The position numbers were made by a program, and so were the translations under genes. From Asterias rubens (Eukaryota), in contig NC_047071.1 in NCBI RefSeq assembly GCF_902459465.1, forward strand, positions 8,556,001 through 8,620,000: a stretch of 64,000 nt of DNA, written 5' to 3'. Of the stretch, positions 1 through 64,000 are shown in pieces. Each line of letters begins with the position of its first letter. Positions within the stretch are counted from its first letter, which is position 1. The notes beneath the pieces were generated by a model, which worked only from the letters and a program-made list of their open reading frames with translations, had not been told where the DNA came from and did no database searches.

Positions 1-489
1 ACAACACAAATCACCGTGCTGTTGTGAGATCGTATACACTTGCCCGTTTTTTCTCGTTTCTCATTATTTGTCGATCTCCCCATCCATACTTTCCAATTTT
101 GCCGCGCGGGTCCCGCTAGTGGTTCCTTCACAGACCCGTTTATTTCCCGTTTCGCTTATAATTATTTCCACGTTCAGTTTATTACTTTCCTATCCCGTAT
201 CGTTTATACGTTTTTCCTCTTCCTTTCCCGTAGGCCTATTATATCCCCGGCCCCGCTAATTATGTTTGCCATTCCCCGTCCCCTGTCCCACCTTGAGCCC
301 CTTCCCTCTCCCGTCCCATATCTAACCCGAGCCTCTGTATGTGAGCCTTCGTCCCCGCGATCACGTGCGTTGGCATTATTCTTTGCTTGCCACTTTATAC
401 CAATGTTTTCCGTTTTCCAAGGGGGGGGGGGGCTAATTGGAGAGACACTCTGAGTCACGACGAACCTTTTGGTGCTTTTTGCTGTGTGC

Positions 490-1890
490 TGGGAACCAAT
501 TCCATTGGACCCATCCTGTAGGACCCATTCCCACTGGAGCCAGCCCCGAGGGACCCTACCCCATTGGACCCAGCCCCTGGGACCTACTCCCATTAGACCC
601 AGCCCCCTTGAAATCCAATCCCATTGGACCCAGCCCCCGAGACCCAATCCCATTGGACACCGCCCCCTGGAACCCTATCCCATTGGACCCAGCCCCCTGG
701 GACCTAATCCCATTGGACCCAGCCCCCTTGAAATCCAATCCCATTGGACCCAGCCCCCGAGACCCAATCCCATTGGACACCGCCCCCTGGAACCCTATCC
801 CATTGGACCCAGCCCCCTGGGACCTAATCCCATTGGACCCAGCCCCCTGGGACCCAATCCCATTGGACCCTGCCCCACTGGGACCCAATCCCATTGGACC
901 CTGCCCCCATGGGACCCAATCCCACTGGACCCAGCCCCCTGGGACCCAATCCCACTGGACCCAGCCCCCTGGGACCCAATCCCATTGGACCAGCCCCCTG
1001 GGACCCAATCCCATTGGCCCCAGATCCATGGGACCCCATCCAATTGGACCCAGCCCCCCCCCCCGAGACCCAATCCCATTGGGCCCAGCCCCCGGGGACC
1101 CAATCCCATTGGACCCAGCCCCCTGGGACCCAATCCCGTTGGACCCAGCCCCCTGGGACCTAATCCTATTGGACCCAGCCCCATGTGACCCTATCCCATT
1201 GGGCCCAGCCCCCTGGGACGTAATCCCATTGGGCCCAGCCCCCTGGGACCTATTCCCATTGGACCCTGCCCCCTTGGACCCAATCCCAATAGGCCCAACC
1301 CTCTGGGACCCAATCCCATTGGACCAGCCCCCTGGGACCCAATCCCATTTGCCCCAGATCCATTGGACCCCATCCAATTGGACCCAGCCCCCCCCCGAGA
1401 CCCAATCCCATTGGGCCCAGCCCCCTGGGACCCAATCCCATTGGACCCAGCCCCAGCCCCTGGGACCCAATCCCATTGGACCAAGCCCCCTGGGACCACT
1501 TCCCATTGGACCTAGACCCCTGGGACCCAATCCCATTGGACCCAGCCCCCTGGGACCAAATCCCATTGACCCCAGCCCCATGGGGCCCCATCCAATTGGA
1601 CCCAGCCCCCTCCCCCCGAGACACAATCCCATTGGACCCAGCCTCCAGGACCCATTCCCATTTACCTCAGCCCCATGGGACCACATCCAATCGGACCCAT
1701 CAGCCCCCCTGAGACCCAATCCCATTGGACCCAGCCTCTAGGACCCATTCCCATTGGACCCAGCCCCCTGGGACCCAATCCCATTGGACCCTGCCCCCTG
1801 GGACCCCATCCCATTGGACTCAGCACCCTGGGACCCAATCCCTTTGGACCCTGTCCCCTTGGACCCCATCCCATTTGACCCAGGCCCCCT
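490..1890. repeat. 30-bp minisatellite, consensus gggacccaatcccattggacccagccccct, about 45 imperfect units
   Basis: Periodicity visible directly; ORF translations show a 10-aa period (WDPIPLDPAP). Confidence 0.95.
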
Positions 1891-2306
1891 CGATCCAAGT
1901 CCTCTTGGCATTGGTCCGGTTGGCTATTGTTAAGGCCCTGTCACACCATGGCGTATCGCCTGAACGTATGCCAACGCATGCACAAAACAGTTCGAAAATG
2001 TTCACGCACGGGGCCATCAGTCTTGCATGAATACCGCAGGAATCGCGGGGAGATTCAGAATGGAGTCGGAACATTTAACAATGAAACGAACTCGCACACT
2101 TTAACGGGCACCCGTTCAAATTAGCGCAATTCTTTAAACACAGTTTATTTGGATACTTGCACCTAATAGTTTGATTGCGGCACGTCTGATTGGTAATACA
2201 CATTTATTTGTTCTTCTTTTACTGAGTTAATACTGTTGGTCTTTGTTATACTTGGAAACAATTAATGATAACGTTTAAAAAGCCGAATAATCTGGAAGCG
2301 ATAATG

Positions 2307-2470
2307 TAGACCTGATTCAAGTCCCGTTCTCGTGCGAGAGGTCCCTAAAGTATCCGCCGTCAAAACGTGATCCCGAGCGGCGCGGCACAGGTTTTGGAAG
2401 ATTTCTGACGTTAGGCGATGGGACTGAAAATAACAGGACTCTCACGGGATATGGACTTGAGTCAAGTCTA
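2307..2470. mobile_element. Small MITE (~165 bp) with TIR tagacttga(c/t)tcaagtcc
   Basis: Termini tagacctgattcaagtcc and ggacttgagtcaagtcta; a second, inverted copy lies at 19320-19491. Confidence 0.8.
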
Positions 2471-2547
2471 GTAAAATTCAGTGTATGTGTTCATAACTTA
2501 AAAAACAATGCGTCATTACCATTTTAAATATAGATCAAAAGAAACGG

Positions 2548-3206
2548 TAGGCTTGCTCAAGGCAGTCGCATTATTCGCTCCGAAAAAAGGCCGCTGTAAA
2601 CCCAACCGTATACCCTGTGCGTGGTGCGTGTAATCACACCGCATGACCCACCCGTATACACACTGTCACATCGTACGACTACTGTGCACACAAGTCATCC
2701 GCACTCGTACCACTAACCGCATGCGGAGGCTGTCAGACCGACAGTCCGACGCATGCGGATAGTTAGTCTTGGTTCAAGACTCTCCTGGATTTGTCACAAC
2801 AGGGCGCGCTATCACCCCAACGCGCTATCAACCACAAACCGCTATAACCCGAGAACCACTATCACAGGAGAGTCTTGGCACATTCGTTAAATCCCCCCCC
2901 CCCCAAAAAAAAGGGGCGGGCTCTGCGGGAAACCTACGCACGCGCATTATGTTTCCCCCCGATTTTGGGGGGAGATTTAACGAATGTTCCAAGATTCTCC
3001 TGTGATAGCGGTTCGTGGTTGATAGCGCGTTGGGGGTGATAGCGCGCTTTCTTGTTACAAATCCAGGAGAGTCCTGAACCAAGACTAGCGGATAGTGTAC
3101 GCGGGCATCGTGTCGTGCGATGTTACGCACAGTGAATACGGGTGGGTTTTTATACAGCGGTGGTCTTTTTTCGGAGTGAATAATTCGACTGCCTTGAGCA
3201 AGGCTA
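2548..3206. mobile_element. Outer MITE with a 9-bp TSD (aagaaacgg), Mutator-like, hosting a nested MITE
   Basis: TIR tag(g/c)cttgctcaaggcagtcg at both ends; aagaaacgg at 2539-2547 and 3207-3215. Confidence 0.85.
2764..3087. mobile_element. Inner foldback MITE with a 9-bp TSD (gcggatagt)
   Basis: Long imperfect TIRs beginning tagtcttggttca and ending tgaaccaagacta; gcggatagt at 2755-2763 and 3088-3096. Confidence 0.88.
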
Positions 3207-3583
3207 AAGAAACGGTGGGAACTCTAAATTCGCACAATAGTCTTTTATATATTTAACATTAGATTAAACTATTTCAGGACGTGGCTGTTTTGGTTTCAAT
3301 CAGTTGTTTTCAGCAACTGTTTTTTTTTTTTTGAGGGAGAATATACGTTTGGTATTCGCGCCTAACATTAATGACAACAGGAAACTTTCTTCTAGCAGAA
3401 TTATGAGAAGTGTTTTACATTCAAGTCAAGTGGGCAGAAATATAAGTTGTTATCACCCCAAATTTTAATCTAAGAAAAGGTTCTATCAGATAGGCCCCTA
3501 TATTTCTCAAATTGTGTCTTTCTGCGTGAACAAAACTACTCCGGAATTTCGGCCAAATTCAATTTCAAAAACGCCACCACATT

Positions 3584-3959
3584 TTAAAGCCATTACACAC
3601 TTTCGGTAAACAGTATTGTCCAAGTCCCACACTTCGTGTATCACAACTTATGTATCAATAATAACAAACCTTTGAAAGTTTAGGCTTAATCGGTCATCGG
3701 AGTCGGGAGAAAATAACGGGAAAACCCACTATTGTTTCCGCACGTTTCGCCGTGTCATGACATGTGTTTAAAATAAATCCGCAACTCTCGCTATCGGGAA
3801 TTGATATTGTTTTACTGTTTTCGCAAAAAGTAAAGCATTTCATGGAATAATATTTCAAGAGAAGTCTTTCACCATTACCTTCTGTAAATCCTGTAAGTTA
3901 TTTGTAAATCTGTGAACTTTTATTTTTTGTTCTGCTCCGAAAGTGTCCAATGGCTTTAA
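3584..3959. mobile_element. TTAA-flanked MITE family B (TIR aagccattggacactttcgg), Kolobok-like
   Basis: ttaaagccatt ... aatggctttaa; homologous copies across the window. TTAA TSD with purine-purine termini is the established Kolobok signature. Confidence 0.85.
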
Positions 3960-5012
3960 ACAAGGTCAAACAATTAAACACGGAAAGCAGCCAATGTATG
4001 ACAACTATTTCCTGGGGTATAATGCTCGTTGAATAGCCATACATACATTATGTATGCAGCCCTGACAATGTACATACCGAAAGTGTATAATGGCTTTAAA
4101 ATGGTTTTATTGTAATTTACATGGTTTAAAAATCGAACGGTTCAAACCGCAGGACGGGTAACCTTTAATATCGTCAGTGAGCAGTGAAAGCATAAAATAA
4201 TTCAAAAAGGCCAAACACTTACTTTCTAACGTGAGCAATAATTGTGTCCAATATAATGAGTTAAAGTTATAATAAGTTAAGGGCTCTGGACGTACACATT
4301 TGGTAGTTGTCAAAGACCAGTATTCTCACTTTGTGTATCCCAGGAAATGCATACAATAACAAATCTGTGAAACTGCAAGGTACTCATAAAAGAATAACAC
4401 CCTTTGTATGTGCTGTCAGATGTCTAACAGAAGGCTCAATGCATGAAGTATTTTAATATTTGAGTGATAATTTACCTCTTTTTCGAAAAACTAACAATTT
4501 TTTTGAGCAATAGTGTCCAGCGCCTTTAAGCACCTGAATCGAAACGGGGACATTCGAGTATACATACTGAAAGGTTTCCAACTGCTGAATTGTTTCCTTA
4601 TAGAACACGACTCAGTGTTTCGATTTGTGTTGATTATGTCCATGATGAAGTGCTGTGACTGCTGATGCTGGACAAAACTACTTAAATAGCGCATAATATT
4701 GCTGTTGAAGCTGTGAAACTGCTGTAGTTGCTCGACACACTTCTGCTGGCAAAAGCGACAATGCTGCTTCTCATAAATAGCTGCTGCCGAGGGTGTTAAA
4801 TGTTGGTTGCTCATGCTGCTGCATGTGTATGTCCTGCGAAGCTGCTGCCCAAAGCTGATGCAGATAGTTTCAAGTTGCTACTTGTTCAGACTTTGCTTTG
4901 GCATGCTTTAGGCGCTCGATGCTACAACCGCTGCTGGATACCATATGAAGCTACTGCTGCTCATAGCTGATGCAGATGGCGGAAACTGTTAGTTGCTCAT
5001 GTTGCTGCTGCA

Positions 5013-5395
5013 TTAAATGCAGTGGACACTATTGGTAATTACTCAAAATAATTATTAACATAAAACTTTTCTCGGTGACGAGTAATGGGGAGAGGTTGAT
5101 GGTATAAAACATTATGAGAAACGGTTCCCTCGGAAGTGCCATAGTTTTCGAGAAAGAAGTAATTTTCCACGAATTTGATTTCGAGACCTCAGGTTTATAT
5201 TAGGTCTCGAAATCAACCATCTAAACGCACACAACTTCATGTGACAAGGGTGTTTTTCTTTCATTATTATCTAACAAGTCCGATGACCGATTGAGCTTAA
5301 ACTTTCACAGGTTTATTTTTGTACGCATATGTTGAAATACACCAACTGTGAAGGCTAGTCTTTGACAATTACCAAATAGTGTCCACTGTCTTTAA
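5013..5395. mobile_element. TTAA-flanked MITE family A (~385 bp, TIR aggcagtggacactattggtaatt), Kolobok-like
   Basis: TIRs plus an internal palindrome gatttcgagacctca...tgaggtctcgaaatc; more than a dozen full or partial copies in the window. Confidence 0.87.
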
Positions 5396-5749
5396 TGTCC
5401 TGCAAAGCTGCTGCTCAAAACTGGTGCAGATTGTGTAAAACTGACTGCTGATCATGCTGCGTCAATGTTTGATGATGCTTCATTGTGAAGCTGTGAAATA
5501 GTTGCTCATGCTAGTATAGGTGATGCTGCTGCCGCTCATAATAATATAATGGTGCTACTGATGATGTGAAGCTAGCTGATGCCACTTGTCCTGTTGCTGT
5601 GAAGCTGCAACACTGCTGAGATGCTGCAAAACTTCTGCTGCTTACGATGCTGCAATGCCGCTACTTCCACAAAAGGTGGTTGTCATGGTGCCACTGTTAC
5701 ATGATTTCAGCAGCAGCATTCTACCACTCTCTCATCGAAGTTTGTTCGG

Positions 5750-6856
5750 TTACTTCTTTCGCAATGACAGCAAGAGTTTCAGTAAATCTGAAGGCTCCTG
5801 TATCTCAGAGTAACGACACGTTACTATCTGCCGCATTACCACTTTGAACTGTGGGTGATTGACTGCGTAGATGATGGGGTTGACACAGCTATTGAAAGCG
5901 GTGATGGTTACTCCGGGTAGAGCAAACACGCGGCTACCAGGTATAGCAAGAGATATGAAATAGGGTGAAATCAACAGCGTGAAGATGCAGAACACCAGAA
6001 ACAAGTTCTTGGTGATAGCGAGCTGCTGACGACTGATTGCCCGCTTGGTTTTCTTAGCGACGCGTTGAGAAGAGGCTGACTCCCCTGCGGTAACTGTGAA
6101 ACTGGTGGATACTTCACCGTCCATGCTTGCCGCTGTAGAGAAGGATTGGCTGCTTTTCACAGATCTCATCCTTTGTTGCTTCCTAAAGTGTTGTTTGAGA
6201 TGGATATAGAGTGACGTGTAGCAACAGATGATGATGAGCATTGGGATTGGGTATAGACCCACAGATTGTGCCAGGTTGTATTCGGGACCTCGTTCGTGGC
6301 CATCTTTATCTGAACATGTATTGTCTTGTGGATCGTAACCAATGGAGCCTATGCCCATAAGCGGCGGGAGGAAAAACACAATACACGGGATAACCCAAGT
6401 CATTGCGATCATGACGGCTACTTTACGCGGGGAATACCACCAGCGGTAGGTATGCATGGGTTGAGTGATGAGGACTGTGCGATTCAAAGCGATTGAAGCC
6501 AATGTGTAAAAGCTGGTTCCCAGACCGGTGTAGAGCTGAATGGCAGCCAGAATGCACGGGAACTCCGACTCCATGGGCCAGCTTTCATGGCTCACCAAAG
6601 CTATGCAAATCCACGGGTAGGAGAGACTGGTCCAGAAATCAGCCACGCTGAGGTTGACCACGAAGGCGTTGGTCACGGTGCGGAGTTTCTTGGACAGGAT
6701 GACGGACCACATGACGAGACTGTTTCCAACGAGGCCGAGGATAGAGGCTACGACCCATACGATAACCAAACCTGCACGAGCCTTATAGGGGTAGAGTGAA
6801 TAATACACGGGTGTCGTCATAGTATCATTGACTTGCCATAGTGTGGAGTTCTCCAT
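5750..6856 (-). CDS. Intronless class A GPCR, cluster gene 1 (melatonin/GPR84/moody-Tre1-like orphan; 368 aa from the likely ATG at 6856, ORF extends to 6976)
   Basis: Seven hydrophobic segments; TM1 GNSLV, TM2 LSVAD, TM3 IALNRT (NRx for DRY), ECL2 Cys (DNTCSD), TM7 NSCVNPIIY, helix-8 HPQFK. N-terminal NDT sequon aligns with the paralog starts. Confidence 0.93.
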   Translation of the reverse strand: MENSTLWQVNDTMTTPVYYSLYPYKARAGLVIVWVVASILGLVGNSLVMWSVILSKKLRTVTNAFVVNLSVADFWTSLSYPWICIALVSHESWPMESEFPCILAAIQLYTGLGTSFYTLASIALNRTVLITQPMHTYRWWYSPRKVAVMIAMTWVIPCIVFFLPPLMGIGSIGYDPQDNTCSDKDGHERGPEYNLAQSVGLYPIPMLIIICCYTSLYIHLKQHFRKQQRMRSVKSSQSFSTAASMDGEVSTSFTVTAGESASSQRVAKKTKRAISRQQLAITKNLFLVFCIFTLLISPYFISLAIPGSRVFALPGVTITAFNSCVNPIIYAVNHPQFKVVMRQIVTCRYSEIQEPSDLLKLLLSLRKK

Positions 6857-7456
6857 GTTGCTCGTATCGCCTCTTTGATATTTTTCTAAACACAAATGCA
6901 AATTTTGGTCGAGCTTCGAACCGTTATATCTGAGTTTAACACTGTGTGGTTTTCGTGACTGTTGGTACTTAATCATGAAGAACTTCCTTGTTGTACTCGG
7001 GATGCTGAGACTTTTGGCAAGTTGGTGACTTAAATGTTAATGTTGGGGGAAATGAAAGTTACTTCCCTGTGCCAGTGATAGGCATTTGGTTTTCTTTATG
7101 TCCGCAGTTAACTTATCATTGGTGTAGTGAATGTTTTGACGAACTATAGTGTTACATGTTGTTATGTTATTGTTTCGAGAAATTAGAGGTGTTCAGCCAC
7201 GAGCAAGCTTTTTAACCGGTGATGAAGCTTGACAAAAAAAAGAAAAAGAAACAAAGTTCAAAGCCTTTTCGTGGAAACACTTGCTTGTATAATACCCGTA
7301 CAAGGGGGGGGGGGTGACGTAAGTCCGTGCACTCTTTCGAAAGCAAATGATGTATGATCTCGCTCGACACTCACACCTTCTCTTAATATAAATTGATATA
7401 GAATTTATATTTAAACAGGGAATTCTGAACAATAAAGGCTTCGAAAAAATTGTAGG

Positions 7457-7825
7457 TTAAAGCCATCGGACAATTTCGGTAAACAGTATTGTCCAAGGCC
7501 CACACTTCGTGTATCACAACTTATATATAAAATAACAAACCTGTGAAAATTTAGGCTCCATCGGTCATCGGAGTCGGGAAAGAAAATAACGGGGAAAACC
7601 CACCATTGTTTCCGCACGTTTCGCCGTGTAATGACATGTGCTTAAAATAAATCCGTAACTCTCGACAACGAGAATTGACATTAAAATGTTTTCTCGAAAA
7701 GTAAAGCATTTCATGGAATAATATTTCAAGAGAGGTCTTTCACCATTACCTTCTGTAAACCCTGTAATTTATTTGTAAATCTGTGAACTTTTCTTCTGTG
7801 CCGAAAGTGTATAATATGGTATTAA
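7457..7825. mobile_element. MITE family B copy
   Basis: Full-length homology to 3584-3959. Confidence 0.85.
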
Positions 7826-9416
7826 GAGTTGTCTAAAATATTAATATACATCTGAAAAACTAAGTTTTTATTTCAAATTTTACTTGCATGAAAGTATATA
7901 TTTATTTGTATAGACACACTTGATAACTAGTTATTTCAATTGTGTACTGTCACTCTCCATAATTAAAAATGATTACATTTGCAGATTGATTAAAACTCCA
8001 GAACAGGACAGTAACATTACGAAATACATGAAGGGGTTAAATGCTGGGTGTAGCTGACAAACTACGTCACTTGGGAGGAGACCAACTATAATGCAGAAAT
8101 TAAAAGCGTACATTTGTACATCTCTGCAAGTGTATGGATAAAGGCAGGAGACTAGTATAACTGTGCATTGAGCATTTATTAATCGAAAGAGGGCGCTATT
8201 ACGGTTGGTGACCCATTCTCTTCGCTCGGCCCAACCGGTCTCATCTATGACCGGTGTGTGATGTGCCCTTGCTCTATGTATGGATATGGGCTAATAAGCT
8301 TTCATGATGAAGTGGCACATTGTAGGTACGATTCTATTGCATTATGGATAAAGCAAAATGTCTTTTGAACCAAACAAGACGGTAGAGCACTTGTTGCGAG
8401 TTGGATAAGTTTAATAAGTTGGACTACTGAGGGCGCTATGCGTAGCAACGCCACTCGGGATACAAGATATCTAGATGTTTGCAACGAGTCAGTTTTGGAG
8501 TAGAAAATTATAATTTCTGTTCAGATTTTATAGAGGACCCTGGATCTCAAAACAGCGTTGAAGTGCAAGGCAGTTGAATGGTGGCATAAGACAATTGTAT
8601 GTTGGAGAAATTGAGCAATAAAGAAAGACACTCAGAATTAAAGGTTGTTTCAATCAACCGCAATACAGCACTGGTTTCATTAGGCTACTATAAGGCCACA
8701 AACTACAATAGTTGTTGGATTTCACAAAATAGAGTTAGGTAAACTGTGTATAAGTACATCTTGGTTAAAATGTTAACCCAGTAATTTTGACAGTTGACAT
8801 TTGAACCAACGTTAGGCAACCGTGTGGGCGAAGATTGTTACCAACAACTTGTACACATATTAAATACTCATTCGTAAAAAAAAACCCGGACATTTTCGCT
8901 GTTCCTTTTGGTGCAGAGCGCGTCACGTTAGGGTGTTTAAACGTTTGATAATGACCAGCTGAAGCTGTTTAAAACCAGTTGTTTTTAGAAAGTGATTGTG
9001 CGGCCAAAAGGGAAATATATAAATGCCGTTGAGTACACAAGGACAGTAAGTCTCACTATCGTTTCTGACCAATTTTGTTCTAAAAATTAATATGATACAG
9101 TAAAAATAATGACTATTGATACAGCACTGAATCGATATAACGAAACCCGAAAGTGTTCAAACTATACGTGTATATTACTTTGAACCAACCACACTGCATC
9201 AATAACCCTGCACATGACTTGGAAGTGCGCCAATCAGTGTTCTTGTGAAACACAACCTTATCAGCCATACATACCTTCTTTAAAAAACCTCAAAATAAGC
9301 TTTTCCTTTCATTCCCGCCAAGGTTATTAATAGCAATGTTTATCCAAATAATACACCATTCTTGATTAACTCACACAACCTGGCATTGGTGTTAGATGTA
9401 TTTAGCTGTCGATAAA

Positions 9417-10535
9417 ATGAACAATATGGACGAAGATTCTCTGCACCAAATCAATGATACAATGGGGACATCCGCCTACTCGTCGCCCTATCCCTACAAT
9501 ATTCGCATTGCTTTAGCCTGTTTGGCTATCTTGGTCACAACCCTGGGCCTTGTTGGAAACAGTCTCGTCATCTGGTCCGTCATCCTGTCCAAGAAACTCC
9601 GCACCGTGACCAACGCCTTCGTAGTCAACCTCAGCGTGGCTGATTTCTGGACCAGCCTCTCCTACCTGTGGATTTGTGTCGCCGGACTGAGCCACGATGG
9701 CTGGCCGTTGGAGTCCGAAGTTCCTTGCCAGATCGCTGCAGTGCAGTTTTACACCGGTCTTGGTGCGAGTCTTTACACTTTGGCCTCCATAGCTTTGAAC
9801 CGCATGGTCCTCATCACTCAAACAATGAACACCTACAGTTGGTGGTACACCCCGCGTAAAGTAGCCGTCATGATCGCATTGACTTGGGTTATCCCGTGTG
9901 TTGTGACTTTCCTCCCGCCGATTTTGGGCATTGGCGCTTTTGGGTACGATCCACAAGACAATACATGTTCAGACAAAGATGGTCACCCAAGAAGTGCCGA
10001 ATACAACCTGGCCCAATCTGTAGGTCTTTTCCCAGTACCAATGCTCATCATCCTCTGTTGCTACACAGCACTCTACATCCATCTCAAACGACACTTCAAG
10101 AAGCTGAAGATGACTAGATCTGTCAAGAATAGCCAGTCAGCCTCCACAGCGGTTGGTTTGGATTGTGAAACGTCCACCAAATTTACTGTTGGGGAGTCTT
10201 CAGTGACTAATGCAGAACACGTCTCCAAGAAAGCAAAACGGGCCATCAGGCATCAGCAACTAGCCATCACCAAGAATTTGTTCCTTGTGTTTTGCGTCTT
10301 CGCAATATTACTGTCTCCTTACTTCATCTCTCTCGCTATACCATCCAGCCGTAAGTTTGCGGTCTATGGAGGTGCCATCGCTATTTTGAACAGTTGCGTA
10401 AACCCCATCATCTACGCAGTCAATCACCCACAGTTCAAAGTGGTAATGAGGAAGATAATTACGTGCCGTTACTCTGAGATACGCGAACCTTCAGATTTAC
10501 TGAAATTCTTGCTGTCATTGCGTAAGAATGAATAA
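9417..10535 (+). CDS. Intronless class A GPCR, cluster gene 2 (likely start MNNMDEDS at 9417; ORF from 9396)
   Basis: Same 7TM motifs (GNSLV, LSVAD, IALNRM, NPIIY). Start chosen by alignment to genes 3 and 4 (MNNKDEDS, MNNMGEIS). Confidence 0.93.
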   Translation: MNNMDEDSLHQINDTMGTSAYSSPYPYNIRIALACLAILVTTLGLVGNSLVIWSVILSKKLRTVTNAFVVNLSVADFWTSLSYLWICVAGLSHDGWPLESEVPCQIAAVQFYTGLGASLYTLASIALNRMVLITQTMNTYSWWYTPRKVAVMIALTWVIPCVVTFLPPILGIGAFGYDPQDNTCSDKDGHPRSAEYNLAQSVGLFPVPMLIILCCYTALYIHLKRHFKKLKMTRSVKNSQSASTAVGLDCETSTKFTVGESSVTNAEHVSKKAKRAIRHQQLAITKNLFLVFCVFAILLSPYFISLAIPSSRKFAVYGGAIAILNSCVNPIIYAVNHPQFKVVMRKIITCRYSEIREPSDLLKFLLSLRKNE

Positions 10536-10980
10536 AGTCTCAATCAACAGCAATGACACCATTACCATCTTCGATCGACACCAATAGACCACCTTAAAAA
10601 CCATCGATATATCAGTAGCACCACCACTACCAACCTTAATGTCTTCGACACCACTAGACTACCCCTTAATGACTATCGACACAGCAGTAGCACCACCACC
10701 AACAACTTCGTTATCATCGACACCTCTAGACAACCACCTTCATAGTCATCGACACATCAGTAGCACCATCACCACCGACTTTACCATCTTCGACACCACT
10801 AGACTACAACCTTTAACACAATCGACACATCAGTAACAACATCACCACCAACCTTACCGTCTTCGACACCATAGACTACCATCTTCATAACCATCGACAC
10901 AACCGCTTACTTCATTACCATAGACACCACAGACTTTCATCGACATAACAACCAACAGTTTAATTGACAATACGCCTCTC

Positions 10981-11588
10981 TTAAAGTCACCTGGAAATGT
11001 AATTTTTATTTTTTCAAACATAAGAGTATGTTTAGTAACAATAAAACATTTTTTTAAAGAATTGTTTTTGTCACGATTTACGTGTTTAAAAAACAGTTAG
11101 GTTGTTTGGGGTTAGACTCCGCCTACCCCTTTTGTGACGTCAATCGAGGCAGACTTTGCCTTAATGCGTAGAGTAAACACACGTGAAAAGTACATGCAAG
11201 TCCAAGTCATTGAGTTTGTACGTTTCGAAAAAGTTGTTTTCTTGCATTTTCCGGCAATGCCGACCAAGTGTATTGCTGCTGGACGCAGCAAAACAACTAA
11301 AGATGGGGTCAGTCTGCATGGCTGGTCAGACTCACAAGAGCAATAGTGCCTAGTGGTCCGGTCCGACGTCTTTTTCAGCGCTGTGCAACATTTTCTCTTC
11401 AAATATCGCGCCTCGATTGACGTCACGAACAGCGCCCTCTCAGGTCGGGGCCTACTCTTACATTTGTAAATAAGATAAGAACTCATTTTTTTGAACCTTA
11501 GTTAACTGTTTATTCACACTCCACTCATCAAAACACATATGTGACAACAGCTTTATTTTGACAAAATACCACTTCCAGGTGACTTGAA
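10981..11588. mobile_element. TTAA-flanked non-autonomous element (family C) carrying a THAP zinc-finger N-terminal stub
   Basis: TIR agtcacctggaa ... ttccaggtgact; internal MPTKCIAAGRSKTTKDGVSLH at 11257-11319; related inverted fragment at about 30519-30900. Confidence 0.75.
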
Positions 11589-12008
11589 TACTATGCATGA
11601 GGTACGTCACGTTGTAACTCAAAAACGAGGCGATGGGCGCAGCCACTGCAAGTGATGGGGAACGTGCGCCCATAGCCTCAATTTGGGTAGAAATATGACG
11701 TCATGCATAAGTATTAAGAGAGGCGTATAGACAACCAACTTCATGACAATCGATTATAGCCTTCTTAGCACCAAGACCACCAGTACCTGTATCCCCGTCA
11801 TTGGGACCAGTACCAGTAGCTTTGTGCTACCAGAATTATCACGGCATTTTTAACACAGTCTATCCGCAGGTCACTAGATTTCATTTCCTTTTATCCTCAT
11901 ATTATTCATCGTTTTTCGTGCGTGACATCTGTGTGAATATTTAATTTTGTTCATGTCCACCGGTAGTCCAGAACCCACGTTAAAAACAAAAACAAAAACA
12001 AAAAAACA

Positions 12009-12394
12009 TTAAAGGCAGTGGACACTATTGGTAATTACTCAAAATATTTATGACCATAAAACCTTACTTGGTAACGAGTAATGGGGAGCTGTTGATAGTA
12101 TAAAACATTGTGAGAAACGGCTCCCTCTGAAGTGATGTAGTTTTTGAGAAAGAAGTACTTGTCCACGAATTTGATTTCGAGACCTCAAGTTTAGAACTTG
12201 AGGTCTCGAAATCAGCCACCTAAACGCACACAACTTCGTCTGACAAGGGAATTTTTTTCTTTCATAGTTATCTCGCAACTCCGACGACCAATCGAGCTTA
12301 AATTTTCACAGGTTTGCTATTTTATATACATGTTGAGATACACCAAGTGAGAAGACTGGATCTTTACAATTACCAATAGCGCCACTGCCTTTAA
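12009..12394. mobile_element. MITE family A copy
   Basis: ttaaaggcagtgg ... ccactgcctttaa. Confidence 0.88.
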
Positions 12395-12579
12395 ACAGGA
12401 TGGTTTTCCTGCACGGTGATTGGCTGACGATGACATCACCCATTGATGTGTCAGCTTGCTGTTTTTCGTGGGTTAACGCATGGGCTGCTGACTGAACCAC
12501 AGGGGCTACAGGAGGCTGACACGCTTGAATAAATTTAGGAATTCCATTTTCCTACCCGCTTATTAAGACTTGATGCTAG

Positions 12580-13571
12580 GAGTCCACTGGGCCAGCGCCA
12601 GTTGGTGCCAGTTTGCGCCAATGCAATTTACTATGGCGCCTAGTGTCGCCAATAAAGTGCCTAGTGGCGTGTAGTGGCTCAAACTGCCTCCCAACTGGCT
12701 CGTGGTGGCCCGTAACGGCACCAAATTTGAATGTGGCGGCAAGAAAATTTCAAAATGTTAGAAATTTTCGTCGCGCCACTTGCATCGAGCAATCAACGCC
12801 AAGTGTCCGCCAAGTGGCACCAAATGGCGCGAACATATCGCCCTTTGGCGCAAACAATCCGCCTATTGGAATCCACTAGAATGTTGCGCCAATGAGATTT
12901 CACGCTACATGGCGCCACTTGGCGCCACTACGCGCCAAATAATTCCAACAGAGGCGGATAGCCCGCCAAAGCGCGCCAAATGGCTACCGATTGGTGAATA
13001 CTTCGCGCCAAATGCCACCTGGTTGCCCGCCATTCGGCGCAACTTGCCGCCTATAATAGCAGGTCGGCATCGCAGGACTTTCTCACACAGCTTTCAAGAT
13101 TCGACTCGACAACACCTCCACGCAGTTTTTCCATCACAATTTCTTCAAGATTTCACACAATTTTCAACGAAGATGCAGCTGAGGAGGGTCTGAACCAGGT
13201 AGCCGATGGCCGGTATTTATATAGTCGGCAAGTAGCGCCAAGCGGCGGCAAATTCAAACCAATTTGGCGACCTTTGGCACAAACTAATCACCAAGTGGCG
13301 CAAAATAGCCGTCTATTGGCGCGAATGGCGCCAACAGGGTGAATTTTTGCATCAAATGGCCGTGTAATGGCGCGAACTTGCGCGAACTGGCGCAAACTGG
13401 CGCAACATTTTGGAGCAAGCCGGGTGGCATTTGGCGCACGCCATATGGCACACAGTTTATTCCACTTGGCGACACATGCCGAGCGGACATTAATTCGGCA
13501 CCACAGCGAGCCACTACGCGCCAATCACATAATCTTTGGCGCGAACTGGCACCAACTGGCCCAGTGGACTC
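12580..13571. mobile_element. ~990-bp TIR element rich in ggcgc/tggcgccaa subterminal motifs
   Basis: TIR gagtccactgggccag ... ctggcccagtggactc, flanked by ctag on both sides (readable as a 4-bp CTAG or a 2-bp TA TSD). Confidence 0.82.
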
Positions 13572-13579
13572 CTAGCAAT

Positions 13580-13717
13580 AGGCCGAGTTATAGTCGGTCG
13601 CGCGGTGGTCTGGCGATGGAAATCTTGACGCGCGATCATAAAAATACACGGTTTTTAGGCCACCATCTCAGGATTGCTCGCAAGATTTCCCTCGCGCGAC
13701 CGACTATAAACCGGCCT
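13580..13717. mobile_element. Small MITE with a 25-bp TIR aggccg(a/g)(g/t)ttatagtcggtcgcgcg
   Basis: Inverted termini visible directly. Confidence 0.7.
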
Positions 13718-15596
13718 TTAGTGAGAGACAAGGACGATACTTGTTTCATCACCGCAAATACTTTTAAATTGCATTAATCTTTTTTTAAACACAGCACATC
13801 TTCTTAAAATCATAAACGTAAAAAAAAATATATATAAGCCTGAATAAGAATCAGATGCTATGGAAACGTTCACAAGGTAGAGGGTGCACATTCCTTCGTG
13901 TATTTTATGAAGTGATTTTAGATTCGGTGCTAGTTTCTCTTTTGCTGATCTTTGAAACATGTTAAAACCTGCACTACTCTTTAAAGACACTGCATACTAT
14001 TATTAAATACTCTAAATAATTGTTAGCATACAAAATTACTTTGTAACGAGTAAAAAAGAGATGTTTGAAGTATAAAACATTGCGAGAAACGGCTCCCTCG
14101 GAAGTAACGTAGTTTTTGTTTTAAAGAAGTAAGTTCTCACTGTAATATTTGAACTAAATTAGAGACCTCAGCTAAGGTCTCGAAAGGCGTATGAAAGCAC
14201 ACAAGTTGTGTGACAAGGGTGTTTTTTCTGCAATTATGCTCTCGCAACTTCGACGACCATTTGAGTAAAAATTGTCATCTTTCATCTCTGATCTTTGACA
14301 TGTATTATACCAAAAGTTGCAGGTGCTTTTAAAGCAATGAACTGTATAGATGCCAACAATTATATGTTTTGTACATAGTGAAAGATTTAAAATATTTACA
14401 CACAAAATCGTTATGTTTAGATAGTGTGCAAGAATAGTTTATCAAACAGAAATGTTTTTTTTATAGGCCTTTTATATGGTTATATATAATATATAACTAA
14501 ACTACTTTAACTTTTTGTTTCGATTCTAAACTTATGTCCAACATCAACAATTATCAGGTGTTTTCGTGATGCGACCTCCCAATTTAAAAAGGTGTGAAAC
14601 GTGAAACGTCTTGCACCATTACTTGCGCGTAATGCATCTAAACGTATCTGAAAACAACCGGTTATAAACGGCTCCAGCTCGTCTTTATCAACCGTTAAAA
14701 ACCCCCATGTGACGAGCTCTCCACCAATAGGAATAGCGAAACTGTCTGAGGTATTTATGAATAATATATTGTGGCTGTTTATGTTATAAACATGTTGTGT
14801 CCAACGTTCAATTAAACCCACTTCCATTTGCCTCTTTTTGCATTATTGTTTAAAAGTTTTTGAAACAATGAAACGAGTGTATCAGTGAAAAAGAAGAACA
14901 ATTAATTTATGAGTTAAACGTTTAAAAGCTTTTTTAAATTACAGCAGAAAATCAATTGTAAAAATAAAAATTTGTCTGCGTATCATATTCATAAATGATA
15001 AAACATTGTGGAAGTACATTCTTTCTAAAATACCATAAAGGCCTGAACAATTTAATACTTAAACATTGTTTACTTTCAGGACGTCTTTTTGCAGTAAACT
15101 CTTATTCAAAACTTTGATACGATTCTGTTCTTGCCGATTCAGCTGTTTTGTTTGAGATTCCAGTGCCGGTGTCGCAAGGAACTCTGTCCGCCGGAAATTC
15201 TGTCCCCCGTCGTATAGAAAAAACGTGGGCTGAAAGAGGATGATTCAAAAGAGGGCTATCAGATTAAGTTTGTGCATAGTTTACCCATAGATATAGAATT
15301 ATATTCTATATCTGTGAGTTTAACATAAATGAGTGAGCGAATCTCCGGGGGACAAAATCTCCTGGCACAACCGTTATTAAGACGATGATCTCGTTGATAA
15401 AGATGCTCATGATTTTTTTCTGTTAAAAAAGTATACTTTACTATACTGTACTATACTATACTACAAAGGCATTTACAAAGCGCTCTTACAAAAAAATGTA
15501 TCACAGTGCTTTACAATTGTGCTGGTGATCAATATCGATGATGAAGACACCGGTAATGAAACGGTAATGTTGGGTAACAGAGGAGTTTCGACGATT

Positions 15597-16125
15597 TAGA
15601 TGCTTGTGATGCTGTCGACCTATAGATGCTTGTGATGCTGTCGACATAAAATGCTTGTGATGATGTCGACCTACAGATGCTTGTGATGATGATTGTGATG
15701 CTGGCGTCATTTGATTGATGCTGTCGACCTAAGATGCTTGTGATGCTGTCGACTTAAAATGCTTGTGCTTGCTCTCAACATAATATGCTTGTGATACTGT
15801 CGACATAAGATGCTTGTGATGCTGTCGACCTTAGATGCTTGTGATGCTGTCAACCTAAGATGCTTGTAATGATGTCGACGTAAGATTCTCGTGATGCTGT
15901 CGTCTTAAGATGCTTGTGGTGATGTCGACGTAAGATTCTCGTGATGCTGTCGTCTTAAGATGCTTGTGATGCTGTCGATTTGAGACGCATGTGAAACTGT
16001 CAGACTTTAAGGTGCTTGTAAAACTGTCAGACTTAAGATGCCTGTGATGCTGTCGACTTTAAGATGTGTGTGATACTGTCAACGGTTAGATGTTCGTGAT
16101 GCTGTCGACGATTAAGATGCTTGTG
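15597..16125. repeat. ~24-bp minisatellite (gatgcttgtgatgctgtcgacctaa-like), 3' of GPCR gene 3
   Basis: Periodicity visible directly. Confidence 0.88.
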
Positions 16126-16415
16126 ATATTTCTGATAAAAACAAATACACTGACACTGGTGATTATATCAATGATTGAGATGCTGTTATTGAAAATGGTA
16201 GTATTGGTGCCGACGATGGTTATAAACGGTGATCTATTGGTGATGCAACGTGGTACTCTCGTGGTGTCGATGAATGAAGTCGGCATGGTTGTGGTAGTGT
16301 TGAGGTTGCTACTTATCACAATCCCAGGGCAGATTGTTAATTGTTTCTGGTTTTTAAGGTGGTCTATTGGTGTCGATCGAAGATGGTAATGGTGTCATTG
16401 CTGTTGATTGAGACT

Positions 16416-17540
16416 TTATTCATTCTTACGCAATGACAGCAAGAATTTCAGTAAATCTGAAGGTTCTTGTATTTCAGAGTAACGACACGTAATTATCTTC
16501 CACAGTACGACTTGGAACTGTGGGTGGTTGACGGCGTAGATGATCGGGTTTACGCAGCTGTTAAAAGTAGCAATGGTACCTGCGTACAGAACAAACCAAC
16601 GACTAGATGGTATAGAGTGAGAGATGAAGTAAGGAGACAACAACAATGTGAAGATGCAAAACACAAGGAAGAGGTTCTTGGTGATAACTAGTTGCTGACG
16701 GCTGATGGCCTGCCTGGCTTTCCTGGAGACATGCTCAGCATTAGTCACTGAAGACTCCACAGTGGCAACAGTGAACTTGGTGGACGTTTTACCATCCAAA
16801 CCAACCGCTGTGGAGATTGGCTGACTATTATTGTCAGATCTGCTCTTTTTCTGTTTCCTGAAGTGTCGTTTGAGATGGATGTAGATAGCCGTGTAGCAAC
16901 AGATGATGATGAGCATTGGGATTGGTAAAAACCCCAAAGATTGTGCCAGGTTGTATTCAGAGCCTCTAAGCTGATCATCTTTGTCAGTACACGTATGGTC
17001 ATGTGGATCATACCCAATCGCACCTATGCCAAGAAGCAGCGGTAGGAAAAACACAACACACGGGATAACCCAAGTCAATGCGATCATGACGGCTACTTTA
17101 CGCGGGGTGTACCACCAACTGTAGGTGTTCATGGTTTGAGTGATGAGGACCATGCGATTCAAAGCTATGGAGGCCAACGAGTAGATACTTGCACCGATAC
17201 CTGTGTAAACCTGAACGGCGGCGATGACACACAGAACCTCTGACTCCAAAGGCCAGCTTTCGTGGCTCAGCAAAGCTACGCAATTCCACGGGTAGGAGAG
17301 ACTGGTCCAGAAATCAGCCACGCTGAGGTTGACCACGAAGGCGTTGGTCACGGTGCGGAGTTTCTTGGACAGAATGACGGACCAGATGACGAGACTGTTA
17401 CCTACGAGGCCCACAATGGCCACCAAGATTTCAATGCAGGCTATAAAGATGCGAATCTTGTAGGAAATAGGTGACGTGTTGACAGGTGCCCCCGTGGTAT
17501 CATTGAATTGGGTCAGAGAGTCTTCGTCCTTGTTGTTCAT
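16416..17540 (-). CDS. Intronless class A GPCR, cluster gene 3 (374 aa)
   Basis: Full ORF with all cluster 7TM motifs. Confidence 0.94.
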   Translation of the reverse strand: MNNKDEDSLTQFNDTTGAPVNTSPISYKIRIFIACIEILVAIVGLVGNSLVIWSVILSKKLRTVTNAFVVNLSVADFWTSLSYPWNCVALLSHESWPLESEVLCVIAAVQVYTGIGASIYSLASIALNRMVLITQTMNTYSWWYTPRKVAVMIALTWVIPCVVFFLPLLLGIGAIGYDPHDHTCTDKDDQLRGSEYNLAQSLGFLPIPMLIIICCYTAIYIHLKRHFRKQKKSRSDNNSQPISTAVGLDGKTSTKFTVATVESSVTNAEHVSRKARQAISRQQLVITKNLFLVFCIFTLLLSPYFISHSIPSSRWFVLYAGTIATFNSCVNPIIYAVNHPQFQVVLWKIITCRYSEIQEPSDLLKFLLSLRKNE

Positions 17541-17834
17541 TATACCGACAACACAGTGCGTTTGACACCAATACCGGGCTGTGTGAATTATTTCACTGGC
17601 TAATTACTGACAACTTTGTTGGGAATGAAAGGAAAAGTTCGACTTTATGGCATGAAAGAAAACAAATAAGAAAGTTGCATAAGTCACTAGAACACCGTTT
17701 TGCGCACTTCCAATTCATATCAACATATAATGATGCACAGCCGATCGTCGTTTGATTCTAAATATCACGGAAGCATCACAATAGCTTGAATTATTTGACA
17801 CTTTCAAGTTTCGTTCTCGATCTAGTGCTGCATC

Positions 17835-18229
17835 AAAAGGCAGTGGACACTATTGGTAATTACTCGAAATAGTTGTTAGCATAACAACTTACTTGATAAG
17901 CATAGGAGAGCTGTTGGTAGTATAAACCATTGTGAGAAACGACTCCCTCTGAAGTAACGTAGTTTTTGAGAAAGAAGTAATTTTCCAATGAAAGATTTGA
18001 ATTTGATGTCGAGACCTCAGAACTAGATTTTGAGGTCTCGAAATCAAGCATCTGAAAGCACACAACTTCGTGTGACAAGGGTTGTTCTTTCTTCCATTAT
18101 TATCTCGCAACTCCGACGACCAATTGAGTTAAAACTTTCACGGGTTTGTTATTTTGTGCATATGTCGATATACACCAAGTGAGAAGACTGGTCTTTGACA
18201 ATATTACCAATTGTGCTCAGTGTCTTCAA
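17835..18229. mobile_element. MITE family A copy with degraded ends
   Basis: Full-length homology to the other copies. Confidence 0.8.
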
Positions 18230-18423
18230 TATTGTTTTCACTGCATAATATGAACAAACAAAACGACCATGATACAAAGTGAAGCCTTCGTTATTGTACT
18301 CACTATTCGTTCATTCACTCTGTTTTATTGTCACACATATACTGTGAAACTCACTTAGGTTTGCGAATATAAAAAAACATTAAAAGTACAAAAATACACA
18401 AAAACCATGAAGGCTACATAATA

Positions 18424-18795
18424 TTAAAGCCATTGGACACTTTCGGGAAACAGTATTGTCCAAAGGCCCACACTTCGTGTATCGCAACTTCTATATAAAA
18501 TAACTAACCTGTGAAAATTTAGGCTCAATCAGTCAACGGAGTCGGGAGAAAATAACGGGAAAACCCACCCTTGTTTCCGCACGTTTCGCCGTGTCATGAC
18601 ATGTGTTTAAAATAAATCCGTAATTCTCGATATAGAGAATTGATAATTGTTTTAGTGTTTTCTCAAAAAGTAAAGCATTTCATGGAATAATATTTCCAGA
18701 TAAGTCTTTCACCATTACCTTCTGTAAACCCTGTAAGTTATTTGTAAATCTGTGAACTCTTTTGTTTCTGTTCCGAAAGTGTATAATGGCTTTAA
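18424..18795. mobile_element. MITE family B copy
   Basis: Intact TIRs and TTAA at both ends. Confidence 0.87.
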
Positions 18796-19175
18796 AGGAA
18801 CGTCGCAAAATTGGTAAGAAACAAAAATCGTGAAGATCACAGATATACATAAAACTTACATGGTCTAATGATGATGATAGCAGAAACATCCCTTGAAATA
18901 TTTCTGTCTGAAACTTCAAATTTGGTTAGAAAAACATAATGTAATTTCGCGTTTGAAGTTTATCGCTCAGTGAGCGTTTTATTCATTTTTGTTTTAGCGT
19001 CGATGCAATGCAAATTTGTAATCGGTTTTTCACTATTCTCTCGTAACCCAGATGGCCGATCGATCTTGAACTTCTACAGGTTTGTCAGTTTATGTAATTA
19101 TGGTGGATTGCATAAAGTGCTTAGACTGCCAGCAACTGTTTTGCTAGGAAAACAAATTCTGTAATGTTCCTTTAA
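18792..19175. mobile_element. TTAA-flanked MITE family E (TIR aaggaac(g/a)t(t/c)(a/g)ca), sharing a TTAA with the preceding family B copy
   Basis: ttaaaggaacgtcgcaaaatt ... aattctgtaatgttcctttaa; a partial homolog lies at about 24832-24960. Confidence 0.78.
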
Positions 19176-19319
19176 ATAGACATACCGCAAGTTATGAAGA
19201 GATACGGTGCACAAAAGTAAAACAAACTGCAAACCCCTGAAATGTAGCTGTCATGGTGGTATCCCACTGTGCAGCGCAGGTGGGGGGGGGGGGGGGGGGG
19301 GGGGCGGGGGGTGACTTAG

Positions 19320-19491
19320 TAGACTTGATTCAAGTCCCAATCCCGTGAGAGTCCTTTTATTTTCAGTCCCATCGCCTAACATCAGAAAACTCCCCAACCT
19401 GTGCTGCGCCGTGGGGTTCCACCACAACAACTACATTTTGACGGCGGATATTATTAGGGACTACGGGATTACGGGACTTGAGTCAAGTCTA
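19320..19491. mobile_element. Second copy of the tagacttgactcaagtcc-TIR MITE, opposite orientation
   Basis: Same TIRs; internal sequence (cagtcccatcgcctaac, ttttgacggcggata) is the reverse complement of the 2307 copy. Confidence 0.8.
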
Positions 19492-20059
19492 TGTACTCGG
19501 CGGCCTTTGAGTCGAGTCCCCTTTGGCCCAAAGGATTGTTCCGGTACGAAATCTGTATTGAAAATGAAAGCATCAACTGTTGATGGTACATTAAATTTTC
19601 ATACCCACTTCAGCAAACAAAGTTAATATCAATCTTTTGATAACCAAACCTATCACTCAAAAGTACTCTGAAGTATTAACCGATAATATTTTGTATGGAA
19701 AAATGTAAAAGAATATGAAGTGCTTGTAGACTCGCTAGTTTCGCTCCTGTCAATCCTTTGAACCCGTTAAAAATAGCCATTTCATCTCCTCGACAATCGT
19801 ATAAAAGCAGTGAACAATAGATGCCAGTTATGTGTGGTACATTTATTTTAGTACAGTATCAAATGCGTTCATGAGGCGATCTCCTATAATCTAAAGGGAG
19901 TGCACAACATTTTGTATTATAGATAGTATAAAATGTTTATACATTTACTTTTAAGTACACGGTTTAAAGATGCTTAGGTTGGAAAACTTTCCTTAAAGAC
20001 ACTGGTCACCTTTGGTAACACTGTCAAAGACCTATGCATAAAATATATCTGCGAAAGTG

Positions 20060-20446
20060 TTAAAGGCAGTGGACACTATTGGTTATTACTCAAAATAATT
20101 ATTAGCATAAAACCTTTCTTGGTGATGAGCAATGGGGAGAGGTTGATGGTATGAAACATTGTGAGAAACGGCTCCCTCTGAAGTGCCATAGTTTTCGAGA
20201 AAGAAGTAATTTTCCACGAATTTGATTTCGAGACCTCAGGTTTAGAACTTGAGGTCTCGAAATCAACCATCTAAACGCACACAACTTCGCGTGACAAGGG
20301 TGGTTTTTTCTTTCATAATTATCTCGCAAGTTCGATGACCGATTGAGCTCCAATTTTCACAGGTTTGTTATTTTATGCATATGTTGAGATACACCAACTG
20401 TGAAGGCTAGTCTTTGACAATTACCAATAGTGTCCACTACCTTTAA
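20060..20446. mobile_element. MITE family A copy
   Basis: Intact TIRs and TTAA. Confidence 0.88.
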
Positions 20447-21532
20447 CTCAAATGGTCATCGAAGCTGCAAAAAAATAATAAAAGAGCTCAATTGGTCGTC
20501 GAATGTGCGATATATTAATGAAACTATACTAACACCTATAGCAAAAGAAGAGAGGAACCCGGCTTAGTGGCGGGCAGACACTTGTGGGAAACAACCTCCA
20601 CTGGAACATGGGGTGGTTCACAGCATACGATTAGAAGTAAAACAAGCCAAATACCCCGGCAGGGAAAGCCAATAGTGACAGAACTTCACTTTCAAGGTGT
20701 ATGACCATTTATAAACCACGAAAGGACAAAAAAAACACACCCTTGTTTCCCCACGTTTCGCCGTGTCATGACATGTGTTTAAAATAAATCCGTAATTCTC
20801 GCTATCGAGAATTGATATTGTTTTAATGTTTTCTCAAAAAGTAAAGCATTTCATGATTTCATGGAATAATATTTCAAGAGAGGTCTTTCACCATTACCTT
20901 CTGTAAACCCTGTAAGTTATTTGTAAATCTGTGAACTCTTATTTGTTGTTCTGCTCCGAAAGTGTCAAATGACTTTAAACAAGGTCAAACAATTAAACAC
21001 GGAAATCAGCCAATGTATGACAACTATTTCCTGGGGCATAATGCTCGTTGAATAGCCATACATACATTATGTATTCTGTCCTGACAATGTACATGCCGGT
21101 TGTGCTCACAAGCGACAAGTTCAGTTTTAGTATAAAATAACGGTTTCATTGTAGTGCATTTTCATTCGTTTTCTTTATGTTTTCCATTCCAGCTTTTTTT
21201 GGGGAAAACCCCAAATTCAATTGAATGTATGGATCCCCCAAAACGAAATCCAAACTCAATGGTATGGAACTATTTTTCCAGAAGTCCTTTCATTCGTTTT
21301 CTTTATATTTCTTCATCCAGCTTTTTTGGTGGGAAAACCCCCAATTCAATTGAATGTATGCACCAAGGCCGTTCATTGTGCAATATTTGGAGGTACATCG
21401 GCCGGTCGCTTTTATCTTAACAAACTGGAAAATAAATGTACCATTCTTTCTAACATCGTAAAGATTACACTTGATAAAAGTAAAAGCCGAATATTATAAA
21501 ACACATTATTCTAGGAGGGTGCCCTATACATA

Positions 21533-21653
21533 GGGAATAATAGGGTAGCTACTAGTTCTTTCACGGTCGTTTAAAACCTTGCATGGTCGAATTGCCGTGT
21601 GATATAAAGGCATAAACGACCGTGAAAGAACTAGTAGCTACCCTATTATTCCC
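21533..21653. mobile_element. Hairpin/MITE with 41-bp perfect inverted arms
   Basis: gggaataatagggtagctactagttctttcacggtcgttta and its exact reverse complement. Confidence 0.78.
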
Positions 21654-21684
21654 ATTCATAAATACCTTTTTGGTAGCTCAATAT

Positions 21685-22060
21685 GTACTTTCAAAAAACA
21701 AGATTGGCTGCATATATGTACTTCCAAAAAACAATATTTGCTAATGTACTTCCAAAAAACAAGATTGGCTGAATATGTACTTCCAAAAACAAGACTTGCT
21801 AAATTTGTACTAAAAAACAAGATTGGCTGAATATGTACTTCCAAAAAACAAGATTTGCTAAATATGTACTTCCAAAAAACAAGATTGGCTGTATATGTAC
21901 TTTTAAAAACAAGACTTGCTTAATATATACTAAAAAACAAGATTGGCTGAATATGTACTTCCAAAAAACAAGATTGGCCAAATATGTACTTCCAAACAAC
22001 AAGATTTGCTGATTAGAAGATGTACTTCCAAAAACAAGATTCGCTGAATATGTACTTGCG
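21685..22060. repeat. ~31-33-bp minisatellite (aatatgtacttccaaaaaacaagattggctg-like)
   Basis: Periodicity visible directly. Confidence 0.88.
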
Positions 22061-23321
22061 ATGGCACTTATGGGCTTTCGCACAAAGGCGTAACACAGTA
22101 AGAAACTTTGTAAAACTTATCCGTTTCCGAGTGCTTGAGCTCTGTATCACCTCTATGGCATGTTTAGTATACATGTTACATGTACATGTACGATGTCCGT
22201 ACGCTTGTGTTTTCCGGTTCCGTTCGTCCGCATGCGCGTATAGTCTTGGTGCATAATTCGCTGGTTTTCCTTTCACACACAGCGCGGCCAACTCACCGAC
22301 AGCGCCTGCATTGCCTGTAACAAGAAACGTCTTGCATCAAGACTAGCGTGGAGTCTCCGCTCACAACCGGTTATAAACAAAGGTTTCAACACCCCCACGT
22401 GACGCGCTCTCCACCAATAGGAATTGCGAAACTGTCTGAGGTATTTATGAATGGGATTCTTTAATTAATATATTGTTCAAGTTTATTTTAGGCAGGATCT
22501 AACTCCATTTTCCTTCGTGTCTCCTCATTTCACATTATTTAAACCTTTTGTCAAGATTTCCTTTGTGTGTTCTCATAACATTTTCCCCACGCGTGTCCTC
22601 TCCATCTATTGTCAATGATGAAGATGGTGTTAGTGTCATTTATGAAACAATTTCACTGGTGCCGGCGAAGATGTCGATGATAAAAACGCTTGTATTGAAG
22701 ATGTTGTTGCTCTTGATGGTTATAAACTGTGGTTTAATAGTGGTGTAGATCTCGGCAAAGATGGTGGTGGTTTTGCTATGTCCATGGTTACGCATGTGGT
22801 CATCTGTGGTGTAAATGAATGAAGTTGTTGGTAGTGTGTCGATGATATGCTTGTATTGAATATGATAATATTGTTGCTGTCGATGGTTAAACATTTAGTG
22901 GTATTTGGTGTCGCATAAAAAAGATGATAGTGGTGTTTCTTTGTACATGGTTACACAGGTGGTCGTGGTGTCAATGAATTGTTGGTGGTGGTAGTGTCGA
23001 TGTTGGAAGCTTAGTCCTTGTATTGAAGATAGTTTATGTTGCTGTCGATGGTTAAAAAATGTGGTGGTATGTGGTGTCGATCATGACAAAGTTTGTGGTG
23101 GTGTTCATCTGTGGTATCGATGAATGACGTCGGTGGTGGTGGTAGTGTCGATGATGTAAGTGCTTGTATTGAAGATAGTAGTGGTGTCGATCTTCACAAA
23201 GTTTGTGGTGGCGTTGCTATGTCCATGGCTGTACGCAGGTGGTCATAATATGTGGTGCCATCTGTCGATCAATGAGATTGGTGGTAGTAGGTATAGTGTC
23301 GATTGTGTTATTTAACATTTG

Positions 23322-24437
23322 TTAATTCTTTCCCAATGAAAGCAAGAATTTCAGTAAATCTGAAGGCTCCTGTATCTCAGAGTAACGACACGTAACGATC
23401 TGCCGCATTACCACTTTGAACTGTGGGTGGTTGACTGCGTAGATGATGGGGTTTACACAGCTATTAAAAATAGCAACGGTACCTGCGTATACGGCAAACT
23501 TGCGACTGGATGGTATAGCGAGAGAGATAAAATAAGGAGACAGTAACAATGTGAAGATGCAAAACACAAGGAAGAGGTTCTTGGTGATAGCTAGTTGCTG
23601 ACGGCTGATGACCTGCCTGGCTTTCTTGGCGACGTGCTCAGCATTAGTCACTGACGACTCCCCAGTGGCAACAGTAAAACCGGTGGACGTTTCACCATCC
23701 AAACCAACCGCTGTAGAGATTGACTGACTGTTCTTGACAGATCTGCTCTTTTTCTGTTTCCTGAAGTGTCGTTTGAGATGGATGTAGAGTTCCGTGTAGC
23801 AACAGATGATGATGAGCATTGGGACTGGGTATAGACCCAAAGACTGAATCAGGTTGTATTCAGAGCCTCTAAGATGACCATCTTTGTCTGAACATGTGTT
23901 GTCTTGTGGATCGTACCCAAACGCACCAATGCCCAGAATCGGCGGGAGGAAAGTCACAACACACGGGATAACCCAAGTCATTGCGATCATGACGGCTACT
24001 CTACGAGGGGTGTACCAACAGCTGTAAGTGTTCGTGGTTTGAGTGATGAGGACCATACGGTTCAAAGCTATGGAGGCCAAAGTATAAAGACTCGCACCAA
24101 GACCGGTGTAAAACTGCACTGCAGCGATCTGGCAAGGAACTTCGGACTCCAACGGCCAGCCATCGTGGCTCAGTGCGGCGACACAAATCCACGGGTAGGA
24201 GAGACTTGTCCAGAAATCAGCCACGCTGAGATTGACCACGAAGGCGTTGGTCACGGTGCGGAGTTTCTTGGACAGGATGACGGACCAGATGACGAGACTG
24301 TTTCCAACGAGGCCCAGGATGGAGACCAAGATCCACACGCAGGCTAAAGCAATGCGAATATTGTATGAGTAAGGCGACGAAGGTGTCCCCATAGTATCGT
24401 TGATTTGGGGCAGAGAGATTTCCCCCATGTTGTTCAT
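23322..24437 (-). CDS. Intronless class A GPCR, cluster gene 4 (371 aa)
   Basis: Full ORF with all cluster 7TM motifs. Confidence 0.94.
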   Translation of the reverse strand: MNNMGEISLPQINDTMGTPSSPYSYNIRIALACVWILVSILGLVGNSLVIWSVILSKKLRTVTNAFVVNLSVADFWTSLSYPWICVAALSHDGWPLESEVPCQIAAVQFYTGLGASLYTLASIALNRMVLITQTTNTYSCWYTPRRVAVMIAMTWVIPCVVTFLPPILGIGAFGYDPQDNTCSDKDGHLRGSEYNLIQSLGLYPVPMLIIICCYTELYIHLKRHFRKQKKSRSVKNSQSISTAVGLDGETSTGFTVATGESSVTNAEHVAKKARQVISRQQLAITKNLFLVFCIFTLLLSPYFISLAIPSSRKFAVYAGTVAIFNSCVNPIIYAVNHPQFKVVMRQIVTCRYSEIQEPSDLLKFLLSLGKN

Positions 24438-26633
24438 ATCGACAGCATAGTACGTCTATAACACCAATACCACGCAGAGTGGGTTTATAGAGGGGGTTCA
24501 CAGGGTAATGGATGCAGATACATTTCCGGATACACATATTATATCAACACTTTGTGTGTTCACGTGATTCGTAATCGTGACTTCCTTGTTTTGCATGCAC
24601 GGATACGGGAACTCAGGCGCGTATAGACCTACGTTGAAAAAAACAGACCATGGTAATGAATTGAGTTGAATTGTTCCCAATATTTTTCCTCCGGGTATTA
24701 CTTTTGAAGCTGTCATTCATGACATAGATATACTTGTTTTCATAACTTTGTTAGAAAAACATGGGGAACGCATTATTTTGAAACAACCGTCCGACTTATG
24801 TTGTCGTAATCGCTGGAAACTTTCTTTACATGGGAACGTTACAGAATTGGTAAGAAACAAAATCGTGAAGATCACAGATTTACATCAAACTTAATACATG
24901 GTCTAATGATGACGACAGTAGAAAACATCCCTTTAAATATTTATGACTAAAATGTCATATTTGGTGGGAAAAAACAGATACGGGAGCTCATACACGTAGG
25001 CTTAGGCGTACTAGGCCCTACAATGTGATGATTTAAGTTATATAATTCCCTAGTTGATTTATTTTTCTTTTTCGGATGTTGCTTTTAAAGGTCTCACTTT
25101 TGACATAGATAGAAATTTGTTCCTCATTTGTAAGAAAAACACAGGGGGAAACGCAGCATACACACAAGCGTCTCTATTTTGGCGCATTTTGCTTTAAACG
25201 TTTAATGTAGGTGTCCGAAAACGAACAGTGAAACAAAAGAAAAATATTCAACAGAATTCTACAAAACAACAATAACATACACAAGTTTTTTTTTATTTAG
25301 TTTGCTTGCAAAATCTATGTCAATGTGTGTCCATACTTTGGCCTATATACACTGTAGGTCTGACAATGATTGCGAGGTCTGACAATGATTGCGAAACAAA
25401 TTCCGAAGAGAGGGGAACGCAAAACTACCGGAGCCCCTATGGGGAAGAAACACGTACGAAATGTTGAAAAGCAAAAAAAAAAACACGGTTAAAATACCCG
25501 TATGTTTCCGCTTTCGAAACTTCTCTGATAATTGTTCAAAGAAGACACAAACGGAAACGAGGTATTAATGTTTGCTGTGTGAATATCAGTTATGCTTATT
25601 TCCGGAATTATAGAATGGACTGTTCACTCTTAGATTGCAACGATTGGGGATGAGCAAGACGTGATCTTTGCTGAATTCATTTAAAATGTTTTTCAATCAA
25701 TAAGGAAATTGAGTTCACATGAGTATAAATAGATTTCAGTTGTGTAAAAATAAGAATTTGTAATACCCTTAACACGTGCTTTTTAGAAAGATTCGCGAAA
25801 AGCTATGTTATGTCATCACTCATGTCATAATAATGTGGGAGCTCCCATTTGTATAGCCGCTTGGTTGCAGCATGGGGACAAAGCAAACTCCCACACACCC
25901 CATGACGTCAAAGTATTGTCATTTTGACGCCGTCAACGATAGAAGTGTTTCCGATTTTTTCGAAACCTTGAGGTTGGTGCCTCATTTTTTGTTCGACAAT
26001 TACGAAAAAAATTAGGAGTGTACAAATATCAATATTACATTTAAATGGTAAACGAACACGTTCTAAACAAGTTAAAACCCCTGCATTTCGTGTTGGCAGA
26101 GAAAAACACTATGCAGTACGTTGGCGGGCCATGAAAAACATGGCACACTAAATACACCATTACTCTATTACACACTAATCTGACTATGTGTTATGTAAGG
26201 TTCTTGTGCGTAGTATGCATCTAAACGTATCCGAAAACCACCGGTTATAAACATCTCCAGCTGGTCATTATCAACCGTTAAAACACCCCACGTGACGCGC
26301 TCTCCACCAATAGGAATAGTAAAACTGTCTGAGGTATTTAATATGAACACCCTTTTCAAGTTTACAAAACCAACAAGTATTTATCTACCGTTACTACAGG
26401 GCTCATAAACGGAGATGATGAAAATAATGGAATGAGGCTATTCTTCATTTCGTAGGCTCGATTTTCTTTTATTTGTTTGCCTCCGAAGTCATTTCGTGAG
26501 CTCAAATAAGTTATTATGTGCGCCCGAAATAAGTTCATGTGATCGAAATCGTTTCGAGTAAAACCATTTATTTCTAAGATCAAATCAAAACTTGAAATGA
26601 TTTCCAGTGCAGGAGATGAGGAATTCAAATTAT

Positions 26634-26848
26634 TTATGTGTTCCCCGTTCTCTATATAGTTTTATGTGTACCCCGTTCTCTATATAGTTTTATGTGTTCC
26701 CCGTTCTCTATATAGTTTTATGTGTTCCCCGTTCTCTATATAGTTTTATGTGTTCCCCGTTCTCTATACAGTTTTATGTATTCCCCGTTCTCTATATAGT
26801 TTTATGTGTTCCCCGTTCTCTATATAGTTTTATGTGTTCCCCGTTCTC
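26634..26848. repeat. 28-bp minisatellite (gttccccgttctctatatagttttatgt), about 7.5 units
   Basis: Near-perfect periodicity. Confidence 0.92.
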
Positions 26849-27845
26849 TTATATAGATATAATGTTTTTCATCATTATGTCTCTTTAGGGGCTCCGCAAG
26901 CAGTTTATTATACCAGTTTTAAATCATCCAATTGCTGTTTTCCCCATAGCACTTAAACATACGACTTGGCAACACGGAGATATGTCTATAATATAATGGA
27001 ATATAGGCCTACCAGCCATGTCATTTTTCAACAGCCCTGTGGTCATGTTTTTTTCTTCAATGATAATCCCATAATTAAAGGAAACCGACAAAAACACTTT
27101 ACAAAGTTGAGTGTGTTTGCCATTTCCTCCTTTGTTTTGCATGTATCAAATTGCATGTGTTACATATAGGTCAATGAATAGACGATGTGACCCGTGACAT
27201 CACGTTTACAAAAGGGCCACCAAGCCTGAACTTCCTGCAGGCAAGATTTGTACAAAGACAACGAAAAAAGAAAATCTTATATTATATTATATGGAGATTG
27301 CACTGTCAAATTCTTATCAACTTTTGATATGATGAAGTGTGCACATCTCAAAACTTATCCAGTATTTACTTTTATAACTCTTGGATTTATGTGAAAATTA
27401 TGACACAAAATGTACACTTTCCCAACTTGCCTGCCAGACTTGGCTAAAGAATGTGCAAAGTCACACTTATTGTACACAAAGTTCACATAGATGGTCTATA
27501 CGCCATAAGACAAGGTTAATACAATTTTTCCAACTAAGTGTTCAGTATTTTTGCAGTGATAAGATGAATACAAAAAATAAAAATACTTAAAATTTATACC
27601 GTACCTAATACGTTTCTAAGCGGTACCATAACACGGATACCTACGTATCCGTGTTATGGTTTGTGCTGTGGCGCAATTTGCAGCCATATAAACCAGGGAC
27701 ACTGGGGTGAGCCCCTTCTCTTTAAGGTAAGTGCACACCGGTGGATTTCACAAAGGTAGTCCTAACTTAGGACTAGTCTTAGGCAATGCTAAGAGATAGG
27801 ACCAGTCCTAAGTTAGGACCAGTAACTCATCCTAACTTAGGACTG

Positions 27846-28745
27846 TGCATGATCGATGATGATGATGCTAGTGTCGGTGCATGATCGATGATGTCGGTGT
27901 ATGGTCGATGATGATGATGCTAGTGTCGGTGCATGGTCGATAATGATTATGCTAGTGTCGGTGCATGGTCGATGATGTCGGTGCATGGTCGATGATGATG
28001 ATGCTAGTGTCAGTGCATTGTCGATGATGATGATGCTAGTGTCAGTGCAAAATCGATGATGATGATGCTAGTGTCGATGCATGATCGATGATGATGACGC
28101 TAGTGTCGGTGCATGGTCGATGATGATGATGCTAGTGTCGGTGCATGATCGATGATGATGATGCTAGTGTCGGTGCATGGTCGGTGATGTCGGTGCATGG
28201 TCGATGATGATGATGCTAGTGTCGGTGCATGATCGATGATGTCGGTGCATGGTCGATGATGATGATGCTAGTGTCGGTGCATGGTCGATAATGTTTATGC
28301 TAGTGTCGGTGCATGGTCGATGATGATGATGCTAGTGTCAGTGCATGGTCGATGATGATGATGCTAGTGTAAGTGCAAAATCGATGATGATGATGCTAGT
28401 GTCGGTGCATGATCGATGATGATGATGCTTGTGTCGGTGCATGGTCGATGATGATGATGCTAGTGTCAGTGCATGGTCGATGATGATGATGCTAGTGTCG
28501 GTGCATGGTCGATGATGATGATGCTAGTGTCGGTGCATGATCGATGATGAGGATGCTAGTGTCGGTGCATGGTCGATGATGATGATGCCAGTGTCGGTAC
28601 ATGGTCGATGATGATGATGCTAGTGTCGGTGCATGATCGATGATGAGGATGCTAGTGTCGGTGCATGGTCGATGATGATGATGCCAGTGTTGGTACATGG
28701 TCGATGATGATGATGCTAGTGTCGGTGCATGGTCGATGATTATGA
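27846..28745. repeat. ~32-bp minisatellite (gtcgatgatgatgatgctagtgtcggtgcatg), 3' of GPCR gene 5
   Basis: Periodicity visible directly, with shorter variant units. Confidence 0.92.
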
Positions 28746-28836
28746 TGCTGGTGTTAATGATGTGTCGGTCATCCTGCTGCTTCCGATGATTATGATGATG
28801 GTGTTGATGTGTCAATGTCGATCGGCATGGAATTTG

Positions 28837-29928
28837 TTAATTATTTCGTAATGACAGCAAGAATTTCAGTAAATCTGAAGGTTCTTGTATTTCAGAGTAA
28901 CGACACGTAACTATCTCCCGCATTACCACTTTGAACTGTGGGTGGTTGACAGCGTAGATGATGGGGTTTACACAGCCATTGATAATAGTAATGGTGACTC
29001 CGTACAGAGCAAACTTACGGCCAGATGGTATAGCGAGAGAGATAAAGTAAGGAGACAACAACAATGCGAAGACGCAAAACACCAGGAAGAGGTTCTTGGT
29101 GATAGCTAGTTGCTGGCGGTTGATGGCCTGCCAGGCTTTCTTGGAGACGTGCTCAGCATTATTCGCTGAAGACTCCCCCGTGGCAATAGTGGAAACGGTG
29201 GAGTTTTCACCATCTAAACCGGCCGCTGGGGAGATAGACTGATTATTCTTGAAAGATCTGCCCATCTGTTTCCTGAAGTGTTGTTTGAGATGGATGTAGA
29301 GTGCCGTGTAGCAACAGATGATGATGAGCATTGGGACTGGGTATAGACCCAAGAATTGTGCCAGGTTATATTCGGCGCCTCTCGGGTGACCATCTTTATC
29401 TGAACATGTATTGTCTTGGCGATCGTAACCAATGGAGCCTATGCCCAGAATCGGCGGGAGGAAAGTCACAATACACGGGATGACCCAAGTCATTGCGATC
29501 ATGACGGCTACTTTACGCGGGGTGTACCACACACGGTAGGTATTCGTGCTTTGAGTGATGAGGACCATGCGGTTCATAGCTATGGTGGCCAACGAGTAGA
29601 TACTCGCGCCAAGACCAGTGTAAAGTTGAATAGCAGCAATAATGCACGATAACTCCGACTCCATGGGCCAGCTTTCATGGCTCACCAAAGCTACGCAAAT
29701 CCACGGTAAGGAGAGACTGGTCCAGAAATCAGCCACACTGAGGTTGACCACGAAGGCGTTGGTCACGGTGCGGAGTTTCTTGGACAGAATGACGGACCAG
29801 ATGACGAGACTGTTTCCTACGAGGCCGATGATAGAGGCTACGATCAACACACAGCCCACACCAATGCGAGCCTCGTAGGGGTAGAGTTGGGGATCAATAA
29901 CTACCGGCTCTACGGTTGAATCATTCAT
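28837..29928 (-). CDS. Intronless class A GPCR, cluster gene 5 (363 aa)
   Basis: Full ORF; N-terminus MNDSTVEPVVIDP is shared with gene 8; TM3 IAMNRM; TM7 NGCVNPIIY. Confidence 0.94.
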   Translation of the reverse strand: MNDSTVEPVVIDPQLYPYEARIGVGCVLIVASIIGLVGNSLVIWSVILSKKLRTVTNAFVVNLSVADFWTSLSLPWICVALVSHESWPMESELSCIIAAIQLYTGLGASIYSLATIAMNRMVLITQSTNTYRVWYTPRKVAVMIAMTWVIPCIVTFLPPILGIGSIGYDRQDNTCSDKDGHPRGAEYNLAQFLGLYPVPMLIIICCYTALYIHLKQHFRKQMGRSFKNNQSISPAAGLDGENSTVSTIATGESSANNAEHVSKKAWQAINRQQLAITKNLFLVFCVFALLLSPYFISLAIPSGRKFALYGVTITIINGCVNPIIYAVNHPQFKVVMREIVTCRYSEIQEPSDLLKFLLSLRNN

Positions 29929-31908
29929 GATTAAAACAAGTTCTTGTGCAAAGTCTCTTCTCGTTACATTACCGATTCAAAACCACAGTATTTTGTCAAG
30001 ATTACTCAATTTATCGTTGATAGGAAGTTGACTGACGACGCTCACATTATAGGCCTACGTGATACATCACCAGCAAACTGCCCAGAAAACGCGGAGCTAA
30101 ACAATTAAACCAGTTCGTGACATTTTAATGTCTCCTTTGGTCGTAATAAGTGAATAATGAGATTGAAATGCTAAAAGGGTTGCTCTTTGCAGCCTCCCTA
30201 GAGATTAAGGTCTCTATCAATAGATTGTGTTCAAAACTGACGACTTCAGTCAATGCGCACCGTATTATAAAGACGCTTTGCCCTTAATTCCTTCTCCGTC
30301 AACTTATTGATAGTAATGTAATGCATTGAAAACAATGATTCAATGCATTGCAATGAGGATTGATGTATAGTCAGGTATCATATTACCGAGGGTATCATCA
30401 TTCCGTGGGGCCAGAAAATTTATTTTTTTCGTTTACGTCATCTATAGACAACTTTAATATAGGTTTTCTCGGTCAAATTCAGAAAATGATCAGCCAATTT
30501 CATTTTTATGCGTTCGAATTTAAGTCACCTGAAGGTGGTATTTTGTCAAAATAAAGCTTTTGTCACTAAAATATGTTGAATCGCATGCAGTGCCAACAAC
30601 ACAGGCAAATGCTCCTTTAGGCTCGTTACGTCTTCAGGTACCTTCTTCGACTTCCCCACTAGCTGGAATTTCTTTTGGGATTGCGTCATGTTTTAGAAGA
30701 AAAAAATTTATCTTCATGTCGAAATGTGTAGTGTATTCCCAAAGCACGACGGCTCGTAGTGTTTGCTGCACTTAGCGCTGGACAATACGTCGGACCGGAT
30801 TACTTTGCAAACTGACCCCATCTTTAGTTGTTTTGCTGCATCCAAAAGGGGGTAGGCGGAGTCACCCCCACACAACTTTATTTAATTTGTTTAAAACATT
30901 TACTCAAAAAACGGTCGGCCGTTTATGGGAATCAAATTTTTGACTCCCATAAATGGCCGATCGGGTTAGTTCTCAAAGCAAAAGGAAAACCACGCAATTT
31001 CGAGGCAAATTTGTGCGGATCATTGTATTCTACCTTTAAACATCTTTCCAACCATATTCATTTTATAACAAACGGTTTCAAACGCTTTTTTACCAACTCG
31101 TCCGATCCAAGGCAACGTGTTCCTTTAAGCAGTAAAATAGCTCGCTTATTTTTAACATGTTACTGGCCAAAATGTCATGCAATATACATTGCTTGTGACT
31201 AGTATTAATGCTTACTTAGCATACCAATTGTGTGGAGTCTTGACCGGTAATCTGATTTTACTAAGCAAGGTTTTTTTTTGCTTAAGCAAAATTTTGTGCT
31301 TAAGCAGCTCTATGAAATTGGGCCCAGAGCTTGAATCCGGTTCTCTTAACTGCTCGGCCGTGACACTGGCACAAAAAAAACATAATGTGGTGCGACCAAC
31401 GCCCTGTAGTCTTTTGCGCCAGTTCAACGGGCACTGGGTGTTTTATATGGGGGCTAAATCAATGAGGTCGTAGTGGGTTTCCCAAGCAGCACAAAGGGCC
31501 CAACAACACACCTCTCCCCTTTAGAAAGTGGTCTCTGACAATTCAACATTACAACATTATTTAATACAATAGAAAGTTAATAGTATTATTATTCAAATTT
31601 AAATTTAGTTAAGTTGTATCCATCCGGTTTGGTGAAGTAGCTAGGACTTGTCCCCTGGTATCTCTCGTCAGTATTTATCTCGTGTTCCCTCTCACCGACT
31701 CTCCCTCTCATTCATCATCAGGCTAGCCAGGCCGTAGTTCCCGGGACCTCCTCTCGTCCAGTGTGTACAGCACAGCTGTAGAGATGTCTCTTCGGACGGC
31801 ATAAAACTACCCTTATACCATAATAATTGTTTCCTAAAATTACGTTACATGCTTTTATTTTACTATAACCAAAATTAGACAGTCTAAATGGCTTCCCAAA
31901 ATAACACG

Positions 31909-32195
31909 TTAAAGGCAGTGGACACTATTGGTAATTACTCAAAATAATTATTAGCATAAACCCTTAATTGGCATAAACCCTTAATTTCGAGACCTCAAGT
32001 TTAGAACTTGAGGTCTCGAAATCAAGCATCTGAAAGTACACAACTTCGTGTGACAAGGGTGTTTTTTCTTTCATAGTTATCTCGTAACGACCAATTGAGC
32101 TAAAATGTTCACAGGTTTGTTATTTTATGTACATGTTGAGATACACCAAGTGAGAAGACTGGATTTTGACAATTACCAATGTCCACTGCCTTTAA
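31909..32195. mobile_element. MITE family A copy with a ~100-bp internal deletion
   Basis: The paralogous copy at 39576-39958 has the same flanks and is full length. Confidence 0.85.
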
Positions 32196-32557
32196 AACAT
32201 TTTACATCGATACCACGTTAAATCCTTATACTAAATATTTTACATCAACATCAAGTACATCGTGTTTAAACAAAATGTAATAGGTAAAAGTGGTTCATAC
32301 TCAAAGTTTAACCAGAAATCTTAACAGGATTTTTGATAAGGTACTCTCTGGCTTCTGCATTCAAATTTACTTGTGGTTCCCATGTACTTTTTGATTTAGT
32401 GAAACCTTTCCATCTGATCAAGTACTCTAATCGTTTTTTCCTGTATCTTCATCTGACTATAGGTTCAATTTCATACTCTCTGGGTTTCTTTTGAACCTTG
32501 GGTAGCCCTGGAACAATAACAATTCCTGATTCATCTTGAATTGAATCTCGCTTTGAT

Positions 32558-32926
32558 TTAAAGCCATTATACACTTTCGGAACAGAACAACAAAAGTTCA
32601 GAGATTAACAACTAACCTACAGGGTTTACAGAAGGTAATGATAAAAGACTTCTCTTGATATATTATTCCATGAAATGCTTTACTTTAATGCTAAACATTA
32701 AAACAATATCAATTCTCGTTAGCGAGAATTACGGATTTATAGTAAACACATGTCATGACACGGCGAAACGTGCGGAAACAAGGGTGGGGTTTCCCGTTAT
32801 TTTCTCCCGACTCCGATGACCGATTGAGCCTAAATTTTCACAGGTTGTTATTTTATATATAAGTTGTGATACAAGAAGTGTGGGCCTTGGACAATACTGT
32901 TTACCGAAAGTGTCCACTGGCTTTAA
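32558..32926. mobile_element. MITE family B copy, reverse orientation
   Basis: TIRs and TTAA present; duplicated at 40321-40678. Confidence 0.85.
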
Positions 32927-33821
32927 GGGCAAGGATAATATCCTGCGGGCAGTCTTCTTCACACAAATCTGGTATCGGTGTATTTGCCAACGGATCACAT
33001 GGGCAGAAATCATTGTCTGGCCGTACATATCTATCATAAGAGGGGATGTATCAGGGATGACAGTAACTTGTTATTTTCTAGGTTTCTAACCCGAAAATTT
33101 ACAGGAGTTGTCTGTTCTACAAGTAAACTGCTCACAAAAATTTAGGACACCTTTTTTTAATTAAGTATATCTTTATTATTTATTAGTCTCCTCGTTTATG
33201 TTATACTACAAACGCAAAGCTGAATTGTTCCTCTTTAAAATGATAGCACATTTGCAATGATTACATGCTGCTGAATTTGGCTAAATGAATGACAATGAGG
33301 CAAGGTAATTGTTTGATCGATTCAAAATATTAAAAATAATAATAATGATAGTGCTATATTTTCTATTGTGTAGATTTGTTGGCAGGAATTAATGTTGATC
33401 CTCCCTTTCTTAGTTGCTTCGGCAAAGTAAAGTAAAGTATACGGGACAAAAAGACGGGCAAGTGGACGATGTCACAAAGCACTCAGATTCGTCTTAACTT
33501 AAGATGATTTGCTTGCCTCAGTGATTTGTATTGTGACTCTAATTGCGCCCCCCCCCCCACTTACCCCCCCCCCCCTGTCACCCCATTACACCATGCTACA
33601 TTTGCAGAATTAATTTCTAGTGTGTGCCGCACTTCTAGTGTATGATGAGCGCGAGCCGAAGTTGCATAGCTAACCAGGTTCTGGTGCCGCACGTGATTCG
33701 TGCTGCACGACTTCAACGTTGTTTTCGTTGGCACGTTTTCGTAAATCATCAGCCGCGCTTTCATACCTTGCTTTCATCCTCTTTCAAAAATAGGACGTTA
33801 AATAAATCAAATTTGAAATAA

Positions 33822-33900
33822 TTTTTGAGGTTGAACAAAGAATTGACTAGAGTGGGATTCTTTGTCAATTCTAGTCAATTCTTTGTTCAACCCCAAAAAA
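33822..33900. repeat. Short hairpin ttgaacaaagaattgactaga ... tctagtcaattctttgttcaa (duplicated at about 42415-42495)
   Basis: Inverted arms visible directly. Confidence 0.75.
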
Positions 33901-35402
33901 TCATTTCAAAATTTACCCAGTCAGTTTCCCTTGCGGTTTATATCAATATTGAAATACGAAGAAAACAAAAAAAATCGAACCCCCCTGGCCTAGTATGATC
34001 ACCGGACCGAAAAAATGACATAAGAAAAATTTGCAGCCCGATCTAAACAGGCACCTGGGAGTTTTACTCACCCAAACAGACACGTTACTTGCAAAAGTAT
34101 TAGATTGAATATTATCTGGGTTGAAAAGTTCAAAAGGTGATTTTAGTCTCAGTGCAAGTTTTGCTCTGATCAATCTTTGGAACCCGTTAAAAAAAAATAT
34201 TTTAATTTTAATCAACATCCAACGGCGCAAGCGCCAATTACACATGGGCGACGTCATGTCCTCACCGCTTGTGATTAAAGCAATGTATATTAGATTCCAG
34301 CATTTCATTAACATTTTAGCGACAGTGCCAAATATATGTAGTTTGTGTCTGACATGCAAGAAAATAAATATCAAATTTGATTAACTTTTCATTATTTTGA
34401 TTTCAAATTAAATAAGCACATGAAGAAAAAAAAACCGTAGCAACAATCCAATGTGTTCACGGGATGCTAATTGGTAAAAATGAAAGTATGTCAGCATTTA
34501 GTTCCCGTGACCTCCACTCGTCCAGTGTGTACAGTGTGTACAGCTGTAGAGATGTCTCTTCGGACGGCATAAAACTACCCCAATAGGATTGAAGCATGTT
34601 GTGATTATGCAGTCCTATTATGTACAGATATGAACAGATATGAAAAATTTGTGGAAAAATACTTCTTTCTCGAAAACTATGTCACTTCAGAGGGAGCCGT
34701 TTCTCACAATGTTTTATACCATCAACCTCTCCCCATTACTCATTACCAAGTAAAGTTTTATGCTAATAATTATTTTGAGTAATTACCAATAGTGTCCACT
34801 GCCTATAAAGGACTTGGGTGCTTTTTCAAAATGTCCATGAATTTACATTAAACAGGGTTTGAAGGTAATGATAGTGGAAAGTTTCCCTTCAAATATTACT
34901 TACTGGGGTGCAGTAGTTTTTGAGAATTAGTAAAACAATGTCATGAAAATACAATTGTATTATCCTTAAAATAATTTTCGTCTCATGAGACGAAAATTAT
35001 TTTCGTTTTACTCATTTCCCCAAAACTACAGCACCTCAGCACGTAATATTTTCAGGGAAGCTTTCTACTGTCATTATCTTCAAACTGTGTCAGTTTAGTG
35101 TAAAACTGTGGCACTGTGTTTTTTCTCCTACAAAAAGTATACACCCTTTCAAAGGGCAAGGTCACTAAGGCATTTAAATCTGAGGTCTCGAAATCAAATT
35201 CGTGGAAAATTGCTTCTTTCTCGATAACGATGGCACTTCAGAGGGAGCCGTTTCTCACAATGTTTTATACCATCAACCTCTCCACATTACTCTTCACCAA
35301 GAAAGGTTTTATGCAAATAATTATTTTGAGTAATTACCAATAGTGCCCATGCACTGCCTTTAAGAGAAACAACAACAACAACAAACACTTGATGAAAGGC
35401 TC

Positions 35403-35790
35403 TTAAAGGTAGTAGACACTATTGGTAATTGTCAAAGACTAGCCTTCACAGTTGGTGTATCTCCACATATGCATACAATAACTAACCTGTGAAAATTTGA
35501 GCTCAATCGGTCATCGAAGTTGCGAGATAATAATGACAGAAAAAACGCCCTTGTCACACGAAGTTGTGTGCGTTTTAAGATGGTTGATTTCGAGACCTTA
35601 AGTTCTAAATCTGAGGTCTCGAAATCAAATTCGTGGAAAATTACTTCTTTCTCGATAACGATGGCACTTCAGAGGGAGCCGTTTCTCACAATGTTTTATA
35701 CCATCAACCTCTCCCCATTGCTCATCACCAAGAAAGGTTTTATGCTAATAATTATTTTGAGTAATAGCCAATAGTGTCCACTGCCTTTAA
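35403..35790. mobile_element. MITE family A copy, reverse orientation
   Basis: TIRs and TTAA present; duplicated at 46552-46940. Confidence 0.87.
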
Positions 35791-36318
35791 TCTTGTGCCA
35801 ATTCTCTTGCCTGTTATAAGGGTGATGGTATTGATGCTGTTTCAAAAATGAAGATGGTAGTGCTGCTTTTGGTGATAGTGTTAGTTCTGTCTCGATGTTG
35901 ATGCTGGTGTCGGTGCTGTGTTGATGATAAACGTAGAGTGGCGTTGATGATGTTGAAGGTGGTGTTGGTGTTCGTGCGGTGTCTATTGATCATGTTTTTG
36001 TCGGTGCTTGGTCGATGATCAATGTTGTAGTGCTGCTGCTGATGCTGATGATGATGGTGGGAGTGGTGCTGGTTTTGGCGGTGTGTCGATGATGATGGTG
36101 CTGGTGTCGGTGCTGTGTCGATGAAAAAGGTGATAGTCGTTGCTGCTGCTGATGGTGAAGGTGGTGTTGTTGTTGATGCTGCGGAGCTGATGTCGATGAT
36201 GATGATGCTGGTGTAATGATGTGTCGATGATGTCGTCCTGTTGCTGCTGTTGATTATAATGATGGTGATGGTGTCGATGTCGTTGGAACTAGTTAACAGA
36301 ATCCCGGCATGGAATTTG

Positions 36319-37689
36319 TTAATTCTTTCGCAATGACAGCAAGAGTTTCAGTAAATCTGAAGGTTCTTGTATTTCAGAGTAACGGCACTTAACTATCTTC
36401 CGCATAACCACTTTGAACTGTGGGTGATTGACTGCGTATATGATGGGGTTTACACAACTGTTAAAAACAGTTATAGTGACTCCGTAGAGAGCAAACTTAC
36501 GACTGGATGGTATAGCGAGAGAGATAAAGTAAGGAGACAGTAACGATGCGAAGATGCAAAACACAAGGAAGAGGTTCTTGGTGATGGCTAGTTGCTGGCG
36601 GCTGATTGCTTGACGGTGTCTCACGCTGGAGTCTTGTAAGGTGCTCACTGAGTTGATGGAACTAGCTGTACTGACGCGGTTGGGGACATGAGATTGGCAA
36701 CGCGTAGTTGTATCGACACTGAGCGTCTGCGAAAGCTCCCTAGCAGCGCTATGTTTCGCACTGTCGTTAACGGGGGTTTTAGCTTGAGTGTCATCAAGAA
36801 ATGTAATTTCGGATAAGTCTTCATAAACTGCATTGGATCTGCTGGATGTTTCCCCAACCGATGGTTCAACAGTTGACGGGATATATGTGCTGAGGTCTCC
36901 GCTGACGTTGGTTTCTCCAGAAGAAGCCACAATGGCAACCGAAAAGCTGACAGAAGTTTCTGCGATGGTTTGTCTTGATCTTATATTCTGCATGTTGTCC
37001 TTCTTCTTCATCTTCCTGAAGTGTTGTTTGAGATGGATGTAGAGTGCCGTGTAGCAACAGATGATGATGAGCATTGGGACCGGGTATAGACCCACAGATT
37101 GTGCCAGGTTGTATTCGGGACCTCTTGGGTGACCATCTTTATCTGAACATGTATTGTCTTGTGGATCGTAACCAAATACGCCTATGCCCAGAATCGGTGG
37201 GAGGAAAAACACAATACACGGACAAACCCAAGTCATTGCGATCATGACGGCTACTTTACGCGGGGTGTACCACCAACTGTAGGTGTTCATTGTTTGAGTG
37301 ACGAGGACCATACGGTTCAAAGCTATGGAGGCCAACGAGTAGAGACTTGCACCGAGACCGGTATAAAGTTGAATGGCAGCAATTACACAAGGGACCTCCG
37401 ATTCCAAGGGCCAGCTTTCATTACTCACCAAAGCTACGCAAATCCACGGGTAGGAGAGACTGGTCCAGAAATCAGCCACGCTGAGGTTGACCACGAAGGC
37501 GTTGGTCACGGTGCGGAGTTTCTTGGATAGGATGACGGACCAGATGACGAGACTGTTACCTACGAGGCCCAGAATGCAGGTCAAAATCCAAACACCGACC
37601 AAGGCTGCACGAGCTTCGTATGGATACAGCGAAGAATAGACTGGTGCCTTCGTTGTATCATTGATCTTGGGCAGAGAGTTGTTGTCCAT
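36319..37689 (-). CDS. Intronless class A GPCR, cluster gene 6, long-ICL3 form (456 aa from the likely ATG at 37689; ORF extends to 37800)
   Basis: 7TM motifs as in the paralogs. N- and C-terminal parts are near-identical to gene 7, and the Ser/Thr-rich ICL3 is near-identical to gene 8. Confidence 0.93.
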   Translation of the reverse strand: MDNNSLPKINDTTKAPVYSSLYPYEARAALVGVWILTCILGLVGNSLVIWSVILSKKLRTVTNAFVVNLSVADFWTSLSYPWICVALVSNESWPLESEVPCVIAAIQLYTGLGASLYSLASIALNRMVLVTQTMNTYSWWYTPRKVAVMIAMTWVCPCIVFFLPPILGIGVFGYDPQDNTCSDKDGHPRGPEYNLAQSVGLYPVPMLIIICCYTALYIHLKQHFRKMKKKDNMQNIRSRQTIAETSVSFSVAIVASSGETNVSGDLSTYIPSTVEPSVGETSSRSNAVYEDLSEITFLDDTQAKTPVNDSAKHSAARELSQTLSVDTTTRCQSHVPNRVSTASSINSVSTLQDSSVRHRQAISRQQLAITKNLFLVFCIFASLLSPYFISLAIPSSRKFALYGVTITVFNSCVNPIIYAVNHPQFKVVMRKIVKCRYSEIQEPSDLLKLLLSLRKN

Positions 37690-38217
37690 CTTGTTCAATC
37701 GACAGCACAATACATCTAGTACCGATACCAGTTGTGACAGCTTATATAAGGTCATTCGGCAAGAGATTTTGTTATACGTCCGTGTTACAACTATTGACAA
37801 ACTTTGCTGAAACGCAAGGGAAATTTTTCATATTATTGTTTTAAATTATCGAACAAACCTAATCCCTGTTAAAATAGATGACAAACTTAACTGAAATCCA
37901 AGTGCAAATTATATGAATAGGGTTGTCAAAATATTGAACGAGGAAACACACGGGAAACCGGCTGAATCATTATAACCTTTCCCGCTGCAATAGCACATAT
38001 AGTTCCATAGTTCATAAATTGACGACCGTTGACCAATAGGTGACCAATGTTGTCCGGCCAATACAAAACTGAACATATAGTTAGGCTGCAATCGGCTTAC
38101 AAATGTGGGAGATAAAGCGTTTTGTAAATATTCATAAAATGACCACTGCTGACCAACAAAAGACCATTGGTAACATGATTCCTAAATAGATAAGGTACAT
38201 TAACAATAAAACAAAGT

Positions 38218-38510
38218 CTATAGACGGTGTGATCTATGTTTACATTTAAACCGCCCTCTGTTGACAAAACACTATATACGTCATGTTTCGCCGGGCAAAG
38301 AGTTGCGTAGACTGGGCCCCTGTCTTTATCCGCAAGGATAAACGAGCCTCGAAGAATGACGTCAGACGTTCAGGCTAAGAGTTGCGTAGTCATAGTAAGA
38401 TTGCGTACACTTTCTAGCTGGCTGCCAAAACACAAAGGTTTTGCCCGGCGGTATGCGCGCGAATCATGTTATGGTTTTCGTGTGACGTCAGAGGTCACAT
38501 CGTCTATAGA
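38218..38510. mobile_element. MITE with TIR tctatagacg(g/a)tgtga
   Basis: Inverted termini visible; a related end fragment lies near 27177. Confidence 0.68.
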
Positions 38511-38661
38511 CATTGAAACCAAAAAATAACATGACCGTACCTGCTGGCCGATAGGATGACGGTCAGTAGTGGTCATTTCATTACTATTTACACCATGAGT
38601 CTTCTCCCACAGGCTTGAGCCATTTGCAGGCTAACGTGATCCAATGTCCCATTGGCTCGAA

Positions 38662-38814
38662 CAATGGAAGACTTTGGGACGCTAGGTGGCAGCAGACTTA
38701 CCAGGTAAATTTCCATTGTTTACGTAGTTCTGAGCGTGCGCACATGACCGAGAACAATGGATTTTACCTGGTAACTCTGCTGCCGCCACCAAGCGTCCCA
38801 AAAGTCTCCCATTG
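38662..38814. mobile_element. MITE with ~48-bp imperfect TIRs (caatgg..agactttgggacgct.ggtggcagcagacttaccaggtaaa)
   Basis: Inverted arms visible directly. Confidence 0.75.
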
Positions 38815-38901
38815 GGTTGTATACAAATTTTAATTTTGGCCAGCGGTCATCTATCGATCAGCAGTGTTTTGTTTTTGTTTTTTTGTTGTATATATGATTA
38901 T

Positions 38902-39292
38902 TTAAAGGCAGTGGACACTATTGGTATAATTACTCAAAATAATTATCAGCATAAAACCTCACTTGGTATCGAGTAATGGGGAGAGGTTGGTAGTATAAAA
39001 CATTGTGAGAAACGGGTCCCTCTTAAGTGACGTAGTTTTCGAGAAAGGAGTAATTTTTCCACGAATTTGATTTCGATACCTGAAGTTTAGAATTTGAGGT
39101 CTCGAAATCAGGCATCCGAAAGCACACACAACTTCGTGTGACAAGGATGTTTTTTCTTTCATAGCTATCTCGTAACTTCGATGACCGATGGAGCTCAAAT
39201 TTTCACAGGTTTGTTATTGTATGCATATGTTGAGATACACCAAGCGAGAAGACTGGTCTTTGACAATTACCAATAGTGTCCACTGTCTTTAA
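38902..39292. mobile_element. MITE family A copy
   Basis: TIRs and TTAA present; its distal part is duplicated at about 48878-49147. Confidence 0.87.
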
Positions 39293-39575
39293 AACAAATT
39301 GCCTATGGTCACAATAGTGGTCAGTAGAGGTGACAAACAAAGTTACAGAAATCTTCTCCGTTTGCTGGTCCTTTGAAACAAACCATACGAACGGTGTCCA
39401 CAGAGCGTGTAATATAGGTTTTCTCGGTCAATTTCAGCGCAGCTGTAGAGATGTCTCTTCGGACGGCATAAAACTACCCTTATACCATAATAATTGTTTC
39501 CTAAAATTACGTTACATGCTTTTATTTTACTATAACCAAAATTAGACAGTCTAAATGGCTTCCCAAAATAACACG

Positions 39576-39958
39576 TTAAAGGCAGTGGACACTATTGGTA
39601 ATTACTCAAAATAATTATTAGCATAAACCCTTAATTGGTAACTAGTAATAGGGAGAGGTTGATAGTATAAAATCTTGTGAGAAACGGCTCCCTCTGAAAT
39701 GATGTAGTTTTCGAGAAAGAAGTAACTTTCCACGAATTTAATTTCGAGACCTCAAGTTTAGAACTTGAGGTCTCGAAATCAAGCATCTGAAAGTACACAA
39801 CTTCGTGTGACAAGGGAGTTTTTTCTTTTATAGTTATCTCGTAACTCCGACGACCAATCGAGCTAAAGTTTTCACAGGTTTGTTATTTTATGTACATGTT
39901 GAGATACACCAAGTGAGAAGACTGGATTTTGACAATTACCAATGTTCACTGCCTTTAA
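39576..39958. mobile_element. MITE family A copy
   Basis: TIRs and TTAA present. Confidence 0.87.
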
Positions 39959-40320
39959 AACATTTTACATCGATACCACGTTAAATCCTTATACTAAATA
40001 TTTTACATCAACATCAAGTACATCGTGTTTAAACAAAATGTAATAGGTAAAAGTGGTTCATACTCAAAGTTTAACCCGAAATCTTAACAGGATTTTTGAT
40101 AAGGTACTCTCTGGCTTCTGCATTCAAATTTACTTGTGGTTCCCATGTACTTTTTGATTTAGGGAAACCTTTCCATCTGATCAAGTACTCTAATCGTTTT
40201 TTCCTGTATCTTCATCTGACTATAGGTTCAATTTCATACTCTCTGGGTTTCTTTTGAACCTTGGGTAGCCCTGGAACAATAACAATTCCTGATTCATCTT
40301 GAATTGAATCTCGCTTTGAT

Positions 40321-40678
40321 TTAAAGCCATTATACACTTTCGGAACAGAACCAACAAAAAGTTCAGAGATTAACAACTAACTTACAGGGTTTACAGAAGG
40401 TAATGGTAAAAGACTTCTCTTGAAATATTATTCCATGAAATGCTTTACTTTAATGCTAAACATTAAAACAATTATAAATTCTCGTTAGCGAGAATTACGG
40501 ATTTATAGTAAACACATGTCATGACACGGCGAAACGTGTGGAAACAAGGGTGGGTTTTCCCGTTATTTTCCCGATTGTGCCTAAATTTTCACAGGTTTGT
40601 TATTTTGTATATAAGTTGTGATACACGAACTGTGGGCCTTGGACAATACTGTTTACTGAAAGTGTCCACTGGCTTTAA
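40321..40678. mobile_element. MITE family B copy in the duplicated block
   Basis: Same flanks as 32558-32926. Confidence 0.85.
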
Positions 40679-41160
40679 GGGCAAGGATAACATCCTGCGG
40701 GCAGTCTTCTTCACACAAATCTGGTATTGGTGTATTTGCCAACGGATCACATGGGCAGAAATCATTGTCTGGCCGTACATATCTATCGTAAGAGGGGATG
40801 TATCAGGGATGACAGTAACTTGTTATTTTCTAGGTTTCTCACCCGAAAATTTACAGGAGTTGTCTGTTCTACAAGTAAACTGCTCACAAAAAGTCAGGAC
40901 ACTCTTTTTTAATCAAGTGAATCTTTTTTATTTATTAGTCTCCTTGTATGTTCTTATCAACGCAAAGCTGAATTGATCCTCTTTAAAATGATACCACATT
41001 TGCAATGATTACATGCTGCTGAATTTGGCTAAATGAATGACAATGAGGCAAGGTAATTGTTTGATCGATTCAAAAAATGAAAAATAATAATAACGGAAAT
41101 GCTGTATTTTCTATTGTGTAGATTTGTTGGCATGAATTAATGTTGATCCTCTCTTTCTTA

Positions 41161-42010
41161 TGCTACTCTCACACTTGGGCGAATATCTTGCGAATACGAA
41201 TGTTTGAAATTCGCGATGAATTCGCCCAAAAGTTGCGATTTTATGTTCTCTGTCGTCCTTAACCTCTCCTTACCAATATCTTACGCATAATACGCACGCT
41301 TTACCAACAGTACCAATGGCTTACCAAATGCTTACGCAAATCGATGGCGAATTACCGTCTTCACCACAATCGCTGAATGTACTGAAGCGCTTCGTATTGC
41401 TGCTCTCACAGAATGGCGAATGTTCTTGTGAACATGAATATTTGAACTGCGCGTATAATTCGTCCAACATGGCGGTTGGATAGTGAATATTTTCATCTCG
41501 GTTTCGCCCTTGATCGTCCTCGGTCGGCCCTCTCCTTACCAATATCTTATGAATATATTACGAATGCTTACCAACGCTTGCCAATGCCTTTACGAACGTT
41601 GCAATCGCTCACGCACGCTTTACCAACATTACCAATGCTTACGAAAATCACGCCGAATGACCGTCTTTGCAACATCACTGAAATTAACAAACCGGTTTGT
41701 AAATTGAGCGATCTTCGTAAGGAGGTTGGAAATAATTTGTGAACGTTCCGAATTTGTTACCAACGCTTACGAAGACACGGCGAATGCTGCGAAGTTTGAG
41801 CAATTGTCAAATTATGTCCTTCCGATAGCATATTCGCTAGCATACTCGCCGTGTGAGAGTAGCATAAAGTGACCGATCTTCGTAAGGAGGTGGAGAATGA
41901 CTTGTGAACGTAGTGAATTTGTGGCGAATGTGGCGAAGTTTAAGCGACTGTTAAATATTTCCGTTCGTACGCACGTTCGCTAGCATATTCTCCCTAGTGT
42001 GAGAGTAGCG
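41161..42010. mobile_element. PIF/Harbinger-like non-autonomous element (850 bp) with TTA TSD
   Basis: TIR gctactctcacac ... gtgtgagagtagc; tta at 41158-41160 and 42011-42013; the empty site (ctttcttagttgctt) survives near 33410. A 3-bp TWA TSD is the established Harbinger signature. Confidence 0.88.
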
Positions 42011-43314
42011 TTAGTTGCTTCGTAAAGTATACGGGACAAAAAGACGGGCAAGTGTACGATGTCACAAGGCACTCAGATTCGTCTTAACTTAAGATGATTT
42101 GCTTGCCTCAGTGATTTGTATTGTGACTCTAATTGCGCCCCTCCACGCCCCCCCCCCCCTGTCACCCACCCCTTACACCACGCTACATTTGCAGAATTAA
42201 TTTCTAGTGTGTGCCGCACTTCTAGTGTATGATGAGCGCGAGCCTAAGTTGAATAGCTAACCAGGTTCTGGTGCCGCACGTGATTCGTGCTGCACGACGT
42301 CAACGTTGTTTTCGTTGGCACGTTTTCGTAAATCATCAGCCGCACTTTCATACCTTGCATTCGTTCATCCTCTTTCAAAAATAGGACGTAAAATCAATCC
42401 AATTTTGAAAAAAAAATTGGGGTTGAACAAAGAATTGACTAGAGTGGGATTCTTTGTCAATTCTAGTCAATTCTTTGTTCAACCCCAAAAAATCATTTCA
42501 AAATTTACCCAGTCAGTTTCCCTTGCGGTTTATATCAATTTTGAAATACGAAGAAAACAAAAAAAAATTCGACCCCCCCCCCCCTAGTATGGTCACCGGA
42601 CCGAAAAAATGACATAAGAAAATTTGCAGCCCGCTCTATACAAGCACCTGGGAGTTTTACTGACACAAACAGACACGTTACTTGCATAAGTATTAGATTG
42701 AATATTATCTGGTTTGAAAAGTTCAAAAGGTGGTTTTAGTCTCAATGCAAGTTTTGCTCTGATCAATCTTTGGAACCCGTTAAAAAAAAATTATTTTAAT
42801 TTTATTTTAATCAACATCCAACGGCGCAAGCGCCAATTACACATGGGCGACGTCATGTCCTCACCGCTTGTGATTAAAGCAATGTATATCAGATTCCAGC
42901 ATTTCATTTATATTTTAGCGACAGTGCCAAATATATGTAGTTTGTGTAATGCGAGAAAATAAATATCAAATTTGATTAACTTTTCATTATTTTGATTTCA
43001 AATTAAATAAGCACATGAAGAAAAAAAACCTTAGCAACAATCCAATGTGTTCACGGGATGCTAATTGGTAAAAATGAAAGTATGTCAACAAATTTGCATT
43101 TAACATAGGCCTACTAGGTTGAAAACTTCCCACAATGTATTTTCGCATGGCATGCTATAGTTGTGGAGAAATAATTTAGAAAGAAAAGAAAAAAAACGCT
43201 GAAGGCCATTGTTGACCGGCATGGAAAAAAGGAACAAATACTAGGAAGATTTACAAATACATCTCGTGTTTATTACAAAAATATATACAAAATTGTGCCA
43301 AGACAATTTGTGTT

Positions 43315-43678
43315 ACAAGCCATTGGAACCTTTCGGTTCAGAAAAAAAAATTAAGTTCACAGATTTACAAATAACTTACAGGGTTTAAAGAAGGCAATGG
43401 TGAAAGACTTCTCTTGAAATATTATTCCATGAAATGCTTTACTTTTTGAGAAAACAGCAAAACAGTATAAATTCTCGTTAACGAGAATTACGGATTTATT
43501 TTTAACACATGTCATGACACGGCGAAACGCGCGGATGGGGTTTTCCGTTGTTTTCTCCCAACTCCGATGACCGATTGAGCCTAAATTTTCACAGGTTTGT
43601 TATTTGATATAGAAGTTGTGGTACACAAAGTGTGGGCCTTGGACAACACTGTTTACCGAAAGGGTCCAATGGCTTTAA
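43315..43678. mobile_element. MITE family B copy
   Basis: aagccattggaacctttcgg ... gggtccaatggctttaa. Confidence 0.82.
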
Positions 43679-43934
43679 GTTGGCAAAACAACTATAGACC
43701 CTACAAGTCATCAACAAGTACAATATCGACATAAATTACACTCTGACTCCGACTGGGAAACTCGATCGAAAAGGAAAGTTCTCAATATAATACGAGTCCC
43801 CTTTGGCCCAAAGGCATGACTCGATGCCAAACCTATAATTTAGCGTTTCATTTTCAAATCTATTTATGACCAAAAGGGACAAGCGTCAACTTTAAACACA
43901 CTTTTGCTAATTAAATCTTTTAATAATAATAAAT

Positions 43935-44195
43935 TATAATAGTGGCTTCTTATAATAGCGCGTCTGAATGCCTCGACTACTATGCTGCCAAATATGTTGC
44001 GCACTAAGCTAATCAATCACAAGAACCATCTCTGCCCTCACAGGTACCCATTTACCCCTGGGTGGAGAGAAGCTTATGGTTAAGTGTCTTGCTCAAGGAC
44101 ACAAGTGTCACGACCGGGATTCGAATCCCCACTCTGCTGATCAGAAACACCAGAGCTTGAGTTCGATGCTCTTATTCGCTCGGTCACGACACCCC
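43935..44195 (-). mobile_element. tRNA-derived SINE
   Basis: Minus strand reads ggggtgtcgtgaccgagcg (A-box-like), attcgaatcccggtcgtgacacttgtgtccttgagcaagacacttaacc (B-box-like plus body), then ctctccacccaggggtaaatgggtacc. Confidence 0.8.
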
Positions 44196-46200
44196 AAGAT
44201 TAGTGTTTTCAGATAAGGCCAATAAAAAAAAAAAACATGTTTCGCGTCCCCGCCCGCTTCCTTTTTTTTTTTTTTTTTTTCATTATCAATAACCCACTTA
44301 TTGGGCGATGATTTTATTAATGATTTAACCTTTTTCGGTGTTATCCAACAAATGGTGAATATATTTAACCCTTTGATTTACAGTTTCTGTTGAGATACGT
44401 CATACAACCAGGCATAGAAAATATATTTTCCACGATGGCAAACGGTAGTGAGATGTGACCTTGGCATCTCTCTCAAAATCGAGAGGGTGCTCAGTGATTT
44501 GTAGATGCTATAGAAGGTTGGTTATTAACTAAATACAGTCGTGACAGTTGCAGCGCAATCACACGCATACATGCCACAACCGGCGTTGCACATAATGGCA
44601 TGATAAAACTGAAACTAAAAACTGAAACTAATTCAACAGTAGTGTCACTCTGTTGCTCCCTCTGCAACTGTCACGACTATGTACGACTGAATAGAAAACA
44701 CAACTTCATATTTAGTTAAAAACTAACCTTCAAATTTGATCTATATCTACTGGAAAACCCCGCTCGTCAGAGCCACTCCGCCACTCGCCATGTTGGAAAA
44801 TATCGTTATGTCTTTTTTTTTATACCTTGCTCAACTTTTGGGCAACTCTTTGATCGTAGTGCGCATGATCGGATGATTTTGACCAACTAATGTGCATCAC
44901 TTTTACCAACAATCGAATTAAATTAATATTACCAAAAAAGTTGCCCAATAAATAAGCAAAAGTGTAACCAACAGTTATGATAAATTCAGATTACGAATTA
45001 TTTGCCCAACACTTGCCCAACTTTTGTTCCACTTTAAAAAAACAAAATTGGCAAACAAAATGTTTGCCCAACAACACCAATTATTGGTTTTGTTGGGCAA
45101 TTATCGACCAATAATTGTTGAAGTTACTTTGCCCAACAAATGATTTGACCAACGTTTTTGCAGTGAACTACATACAATGTAAAGGTATACAGTCGACTAA
45201 CTATATATACCCTTTTTTAAAGGTAGTGGACACTAATGGTAATTGTCGAAGACTAGCCTTCACAGTTAGTATATCTCAACAAATGCATAAAATATCTAAC
45301 CTGTGAAAAATTTGAGCTCAATCGGTCATCGAAGTTGCGAGATAATAATGAAAGAAAAAAATAAATCTGAGGTCTCGAAATCAAATTCGTGGAAAATTGC
45401 TTCTTTCTCGAAAACGATGACACTTCAGAGGGAGCCGTTTCTCACAATGTTTTATACCATCAACCTCTCCCCATTGCTCATCACCAAGTGAGGTTTTATG
45501 CTAATACTTATTTTGAGCTCAAATTAGTTATTTTGTGCGCCGGAAATAATTTATTGTGGTCGAAATCGTTTCGAGTAAAACCATTTATTTCGTGAGATCA
45601 AATCAAAACTTAAAAATGATTTCAAGTGCAGGATATGAGGACTTCAAATTATTTATGTGTTTCCTATTTTCTATTAGTTCAGTTTTTCATCATTATGTCC
45701 CTTTATGGGCTCCATACGTAACAGTTTATTATATCAGTTTAAACTCATCCAATTGTTGTTTTCCCCATAATATGCACTAAAACAGACAACTTGTCAACAC
45801 TGATATACAATGTAATGTACATAACAGTCATGCCACTTTTCAACAGCTGTTTTTCTTCAATGATAATGCAATAATTAAAGGAAACCGACAAAACACTGTA
45901 CAAAGTTAAGCGAGGTTGGCCATTTCCTCATTTGTTTTGCATGTACCGAGTTGCATGTGTGACATAGGTCAAGGTATACGCCAAAAGACAAATAAATTCA
46001 CTTTTGCCAAATAATTGTTCAGTAATTTTGCTGTGATAAGACGAAATATACAACATAATGTTACATACCGCGCTTAATGCTATACGTTTATAAGCGGCAT
46101 AGAAAAACTTAGACCGTGGAACACAGCACAACACCAAGTTATGGTTTACAATGTGCTGTGGCGCAATTTGTAGCCTAGCCTTGGTATATGTCCAAGGCTC

Positions 46201-46555
46201 TTAAAGCCATTGGACCCTTTCGGTACAGAACAAAAAAAAAATCACAGATTTACAAATAATTTACAGGGTTTACAGAAGGTAATGGTGAAAGCCTTCTCTT
46301 GAAATATTAGTCCATGAAATGCTTTTAATACTTTTTGAGAAAACGGTTAACGAGAATTACGGATTTATAGTAAACACATGTCATGACACGGCGAAACGTG
46401 CGAAAACAGGAGTGGGTTTTCCCGTTATTTTCTCCCGACTCCGATGTCCGATTGAGCCTAAATTTCCACAGGATTGTTATTTTATATATAAGTTGTGATA
46501 CACGAAGTGTGGGACTTGGACAATACTGTTTACCGAAAGTGTATACTGGCTTTAA
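46201..46555. mobile_element. MITE family B copy abutting a family A copy at a shared TTAA
   Basis: ttaaagccattggacc ... tactggctttaa followed directly by aggtagtggacac. Confidence 0.85.
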
Positions 46556-46940
46556 AGGTAGTGGACACTATTGGTAATTGTCGAAGACTAGCCTTCACAG
46601 TTGGTGTATCTCAACATATGCATACAATAACTAACCTGTGAAAACTTGAGCTCAATCGGTCATCGAAGTTGCGAGATAATAATGACAGAAAAAAACGCCC
46701 TTGTCACACGAAGTTGTGTGCGTTTTTAGATGGGTGATTTCGAGACCTCAAGTTCTAAATCTGAGGTCTCGAAATCAAATTCGTGGGAAATTACTTCTTT
46801 CTCGATAACGATGGCACTTCAGAGGGAGCCGTTTCTCACAATGTTTTATACCATCAACCTCTCCCCATTGCTCATCACCAAGAAAGGTTTTATGCTAATA
46901 ATTATTTTGAGTAATAACCAATAGTGTCCACTGCCTTTAA
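46552..46940. mobile_element. MITE family A copy
   Basis: TIRs and TTAA present. Confidence 0.87.
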
Positions 46941-47470
46941 TCTTGTGCCAATTCTCTTGCCTGTTATAAGGGTGATGGTATTGATGCTGTTTCAAAAATG
47001 AAGATGGTAGTGCTGCTTTTGGTGATAGTGTTAGTTCTGTCTCGATGTTGATGCTGGTGTCGGTGCTGTGTCGATGATAAACGTAGAGTGGTGTTGATGA
47101 TGTTGAAGGTGGTGTTGGTGTTCGTGCGGTGTCTATGTTGACCATGTTTTTGTCGGTGCTTGGTCGATGATCAATATTGTAGTGCTGCTGCTGCTGCTGA
47201 TGATGATGGTGGGAGTGGTGCTGGTTTTGGCGGTGTGTCGATGATGATGGTGCTGGTGTCGGTGCTGTGTCGATGAAAAAGGTGATAGTCGTTGCTGCTG
47301 CTGATGGTGAAGGTGGTGTTGGTGTTGATGCTGCGGAGCTGATGTCGATGATGATGATGCTGGTGTAATGATGTGTCGATGATGTCGTCCTGTTGCTGCT
47401 GTTGATTATAGTGATGGTGATGGTGTCGATGTCGTTGAAACTAGTTAACAGAATCCCGGCATGGAATTTG

Positions 47471-48583
47471 TTAATTCTTTCGCAATGACAGCAAGAGTTT
47501 CAGAAAATCTGAAGGTTCTTGTATTTCAGAGTAACGGCACTTAACTATCTTCCGCATTACCACTTTGAACTGTGGGTGATTGACTGCGTATATGATGGGG
47601 TTTACACAACTGTTAAAAACAGTTATAGTGACTCCGTAGAGAGCAAACTTACGACTGGATGGTATAGCGAGAGAGATAAAGTAAGGAGACAGTAACAATG
47701 CGAAGATGAAAAACACAAGGAAGAGGTTCTTGGTAATAGCTAGTTGCTGACGGCTGATGACCTGCCTGGCTTTCTTGGAGACGTGCTCAGCATTAGTCAC
47801 TGACGATTCCCCAGTGGCAACAGTGAAACTGGTGGACGTTTCACCATCCAAACCAACCACTGTGGAGATTGACTGACTATTCTTGCTAGATTTGCTCTTT
47901 TTCTGTTTCCTGAAGTGTCGTTTGAGATGGATGTAGAGTGCCGTGTAGCAACAGATGATGATGAGCATTGGGACCGGGTATAGACCCACAGATTGTGCCA
48001 GGTTGTATTCGGGACCTCTTGGGTGACCATCTTTATCTGAACATGTATTGTCTTGTGGATCGTAACCAAAAGCGCCTATGCCCAGAATCGGCGGGAGGAA
48101 AAACACAATACACGGAATAACCCAAGTCATTGCGATCATGACGGCTACTTTACGCGGGGTGTACCACCAACTGTAGGTGTTCATTGTTTGAGTGACGAGG
48201 ACCATACGGTTCAAAGCTATGGAGGCCAACGAGTAGAGACTTGCACCGAGACCGGTATAAAGTTGAATGGCAGCAATTACACAAGGGGCCTCCGATTCCA
48301 AGGGCCAGCTTTCATTACTCACCAAAGCTACGCAAATCCACGGGTAGGAGAGACTGGTCCAGAAATCAGCCACGCTGAGGTTGACCACGAAGGCGTTGGT
48401 CACGGTGCGGAGTTTCTTGGATAGGATGACGGACCACATGACGAGACTGTTACCTACGAGGCCCAGAATGCAGGTCAAAATCCAAAAACCGACCAAGGCT
48501 GCACGAGCTTCGTATGGATACAGCGAAGAATAGACTGGCGCCTCCGCTGTATCATTGATCTGGGGCAGAGAGTTGTTGTCCAT
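47471..48583 (-). CDS. Intronless class A GPCR, cluster gene 7 (370 aa from the likely ATG at 48583; ORF extends to 48694)
   Basis: 7TM motifs; segmental-duplication partner of gene 6, but with a short ICL3. Confidence 0.93.
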   Translation of the reverse strand: MDNNSLPQINDTAEAPVYSSLYPYEARAALVGFWILTCILGLVGNSLVMWSVILSKKLRTVTNAFVVNLSVADFWTSLSYPWICVALVSNESWPLESEAPCVIAAIQLYTGLGASLYSLASIALNRMVLVTQTMNTYSWWYTPRKVAVMIAMTWVIPCIVFFLPPILGIGAFGYDPQDNTCSDKDGHPRGPEYNLAQSVGLYPVPMLIIICCYTALYIHLKRHFRKQKKSKSSKNSQSISTVVGLDGETSTSFTVATGESSVTNAEHVSKKARQVISRQQLAITKNLFLVFFIFALLLSPYFISLAIPSSRKFALYGVTITVFNSCVNPIIYAVNHPQFKVVMRKIVKCRYSEIQEPSDFLKLLLSLRKN

Positions 48584-49266
48584 CTTGTTCAATCGACAGC
48601 ACAATACATCTAGTACCGATACCAGTTGTGACAGCTTATATAAGGTCATTCGGCAAGAGATTTTGTTATACGTCCGTGTTACAATTATTGACAAACTTTG
48701 CTGAAACGAAATGGAAACTTTTCACTATTGTTTTAAATTATCGAACAAGCCACATCCTTGTTAAAATAGATGACAAAGTTAGCTGAAATCCAAGTGCAAA
48801 TTATATGAATAGGGTTGTCAAAATATTGAACGAGGAAACACACGGAAAATCGGCTGAATCATTATAACCTTTCCCGCTGAAGTGACGTAGTTTTCGAGAA
48901 AGGAGTAATTTTCCACGAATTTGATTTCGAGACCTCAAGTTTAGAATTTGAGGTCTCGAAATCAGGCATCCGAAAGCACACACAACTTCGTGTGACAAGG
49001 ATTTTTTTTTCTTTCATAGCTATCTCGTAACTTCGATGACCGATGGAGCTCAAATTTTCACAGGTTTGTTATTTTATGCATATGTTGAGATACACCAAGT
49101 GAGAAGACTGGTCTTTGACAATTACTAATAGTGTCCACTGTCTCTAAAACAAATTGCCTATGGTCATAATAGTGGTCAGTAGAGGTGACAAACAAAGTTA
49201 CAGAAATCTTCTCCGTTTGCTGGTCCTTTGAAACAAACCATACGAACGGTGTCCACAGAGCGTGTA

Positions 49267-49652
49267 ATATAGGTTTTCTCGGTCAATTTCGGCAAATGAG
49301 CAGCCAATTTAACCACCAAGCTATTCTATTTCGCGCGAAATCGAATGCTACAAATCGTTTTATGATTAGTCAAATGTAATGTTGCGTCGTTCGATTTAAC
49401 AAAATAATCATTCAATTCAACAATTCATCAAAGCAGCATTCAAATTCGCAACGCTTTTTGAGGCGTGTGTGCCACGAAAAAGAATGACGATACGAGTGCT
49501 TAAGGAATTTGACTCGACTCAAATTGAAATTGAATTGCTGAATTCTGAATTTGAAACGCAGTAACAACTGGAAAGGCAAAACAGCTTTAATTCGAACCCG
49601 TGAAAATGAAATTGGCTGCTCATTTGCCGAATTTGACCGAGAAAACCTATAT
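49267..49652. mobile_element. MITE with ~45-bp TIR atataggttttctcggtcaa(t/a)ttcggcaaatgagcagccaattt
   Basis: Inverted termini; inverted copy at about 58863-59276; truncated ends at about 30457 and 39409. Confidence 0.82.
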
Positions 49653-49664
49653 CAACGGTGTTTT

Positions 49665-49940
49665 GGGAAGTGTCGTGGCCTAGCGGTTTACAAAGAGCAA
49701 CACATTCAAACTCTGTTGTTTCTGATCAGCAGAGTGTGTGATCGAGTCCCAATCGTGACACTTGAGTCCTTAAGCAATACACTTAACCATTACTTCATTC
49801 TTCGGATGAGATGGAAAGCCTTTGGTCCTGTGTGTTGTGTAACGCCCGTAAAAAAAAACCAGCGCACTTCCTGGTGTTCCTGGTATGATTGACAGCTTTA
49901 TTGCGCCACAGCGCCTTAAACCATTACATGGTGCTATTTA
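49665..49940 (+). mobile_element. tRNA-derived SINE with the same head and a different body/tail
   Basis: gtgtcgtggcctagcgg ... ctgatcagcagagtgtg.gatcgagtcccaatcgtgacacttgagtccttaagcaatacacttaacc matches the head of the 44-kb copy. Confidence 0.78.
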
Positions 49941-50959
49941 GATCTCATACTACAAACGTAGTCCCACCACATACATGTACCTTGAAGCATGGAGGAAGGA
50001 ATGAAGGAAGACGCCTAGCCTTGAGGTTCGCTGAGTGACGGATATGCGCGCTATATAAAGAAACCAGTATTATTTCCCCGGTGTTTTCTATAGACCGATC
50101 CAGGCGCGCGCAGCGCGGCCGCAAAACAGTGCAACTAATTTTGTGGTGTTTTTGAGAAAAACAGTTGTCTGGCTAAGTTGGGGCGCTCTTTTCATATAGC
50201 CCGGTCTCGTTTTCGCACCTGGCTCCATTATCAAGATACAACTATACAAATTGTGGTCTTTTTGCCTTTTTGTGTGCTTTGGTATGGCAAAACGCATTAT
50301 GTTGACTTAGATACTTTGTTCTGCACTTTATTTTATGGCAAAATGGTCCATTTATAAGAAGCAGTCTTCTGCTTGACTGTAGCTATTTGTTCAGCACGTC
50401 AGTGTCTATCTGGTAGAAGAGGCTTTCATTATGATGTAGTGTTTTGGGTTTAGTAAATGTTTACCACTACGGTAGCGTTCACATGGCAGAACGCCTTATC
50501 TGTATGATACACCGTTTTTGCCAACAAAGAAATTCAGAAATGTTTCATTCTATGTTAGACTTTTTACATGGCAAAACAATGTATCTACAAGATGCTTCAT
50601 TACTCCCTATCTTTTAATGTGTAAAGGACTCGTACAATGTAATACATGTGAAGCAGTGTTTTGTCTTGCCAGATATGGTGGTATGTGCATGACAGTATGA
50701 TCTCATGGCTAGATCTAGACCATCTAACAGCATGCTATGCGCAATGCTACAGCACCAACTGCAACAACATGAAATCTTTTAGTTCAACTAAAATGAATGA
50801 GAAAATAGAAACCATTACAAAAACAGTAAGTTTTAATGAGCATGAACTGATCATGCTGTACTAGACATAGGCATCCTTCGAACCCAGTCACTAATGTTAT
50901 GAATTGTAATGTCATTAACTCAAGCTGTGAATTGCCATACATCTACATGTACACATTTT

Positions 50960-51597
50960 TTGTAGGTGTAAGTTAACTGTTTTGTAGGTGCAAGTTTACT
51001 GTTTTGTAGGTGCAAGTTGACTGTTTTGTAGGTGCAAGTTTACTCCTGTTTTGTATGGTGCAAGTTTACTGTTTTGTATGGTGCAAGTTTACTCCTGTTT
51101 TGTATGGTGCAAGTTTACTGTTTTGTATGGTGCAAGTTTACTGTTTTGTAGGTGCAAGTTGACTGTTTTGTAGGTGCAAGTTTACTCCTGTTTTGTATGG
51201 TGCAAGTTTACTGTTTTGTATGGTGCAAGTTTACTCCTGTTTTGTATGGTGCAAGTTTACTGTTTTGTATGGTGCAAGTTTACTGTTTTGTATGGTGCAA
51301 GTTTACTGTTTTGTATGGTGCAAGTTTACTGTTTTGTATGGTGTAAGTTTACTGTTTTGTAGGTGTAAGTTTACTGTTTTGTAGGTGTAAGTTTACTGTT
51401 TTGTAGGTGCAAGTTTACTGTTTTGTAGGTGCAAGTTTACTGTTTTGTATGGTGCAAGTTTACTGTTTTGTATGGTGCAAGTTTACTGTTTTGTATGGTG
51501 TAAGTTTACTGTTTTGTAGGTGCAAGTTTACTGTTTTGCATGGTGCAAGTTTACTGTTTTGTAGGTGTAAATTTACTGTTTTGTATGGTGCAAGTTC
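50960..51597. repeat. 21-26-bp minisatellite (ggtgcaagtttactgttttgtat)
   Basis: Periodicity visible directly. Confidence 0.93.
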
Positions 51598-52698
51598 AAT
51601 ACACTAATCAAAATAATTATTGTCATTGAAATAACAAAAGTGGCAAATTAGACAATTTGTTTGGTAAAACAATGTAACTTCGCTTAAATATTAATAACAA
51701 CAAAACCATTTGTTATTTTCAAACGAGTTTTTTCTGGCTGATATGTCAACAACTCATAAATATTCTGTAACAGTTTTAGTTGAATAGAGAAATACATAAA
51801 AAAATGGCAGACGATGAATCTTTGAAGCACTTTTTCTTAAAATGCTCATTTTCGAGTTGCATTGTTTTGCCATGTGACGGCCGAGCGCATGGCGGCGCCC
51901 AATTGCTGGGTAGTCTTTGTGCCTAGTTTTGTGCACAAAGACACGAGCAAATCGTTTTCCTTTTCACTCTTTATGGGAATTGAATGTCTTCCTCGACAAT
52001 CTATGAAATTTCCTTGATATGGCTGCTTGATATAACAACGTACTACGTTCTTGATTTTTTTTTAAAGTTAAGCAGATAGTAAACTACTGAAATTCTGACA
52101 AAACACCTTGCCGATGTAATGCATTTTAGCGACTATTAAGCAGTTTCCGCGTCTATGACCCTAAACTCGCCTAAGACAATCACCTTTTTCAAGACGATTC
52201 GGCTTATATTTTATTGCAAATATTTGTGGTCAGTGATCGACATTGGTATATCATGATGTCCTGTTAAGGAAATTTTGTTATTCGTTGAGGAAAACATTTA
52301 ATTTCCATAAAGAGTAAAAAGAAACGTGATTTCCTCATGTCTTTGTGCACAAAACTGGGCACATGTACACCCCAGCAATGGCGCGCGGTGCTAAACACTT
52401 GCGCGCCCGGTGCGTGTCGGATACACCAAGTGAGAATACTGGTCTTTGACAATTACCAAAGGTGTTCAGTGCCTTAAACGTCAATCAGATTCATTAAGAG
52501 ATTGTTCAGACTTATATTGAACCTAATCAACCAGGCCTCAAAAGAAATCAAGTATACCCCCTCCCCCCCCCAATCATGCATTACCTAACAAATCTGTGAA
52601 CATTTGGGCTCAATTAGTCATCGAAGTTGCAAGAGAATAATGAAAGAAAAAAAACACTATTGTTGTTCAAAATAATTGATGTGCTTTCAGATGCATAG

Positions 52699-53087
52699 TT
52701 AAAGCCAGTGGACACTATTGGTAACTGTCAAAGACCAGTCTTCTCACTTGCTGTATCTCAACATATGCATAAAATAGCAAACCTGTGAAAATTTGAGCTC
52801 GATTGGTAGTCGGAGTTGCGAGATAACTATGAAAAAGAAACACCCTTGTCACACGAAGTTGTGTGCGTCCAGATGCTTGATTTCGGGACCTCAAATTCTA
52901 AACTTGAGGTCTCGAAATCAAATTCGTTGAAATTTACTTCTTTCTCGAAAACTACTCCACTTCAGAGGGAGCCGTTTCTCACAAGGCCTTTTACTACCAA
53001 CCTCTCCCCATTACTCGTTAACAAAATAAAGGTTTTATGCTAATAATTATTTTGAGTAATTATACCAATAGTGTCCACTGCCTTTAA
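52699..53087. mobile_element. MITE family A copy, reverse orientation
   Basis: ttaaagccagtggacac ... gtgtccactgcctttaa. Confidence 0.87.
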
Positions 53088-55007
53088 ACACTTCATTTAT
53101 TATTTTGAGTGAGAAGTCCCCTCTTTCTCAAAAACTACGTTACGTCACAATGTGTTATACTATCAACAGCTCTCAAATGCTCCCCCCCAATACCATCATG
53201 TACAGTTTGTGTCAAAATCCTTTGACGACATCAAGTTCATCCCTCAATTTTAAAGATATTTATCAAAATGTCATTGTATTTGACTTTTTGACTGGCATAA
53301 TAAAATTCCCTTTTCGCATTTTACAGACCCATTTCTTGTTTATGCTCGAAGACGTTTCGCAAATGTCGCTATGAAAGAGTATCAGATATAATGAAATTTT
53401 ACACCGTTTTGCTGTGAAGTTATAGATTTGAATTTCTTCCCGGCCTCCATGAGGCCTCTCATAAAACTGAGTGCATGACAAAAATGTATTGACATTAAAG
53501 GATGGAAACTTTTTATAACACAAAACACAACGTCCACAGATTTACATATCTCTTGCCGTTTGAAGATAATCATGGTAGAAAAATGCCCTTAAAATATTAC
53601 TTGCTGAGGTGATATAGTTTTTGAGAAATGAATAAAACAAGTCACGAACATATTTTAGCATGTGAAAACGTACTTTCGTGACATTGTTTTACTCATTTCT
53701 CAAAAACTATATCACCTCAGCAAGTAGTATTTTAAGGTAAGCTTTCTACTATCGTTATCTTCAAACGGTGTAAGTTTAATGTAAATCTGTGGACATTGTG
53801 TTTTGTGTTACAAGAAGTACTCAAATCCTTTAAAGCCCCCTTCTAGCCCCTTTTGGGGACAGAATAAGTCAAAATCCTTTAATCCTTCTAGAAACTAGTA
53901 GGGGCCCACTATGCTGCAATAAAGAGTGACTTTAAAAAGAAAAACTATACACACTTGTGAAGTTGAATTTTCTTAGGCTTTCAACTGAAAGCATTCATAA
54001 ATATCCTTGTGAAATTTTCCAACCATATCAGGTCTATAACTATTTTTTATTTCAAAAAGTTTTTGTTTGTGTGTTTGGTTATAGTACACGTATTTCAATA
54101 GATTACATAATGAAAAAAAAAAAAAAATGCTGGCCAAAAATAGAATCGGGGTTTGTAATTTTCTAAGTTGATCAGATTATTTAGAACTGATGTGTAAACC
54201 ACTAACGAATGGGATAAGATTGCAAGGATTGGGTAAATATAATGTGTAGAGAGATGCACTAACCAGAGTGACAGCCGCTGCAGTATACAAGAGCACGGCG
54301 CACTTTTCGTCGAAAGAAGGGCTCGCCCTGGTGTTTCCAGCATAGTATTGTACCAATATGCACCGCCTCATTAAAAGATATGGTGCTGTTTTATGGTTGC
54401 CTCATTAAATAATTCATACCAAATAATGCTTCTTCCGATTTAATATTCGGTACCAGGAGTCGTATGACATCGTTGTTATATTCGTTTATTAGTTCACGGT
54501 TTATATTTCAGACCAAGTCATCACATACTAAGTGCGAAGCCGTGATCCCATAACAACAGAATGGATTAACCCAATGCTGTGCAGTTATATCAATAACAAA
54601 GGATGGAGAAGCAAGACAAATGAGCCATTACAATACGGTGCGCATTGACTGAAGTCATCAGTATTGTACACAGTCTATTGATAGTTATCTTGATCTATAG
54701 GGAGACTGCGAAGAGCTACATTTTAGCATTTCATCGTCATTATTCACCAACGACCAATGGATATGTTTTGTCACGAACACGTTCCAATTTAGATTGATTC
54801 TTTAGCTCCGTTTCTGTGCAGTTTACTGATGATGTATCAAGTTTATGTGTGCGTCGTCAGTCAACTTGGTTCTTCCTGGATCTGCTTGTGCGTATATTTT
54901 CCTGTATTGAGTAATCTTGACTTACACAAAAAACTGTGGTTTTGATTGAATCGGTATTGTATAACGAGACGGGACTTTGCAGACGAACTTGTTTCGCATT
55001 TGGAATC

Positions 55008-56363
55008 ATGAATGATTCAAGCGTAGAGCCGGTAGTTATTGATCCCTCACTGTATCCCTACGAGGCTCGCGTCGGATTAGTTTGCGTGTGGATCTTGGTT
55101 TCCATCCTCGGCCTAGTAGGAAACAGTCTCGTCATCTGGTCCGTCATCCTGTCCAAGAAACTCCGCACCGTGACCAACGCCTTCGTGGTCAACCTCAGCG
55201 TGGCTGATTTCTGGACCAGTCTCTCCTACCCGTGGATTTCAGTAGCTTTGCTTAGCCATGGAAGCTGGCCCTTGGCGTCAGAGGTCCCGTGTGTCATCGC
55301 TGCAGTACAGTTTTACACCGGTCTTGGTGCAAGTATCTACTCGTTGGCCTCCATAGCTTTGAATCGCATGGTTCTCATCACCCAATCCATAGATTCTTAT
55401 AGTTGGTGGTACACCCCGCGAAAAGTAGCCGTCATGATCGCAATGACTTGGGTTATCCCGTGTATTGTGTTTTTCCTCCCGCCGCTTCTTGGCATAGGCT
55501 CCATTGGTTACGATCCACAAGACAATACATGTTCAGATAAAGATGGTCACCCAAGAGGCCCTGAATACAACTTGGCCCAATCTCTGGGTCTATACCCAGT
55601 CCCAATGCTCATCATCATCTGTTGCTACACGGCACTCTACATCCACCTCAAACAACACTTCAGGAAGATGAAGAAGAAGGACAACATGCAGAATATAAGA
55701 TCAAGACAAACCATCGCAGAAACTTCTGTCAGCTTTTCGGTTGCCATTGTGGCTTCTTCTGGAGAAACCAACGTCAGCGGAGACCTCAGCACATATATCC
55801 CGTCAACTGTTGAACCATTGGTTGGGGAAACATCCAGCAGATCCAATGCAGTTTCTGAAGATTTATCCGAAATTACATTTCTTGATGACACTCAAGCTAA
55901 AACCCCCGTTAACGACAGTGCAAAACATAGCGCTGCTAGGGAGCTTTCGCAGACGCTCAGTGTCGATACAACTACGCGTTGCCAATCTCATGTCCACAAC
56001 CGCGTCAGTACAGCCAGTCCCATCAACTCAGTGAGCACCTTACAAGACTCCAGCGTGAGACACCGTCAAGCAATCAGCCGCCAGCAACTAGCCATCACCA
56101 AGAACCTCTTCCTTGTGTTTTGCATCTTCACATTGTTACTGTCTCCTTACTTTATCTCTCTCGCTATACCATCCAGTCGTAAGTTTGCTCTTTACGGAGC
56201 AACCATTACTATTTTCAATAGCTGTGTAAACCCCATCATCTACGCCATCAGCCACCCACAGTTTAAAGTGGTAATGAGGAAGGTCATCAAGTGCCGCTTA
56301 TCGGAGATACCAGAACCCTCGGATAGTCTGAAGTCCGTTCTGACACGTGTACGCAGAACCTAA
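55008..56363 (+). CDS. Intronless class A GPCR, cluster gene 8, long-ICL3 form (likely start MNDSSVEP at 55008; ORF from 54936)
   Basis: 7TM motifs; N-terminus and upstream DNA resemble gene 5; divergent C-terminus EPSDSLKSVLTRVRRT is the first unit of the downstream tandem array. Confidence 0.93.
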   Translation: MNDSSVEPVVIDPSLYPYEARVGLVCVWILVSILGLVGNSLVIWSVILSKKLRTVTNAFVVNLSVADFWTSLSYPWISVALLSHGSWPLASEVPCVIAAVQFYTGLGASIYSLASIALNRMVLITQSIDSYSWWYTPRKVAVMIAMTWVIPCIVFFLPPLLGIGSIGYDPQDNTCSDKDGHPRGPEYNLAQSLGLYPVPMLIIICCYTALYIHLKQHFRKMKKKDNMQNIRSRQTIAETSVSFSVAIVASSGETNVSGDLSTYIPSTVEPLVGETSSRSNAVSEDLSEITFLDDTQAKTPVNDSAKHSAARELSQTLSVDTTTRCQSHVHNRVSTASPINSVSTLQDSSVRHRQAISRQQLAITKNLFLVFCIFTLLLSPYFISLAIPSSRKFALYGATITIFNSCVNPIIYAISHPQFKVVMRKVIKCRLSEIPEPSDSLKSVLTRVRRT

Positions 56364-57185
56364 TGATAGAACAAACTTCGGATATTCTTGAGTCCGTTCT
56401 GACACGTGTACGCAGAACCTAATGATAGAACAAAGGTACCTTCGAATAGTCTCAAGTCCGTTCTGACACGTGTACGCAGAACCTAATGATAGAACAAAGA
56501 ACATTCGGATTAGTCTGAAGTCCGTTCTGACACGTCTACGCAGAACCTAATAGTAGAACAAGGGAACCTTCGGAAAGTCTCAAGTCCGTTCTGACACGTG
56601 TACGAAGAACCTAATATTAGAACAAAGGAACCTTCGGATGGTCTGAGGTCCGTTCTGACACGTCTACGCAGAACCTAATGATAGAACAAAGAACATTCGG
56701 ATAGTCTGAAGTCCGTTCTGACACGTCTACGCAGAACCTAATAATAGAACAAAGGAACCTTCGGATAGTCTGAAGTCCGTTCTGACACATGTACGCAGAA
56801 CCTAATGATAGAACAAAGGAATCTTCGGATAGTCTCAAGTCCGTTCTGACACGTCTACGCAGAACCTAATGATAGAACAAAGAACATTCGGATAGTCTGA
56901 TGAAGTCCGTTCTGACACGTCTACGCAGAACCTAATGGTAGAACAAGGGAACCTTCGGACAGTCTCAAGTCCGTTCTGACACGTCTACGCAGAACCTAAT
57001 GGTAGAACAAGGGAACCTTCGGATAGTCTGAAATCCGTTCTAACACTTCTACGCAGAACCTAATGGTAGAACCTTCGAATAGTCTCAAGTCCGTTCTGAC
57101 AGGTCTATGCAGAACCTAATGATAGAACAAAGGAACCTTCGGATTAGTCTGAAATCTGTTCTGACACGTCTACGCCGAACCTTAC
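56313..57185 (+). repeat. ~63-bp tandem repeat, about 14 units, derived from the GPCR gene 8 C-terminus and stop codons
   Basis: Unit gaaccttcggatagtctgaagtccgttctgacacgtgtacgcagaacctaatgatagaacaaag; the first unit lies inside the CDS. Confidence 0.93.
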
Positions 57186-58009
57186 GATGGAACAAAACCC
57201 CGATGGTGCGAGGCTGCTCGCTGCTCATGGCTGCTCGCTGCTCATTGTTGCCGGATTTCTTGTAAAGGTGGTACTGCTCTTGATGATCGTGCTGCATATC
57301 ATTATAGAGGCTGATTCTAGTAGAGCTATTCTTGTAAACCTCTACATGGCATTAAAGGCCGCTTGTATTGCGTAACCTCAAATTTGTCTCCTCAACATGA
57401 CCATTGTACAATGGATTTCCGACATTCATTGAAATTTAGCTATTTTTCCCCAAGATGTGAACCACACCAATATGACTGTGCAAGTCTCGTGCGTATTCTC
57501 GACATTATTTCTTTTACGCGTTGAAACAAATATGTACATAATTAGTGATACTAAAATGGTCTAAAAAACTCAAGACTTGTATACATGTAGTTTATTAAAT
57601 TGTGCTGAGATTTGTTTTCCGTTTGACATATCTGGGCAAAGAATAGATTTCCCAACTGTTCGATTGTTTTAATATTACACATACACAAACTAACCTGGTG
57701 TAAAAACATCATTTGAAAGTAGCGTTTTGGGGATATCGCTAAGACTCCGGAGTGCAGGAGGGATAATCCGTAATTAGAATACATATGTGAGAAATGTTTC
57801 TGACTGTAACGTTTCTCAAATTCAATTATTTTTGGGTAAAACTTAAATCTTTTTCCATTCATTTCTCGAAATAAAAATACTCCTCAAAAGTGCTTTATTT
57901 TGTCGAAAGCTGTTACTTGGCACTAGTTGTTATAAAGAAAATGCTATGTGCAAAAACACATAACAGCTGAATGTTAATGGTAATAATTGTATTCATTATA
58001 ATAAAAGTT

Positions 58010-58375
58010 AAATTTTACACCGCGCTTTATCGCAGCCCGAAGGGCGTATCAAAGTGCTTCTACATTCCTTGATCTCAGCTCACATGGGAGTATACAGCCA
58101 GTGCTGCAAGTTACCTAGCCTTTATTCAAAGCGCACGCGGCGGCGGCATCCCCAGATGGAACGCACGATTCGCCGCTCGCGTTATATCTGGGGTCGTGCT
58201 TGACATCTGGGGGTGCCGCGTGCGCCTTGACTAAAGGCTACGAGTTACCGTGCTCAAAGCTAATCGTTCACATAAACCATCTCTGCCCTTACAGAAATTA
58301 TTGTTTACCAATGGGTGGAGAGAAAGCTTATGGTTAAGTGTTTTGCTCAAGGACACAAAGTGTCACGACTGGGAT
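58010..58375 (-). mobile_element. Degraded tRNA-SINE interrupted by a MITE
   Basis: gggtggagagaaagcttatggttaagtgttttgctcaaggacacaaagtgtcacgac matches the 44-kb copy. Confidence 0.7.
58116..58240. mobile_element. 125-bp MITE with TAGCC termini and an 8/9-matching TSD, inserted in a SINE
   Basis: tagcctttattcaaagcgcacgcggc ... gccgcgtgcgccttgactaaaggcta; flanks caagttacc and cgagttacc. Confidence 0.8.
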
Positions 58376-59561
58376 TTTCATATGAATTCAAATCGGTTCT
58401 CTGGTTTTGGGTCCGCCGAGATCATGATATTAATTACAAGCCTGTTCATCAATCATTGCGTGTTGTTATTCGGTACTTTTTGTACTCCGGGTTTTTCCCT
58501 CGTACTTCCCCATTGCACATCCGCGTGGATGGCCAGAGAACCCGGTCTTGGACTTCCCCTGTCCGGACATACATCAGTTCAAATAACGTTCAATGTTGGG
58601 TGAATCTAGTTACACATCCTATGCCACCCGCTCATCATTAAACAAAACCTGCTACATATCCCCAAAACTAAGCCACGTACGGGAAATCATGCTTTTCAAG
58701 CCGCTACTCCCGGCTCTGGAATTCCTTTTCCCCGTGTAACATTCGCGAAGCAACGAACTGGAGCTGTTCAAAAATAGACTCTAGACTCATTTTTTTTTTT
58801 TTTAGTCCGGCATTTTTCTTTTTTTTGCTGGTATTGGTCTTTGTATATTTGTCATAGCATTGTTTGGTTTTCTCTTTCAAATTCGGCAAATGAGCAATCA
58901 ATTTCATTTACATGCGTTCGAATTAAAGCTGTTTTGCCTCTCGAGTTGTTACTGCGTTTCAAATTCAGAATCCGGCCATTCAATTTCGTTTTGGGTCGAG
59001 TCAAATTTCTTAGCACTATGTTCAATTTAGCATAGCGTCATTCTTTTTCGTGACACACGCCTCAAGAAGCGTCTGCGAATTGGAGTGCTGCTTTGATGAA
59101 TTGTTAAATCGCATGATTATTTTTGTTAAGTCGAATGGCGCAACATTACATTTGACTAATCCCAAAACGAAATCGAATGACCCTTTTGAGTAGCACTCGA
59201 TTTTGCGCGAAATAGAATTGCTTGGTGGTTAAATTGGCTGCTCATGTTCCGAAATTGACCGAGAAAACCTATATTAGTACTGTTATTGTTATTATTATTA
59301 TCCAACGCTGTGATTTAATGTACGACTATGGAAGACTATACGACTATAGTTATTATTTCAGTTCCCCTTCACAACGTTGTAGACTACATAATCTGCGAAA
59401 CGTATCCGACAGTAATGTTTCTCAGATTCAAACTGATAGAAACTGGAATCATTTTCAATAAACACATGAACAGAGTTCATTTCAAAGTGAAATGATTCCC
59501 AAAATCCTTTCTATTGACAAGTTACTGTACTTTTAACCAAGTAAATTGATTGCCATTAAAT

Positions 59562-60281
59562 TTAAAGGCAGTGGACACTATTGGTAATTACTCAAAATAA
59601 TTATTAGCATAAAACCTTTCTTGGTGACGAGTAATGGGGAGAGATTGATGGTACAAAACATTGTGAGAAACGGCTCCCTCTGAAGTGCCATAGTTTTCGA
59701 GAAAGAAGTAATTTTCCATGGATTTGATTTCGATACCTCAAGTTTAGAACTTGAGGTCTCGAAATCAACCATCTAAACGCACGTTCGCAAGTTCGATGAC
59801 CGATTGAGCTCAAATTTTCACAGGTTTGCTATTTAATGCATATGTTGAGATACACCAACTGTGAAGGCTAGTCTTGGACAATTTCCAATAGTGTCCACTG
59901 GCTTTAAAGACACTGGACACTAAAGACCATTCTTCTTGCTCGGTGTATCCCAACATAATGCATAAAATAACAAACCTGTGAAAATTTAAGCTCAATTGGT
60001 CGGCGAAGTTGCGAGATAATAGGGAAAGAAAAAACACGCTTGCCACACGAAGTTGTGTGCTTATAGATGCTCGATTTCGAGACCTCAAATTCTAAATGTG
60101 AGGTCTCGAAATCAAATTCGTTGAAAATTTCTTCTTTCTCGAAAACTCTACGTTACTTCAGAGGGAGCCGTTTCTCACAATGTTATATACTATCAATAGC
60201 TCCCCATTACTCGTTGCCAAATAAGGTTTTATGCTAATGATTATTTTGAGTAATTACCAATAGTGTCCATCCTGCCTTTAA
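59562..60281. mobile_element. Two adjacent MITE family A copies in opposite orientation, sharing the TTAA at 59904-59907
   Basis: ...gtgtccactggct-ttaa-agacactggacac...; both bodies are homologous to family A. Confidence 0.83.
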
Positions 60282-61817
60282 GAATGGTTACCAAACGTGT
60301 ACCTTCCCTTCACGTTAAGCTTCTCTGTATTCATGTTAGGGATTAATCGTCCTGAGTGGACATTTTTATTCCCACCGGATTTTCTGAGATCTAAAATAAA
60401 AAGCGACCTTTTGAATGGAAATTTCCAGATGTTAGTTTTTTTGTATAAATGACAGTCGATGTGATTGACAGTCGTTGTAATAATGCATATACTCGAGAAG
60501 ATGGCATTAGCCAAGTACGCAGCAAGGACAACGATAAAGAAAACAACTCACAATCAGAATTGCTATTCCCTGAAGTGTATGAATAATATTCTGAAAAGAG
60601 CAGAATAGACAATTAAGACAACTGAAAACCATTGTTTATTAGAGTATGCATTTATTTATCAATTGGATTTTTGTTATGTTGACATTCTCAAGACTTACTG
60701 AAGAACAACAAAAATAAAAACTATGTAAATATTTAATTTTAGGACACACAAATATACACGATTTAATATATTTTATGTTATTTTCGTTTGATGGGTTCTT
60801 CTTCATTGGTGTTACCGCTTCGTAGACTTTATTTAAATATCGTGCTATGAGGTTTTCTTAATTTCGTCATTTGAAGACACCTTCTATGTGTAGGCTTTTT
60901 GTATGATTACCGAATCGACTCACGAACAATGTTTCTAGATTAGTAGAGATTAAACGTACACACAGAGGAAAGATTACACAACTTGTGTAAAATATTACCT
61001 GTTTTAGATGTAGTGGGCGAACACCATAACTATTAGGTAAAACTTTACCCAACAGGCGTTGGGTAATATCTTGCTTAATAGCTGTGTAAAAGTTTACATA
61101 AATATTGGGTAGTTTTCTTTACTGAATTGTTGGGTAAACCCACTCATGTAAAATATTACTTAATTGTGACGTAAGACTTTACCGCTTTACAATGTAAATA
61201 GTTGTGTAAAACTTTACATCAATATTGGGTATTTTTTTTTACTGAATTGCTGGGTATAAATCCACTCATGTAAAATAATTACTCAATTTTGAAGTATAGA
61301 TTTTACCGATTTTTAATGTAAACTGTGTGCCTTTAAAACTGGTAATAATATACACAATGCTTGTGTTGAATACTAGCAAAGTGTTATTTCATGGAGTTTA
61401 GGGCTGTAATAAATGGACACATCATAAATACTGAGACTTGGCGACTACAACATGAATTTCAAGATAACAACTTTTTAATAAAAATTTAATGGTAATAATA
61501 TTAACAATCCAAAACATCACATGTGCAAAATGGGGTTTTCTGTATGTTTCATAATCAGTCAACAATTTCAGTGAATTAAAAAAATTACAAAAAATCTACC
61601 TAATTGGCAAGGTCAGAATAAATACTTCCAGGCTAACACAGTTTAAACTGTAAGGTTGTTCCATAAATCAAAACTATCACAACTATCACATCTCTTATGA
61701 TTTTGATACTTTATTGCAAACAATTTGTGCAAGAACTTCTTTAACTACAATGCTTCTGGAATGGTCAAATTACATTAATTGGCAAGGTCAGAATAAATAC
61801 TTCCAGGCTAACACAGC

Positions 61818-62002
61818 TTAAAGAAGAACTCCAAGGTCAAATTCAATTTTGGGTTTGAACAATTTGTATGGGGAATTATTGGTTTATCCTAATTGTCGCT
61901 AAGCAATCAAAACGGTGTTGAATTTGACATTTTGACAAATTTGACAAAAACTGGAAGGGTATTGAATACAAATTTGAATTTGACCTTTGAGTTCCTATTT
62001 AA
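61818..62002. mobile_element. TTAA-flanked 185-bp MITE inside the terminal tandem array (second copy in the next unit)
   Basis: ttaaagaagaactccaaggtcaaattcaa ... ttgaatttgacctttgagttcctatttaa; empty site acacagtttaaactgt near 61645. Confidence 0.8.
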
Positions 62003-62097
62003 ACTGTAAGGTTGTTCCATAAATCCAAACTATCACAACTATCACATCTCTTATGATTTTGATACGTATTTGCAAACATTTTGTGCAAGAACTTTCA

Positions 62098-62818
62098 CTG
62101 CACCACCCGAGTTTCTGAAAACCAATTTTTCAAGATTCTTGCAGTAAACACCTGGAATCGTAGTTCAATTTTTAACAGATAGCTTAATATTTATGCACAA
62201 TTTTTTACCCTTTTGGTAATGTTTGTATAAAAGTACAAGCTCCCATTGGGAACAATAATCAGCTCTCGAATATTTTTTTGTAAGGATAAAATGGACACAA
62301 TAGCTTTTCAAGGCTTTTATCTGGCTCAATGCTCATACTAATTAAATGCGAAGGCGTTAGTTTTCGACAATATCATCAATCATTAATGATGAATAAATAC
62401 AGTTTCCTTTGTGCTTACTAATTAGTATGAGCTAAATTATTTCATCGAAGCTAATGACGATGAAATAATTTAGCTCATACCAATTAGTAAACACAAAGGA
62501 AACTGTATTTATTCATCATTAATATTGATATTGTCGAAAACTAACGCCTTCGCATTTAATTAGTTTGAGCATTGAGTCAGATTAAAGCCTTGAAAAGCTA
62601 TTGTGTCCATTTTATCCTTCCAAAAAAATATTCGAGAGCCGATTATTGTTCCCAATGGGAGCTTGTACTTTTATACAAACATTACCGAAAGGGTAAAAAA
62701 TTGTGCATAAATATTAAGCTATCTTTTAAAAATTGAACTACGATTCCAGTTATTTACTGCAAGAATCTTGAAAAATTGGTTTTCAGAAACTCGGGCGGTG
62801 CAGGGACTAGAGGGTTAA
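62098..62818. mobile_element. ~700-bp foldback element with a piggyBac-like right end (..agggTTAA); second copy at 63172-63889
   Basis: Arms of about 350 bp around a 10-nt loop (62448-62457). TTAA followed by CCC termini is the established piggyBac signature; the left end lacks the terminal bases. Confidence 0.82.
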
Positions 62819-64000
62819 CTACAATGCTTCTGGAATGGTCAAATTACATTAATTGGCAAGGTCAGAATAAATACTTCCAGGCTAACACAGCTTAAAGAAG
62901 AACTCCAAGGTAAAAATTCAATTTTGGGTTTGAACAATTTGTATGGGGAATTATTGGTTTATCCTCATTGTCGCTAAGCAATCAAAACGGCGTTGAATTT
63001 GACATTTTGACAAATTTGACAAAACTGGAAGGGTGTTGAATACAAATTTGAATTTGACCTTTGAGTTCCTATTTAAACTGTAAGGTTGGTCCATAAATCC
63101 AAACTATCACAACTATCACATCTCTTATGATTTTGATACGTATTTGCAAACATTTTGTGCAAGAACTTTCACTGCACCACCCGAGTTTCTGAAAACCAAT
63201 TTTTCAAGATTCTTGCAGTAAACAACTGGAATCGCAGTTCAATTTTTAACAGATAGCTTAATATTTATGCACAATTTTTTACCCTTTTGGTAATGTTTGT
63301 ATAAAAGTACAAGCTCCCATTGGGAACAATAATCAGCTCTCGAATATTTTTTTGTAAGGATAAAATGGACACAATAGCTTTTCAAGGCTTTTATCTGGCT
63401 CAATGCTCATACTAATTAAATGCGAAGGCGTTAGTTTTCGACAATATCATCAATCATTAATGATGAATAAATACAGTTTCCTTTGTGCTTACTAATTAGT
63501 ATGAGCTAAATTATTTCATCGAAGCTAATGACGATGAAATAATTTAGCTCATACCAATTAGTAAACACAAAGGAAACTGTATTTATTCATCATTAATATT
63601 GATATTGTCGAAAACTAACGCCTTCGCATTTAATTAGTTTGAGCATTGAGTCAGATTAAAGCCTTGAAAAGCTATTGTGTCTTTTATCCTTCCAAAAAAA
63701 TATTCGAGAGCCGATTATTGTTCCCAATGGGAGCTTGTACTTTTATACAAACATTACCGAAGGGTTAAAAATTGTGCATAAATATTAAGCTATCTTTTAA
63801 AAATTGAACTACGATTCCAGTTATTTACTGCAAGAATCTTGAAAAATTGGTTTTCAGAAACTCGGGCGGTGCAGGGACTAGAGGGTTAACTACAATGCTT
63901 CTGGAATGGTCAAATTACATTAATTGGCAAGGTCAGAATAAATACTTCCAGGCTAACACAGCTTAAAGAAGAACTCCAAGGTAAAATTCAATTTTGGGTT

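What the first reader, a model, noticed from the sequence alone, without database searches (positions are those of the whole stretch)
36560..37030. Swappable ICL3 cassette: gene 6 is a mosaic with a gene-7 frame and a gene-8 long intracellular loop
Genes 6 and 7 are near-identical from the upstream DNA through TM5, and again in TM7, helix 8 and the 3' flank. Between ..IHLK and TM6 gene 6 instead carries a Ser/Thr-rich loop about 86 aa longer (KMKKKDNMQN...SSVRHRQ). That loop differs from the gene 8 loop (55665-56070, opposite strand, ~19 kb away) at only four residues by my reading (S/L, Y/S, P/H, S/P). Elsewhere genes 6 and 8 differ substantially (N-termini, TM7, C-tail). Gene 7's short loop closely resembles gene 4's. 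Established: ICL3 influences G-protein coupling and GRK/arrestin phosphorylation in class A GPCRs. Inference: gene conversion primed in the conserved TM5 and TM6 flanks exchanges signalling modules independently of the ligand-binding half, creating combinatorial receptor variants.
Basis: partly seen in the sequence, partly recalled or inferred. Interest (0 to 1): 0.8.

Follow-up and report, generated by a model that had tools for sequence, protein, structure and literature searches.

The report
Gene-conversion mosaic in starfish receptor gene
One of eight neighbouring starfish (Asterias rubens) receptor genes has had its inner signalling loop overwritten by a copy from a neighbour 19 kb away, a clean but ordinary case of gene conversion between tandem paralogues.

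Summary
The window is Asterias rubens DNA with eight intronless class A GPCR paralogues.

- **The mosaic.** Gene 6 (36319-37689, minus strand) is 98.2-98.7% identical to gene 7 on both sides of a tract. Inside the tract (at most 36550-37080, at least 36586-37025) it is 98.6% identical to gene 8 (476/483) and only 67% identical to gene 7.
- **Informative sites.** They read 7…7 / 71 sites of gene-8 type with no exception / 7…7.
- **Tree tests.** AU tests reject the alternative groupings at p about 1e-47 (flanks) and 1e-52 (tract).
- **Direction.** The syntenic A. amurensis array has a single gene-6/7 orthologue with the short loop. Its gene-8 orthologue has the long loop as an open frame. So the transfer ran from gene 8 to gene 6, after the species split.
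- **Junctions.** Both lie in the identity blocks that flank the loop, in TM5 and TM6 of an AlphaFold model.
- **An older exchange.** Genes 3, 4 and 6/7 also share a young TM5-ICL3-TM6 block. Synonymous divergence there is 0.08-0.14, against 0.4-1.2 elsewhere.

This is interlocus gene conversion, a known process in tandem GPCR arrays. The functional "cassette" idea is untested. Public contigs could not bridge the junctions, and whether part of the loop is spliced out remains open.

The parts
36319..37689 (-). Gene 6 CDS (456 aa from the Met of MDNNSLPK): the mosaic recipient, an intact class A GPCR
   Evidence: ORF and translation. Pfam 7tm_1 E = 4.6e-40. It keeps all 21 family-invariant residues of alignment A1. 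The AlphaFold2 model has mean pLDDT 79.5 and pTM 0.74 with seven TM helices.
36550..37080 (-). Converted tract at its maximum extent (minimum 36586-37025). It covers the cytoplasmic half of TM5, all of ICL3 and the cytoplasmic half of TM6. It is gene-8 type and includes 258 nt absent from gene 7.
   Evidence: 476/483 identical to gene 8 against 151/225 to gene 7. 71 donor-type and 0 orthologue-type informative sites. The tract tree places gene 6 with gene 8 and am8 at 100/99 support. The AU test rejects gene 6 + gene 7 + am67 at p = 3e-52.
37026..37080 (-). 5' junction interval, codons 203-222, inside TM5. Recipient-type and donor-type sequences are identical here.
   Evidence: The last gene-7-type site is 37081 and the first gene-8-type site is 37025. 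Site 37033 is a later change in gene 8. Genes 7 and 8 share a 47-nt perfect run at 37034-37080. TM5 is helix 203-245 in the model.
36550..36585 (-). 3' junction interval, codons 368-381, inside TM6
   Evidence: The last gene-8-type site is 36586 and the first gene-7-type site is 36549. The interval lies in the 98-106 nt identity block 36585-36480 between the gene-6/7 and gene-8 lineages. TM6 is helix 349-392.
55008..56363 (+). Gene 8 CDS (451 aa from the Met of MNDSSVEP): the donor, on the opposite strand. The donor tract is about 55599-56129.
   Evidence: Its A. amurensis orthologue (L001:10001-11356) has the same long loop as an open frame.
47471..48583 (-). Gene 7 CDS (370 aa): unconverted sister copy of gene 6 with the ancestral short loop
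   Evidence: 98.2% and 98.7% identical to gene 6 in the flanks. Its loop is 96.4% identical to that of the A. amurensis orthologue am67.
32735..39435 (.). Duplication unit holding gene 6. It is colinear with the gene 7 unit and with single-copy A. amurensis DNA.
   Evidence: Colinear blastn blocks to 40501-49290 at 92-98% and to the A. amurensis region.
40501..49290 (.). Duplication unit holding gene 7
   Evidence: The intergenic blocks are 92-94% identical between the two units. The gene block is 97-98% identical.
23322..24437 (-). Gene 4 CDS. Its TM5-ICL3-TM6 block is much younger relative to gene 7 than the rest of the gene, which points to an older exchange.
   Evidence: For genes 4 and 7, dS is 0.09 in codons 201-300 against 0.48-1.12 elsewhere (Fisher p = 1e-8). 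The orthologue controls are not significant.

Best explanation
The window holds a tandem array of eight intronless rhodopsin-type GPCR genes of Asterias rubens.

**Sequence of events.**
- After the split from A. amurensis, the single gene-6/7 ancestor and roughly 6-9 kb around it were duplicated in tandem.
- Later, a break in or near the ICL3 coding part of gene 6 was repaired by non-crossover (ectopic) gene conversion. The template was gene 8, which lies about 19 kb away in inverted orientation.
- Strand invasion and resolution used the near-identical TM5 and TM6 coding stretches on either side.

**Result.** A patch of 440-531 bp was copied. It comprises the cytoplasmic half of TM5, the whole Ser/Thr-rich long ICL3 (including 258 nt absent from the recipient) and the cytoplasmic half of TM6. 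Gene 6 therefore has the ligand-facing parts of gene 7 and the G-protein/arrestin-facing loop of gene 8. The distance between the HLK.HFRK and ISRQQL motifs grew from 49 to 135 residues.

**What is shown and what is inferred.**
- Shown: the mosaic, its boundaries, its direction and its relative age.
- Inferred: the repair mechanism, and any change in coupling selectivity or phosphorylation-dependent regulation.

The array as a whole undergoes partial concerted evolution of its intracellular half. Divergent islands remain in the ligand-facing parts.
For: **Species and family.** The top database hits are Asterias rubens proteins. Pfam 7tm_1 matches.

**The mosaic.**
- Sliding identity and the informative-site string read 7…7 / 8…8 / 7…7.
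- In the tract, gene 6 is 98.6% identical to gene 8 and 67.1% to gene 7. In the flanks it is 98.2/98.7% identical to gene 7 and 84.5/79.7% to gene 8.
- Segment trees are incongruent.
- AU tests give p = 1.4e-47 for the flanks and 3e-52 for the tract.
- The triplet run is 71 to 0.
- For genes 6 and 8, dS is 0.031 in the tract and 0.51/0.75 in the flanks.

**Direction.** The A. amurensis array is syntenic. It has one short-loop gene-6/7 orthologue and a long-loop gene-8 orthologue.

**Independent divergence since the transfer.** Of the 7 tract differences, 2 are derived in gene 6 and 5 in gene 8.

**Junctions.** They lie in 47-nt and about 100-nt perfect-identity blocks. These map to TM5 (helix 203-245) and TM6 (helix 349-392). 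Residues 254-338 are disordered.

**The duplication is real rather than allelic.** The two units are colinear over several kb. Their intergenic parts are only 92-94% identical, close to the 91% seen between species.

**Weak independent support.** In run X4 a contig matches the gene-6-specific upstream variants exactly (37761-37920). Loop word depth there (60) is about twice that of the copy-specific contigs (28-39). In the A. amurensis-like run X8 the loop depth (17) is about that of the single-copy flanks (20-22).
Against: - No read or contig was shown to span a junction together with unambiguous markers on both sides. Logan contigs end in the shared 47-nt and about 100-nt stretches, with or without a mosaic.
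- The gene-6-private letters (36406, 36545, 36817, 36824, 37177-37224) were not seen in runs X2 or X4. Contigs drop minor variants, but these letters could be private to the reference or polishing errors.
- Gene 6 vs gene 7 flank divergence (1.7%) and gene 6 vs gene 8 tract divergence (1.45%) are about equal. A single event with template switching cannot be separated from two successive events.
- No expression data for gene 6 were obtained. RNA run X25 laid nothing on the gene.
Confidence: 0.85

Rival explanations
1. Assembly artefact. Either gene 6 is a chimera stitched from gene 7 and gene 8 reads, or genes 6 and 7 are two haplotypes of one locus wrongly laid in tandem. In the second case long and short loops would be alleles.
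For: The junctions could not be bridged with public contigs. The gene-6-private letters were absent from runs X2 and X4. The 1.3-1.8% divergence between genes 6 and 7 in the coding flanks is within what alleles of a broadcast spawner might show (my own knowledge).
Against: - There is no N in the window, so both copies lie in one contig.
- A chimera would need two switches within 500 bp.
- The gene 6 loop is not a copy of the assembled gene 8 loop. They differ at 7 sites, and gene 6 keeps the ancestral letter at 5 of them.
- The two units are colinear over 6-9 kb but their intergenic parts are only 92-94% identical with large indels, close to the between-species 91%. That is too divergent for alleles.
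- The X4 depth pattern fits two loop-bearing genes.
- Even under the allelic reading the loop would still have come from gene 8 by conversion.
Confidence: 0.06
2. Reverse history. Gene 6 is an old long-loop gene of gene-8 type whose two flanks were overwritten by gene 7, leaving the loop as a relic.
For: The gene block shared by genes 6 and 7 (97-98%) is younger than the intergenic part of the same duplication units (92-94%). Some homogenisation between genes 6 and 7 after the duplication is therefore likely.
Against: - A. amurensis has no gene between its gene-6/7 and gene-5 orthologues.
- The whole gene 6 unit, non-coding DNA included, is colinear with the single A. amurensis gene-6/7 unit.
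- The gene 6 loop is only 1.45% from gene 8's, less than the 3.9% between the gene-8 orthologues. So the loop itself is young in gene 6.
Confidence: 0.04
3. The extra loop DNA is not protein. Part of it is an intron (exitron) spliced from the mRNA, as NCBI's models have it. At protein level gene 6 would then differ from gene 7 much less in length.
For: NCBI's gene 6 model P0001 (372 aa) removes 252 nt (36740-36991). The A. amurensis gene-8 orthologue model P0004 (363 aa) removes 264 nt. Loop dN/dS between gene 8 and am8 is 0.72, a weak constraint.
Against: - The two modelled introns differ.
- The A. rubens one needs a GC donor.
- The acceptor CAG of the A. amurensis one reads CGC in A. rubens genes 6 and 8.
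- The frame is open through the loop in gene 6, gene 8 and am8, with no indel among them over 483 nt.
- Even the spliced models keep gene-8-type loop ends, so the mosaic would persist.
- No RNA evidence either way was obtained.
Confidence: 0.15

Closest known systems
Interlocus gene conversion in tandem chemosensory GPCR arrays, e.g. bird gamma-c odorant receptors (bioRxiv 10.1101/2025.11.14.688425, read). From my own knowledge: primate OR clusters, L/M opsins, CCR2/CCR5.
   Same: - Intronless class A GPCR paralogues in a cluster.
- Short tracts copied between neighbours.
- Genes that are mosaics of homogenised and divergent sub-regions.
- Similarity that extends to synonymous sites.
- Gene trees that differ by segment.
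   Different: - Here one discrete, datable event is resolved to junctions of about 50 bp, with an outgroup that gives donor and recipient.
- The tract carries a 258-nt length variant across about 33% sequence divergence.
- The donor is inverted and about 19 kb away.
- The outcome for the recipient pair is divergence of gene 6 from gene 7, not homogenisation.
Echinoderm lineage-specific rhodopsin-type GPCR expansions: Acanthaster planci putative olfactory receptors (ApORs) and sea-urchin surreal-GPCRs (PMC5442662)
   Same: - Tandem arrays in both orientations and single-exon genes.
[quoted passage not shown]
- Distant homologues of gene 6 (about 40% identity; P0050, P0062, P0085, P0095) lie on an A. 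planci scaffold of 4,163,896 bp. That is the length the paper gives for its ApOR scaffold 10.
   Different: - Membership in the ApOR or surreal clades was not tested by phylogeny.
- Expression in tube feet or sensory tentacles was not tested.
- The closest A. planci relatives (61-67% identity) are on another scaffold.
- The paper does not mention gene conversion (0 occurrences).
ICL3 as a length-dependent autoregulator of G-protein selectivity (Sadler et al., Nature 2023, PMC10033409)
   Same: - A long, disordered ICL3 between TM5 and TM6.
- The paper shows that grafting a long ICL3 into a short-ICL3 receptor changes coupling selectivity. It proposes a length threshold of about 45 residues.
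   Different: That work is experimental and uses vertebrate receptors. Here nature made the graft (49 to 135 residues between the conserved motifs), and no signalling data exist.
ICL3 length variants made by other routes: dopamine D2 long/short by alternative splicing, and the D4 48-bp VNTR (my own knowledge)
   Same: ICL3 length changes without any change to the ligand pocket.
   Different: The mechanism is splicing or VNTR slippage, not transfer between paralogues.

Membership tests
Class A (rhodopsin-like) GPCR | Match to the 7tm_1 profile above the gathering score | tested here: met
   PF00001 E = 4.6e-40, 138 bits against a cut-off of 30.5, for gene 6. Genes 7 and 8 are similar.
Class A (rhodopsin-like) GPCR | Seven transmembrane helices plus helix 8, with the loop in question lying between TM5 and TM6 | tested here: met
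   The AlphaFold2 model (pTM 0.74) has helices 24-54, 61-88, 99-131, 143-166, 190/203-245, 349-392 and 394-421, plus 423-433. Residues 254-338 have pLDDT below 50.
Class A (rhodopsin-like) GPCR | Canonical DRY (end of TM3) and NPxxY (TM7) motifs | tested here: inconclusive
   NPxxY is present as NPIIY. The DRY position reads NRM in seven genes and NRT in gene 1, resembling the NRY of melatonin receptors (motif identity from my own knowledge).
Interlocus (ectopic) gene conversion | Segment-wise phylogenetic incongruence with statistical support | tested here: met
   Trees. AU p = 1.4e-47 and 3e-52. The first AU run on the tract was invalid and was repeated.
Interlocus (ectopic) gene conversion | A patch bounded on both sides by recipient-type sequence, with the donor left unchanged (non-reciprocal) | tested here: met
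   Site string 7…7 / 8…8 / 7…7. Gene 8 keeps the loop that its A. amurensis orthologue also has.
Interlocus (ectopic) gene conversion | Similarity extends to synonymous sites, so it is not due to selection on the protein | tested here: met
   For genes 6 and 8, dS is 0.031 in the tract and 0.51/0.75 in the flanks.
Interlocus (ectopic) gene conversion | Junctions lie in stretches of donor-recipient identity | tested here: met
   Perfect runs of 47 nt (37034-37080) and 98-106 nt (36585-36480) coincide with the junction intervals.
Interlocus (ectopic) gene conversion | The mosaic is present on single sequenced molecules, so it is not an assembly product | tested here: inconclusive
   Only Logan contigs were available and they break at the shared stretches. 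A search for junction-spanning partial proteins found none.
Echinoderm putative chemosensory GPCR expansions (ApOR / surreal-GPCR) | Tandem array of single-exon paralogues in both orientations | tested here: met
   Eight genes in 51 kb, six on the minus strand and two on the plus strand. The A. amurensis array is syntenic.
Echinoderm putative chemosensory GPCR expansions (ApOR / surreal-GPCR) | Groups phylogenetically with named ApORs or surreal-GPCRs, and is expressed in tube feet or sensory tentacles | not tested
   Only database hit lists and the paper's description are available. There are no expression data.

The most novel reading that the evidence does not exclude
The TM5-ICL3-TM6 block is a recurrently exchanged unit in asteroid GPCR arrays. 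It moved once among genes 3, 4 and 6/7 before the A. rubens / A. amurensis split, and once from gene 8 to gene 6 afterwards. The G-protein/arrestin-facing half of these receptors therefore evolves on a different genealogy from the ligand-facing half. The long-loop and short-loop pair (genes 6 and 7) is kept by selection as two signalling outputs for one ligand specificity.
Probability: 0.15. Interest if true: 0.6.

Novelty: new member of a known kind. Interest (0 to 1): 0.4.

Why it matters
Gene conversion between tandem receptor genes is usually discussed as a homogenising force. Here it is a clean natural 'loop-swap' experiment. Genes 6 and 7 are almost identical in every ligand-facing segment, but their ICL3 differs by 86 residues of disordered sequence (30% Ser/Thr across the long loop).

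Recent work shows that ICL3 length gates G-protein selectivity (PMC10033409). That makes the pair a ready-made test of the idea in a non-vertebrate receptor family.

There is also a practical point. NCBI gene models in two species cut different, non-conserved 'introns' out of this loop, which deserves an RNA check.

The finding does not open a new category. It adds a well-resolved example, with donor, recipient, junctions and relative date, to a known process.

Tried and rejected
1. **Read laying on 35300-38200 with four runs.**
   - Only Logan contigs were served, and they end in the TM5/TM6 stretches shared by the paralogues. The junctions were neither confirmed nor refuted.
   - The RNA run X25 covered only the repeat element at 35.4-35.8 kb, so there is no expression or splicing evidence.
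   - Run X2 has very uneven depth and an unknown library type, so its depths were not used.
2. **Junction-spanning protein search.** A search with gene 6 codons 164-300, aimed at partial ORFs in other assemblies, found no hit.
3. **First AU test on the tract.** It was invalid because genes 6 and 8 were identical in the kept columns. It was repeated without gene 8 and with all columns.
5. **Origin of the 258-nt insert.**
   - blastn against the window and 94 kb of A. amurensis found only the gene 6, gene 8 and am8 copies.
   - Weak protein self-similarity to the short loop (E = 0.03-0.2) hints at old internal duplication but proves nothing.
6. **Allelic reading of genes 6 and 7.** Considered and judged unlikely after the intergenic comparison.
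7. **'ICL3 alone is a hot spot' reading.** Rejected. The low-divergence block spans gene 7 codons 201-300 (TM5 to TM6). A second block, codons 41-80, is homogenised in all paralogues. Smaller candidate tracts lie in TM3-TM4 and ECL2.
8. **Literature.** Only two papers hold both 'gene conversion' and 'third intracellular loop', and neither mentions them in title or abstract. I did not open them.
Full report
**What is in the window.** The 64-kb window has no N. It holds eight intact single-exon ORFs of one class A GPCR family:

| Gene | Coordinates | Strand |
|---|---|---|
| 1 | 5750-6976 | - |
| 2 | 9396-10535 | + |
| 3 | 16416-17540 | - |
| 4 | 23322-24437 | - |
| 5 | 28837-29928 | - |
| 6 | 36319-37689 | - |
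| 7 | 47471-48583 | - |
| 8 | 55008-56363 | + |

All match Pfam 7tm_1 at about 1e-40. The best database matches are Asterias rubens proteins. They carry automatic names such as 'moody-like' and 'melatonin receptor 1B-like'. Relatives occur in A. amurensis, Patiria, Acanthaster and other echinoderms.

**Checking the observation.**
- The protein alignment shows genes 6 and 7 nearly identical except between ...IHLK and TM6, where gene 6 is 86 residues longer.
- At DNA level, sliding identity and the informative-site string give a clean 7…7 / 8…8 / 7…7 pattern.
- In the tract 36550-37032, gene 6 is 476/483 identical to gene 8 and 151/225 to gene 7.
- In the 5' and 3' coding flanks it is 98.2% and 98.7% identical to gene 7, and 84.5% and 79.7% to gene 8.
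- A triplet test with the orthologue as reference gives a run of 71 donor-type sites with no orthologue-type site. None of 2000 shuffles reached it.
- Segment trees put gene 6 with gene 7 and am67 in TM1-5 and in TM6-C-tail. They put it with gene 8 and am8 in the tract.
- AU tests reject gene 6 + gene 8 + am8 on the flanks (p = 1.4e-47). They reject gene 6 + gene 7 + am67 on the tract (p about 3e-52).

**Direction and date.**
- I fetched 94 kb of the syntenic A. amurensis array (CP134960.1; stitched without overlap mismatches).
- It has the same gene order but only one gene of gene-6/7 type (am67, 370 aa, short loop).
- This gene lies next to the gene-8 orthologue (am8), whose long loop is an open frame of the same length. 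So the long loop is ancestral to gene 8, the short loop is ancestral to gene 6/7, and the transfer ran from gene 8 to gene 6.
- Orthologues are 96-97% identical. The tract of genes 6 and 8 is 98.6% identical and the flanks of genes 6 and 7 are 98.2-98.7%. Both the duplication and the transfer therefore post-date the species split.
- With am8 as outgroup, 2 of the 7 tract differences arose in gene 6 and 5 in gene 8. Site 37033 is also a later change in gene 8. The two loop copies have diverged independently since the transfer.

**Junctions.**
- After removing sites that are private to one gene, the 5' junction lies between 37081 and 37025 (codons 203-222).
- The 3' junction lies between 36586 and 36549 (codons 368-381). 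The tract is therefore 440-531 bp.
- These intervals coincide with perfect-identity runs between the gene-6/7 and gene-8 lineages. One is 47 nt (37034-37080). The other is 98-106 nt (36585-36480) and is among the longest in the gene.
- In an AlphaFold2 model of gene 6 (pLDDT 79.5, pTM 0.74), TM5 is helix 203-245 and TM6 is helix 349-392. Residues 254-338 are disordered.
- The patch is therefore the cytoplasmic half of TM5, all of ICL3 and the cytoplasmic half of TM6.
- Between the conserved HLK.HFRK and ISRQQL motifs, gene 6 has 135 residues (30% Ser/Thr) and gene 7 has 49.

**Is the duplication real?**
- The gene 6 and gene 7 units are colinear over several kb: 32735-39435 against 40501-49290. 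Each is also colinear with the single A. amurensis unit.
- The gene block is 97-98% identical. The intergenic blocks are only 92-94% identical with large indels, not far from the 91% between species.
- That is too divergent for two haplotypes, so a false tandem duplication is unlikely.
- It also means the gene block shared by genes 6 and 7 is younger than the duplication. This hints at further conversion between genes 6 and 7.

**Independent read evidence.**
- The single read-laying run served only Logan contigs. They break in the shared TM5/TM6 stretches whether or not a mosaic exists, so the junctions were not bridged.
- Run X4 has a contig identical to gene 6 over 37761-37920, where gene 6 differs from gene 7 at ten or more sites. 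Its loop contig has about twice the depth of the copy-specific contigs.
- Run X8 matches A. amurensis-type letters and has 16 differences in the 487-nt loop contig. There the loop depth equals the single-copy depth.
- The loop contigs of X2 and X4 carry the ancestral letter at all seven differing sites.
- The gene-6-private letters were not seen in X2 or X4.
- This is weak support at best. The organisms and library types of these runs are coded or unknown.

**The wider pattern.**
- Synonymous divergence among genes 3, 4 and 6/7, in both species, is 0.08-0.14 in gene 7 codons 201-300 (TM5-ICL3-TM6). Elsewhere it is 0.4-1.2 (Fisher p from 1e-8 to 8e-5).
- Orthologue pairs show no such dip, so it is not a mutational cold spot.
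- Codons 41-80 (TM1 end, ICL1, TM2) are nearly identical in all paralogues.
- Divergence is concentrated at the N-terminus and TM1, ECL1-TM3, ECL2 and TM7.
- Smaller candidate tracts occur in TM3-TM4 and ECL2.
- The array thus shows partial concerted evolution of its intracellular half, with divergent ligand-facing islands. This is the pattern described for bird gamma-c odorant receptors.
- The transfer from gene 8 to gene 6 is the latest and largest event of this kind. It is unusual only in carrying a length variant.

**Is the loop coding?**
- NCBI's model of gene 6 (P0001, 372 aa) removes 252 nt (36740-36991, GC..AG).
- The A. amurensis am8 model (P0004) removes a different 264 nt (GT..AG). 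Its acceptor CAG reads CGC in A. rubens.
- The frame is open in all three copies with no indel. dN/dS is 0.72, as expected for a disordered loop but not far from neutral.
- I consider the modelled introns probably artefacts of protein-guided modelling. This needs RNA data.

**Comparison with what is known.**
- Interlocus gene conversion in tandem GPCR clusters is well established (and my own knowledge of OR, opsin and CCR2/CCR5 cases).
- Echinoderm tandem arrays of rhodopsin-type GPCRs with hypervariable ICL3 are described as putative olfactory receptors (PMC5442662). Membership of this array in those clades was not tested.
- ICL3 length is an experimentally supported determinant of G-protein selectivity, with a threshold of about 45 residues (PMC10033409). 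A functional consequence is therefore plausible but untested.

**Verdict.** It is a new example of a known process rather than a new kind of system.

Noticed in passing
window 35398-35790, 38901-39293, 39576-39959, 46551-46940, 52699-53088, 59560-60283: An interspersed repeat of about 390 bp, with copies at the ends of the gene 6 and gene 7 duplication units. Contigs laid on it reach word depths in the millions in all four runs, including the A. amurensis-like one. It is therefore a very abundant SINE- or MITE-like element of Asterias, and it may have mediated the duplication.
   Followed up: partly
window 56313-57196: A 64-bp unit repeated 14 times directly behind gene 8. It repeats the gene's last codons and stop codons (TRF score 1268). 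The scan already noted it as s1-150556.
   Followed up: partly
window 437-1741; also L002:17125-19800: A GC-rich (60%) low-complexity repeat with long ORFs on both strands (PIPLDPAPWD-like periodicity). A similar block with ORFs on both strands lies in the A. amurensis intergenic DNA.
   Followed up: no
window 36740-36991 (gene 6) and L001:10001-11356 (A. amurensis gene-8 orthologue): The NCBI gene models of the two species cut different 'introns' of 252 and 264 nt out of the long ICL3. One needs a GC donor. The other uses an acceptor that is not conserved in A. rubens. The frame is open throughout in gene 6, gene 8 and am8.
   Followed up: partly
all eight genes, gene 7 codons 41-80 and 201-300: Two blocks have very low synonymous divergence among paralogues: TM1 end-ICL1-TM2 in all genes, and TM5-ICL3-TM6 in genes 3, 4 and 6/7. 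Orthologue divergence is normal in both. This indicates partial concerted evolution with divergent islands in the ligand-facing segments.
   Followed up: yes
A. amurensis CP134960.1 13216881-13218296 (am9; L001/L006) and protein P0010: Other family members have unrelated long ICL3s. These are am9 (447 aa), the next gene beyond the gene-8 orthologue, and P0010 (457 aa, another species). The P0010 loop contains repeats of the ETSTSFTVATGES-like unit. ICL3 expansion has therefore happened several times in this family.
   Followed up: partly
window 37988-39016 vs 48879; A. amurensis stitched region: Upstream of the genes, the gene 7 unit lacks about 775 bp that the gene 6 unit (38241-39017) shares with A. 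amurensis. Both units lack about 1 kb that is present in A. amurensis.
   Followed up: no
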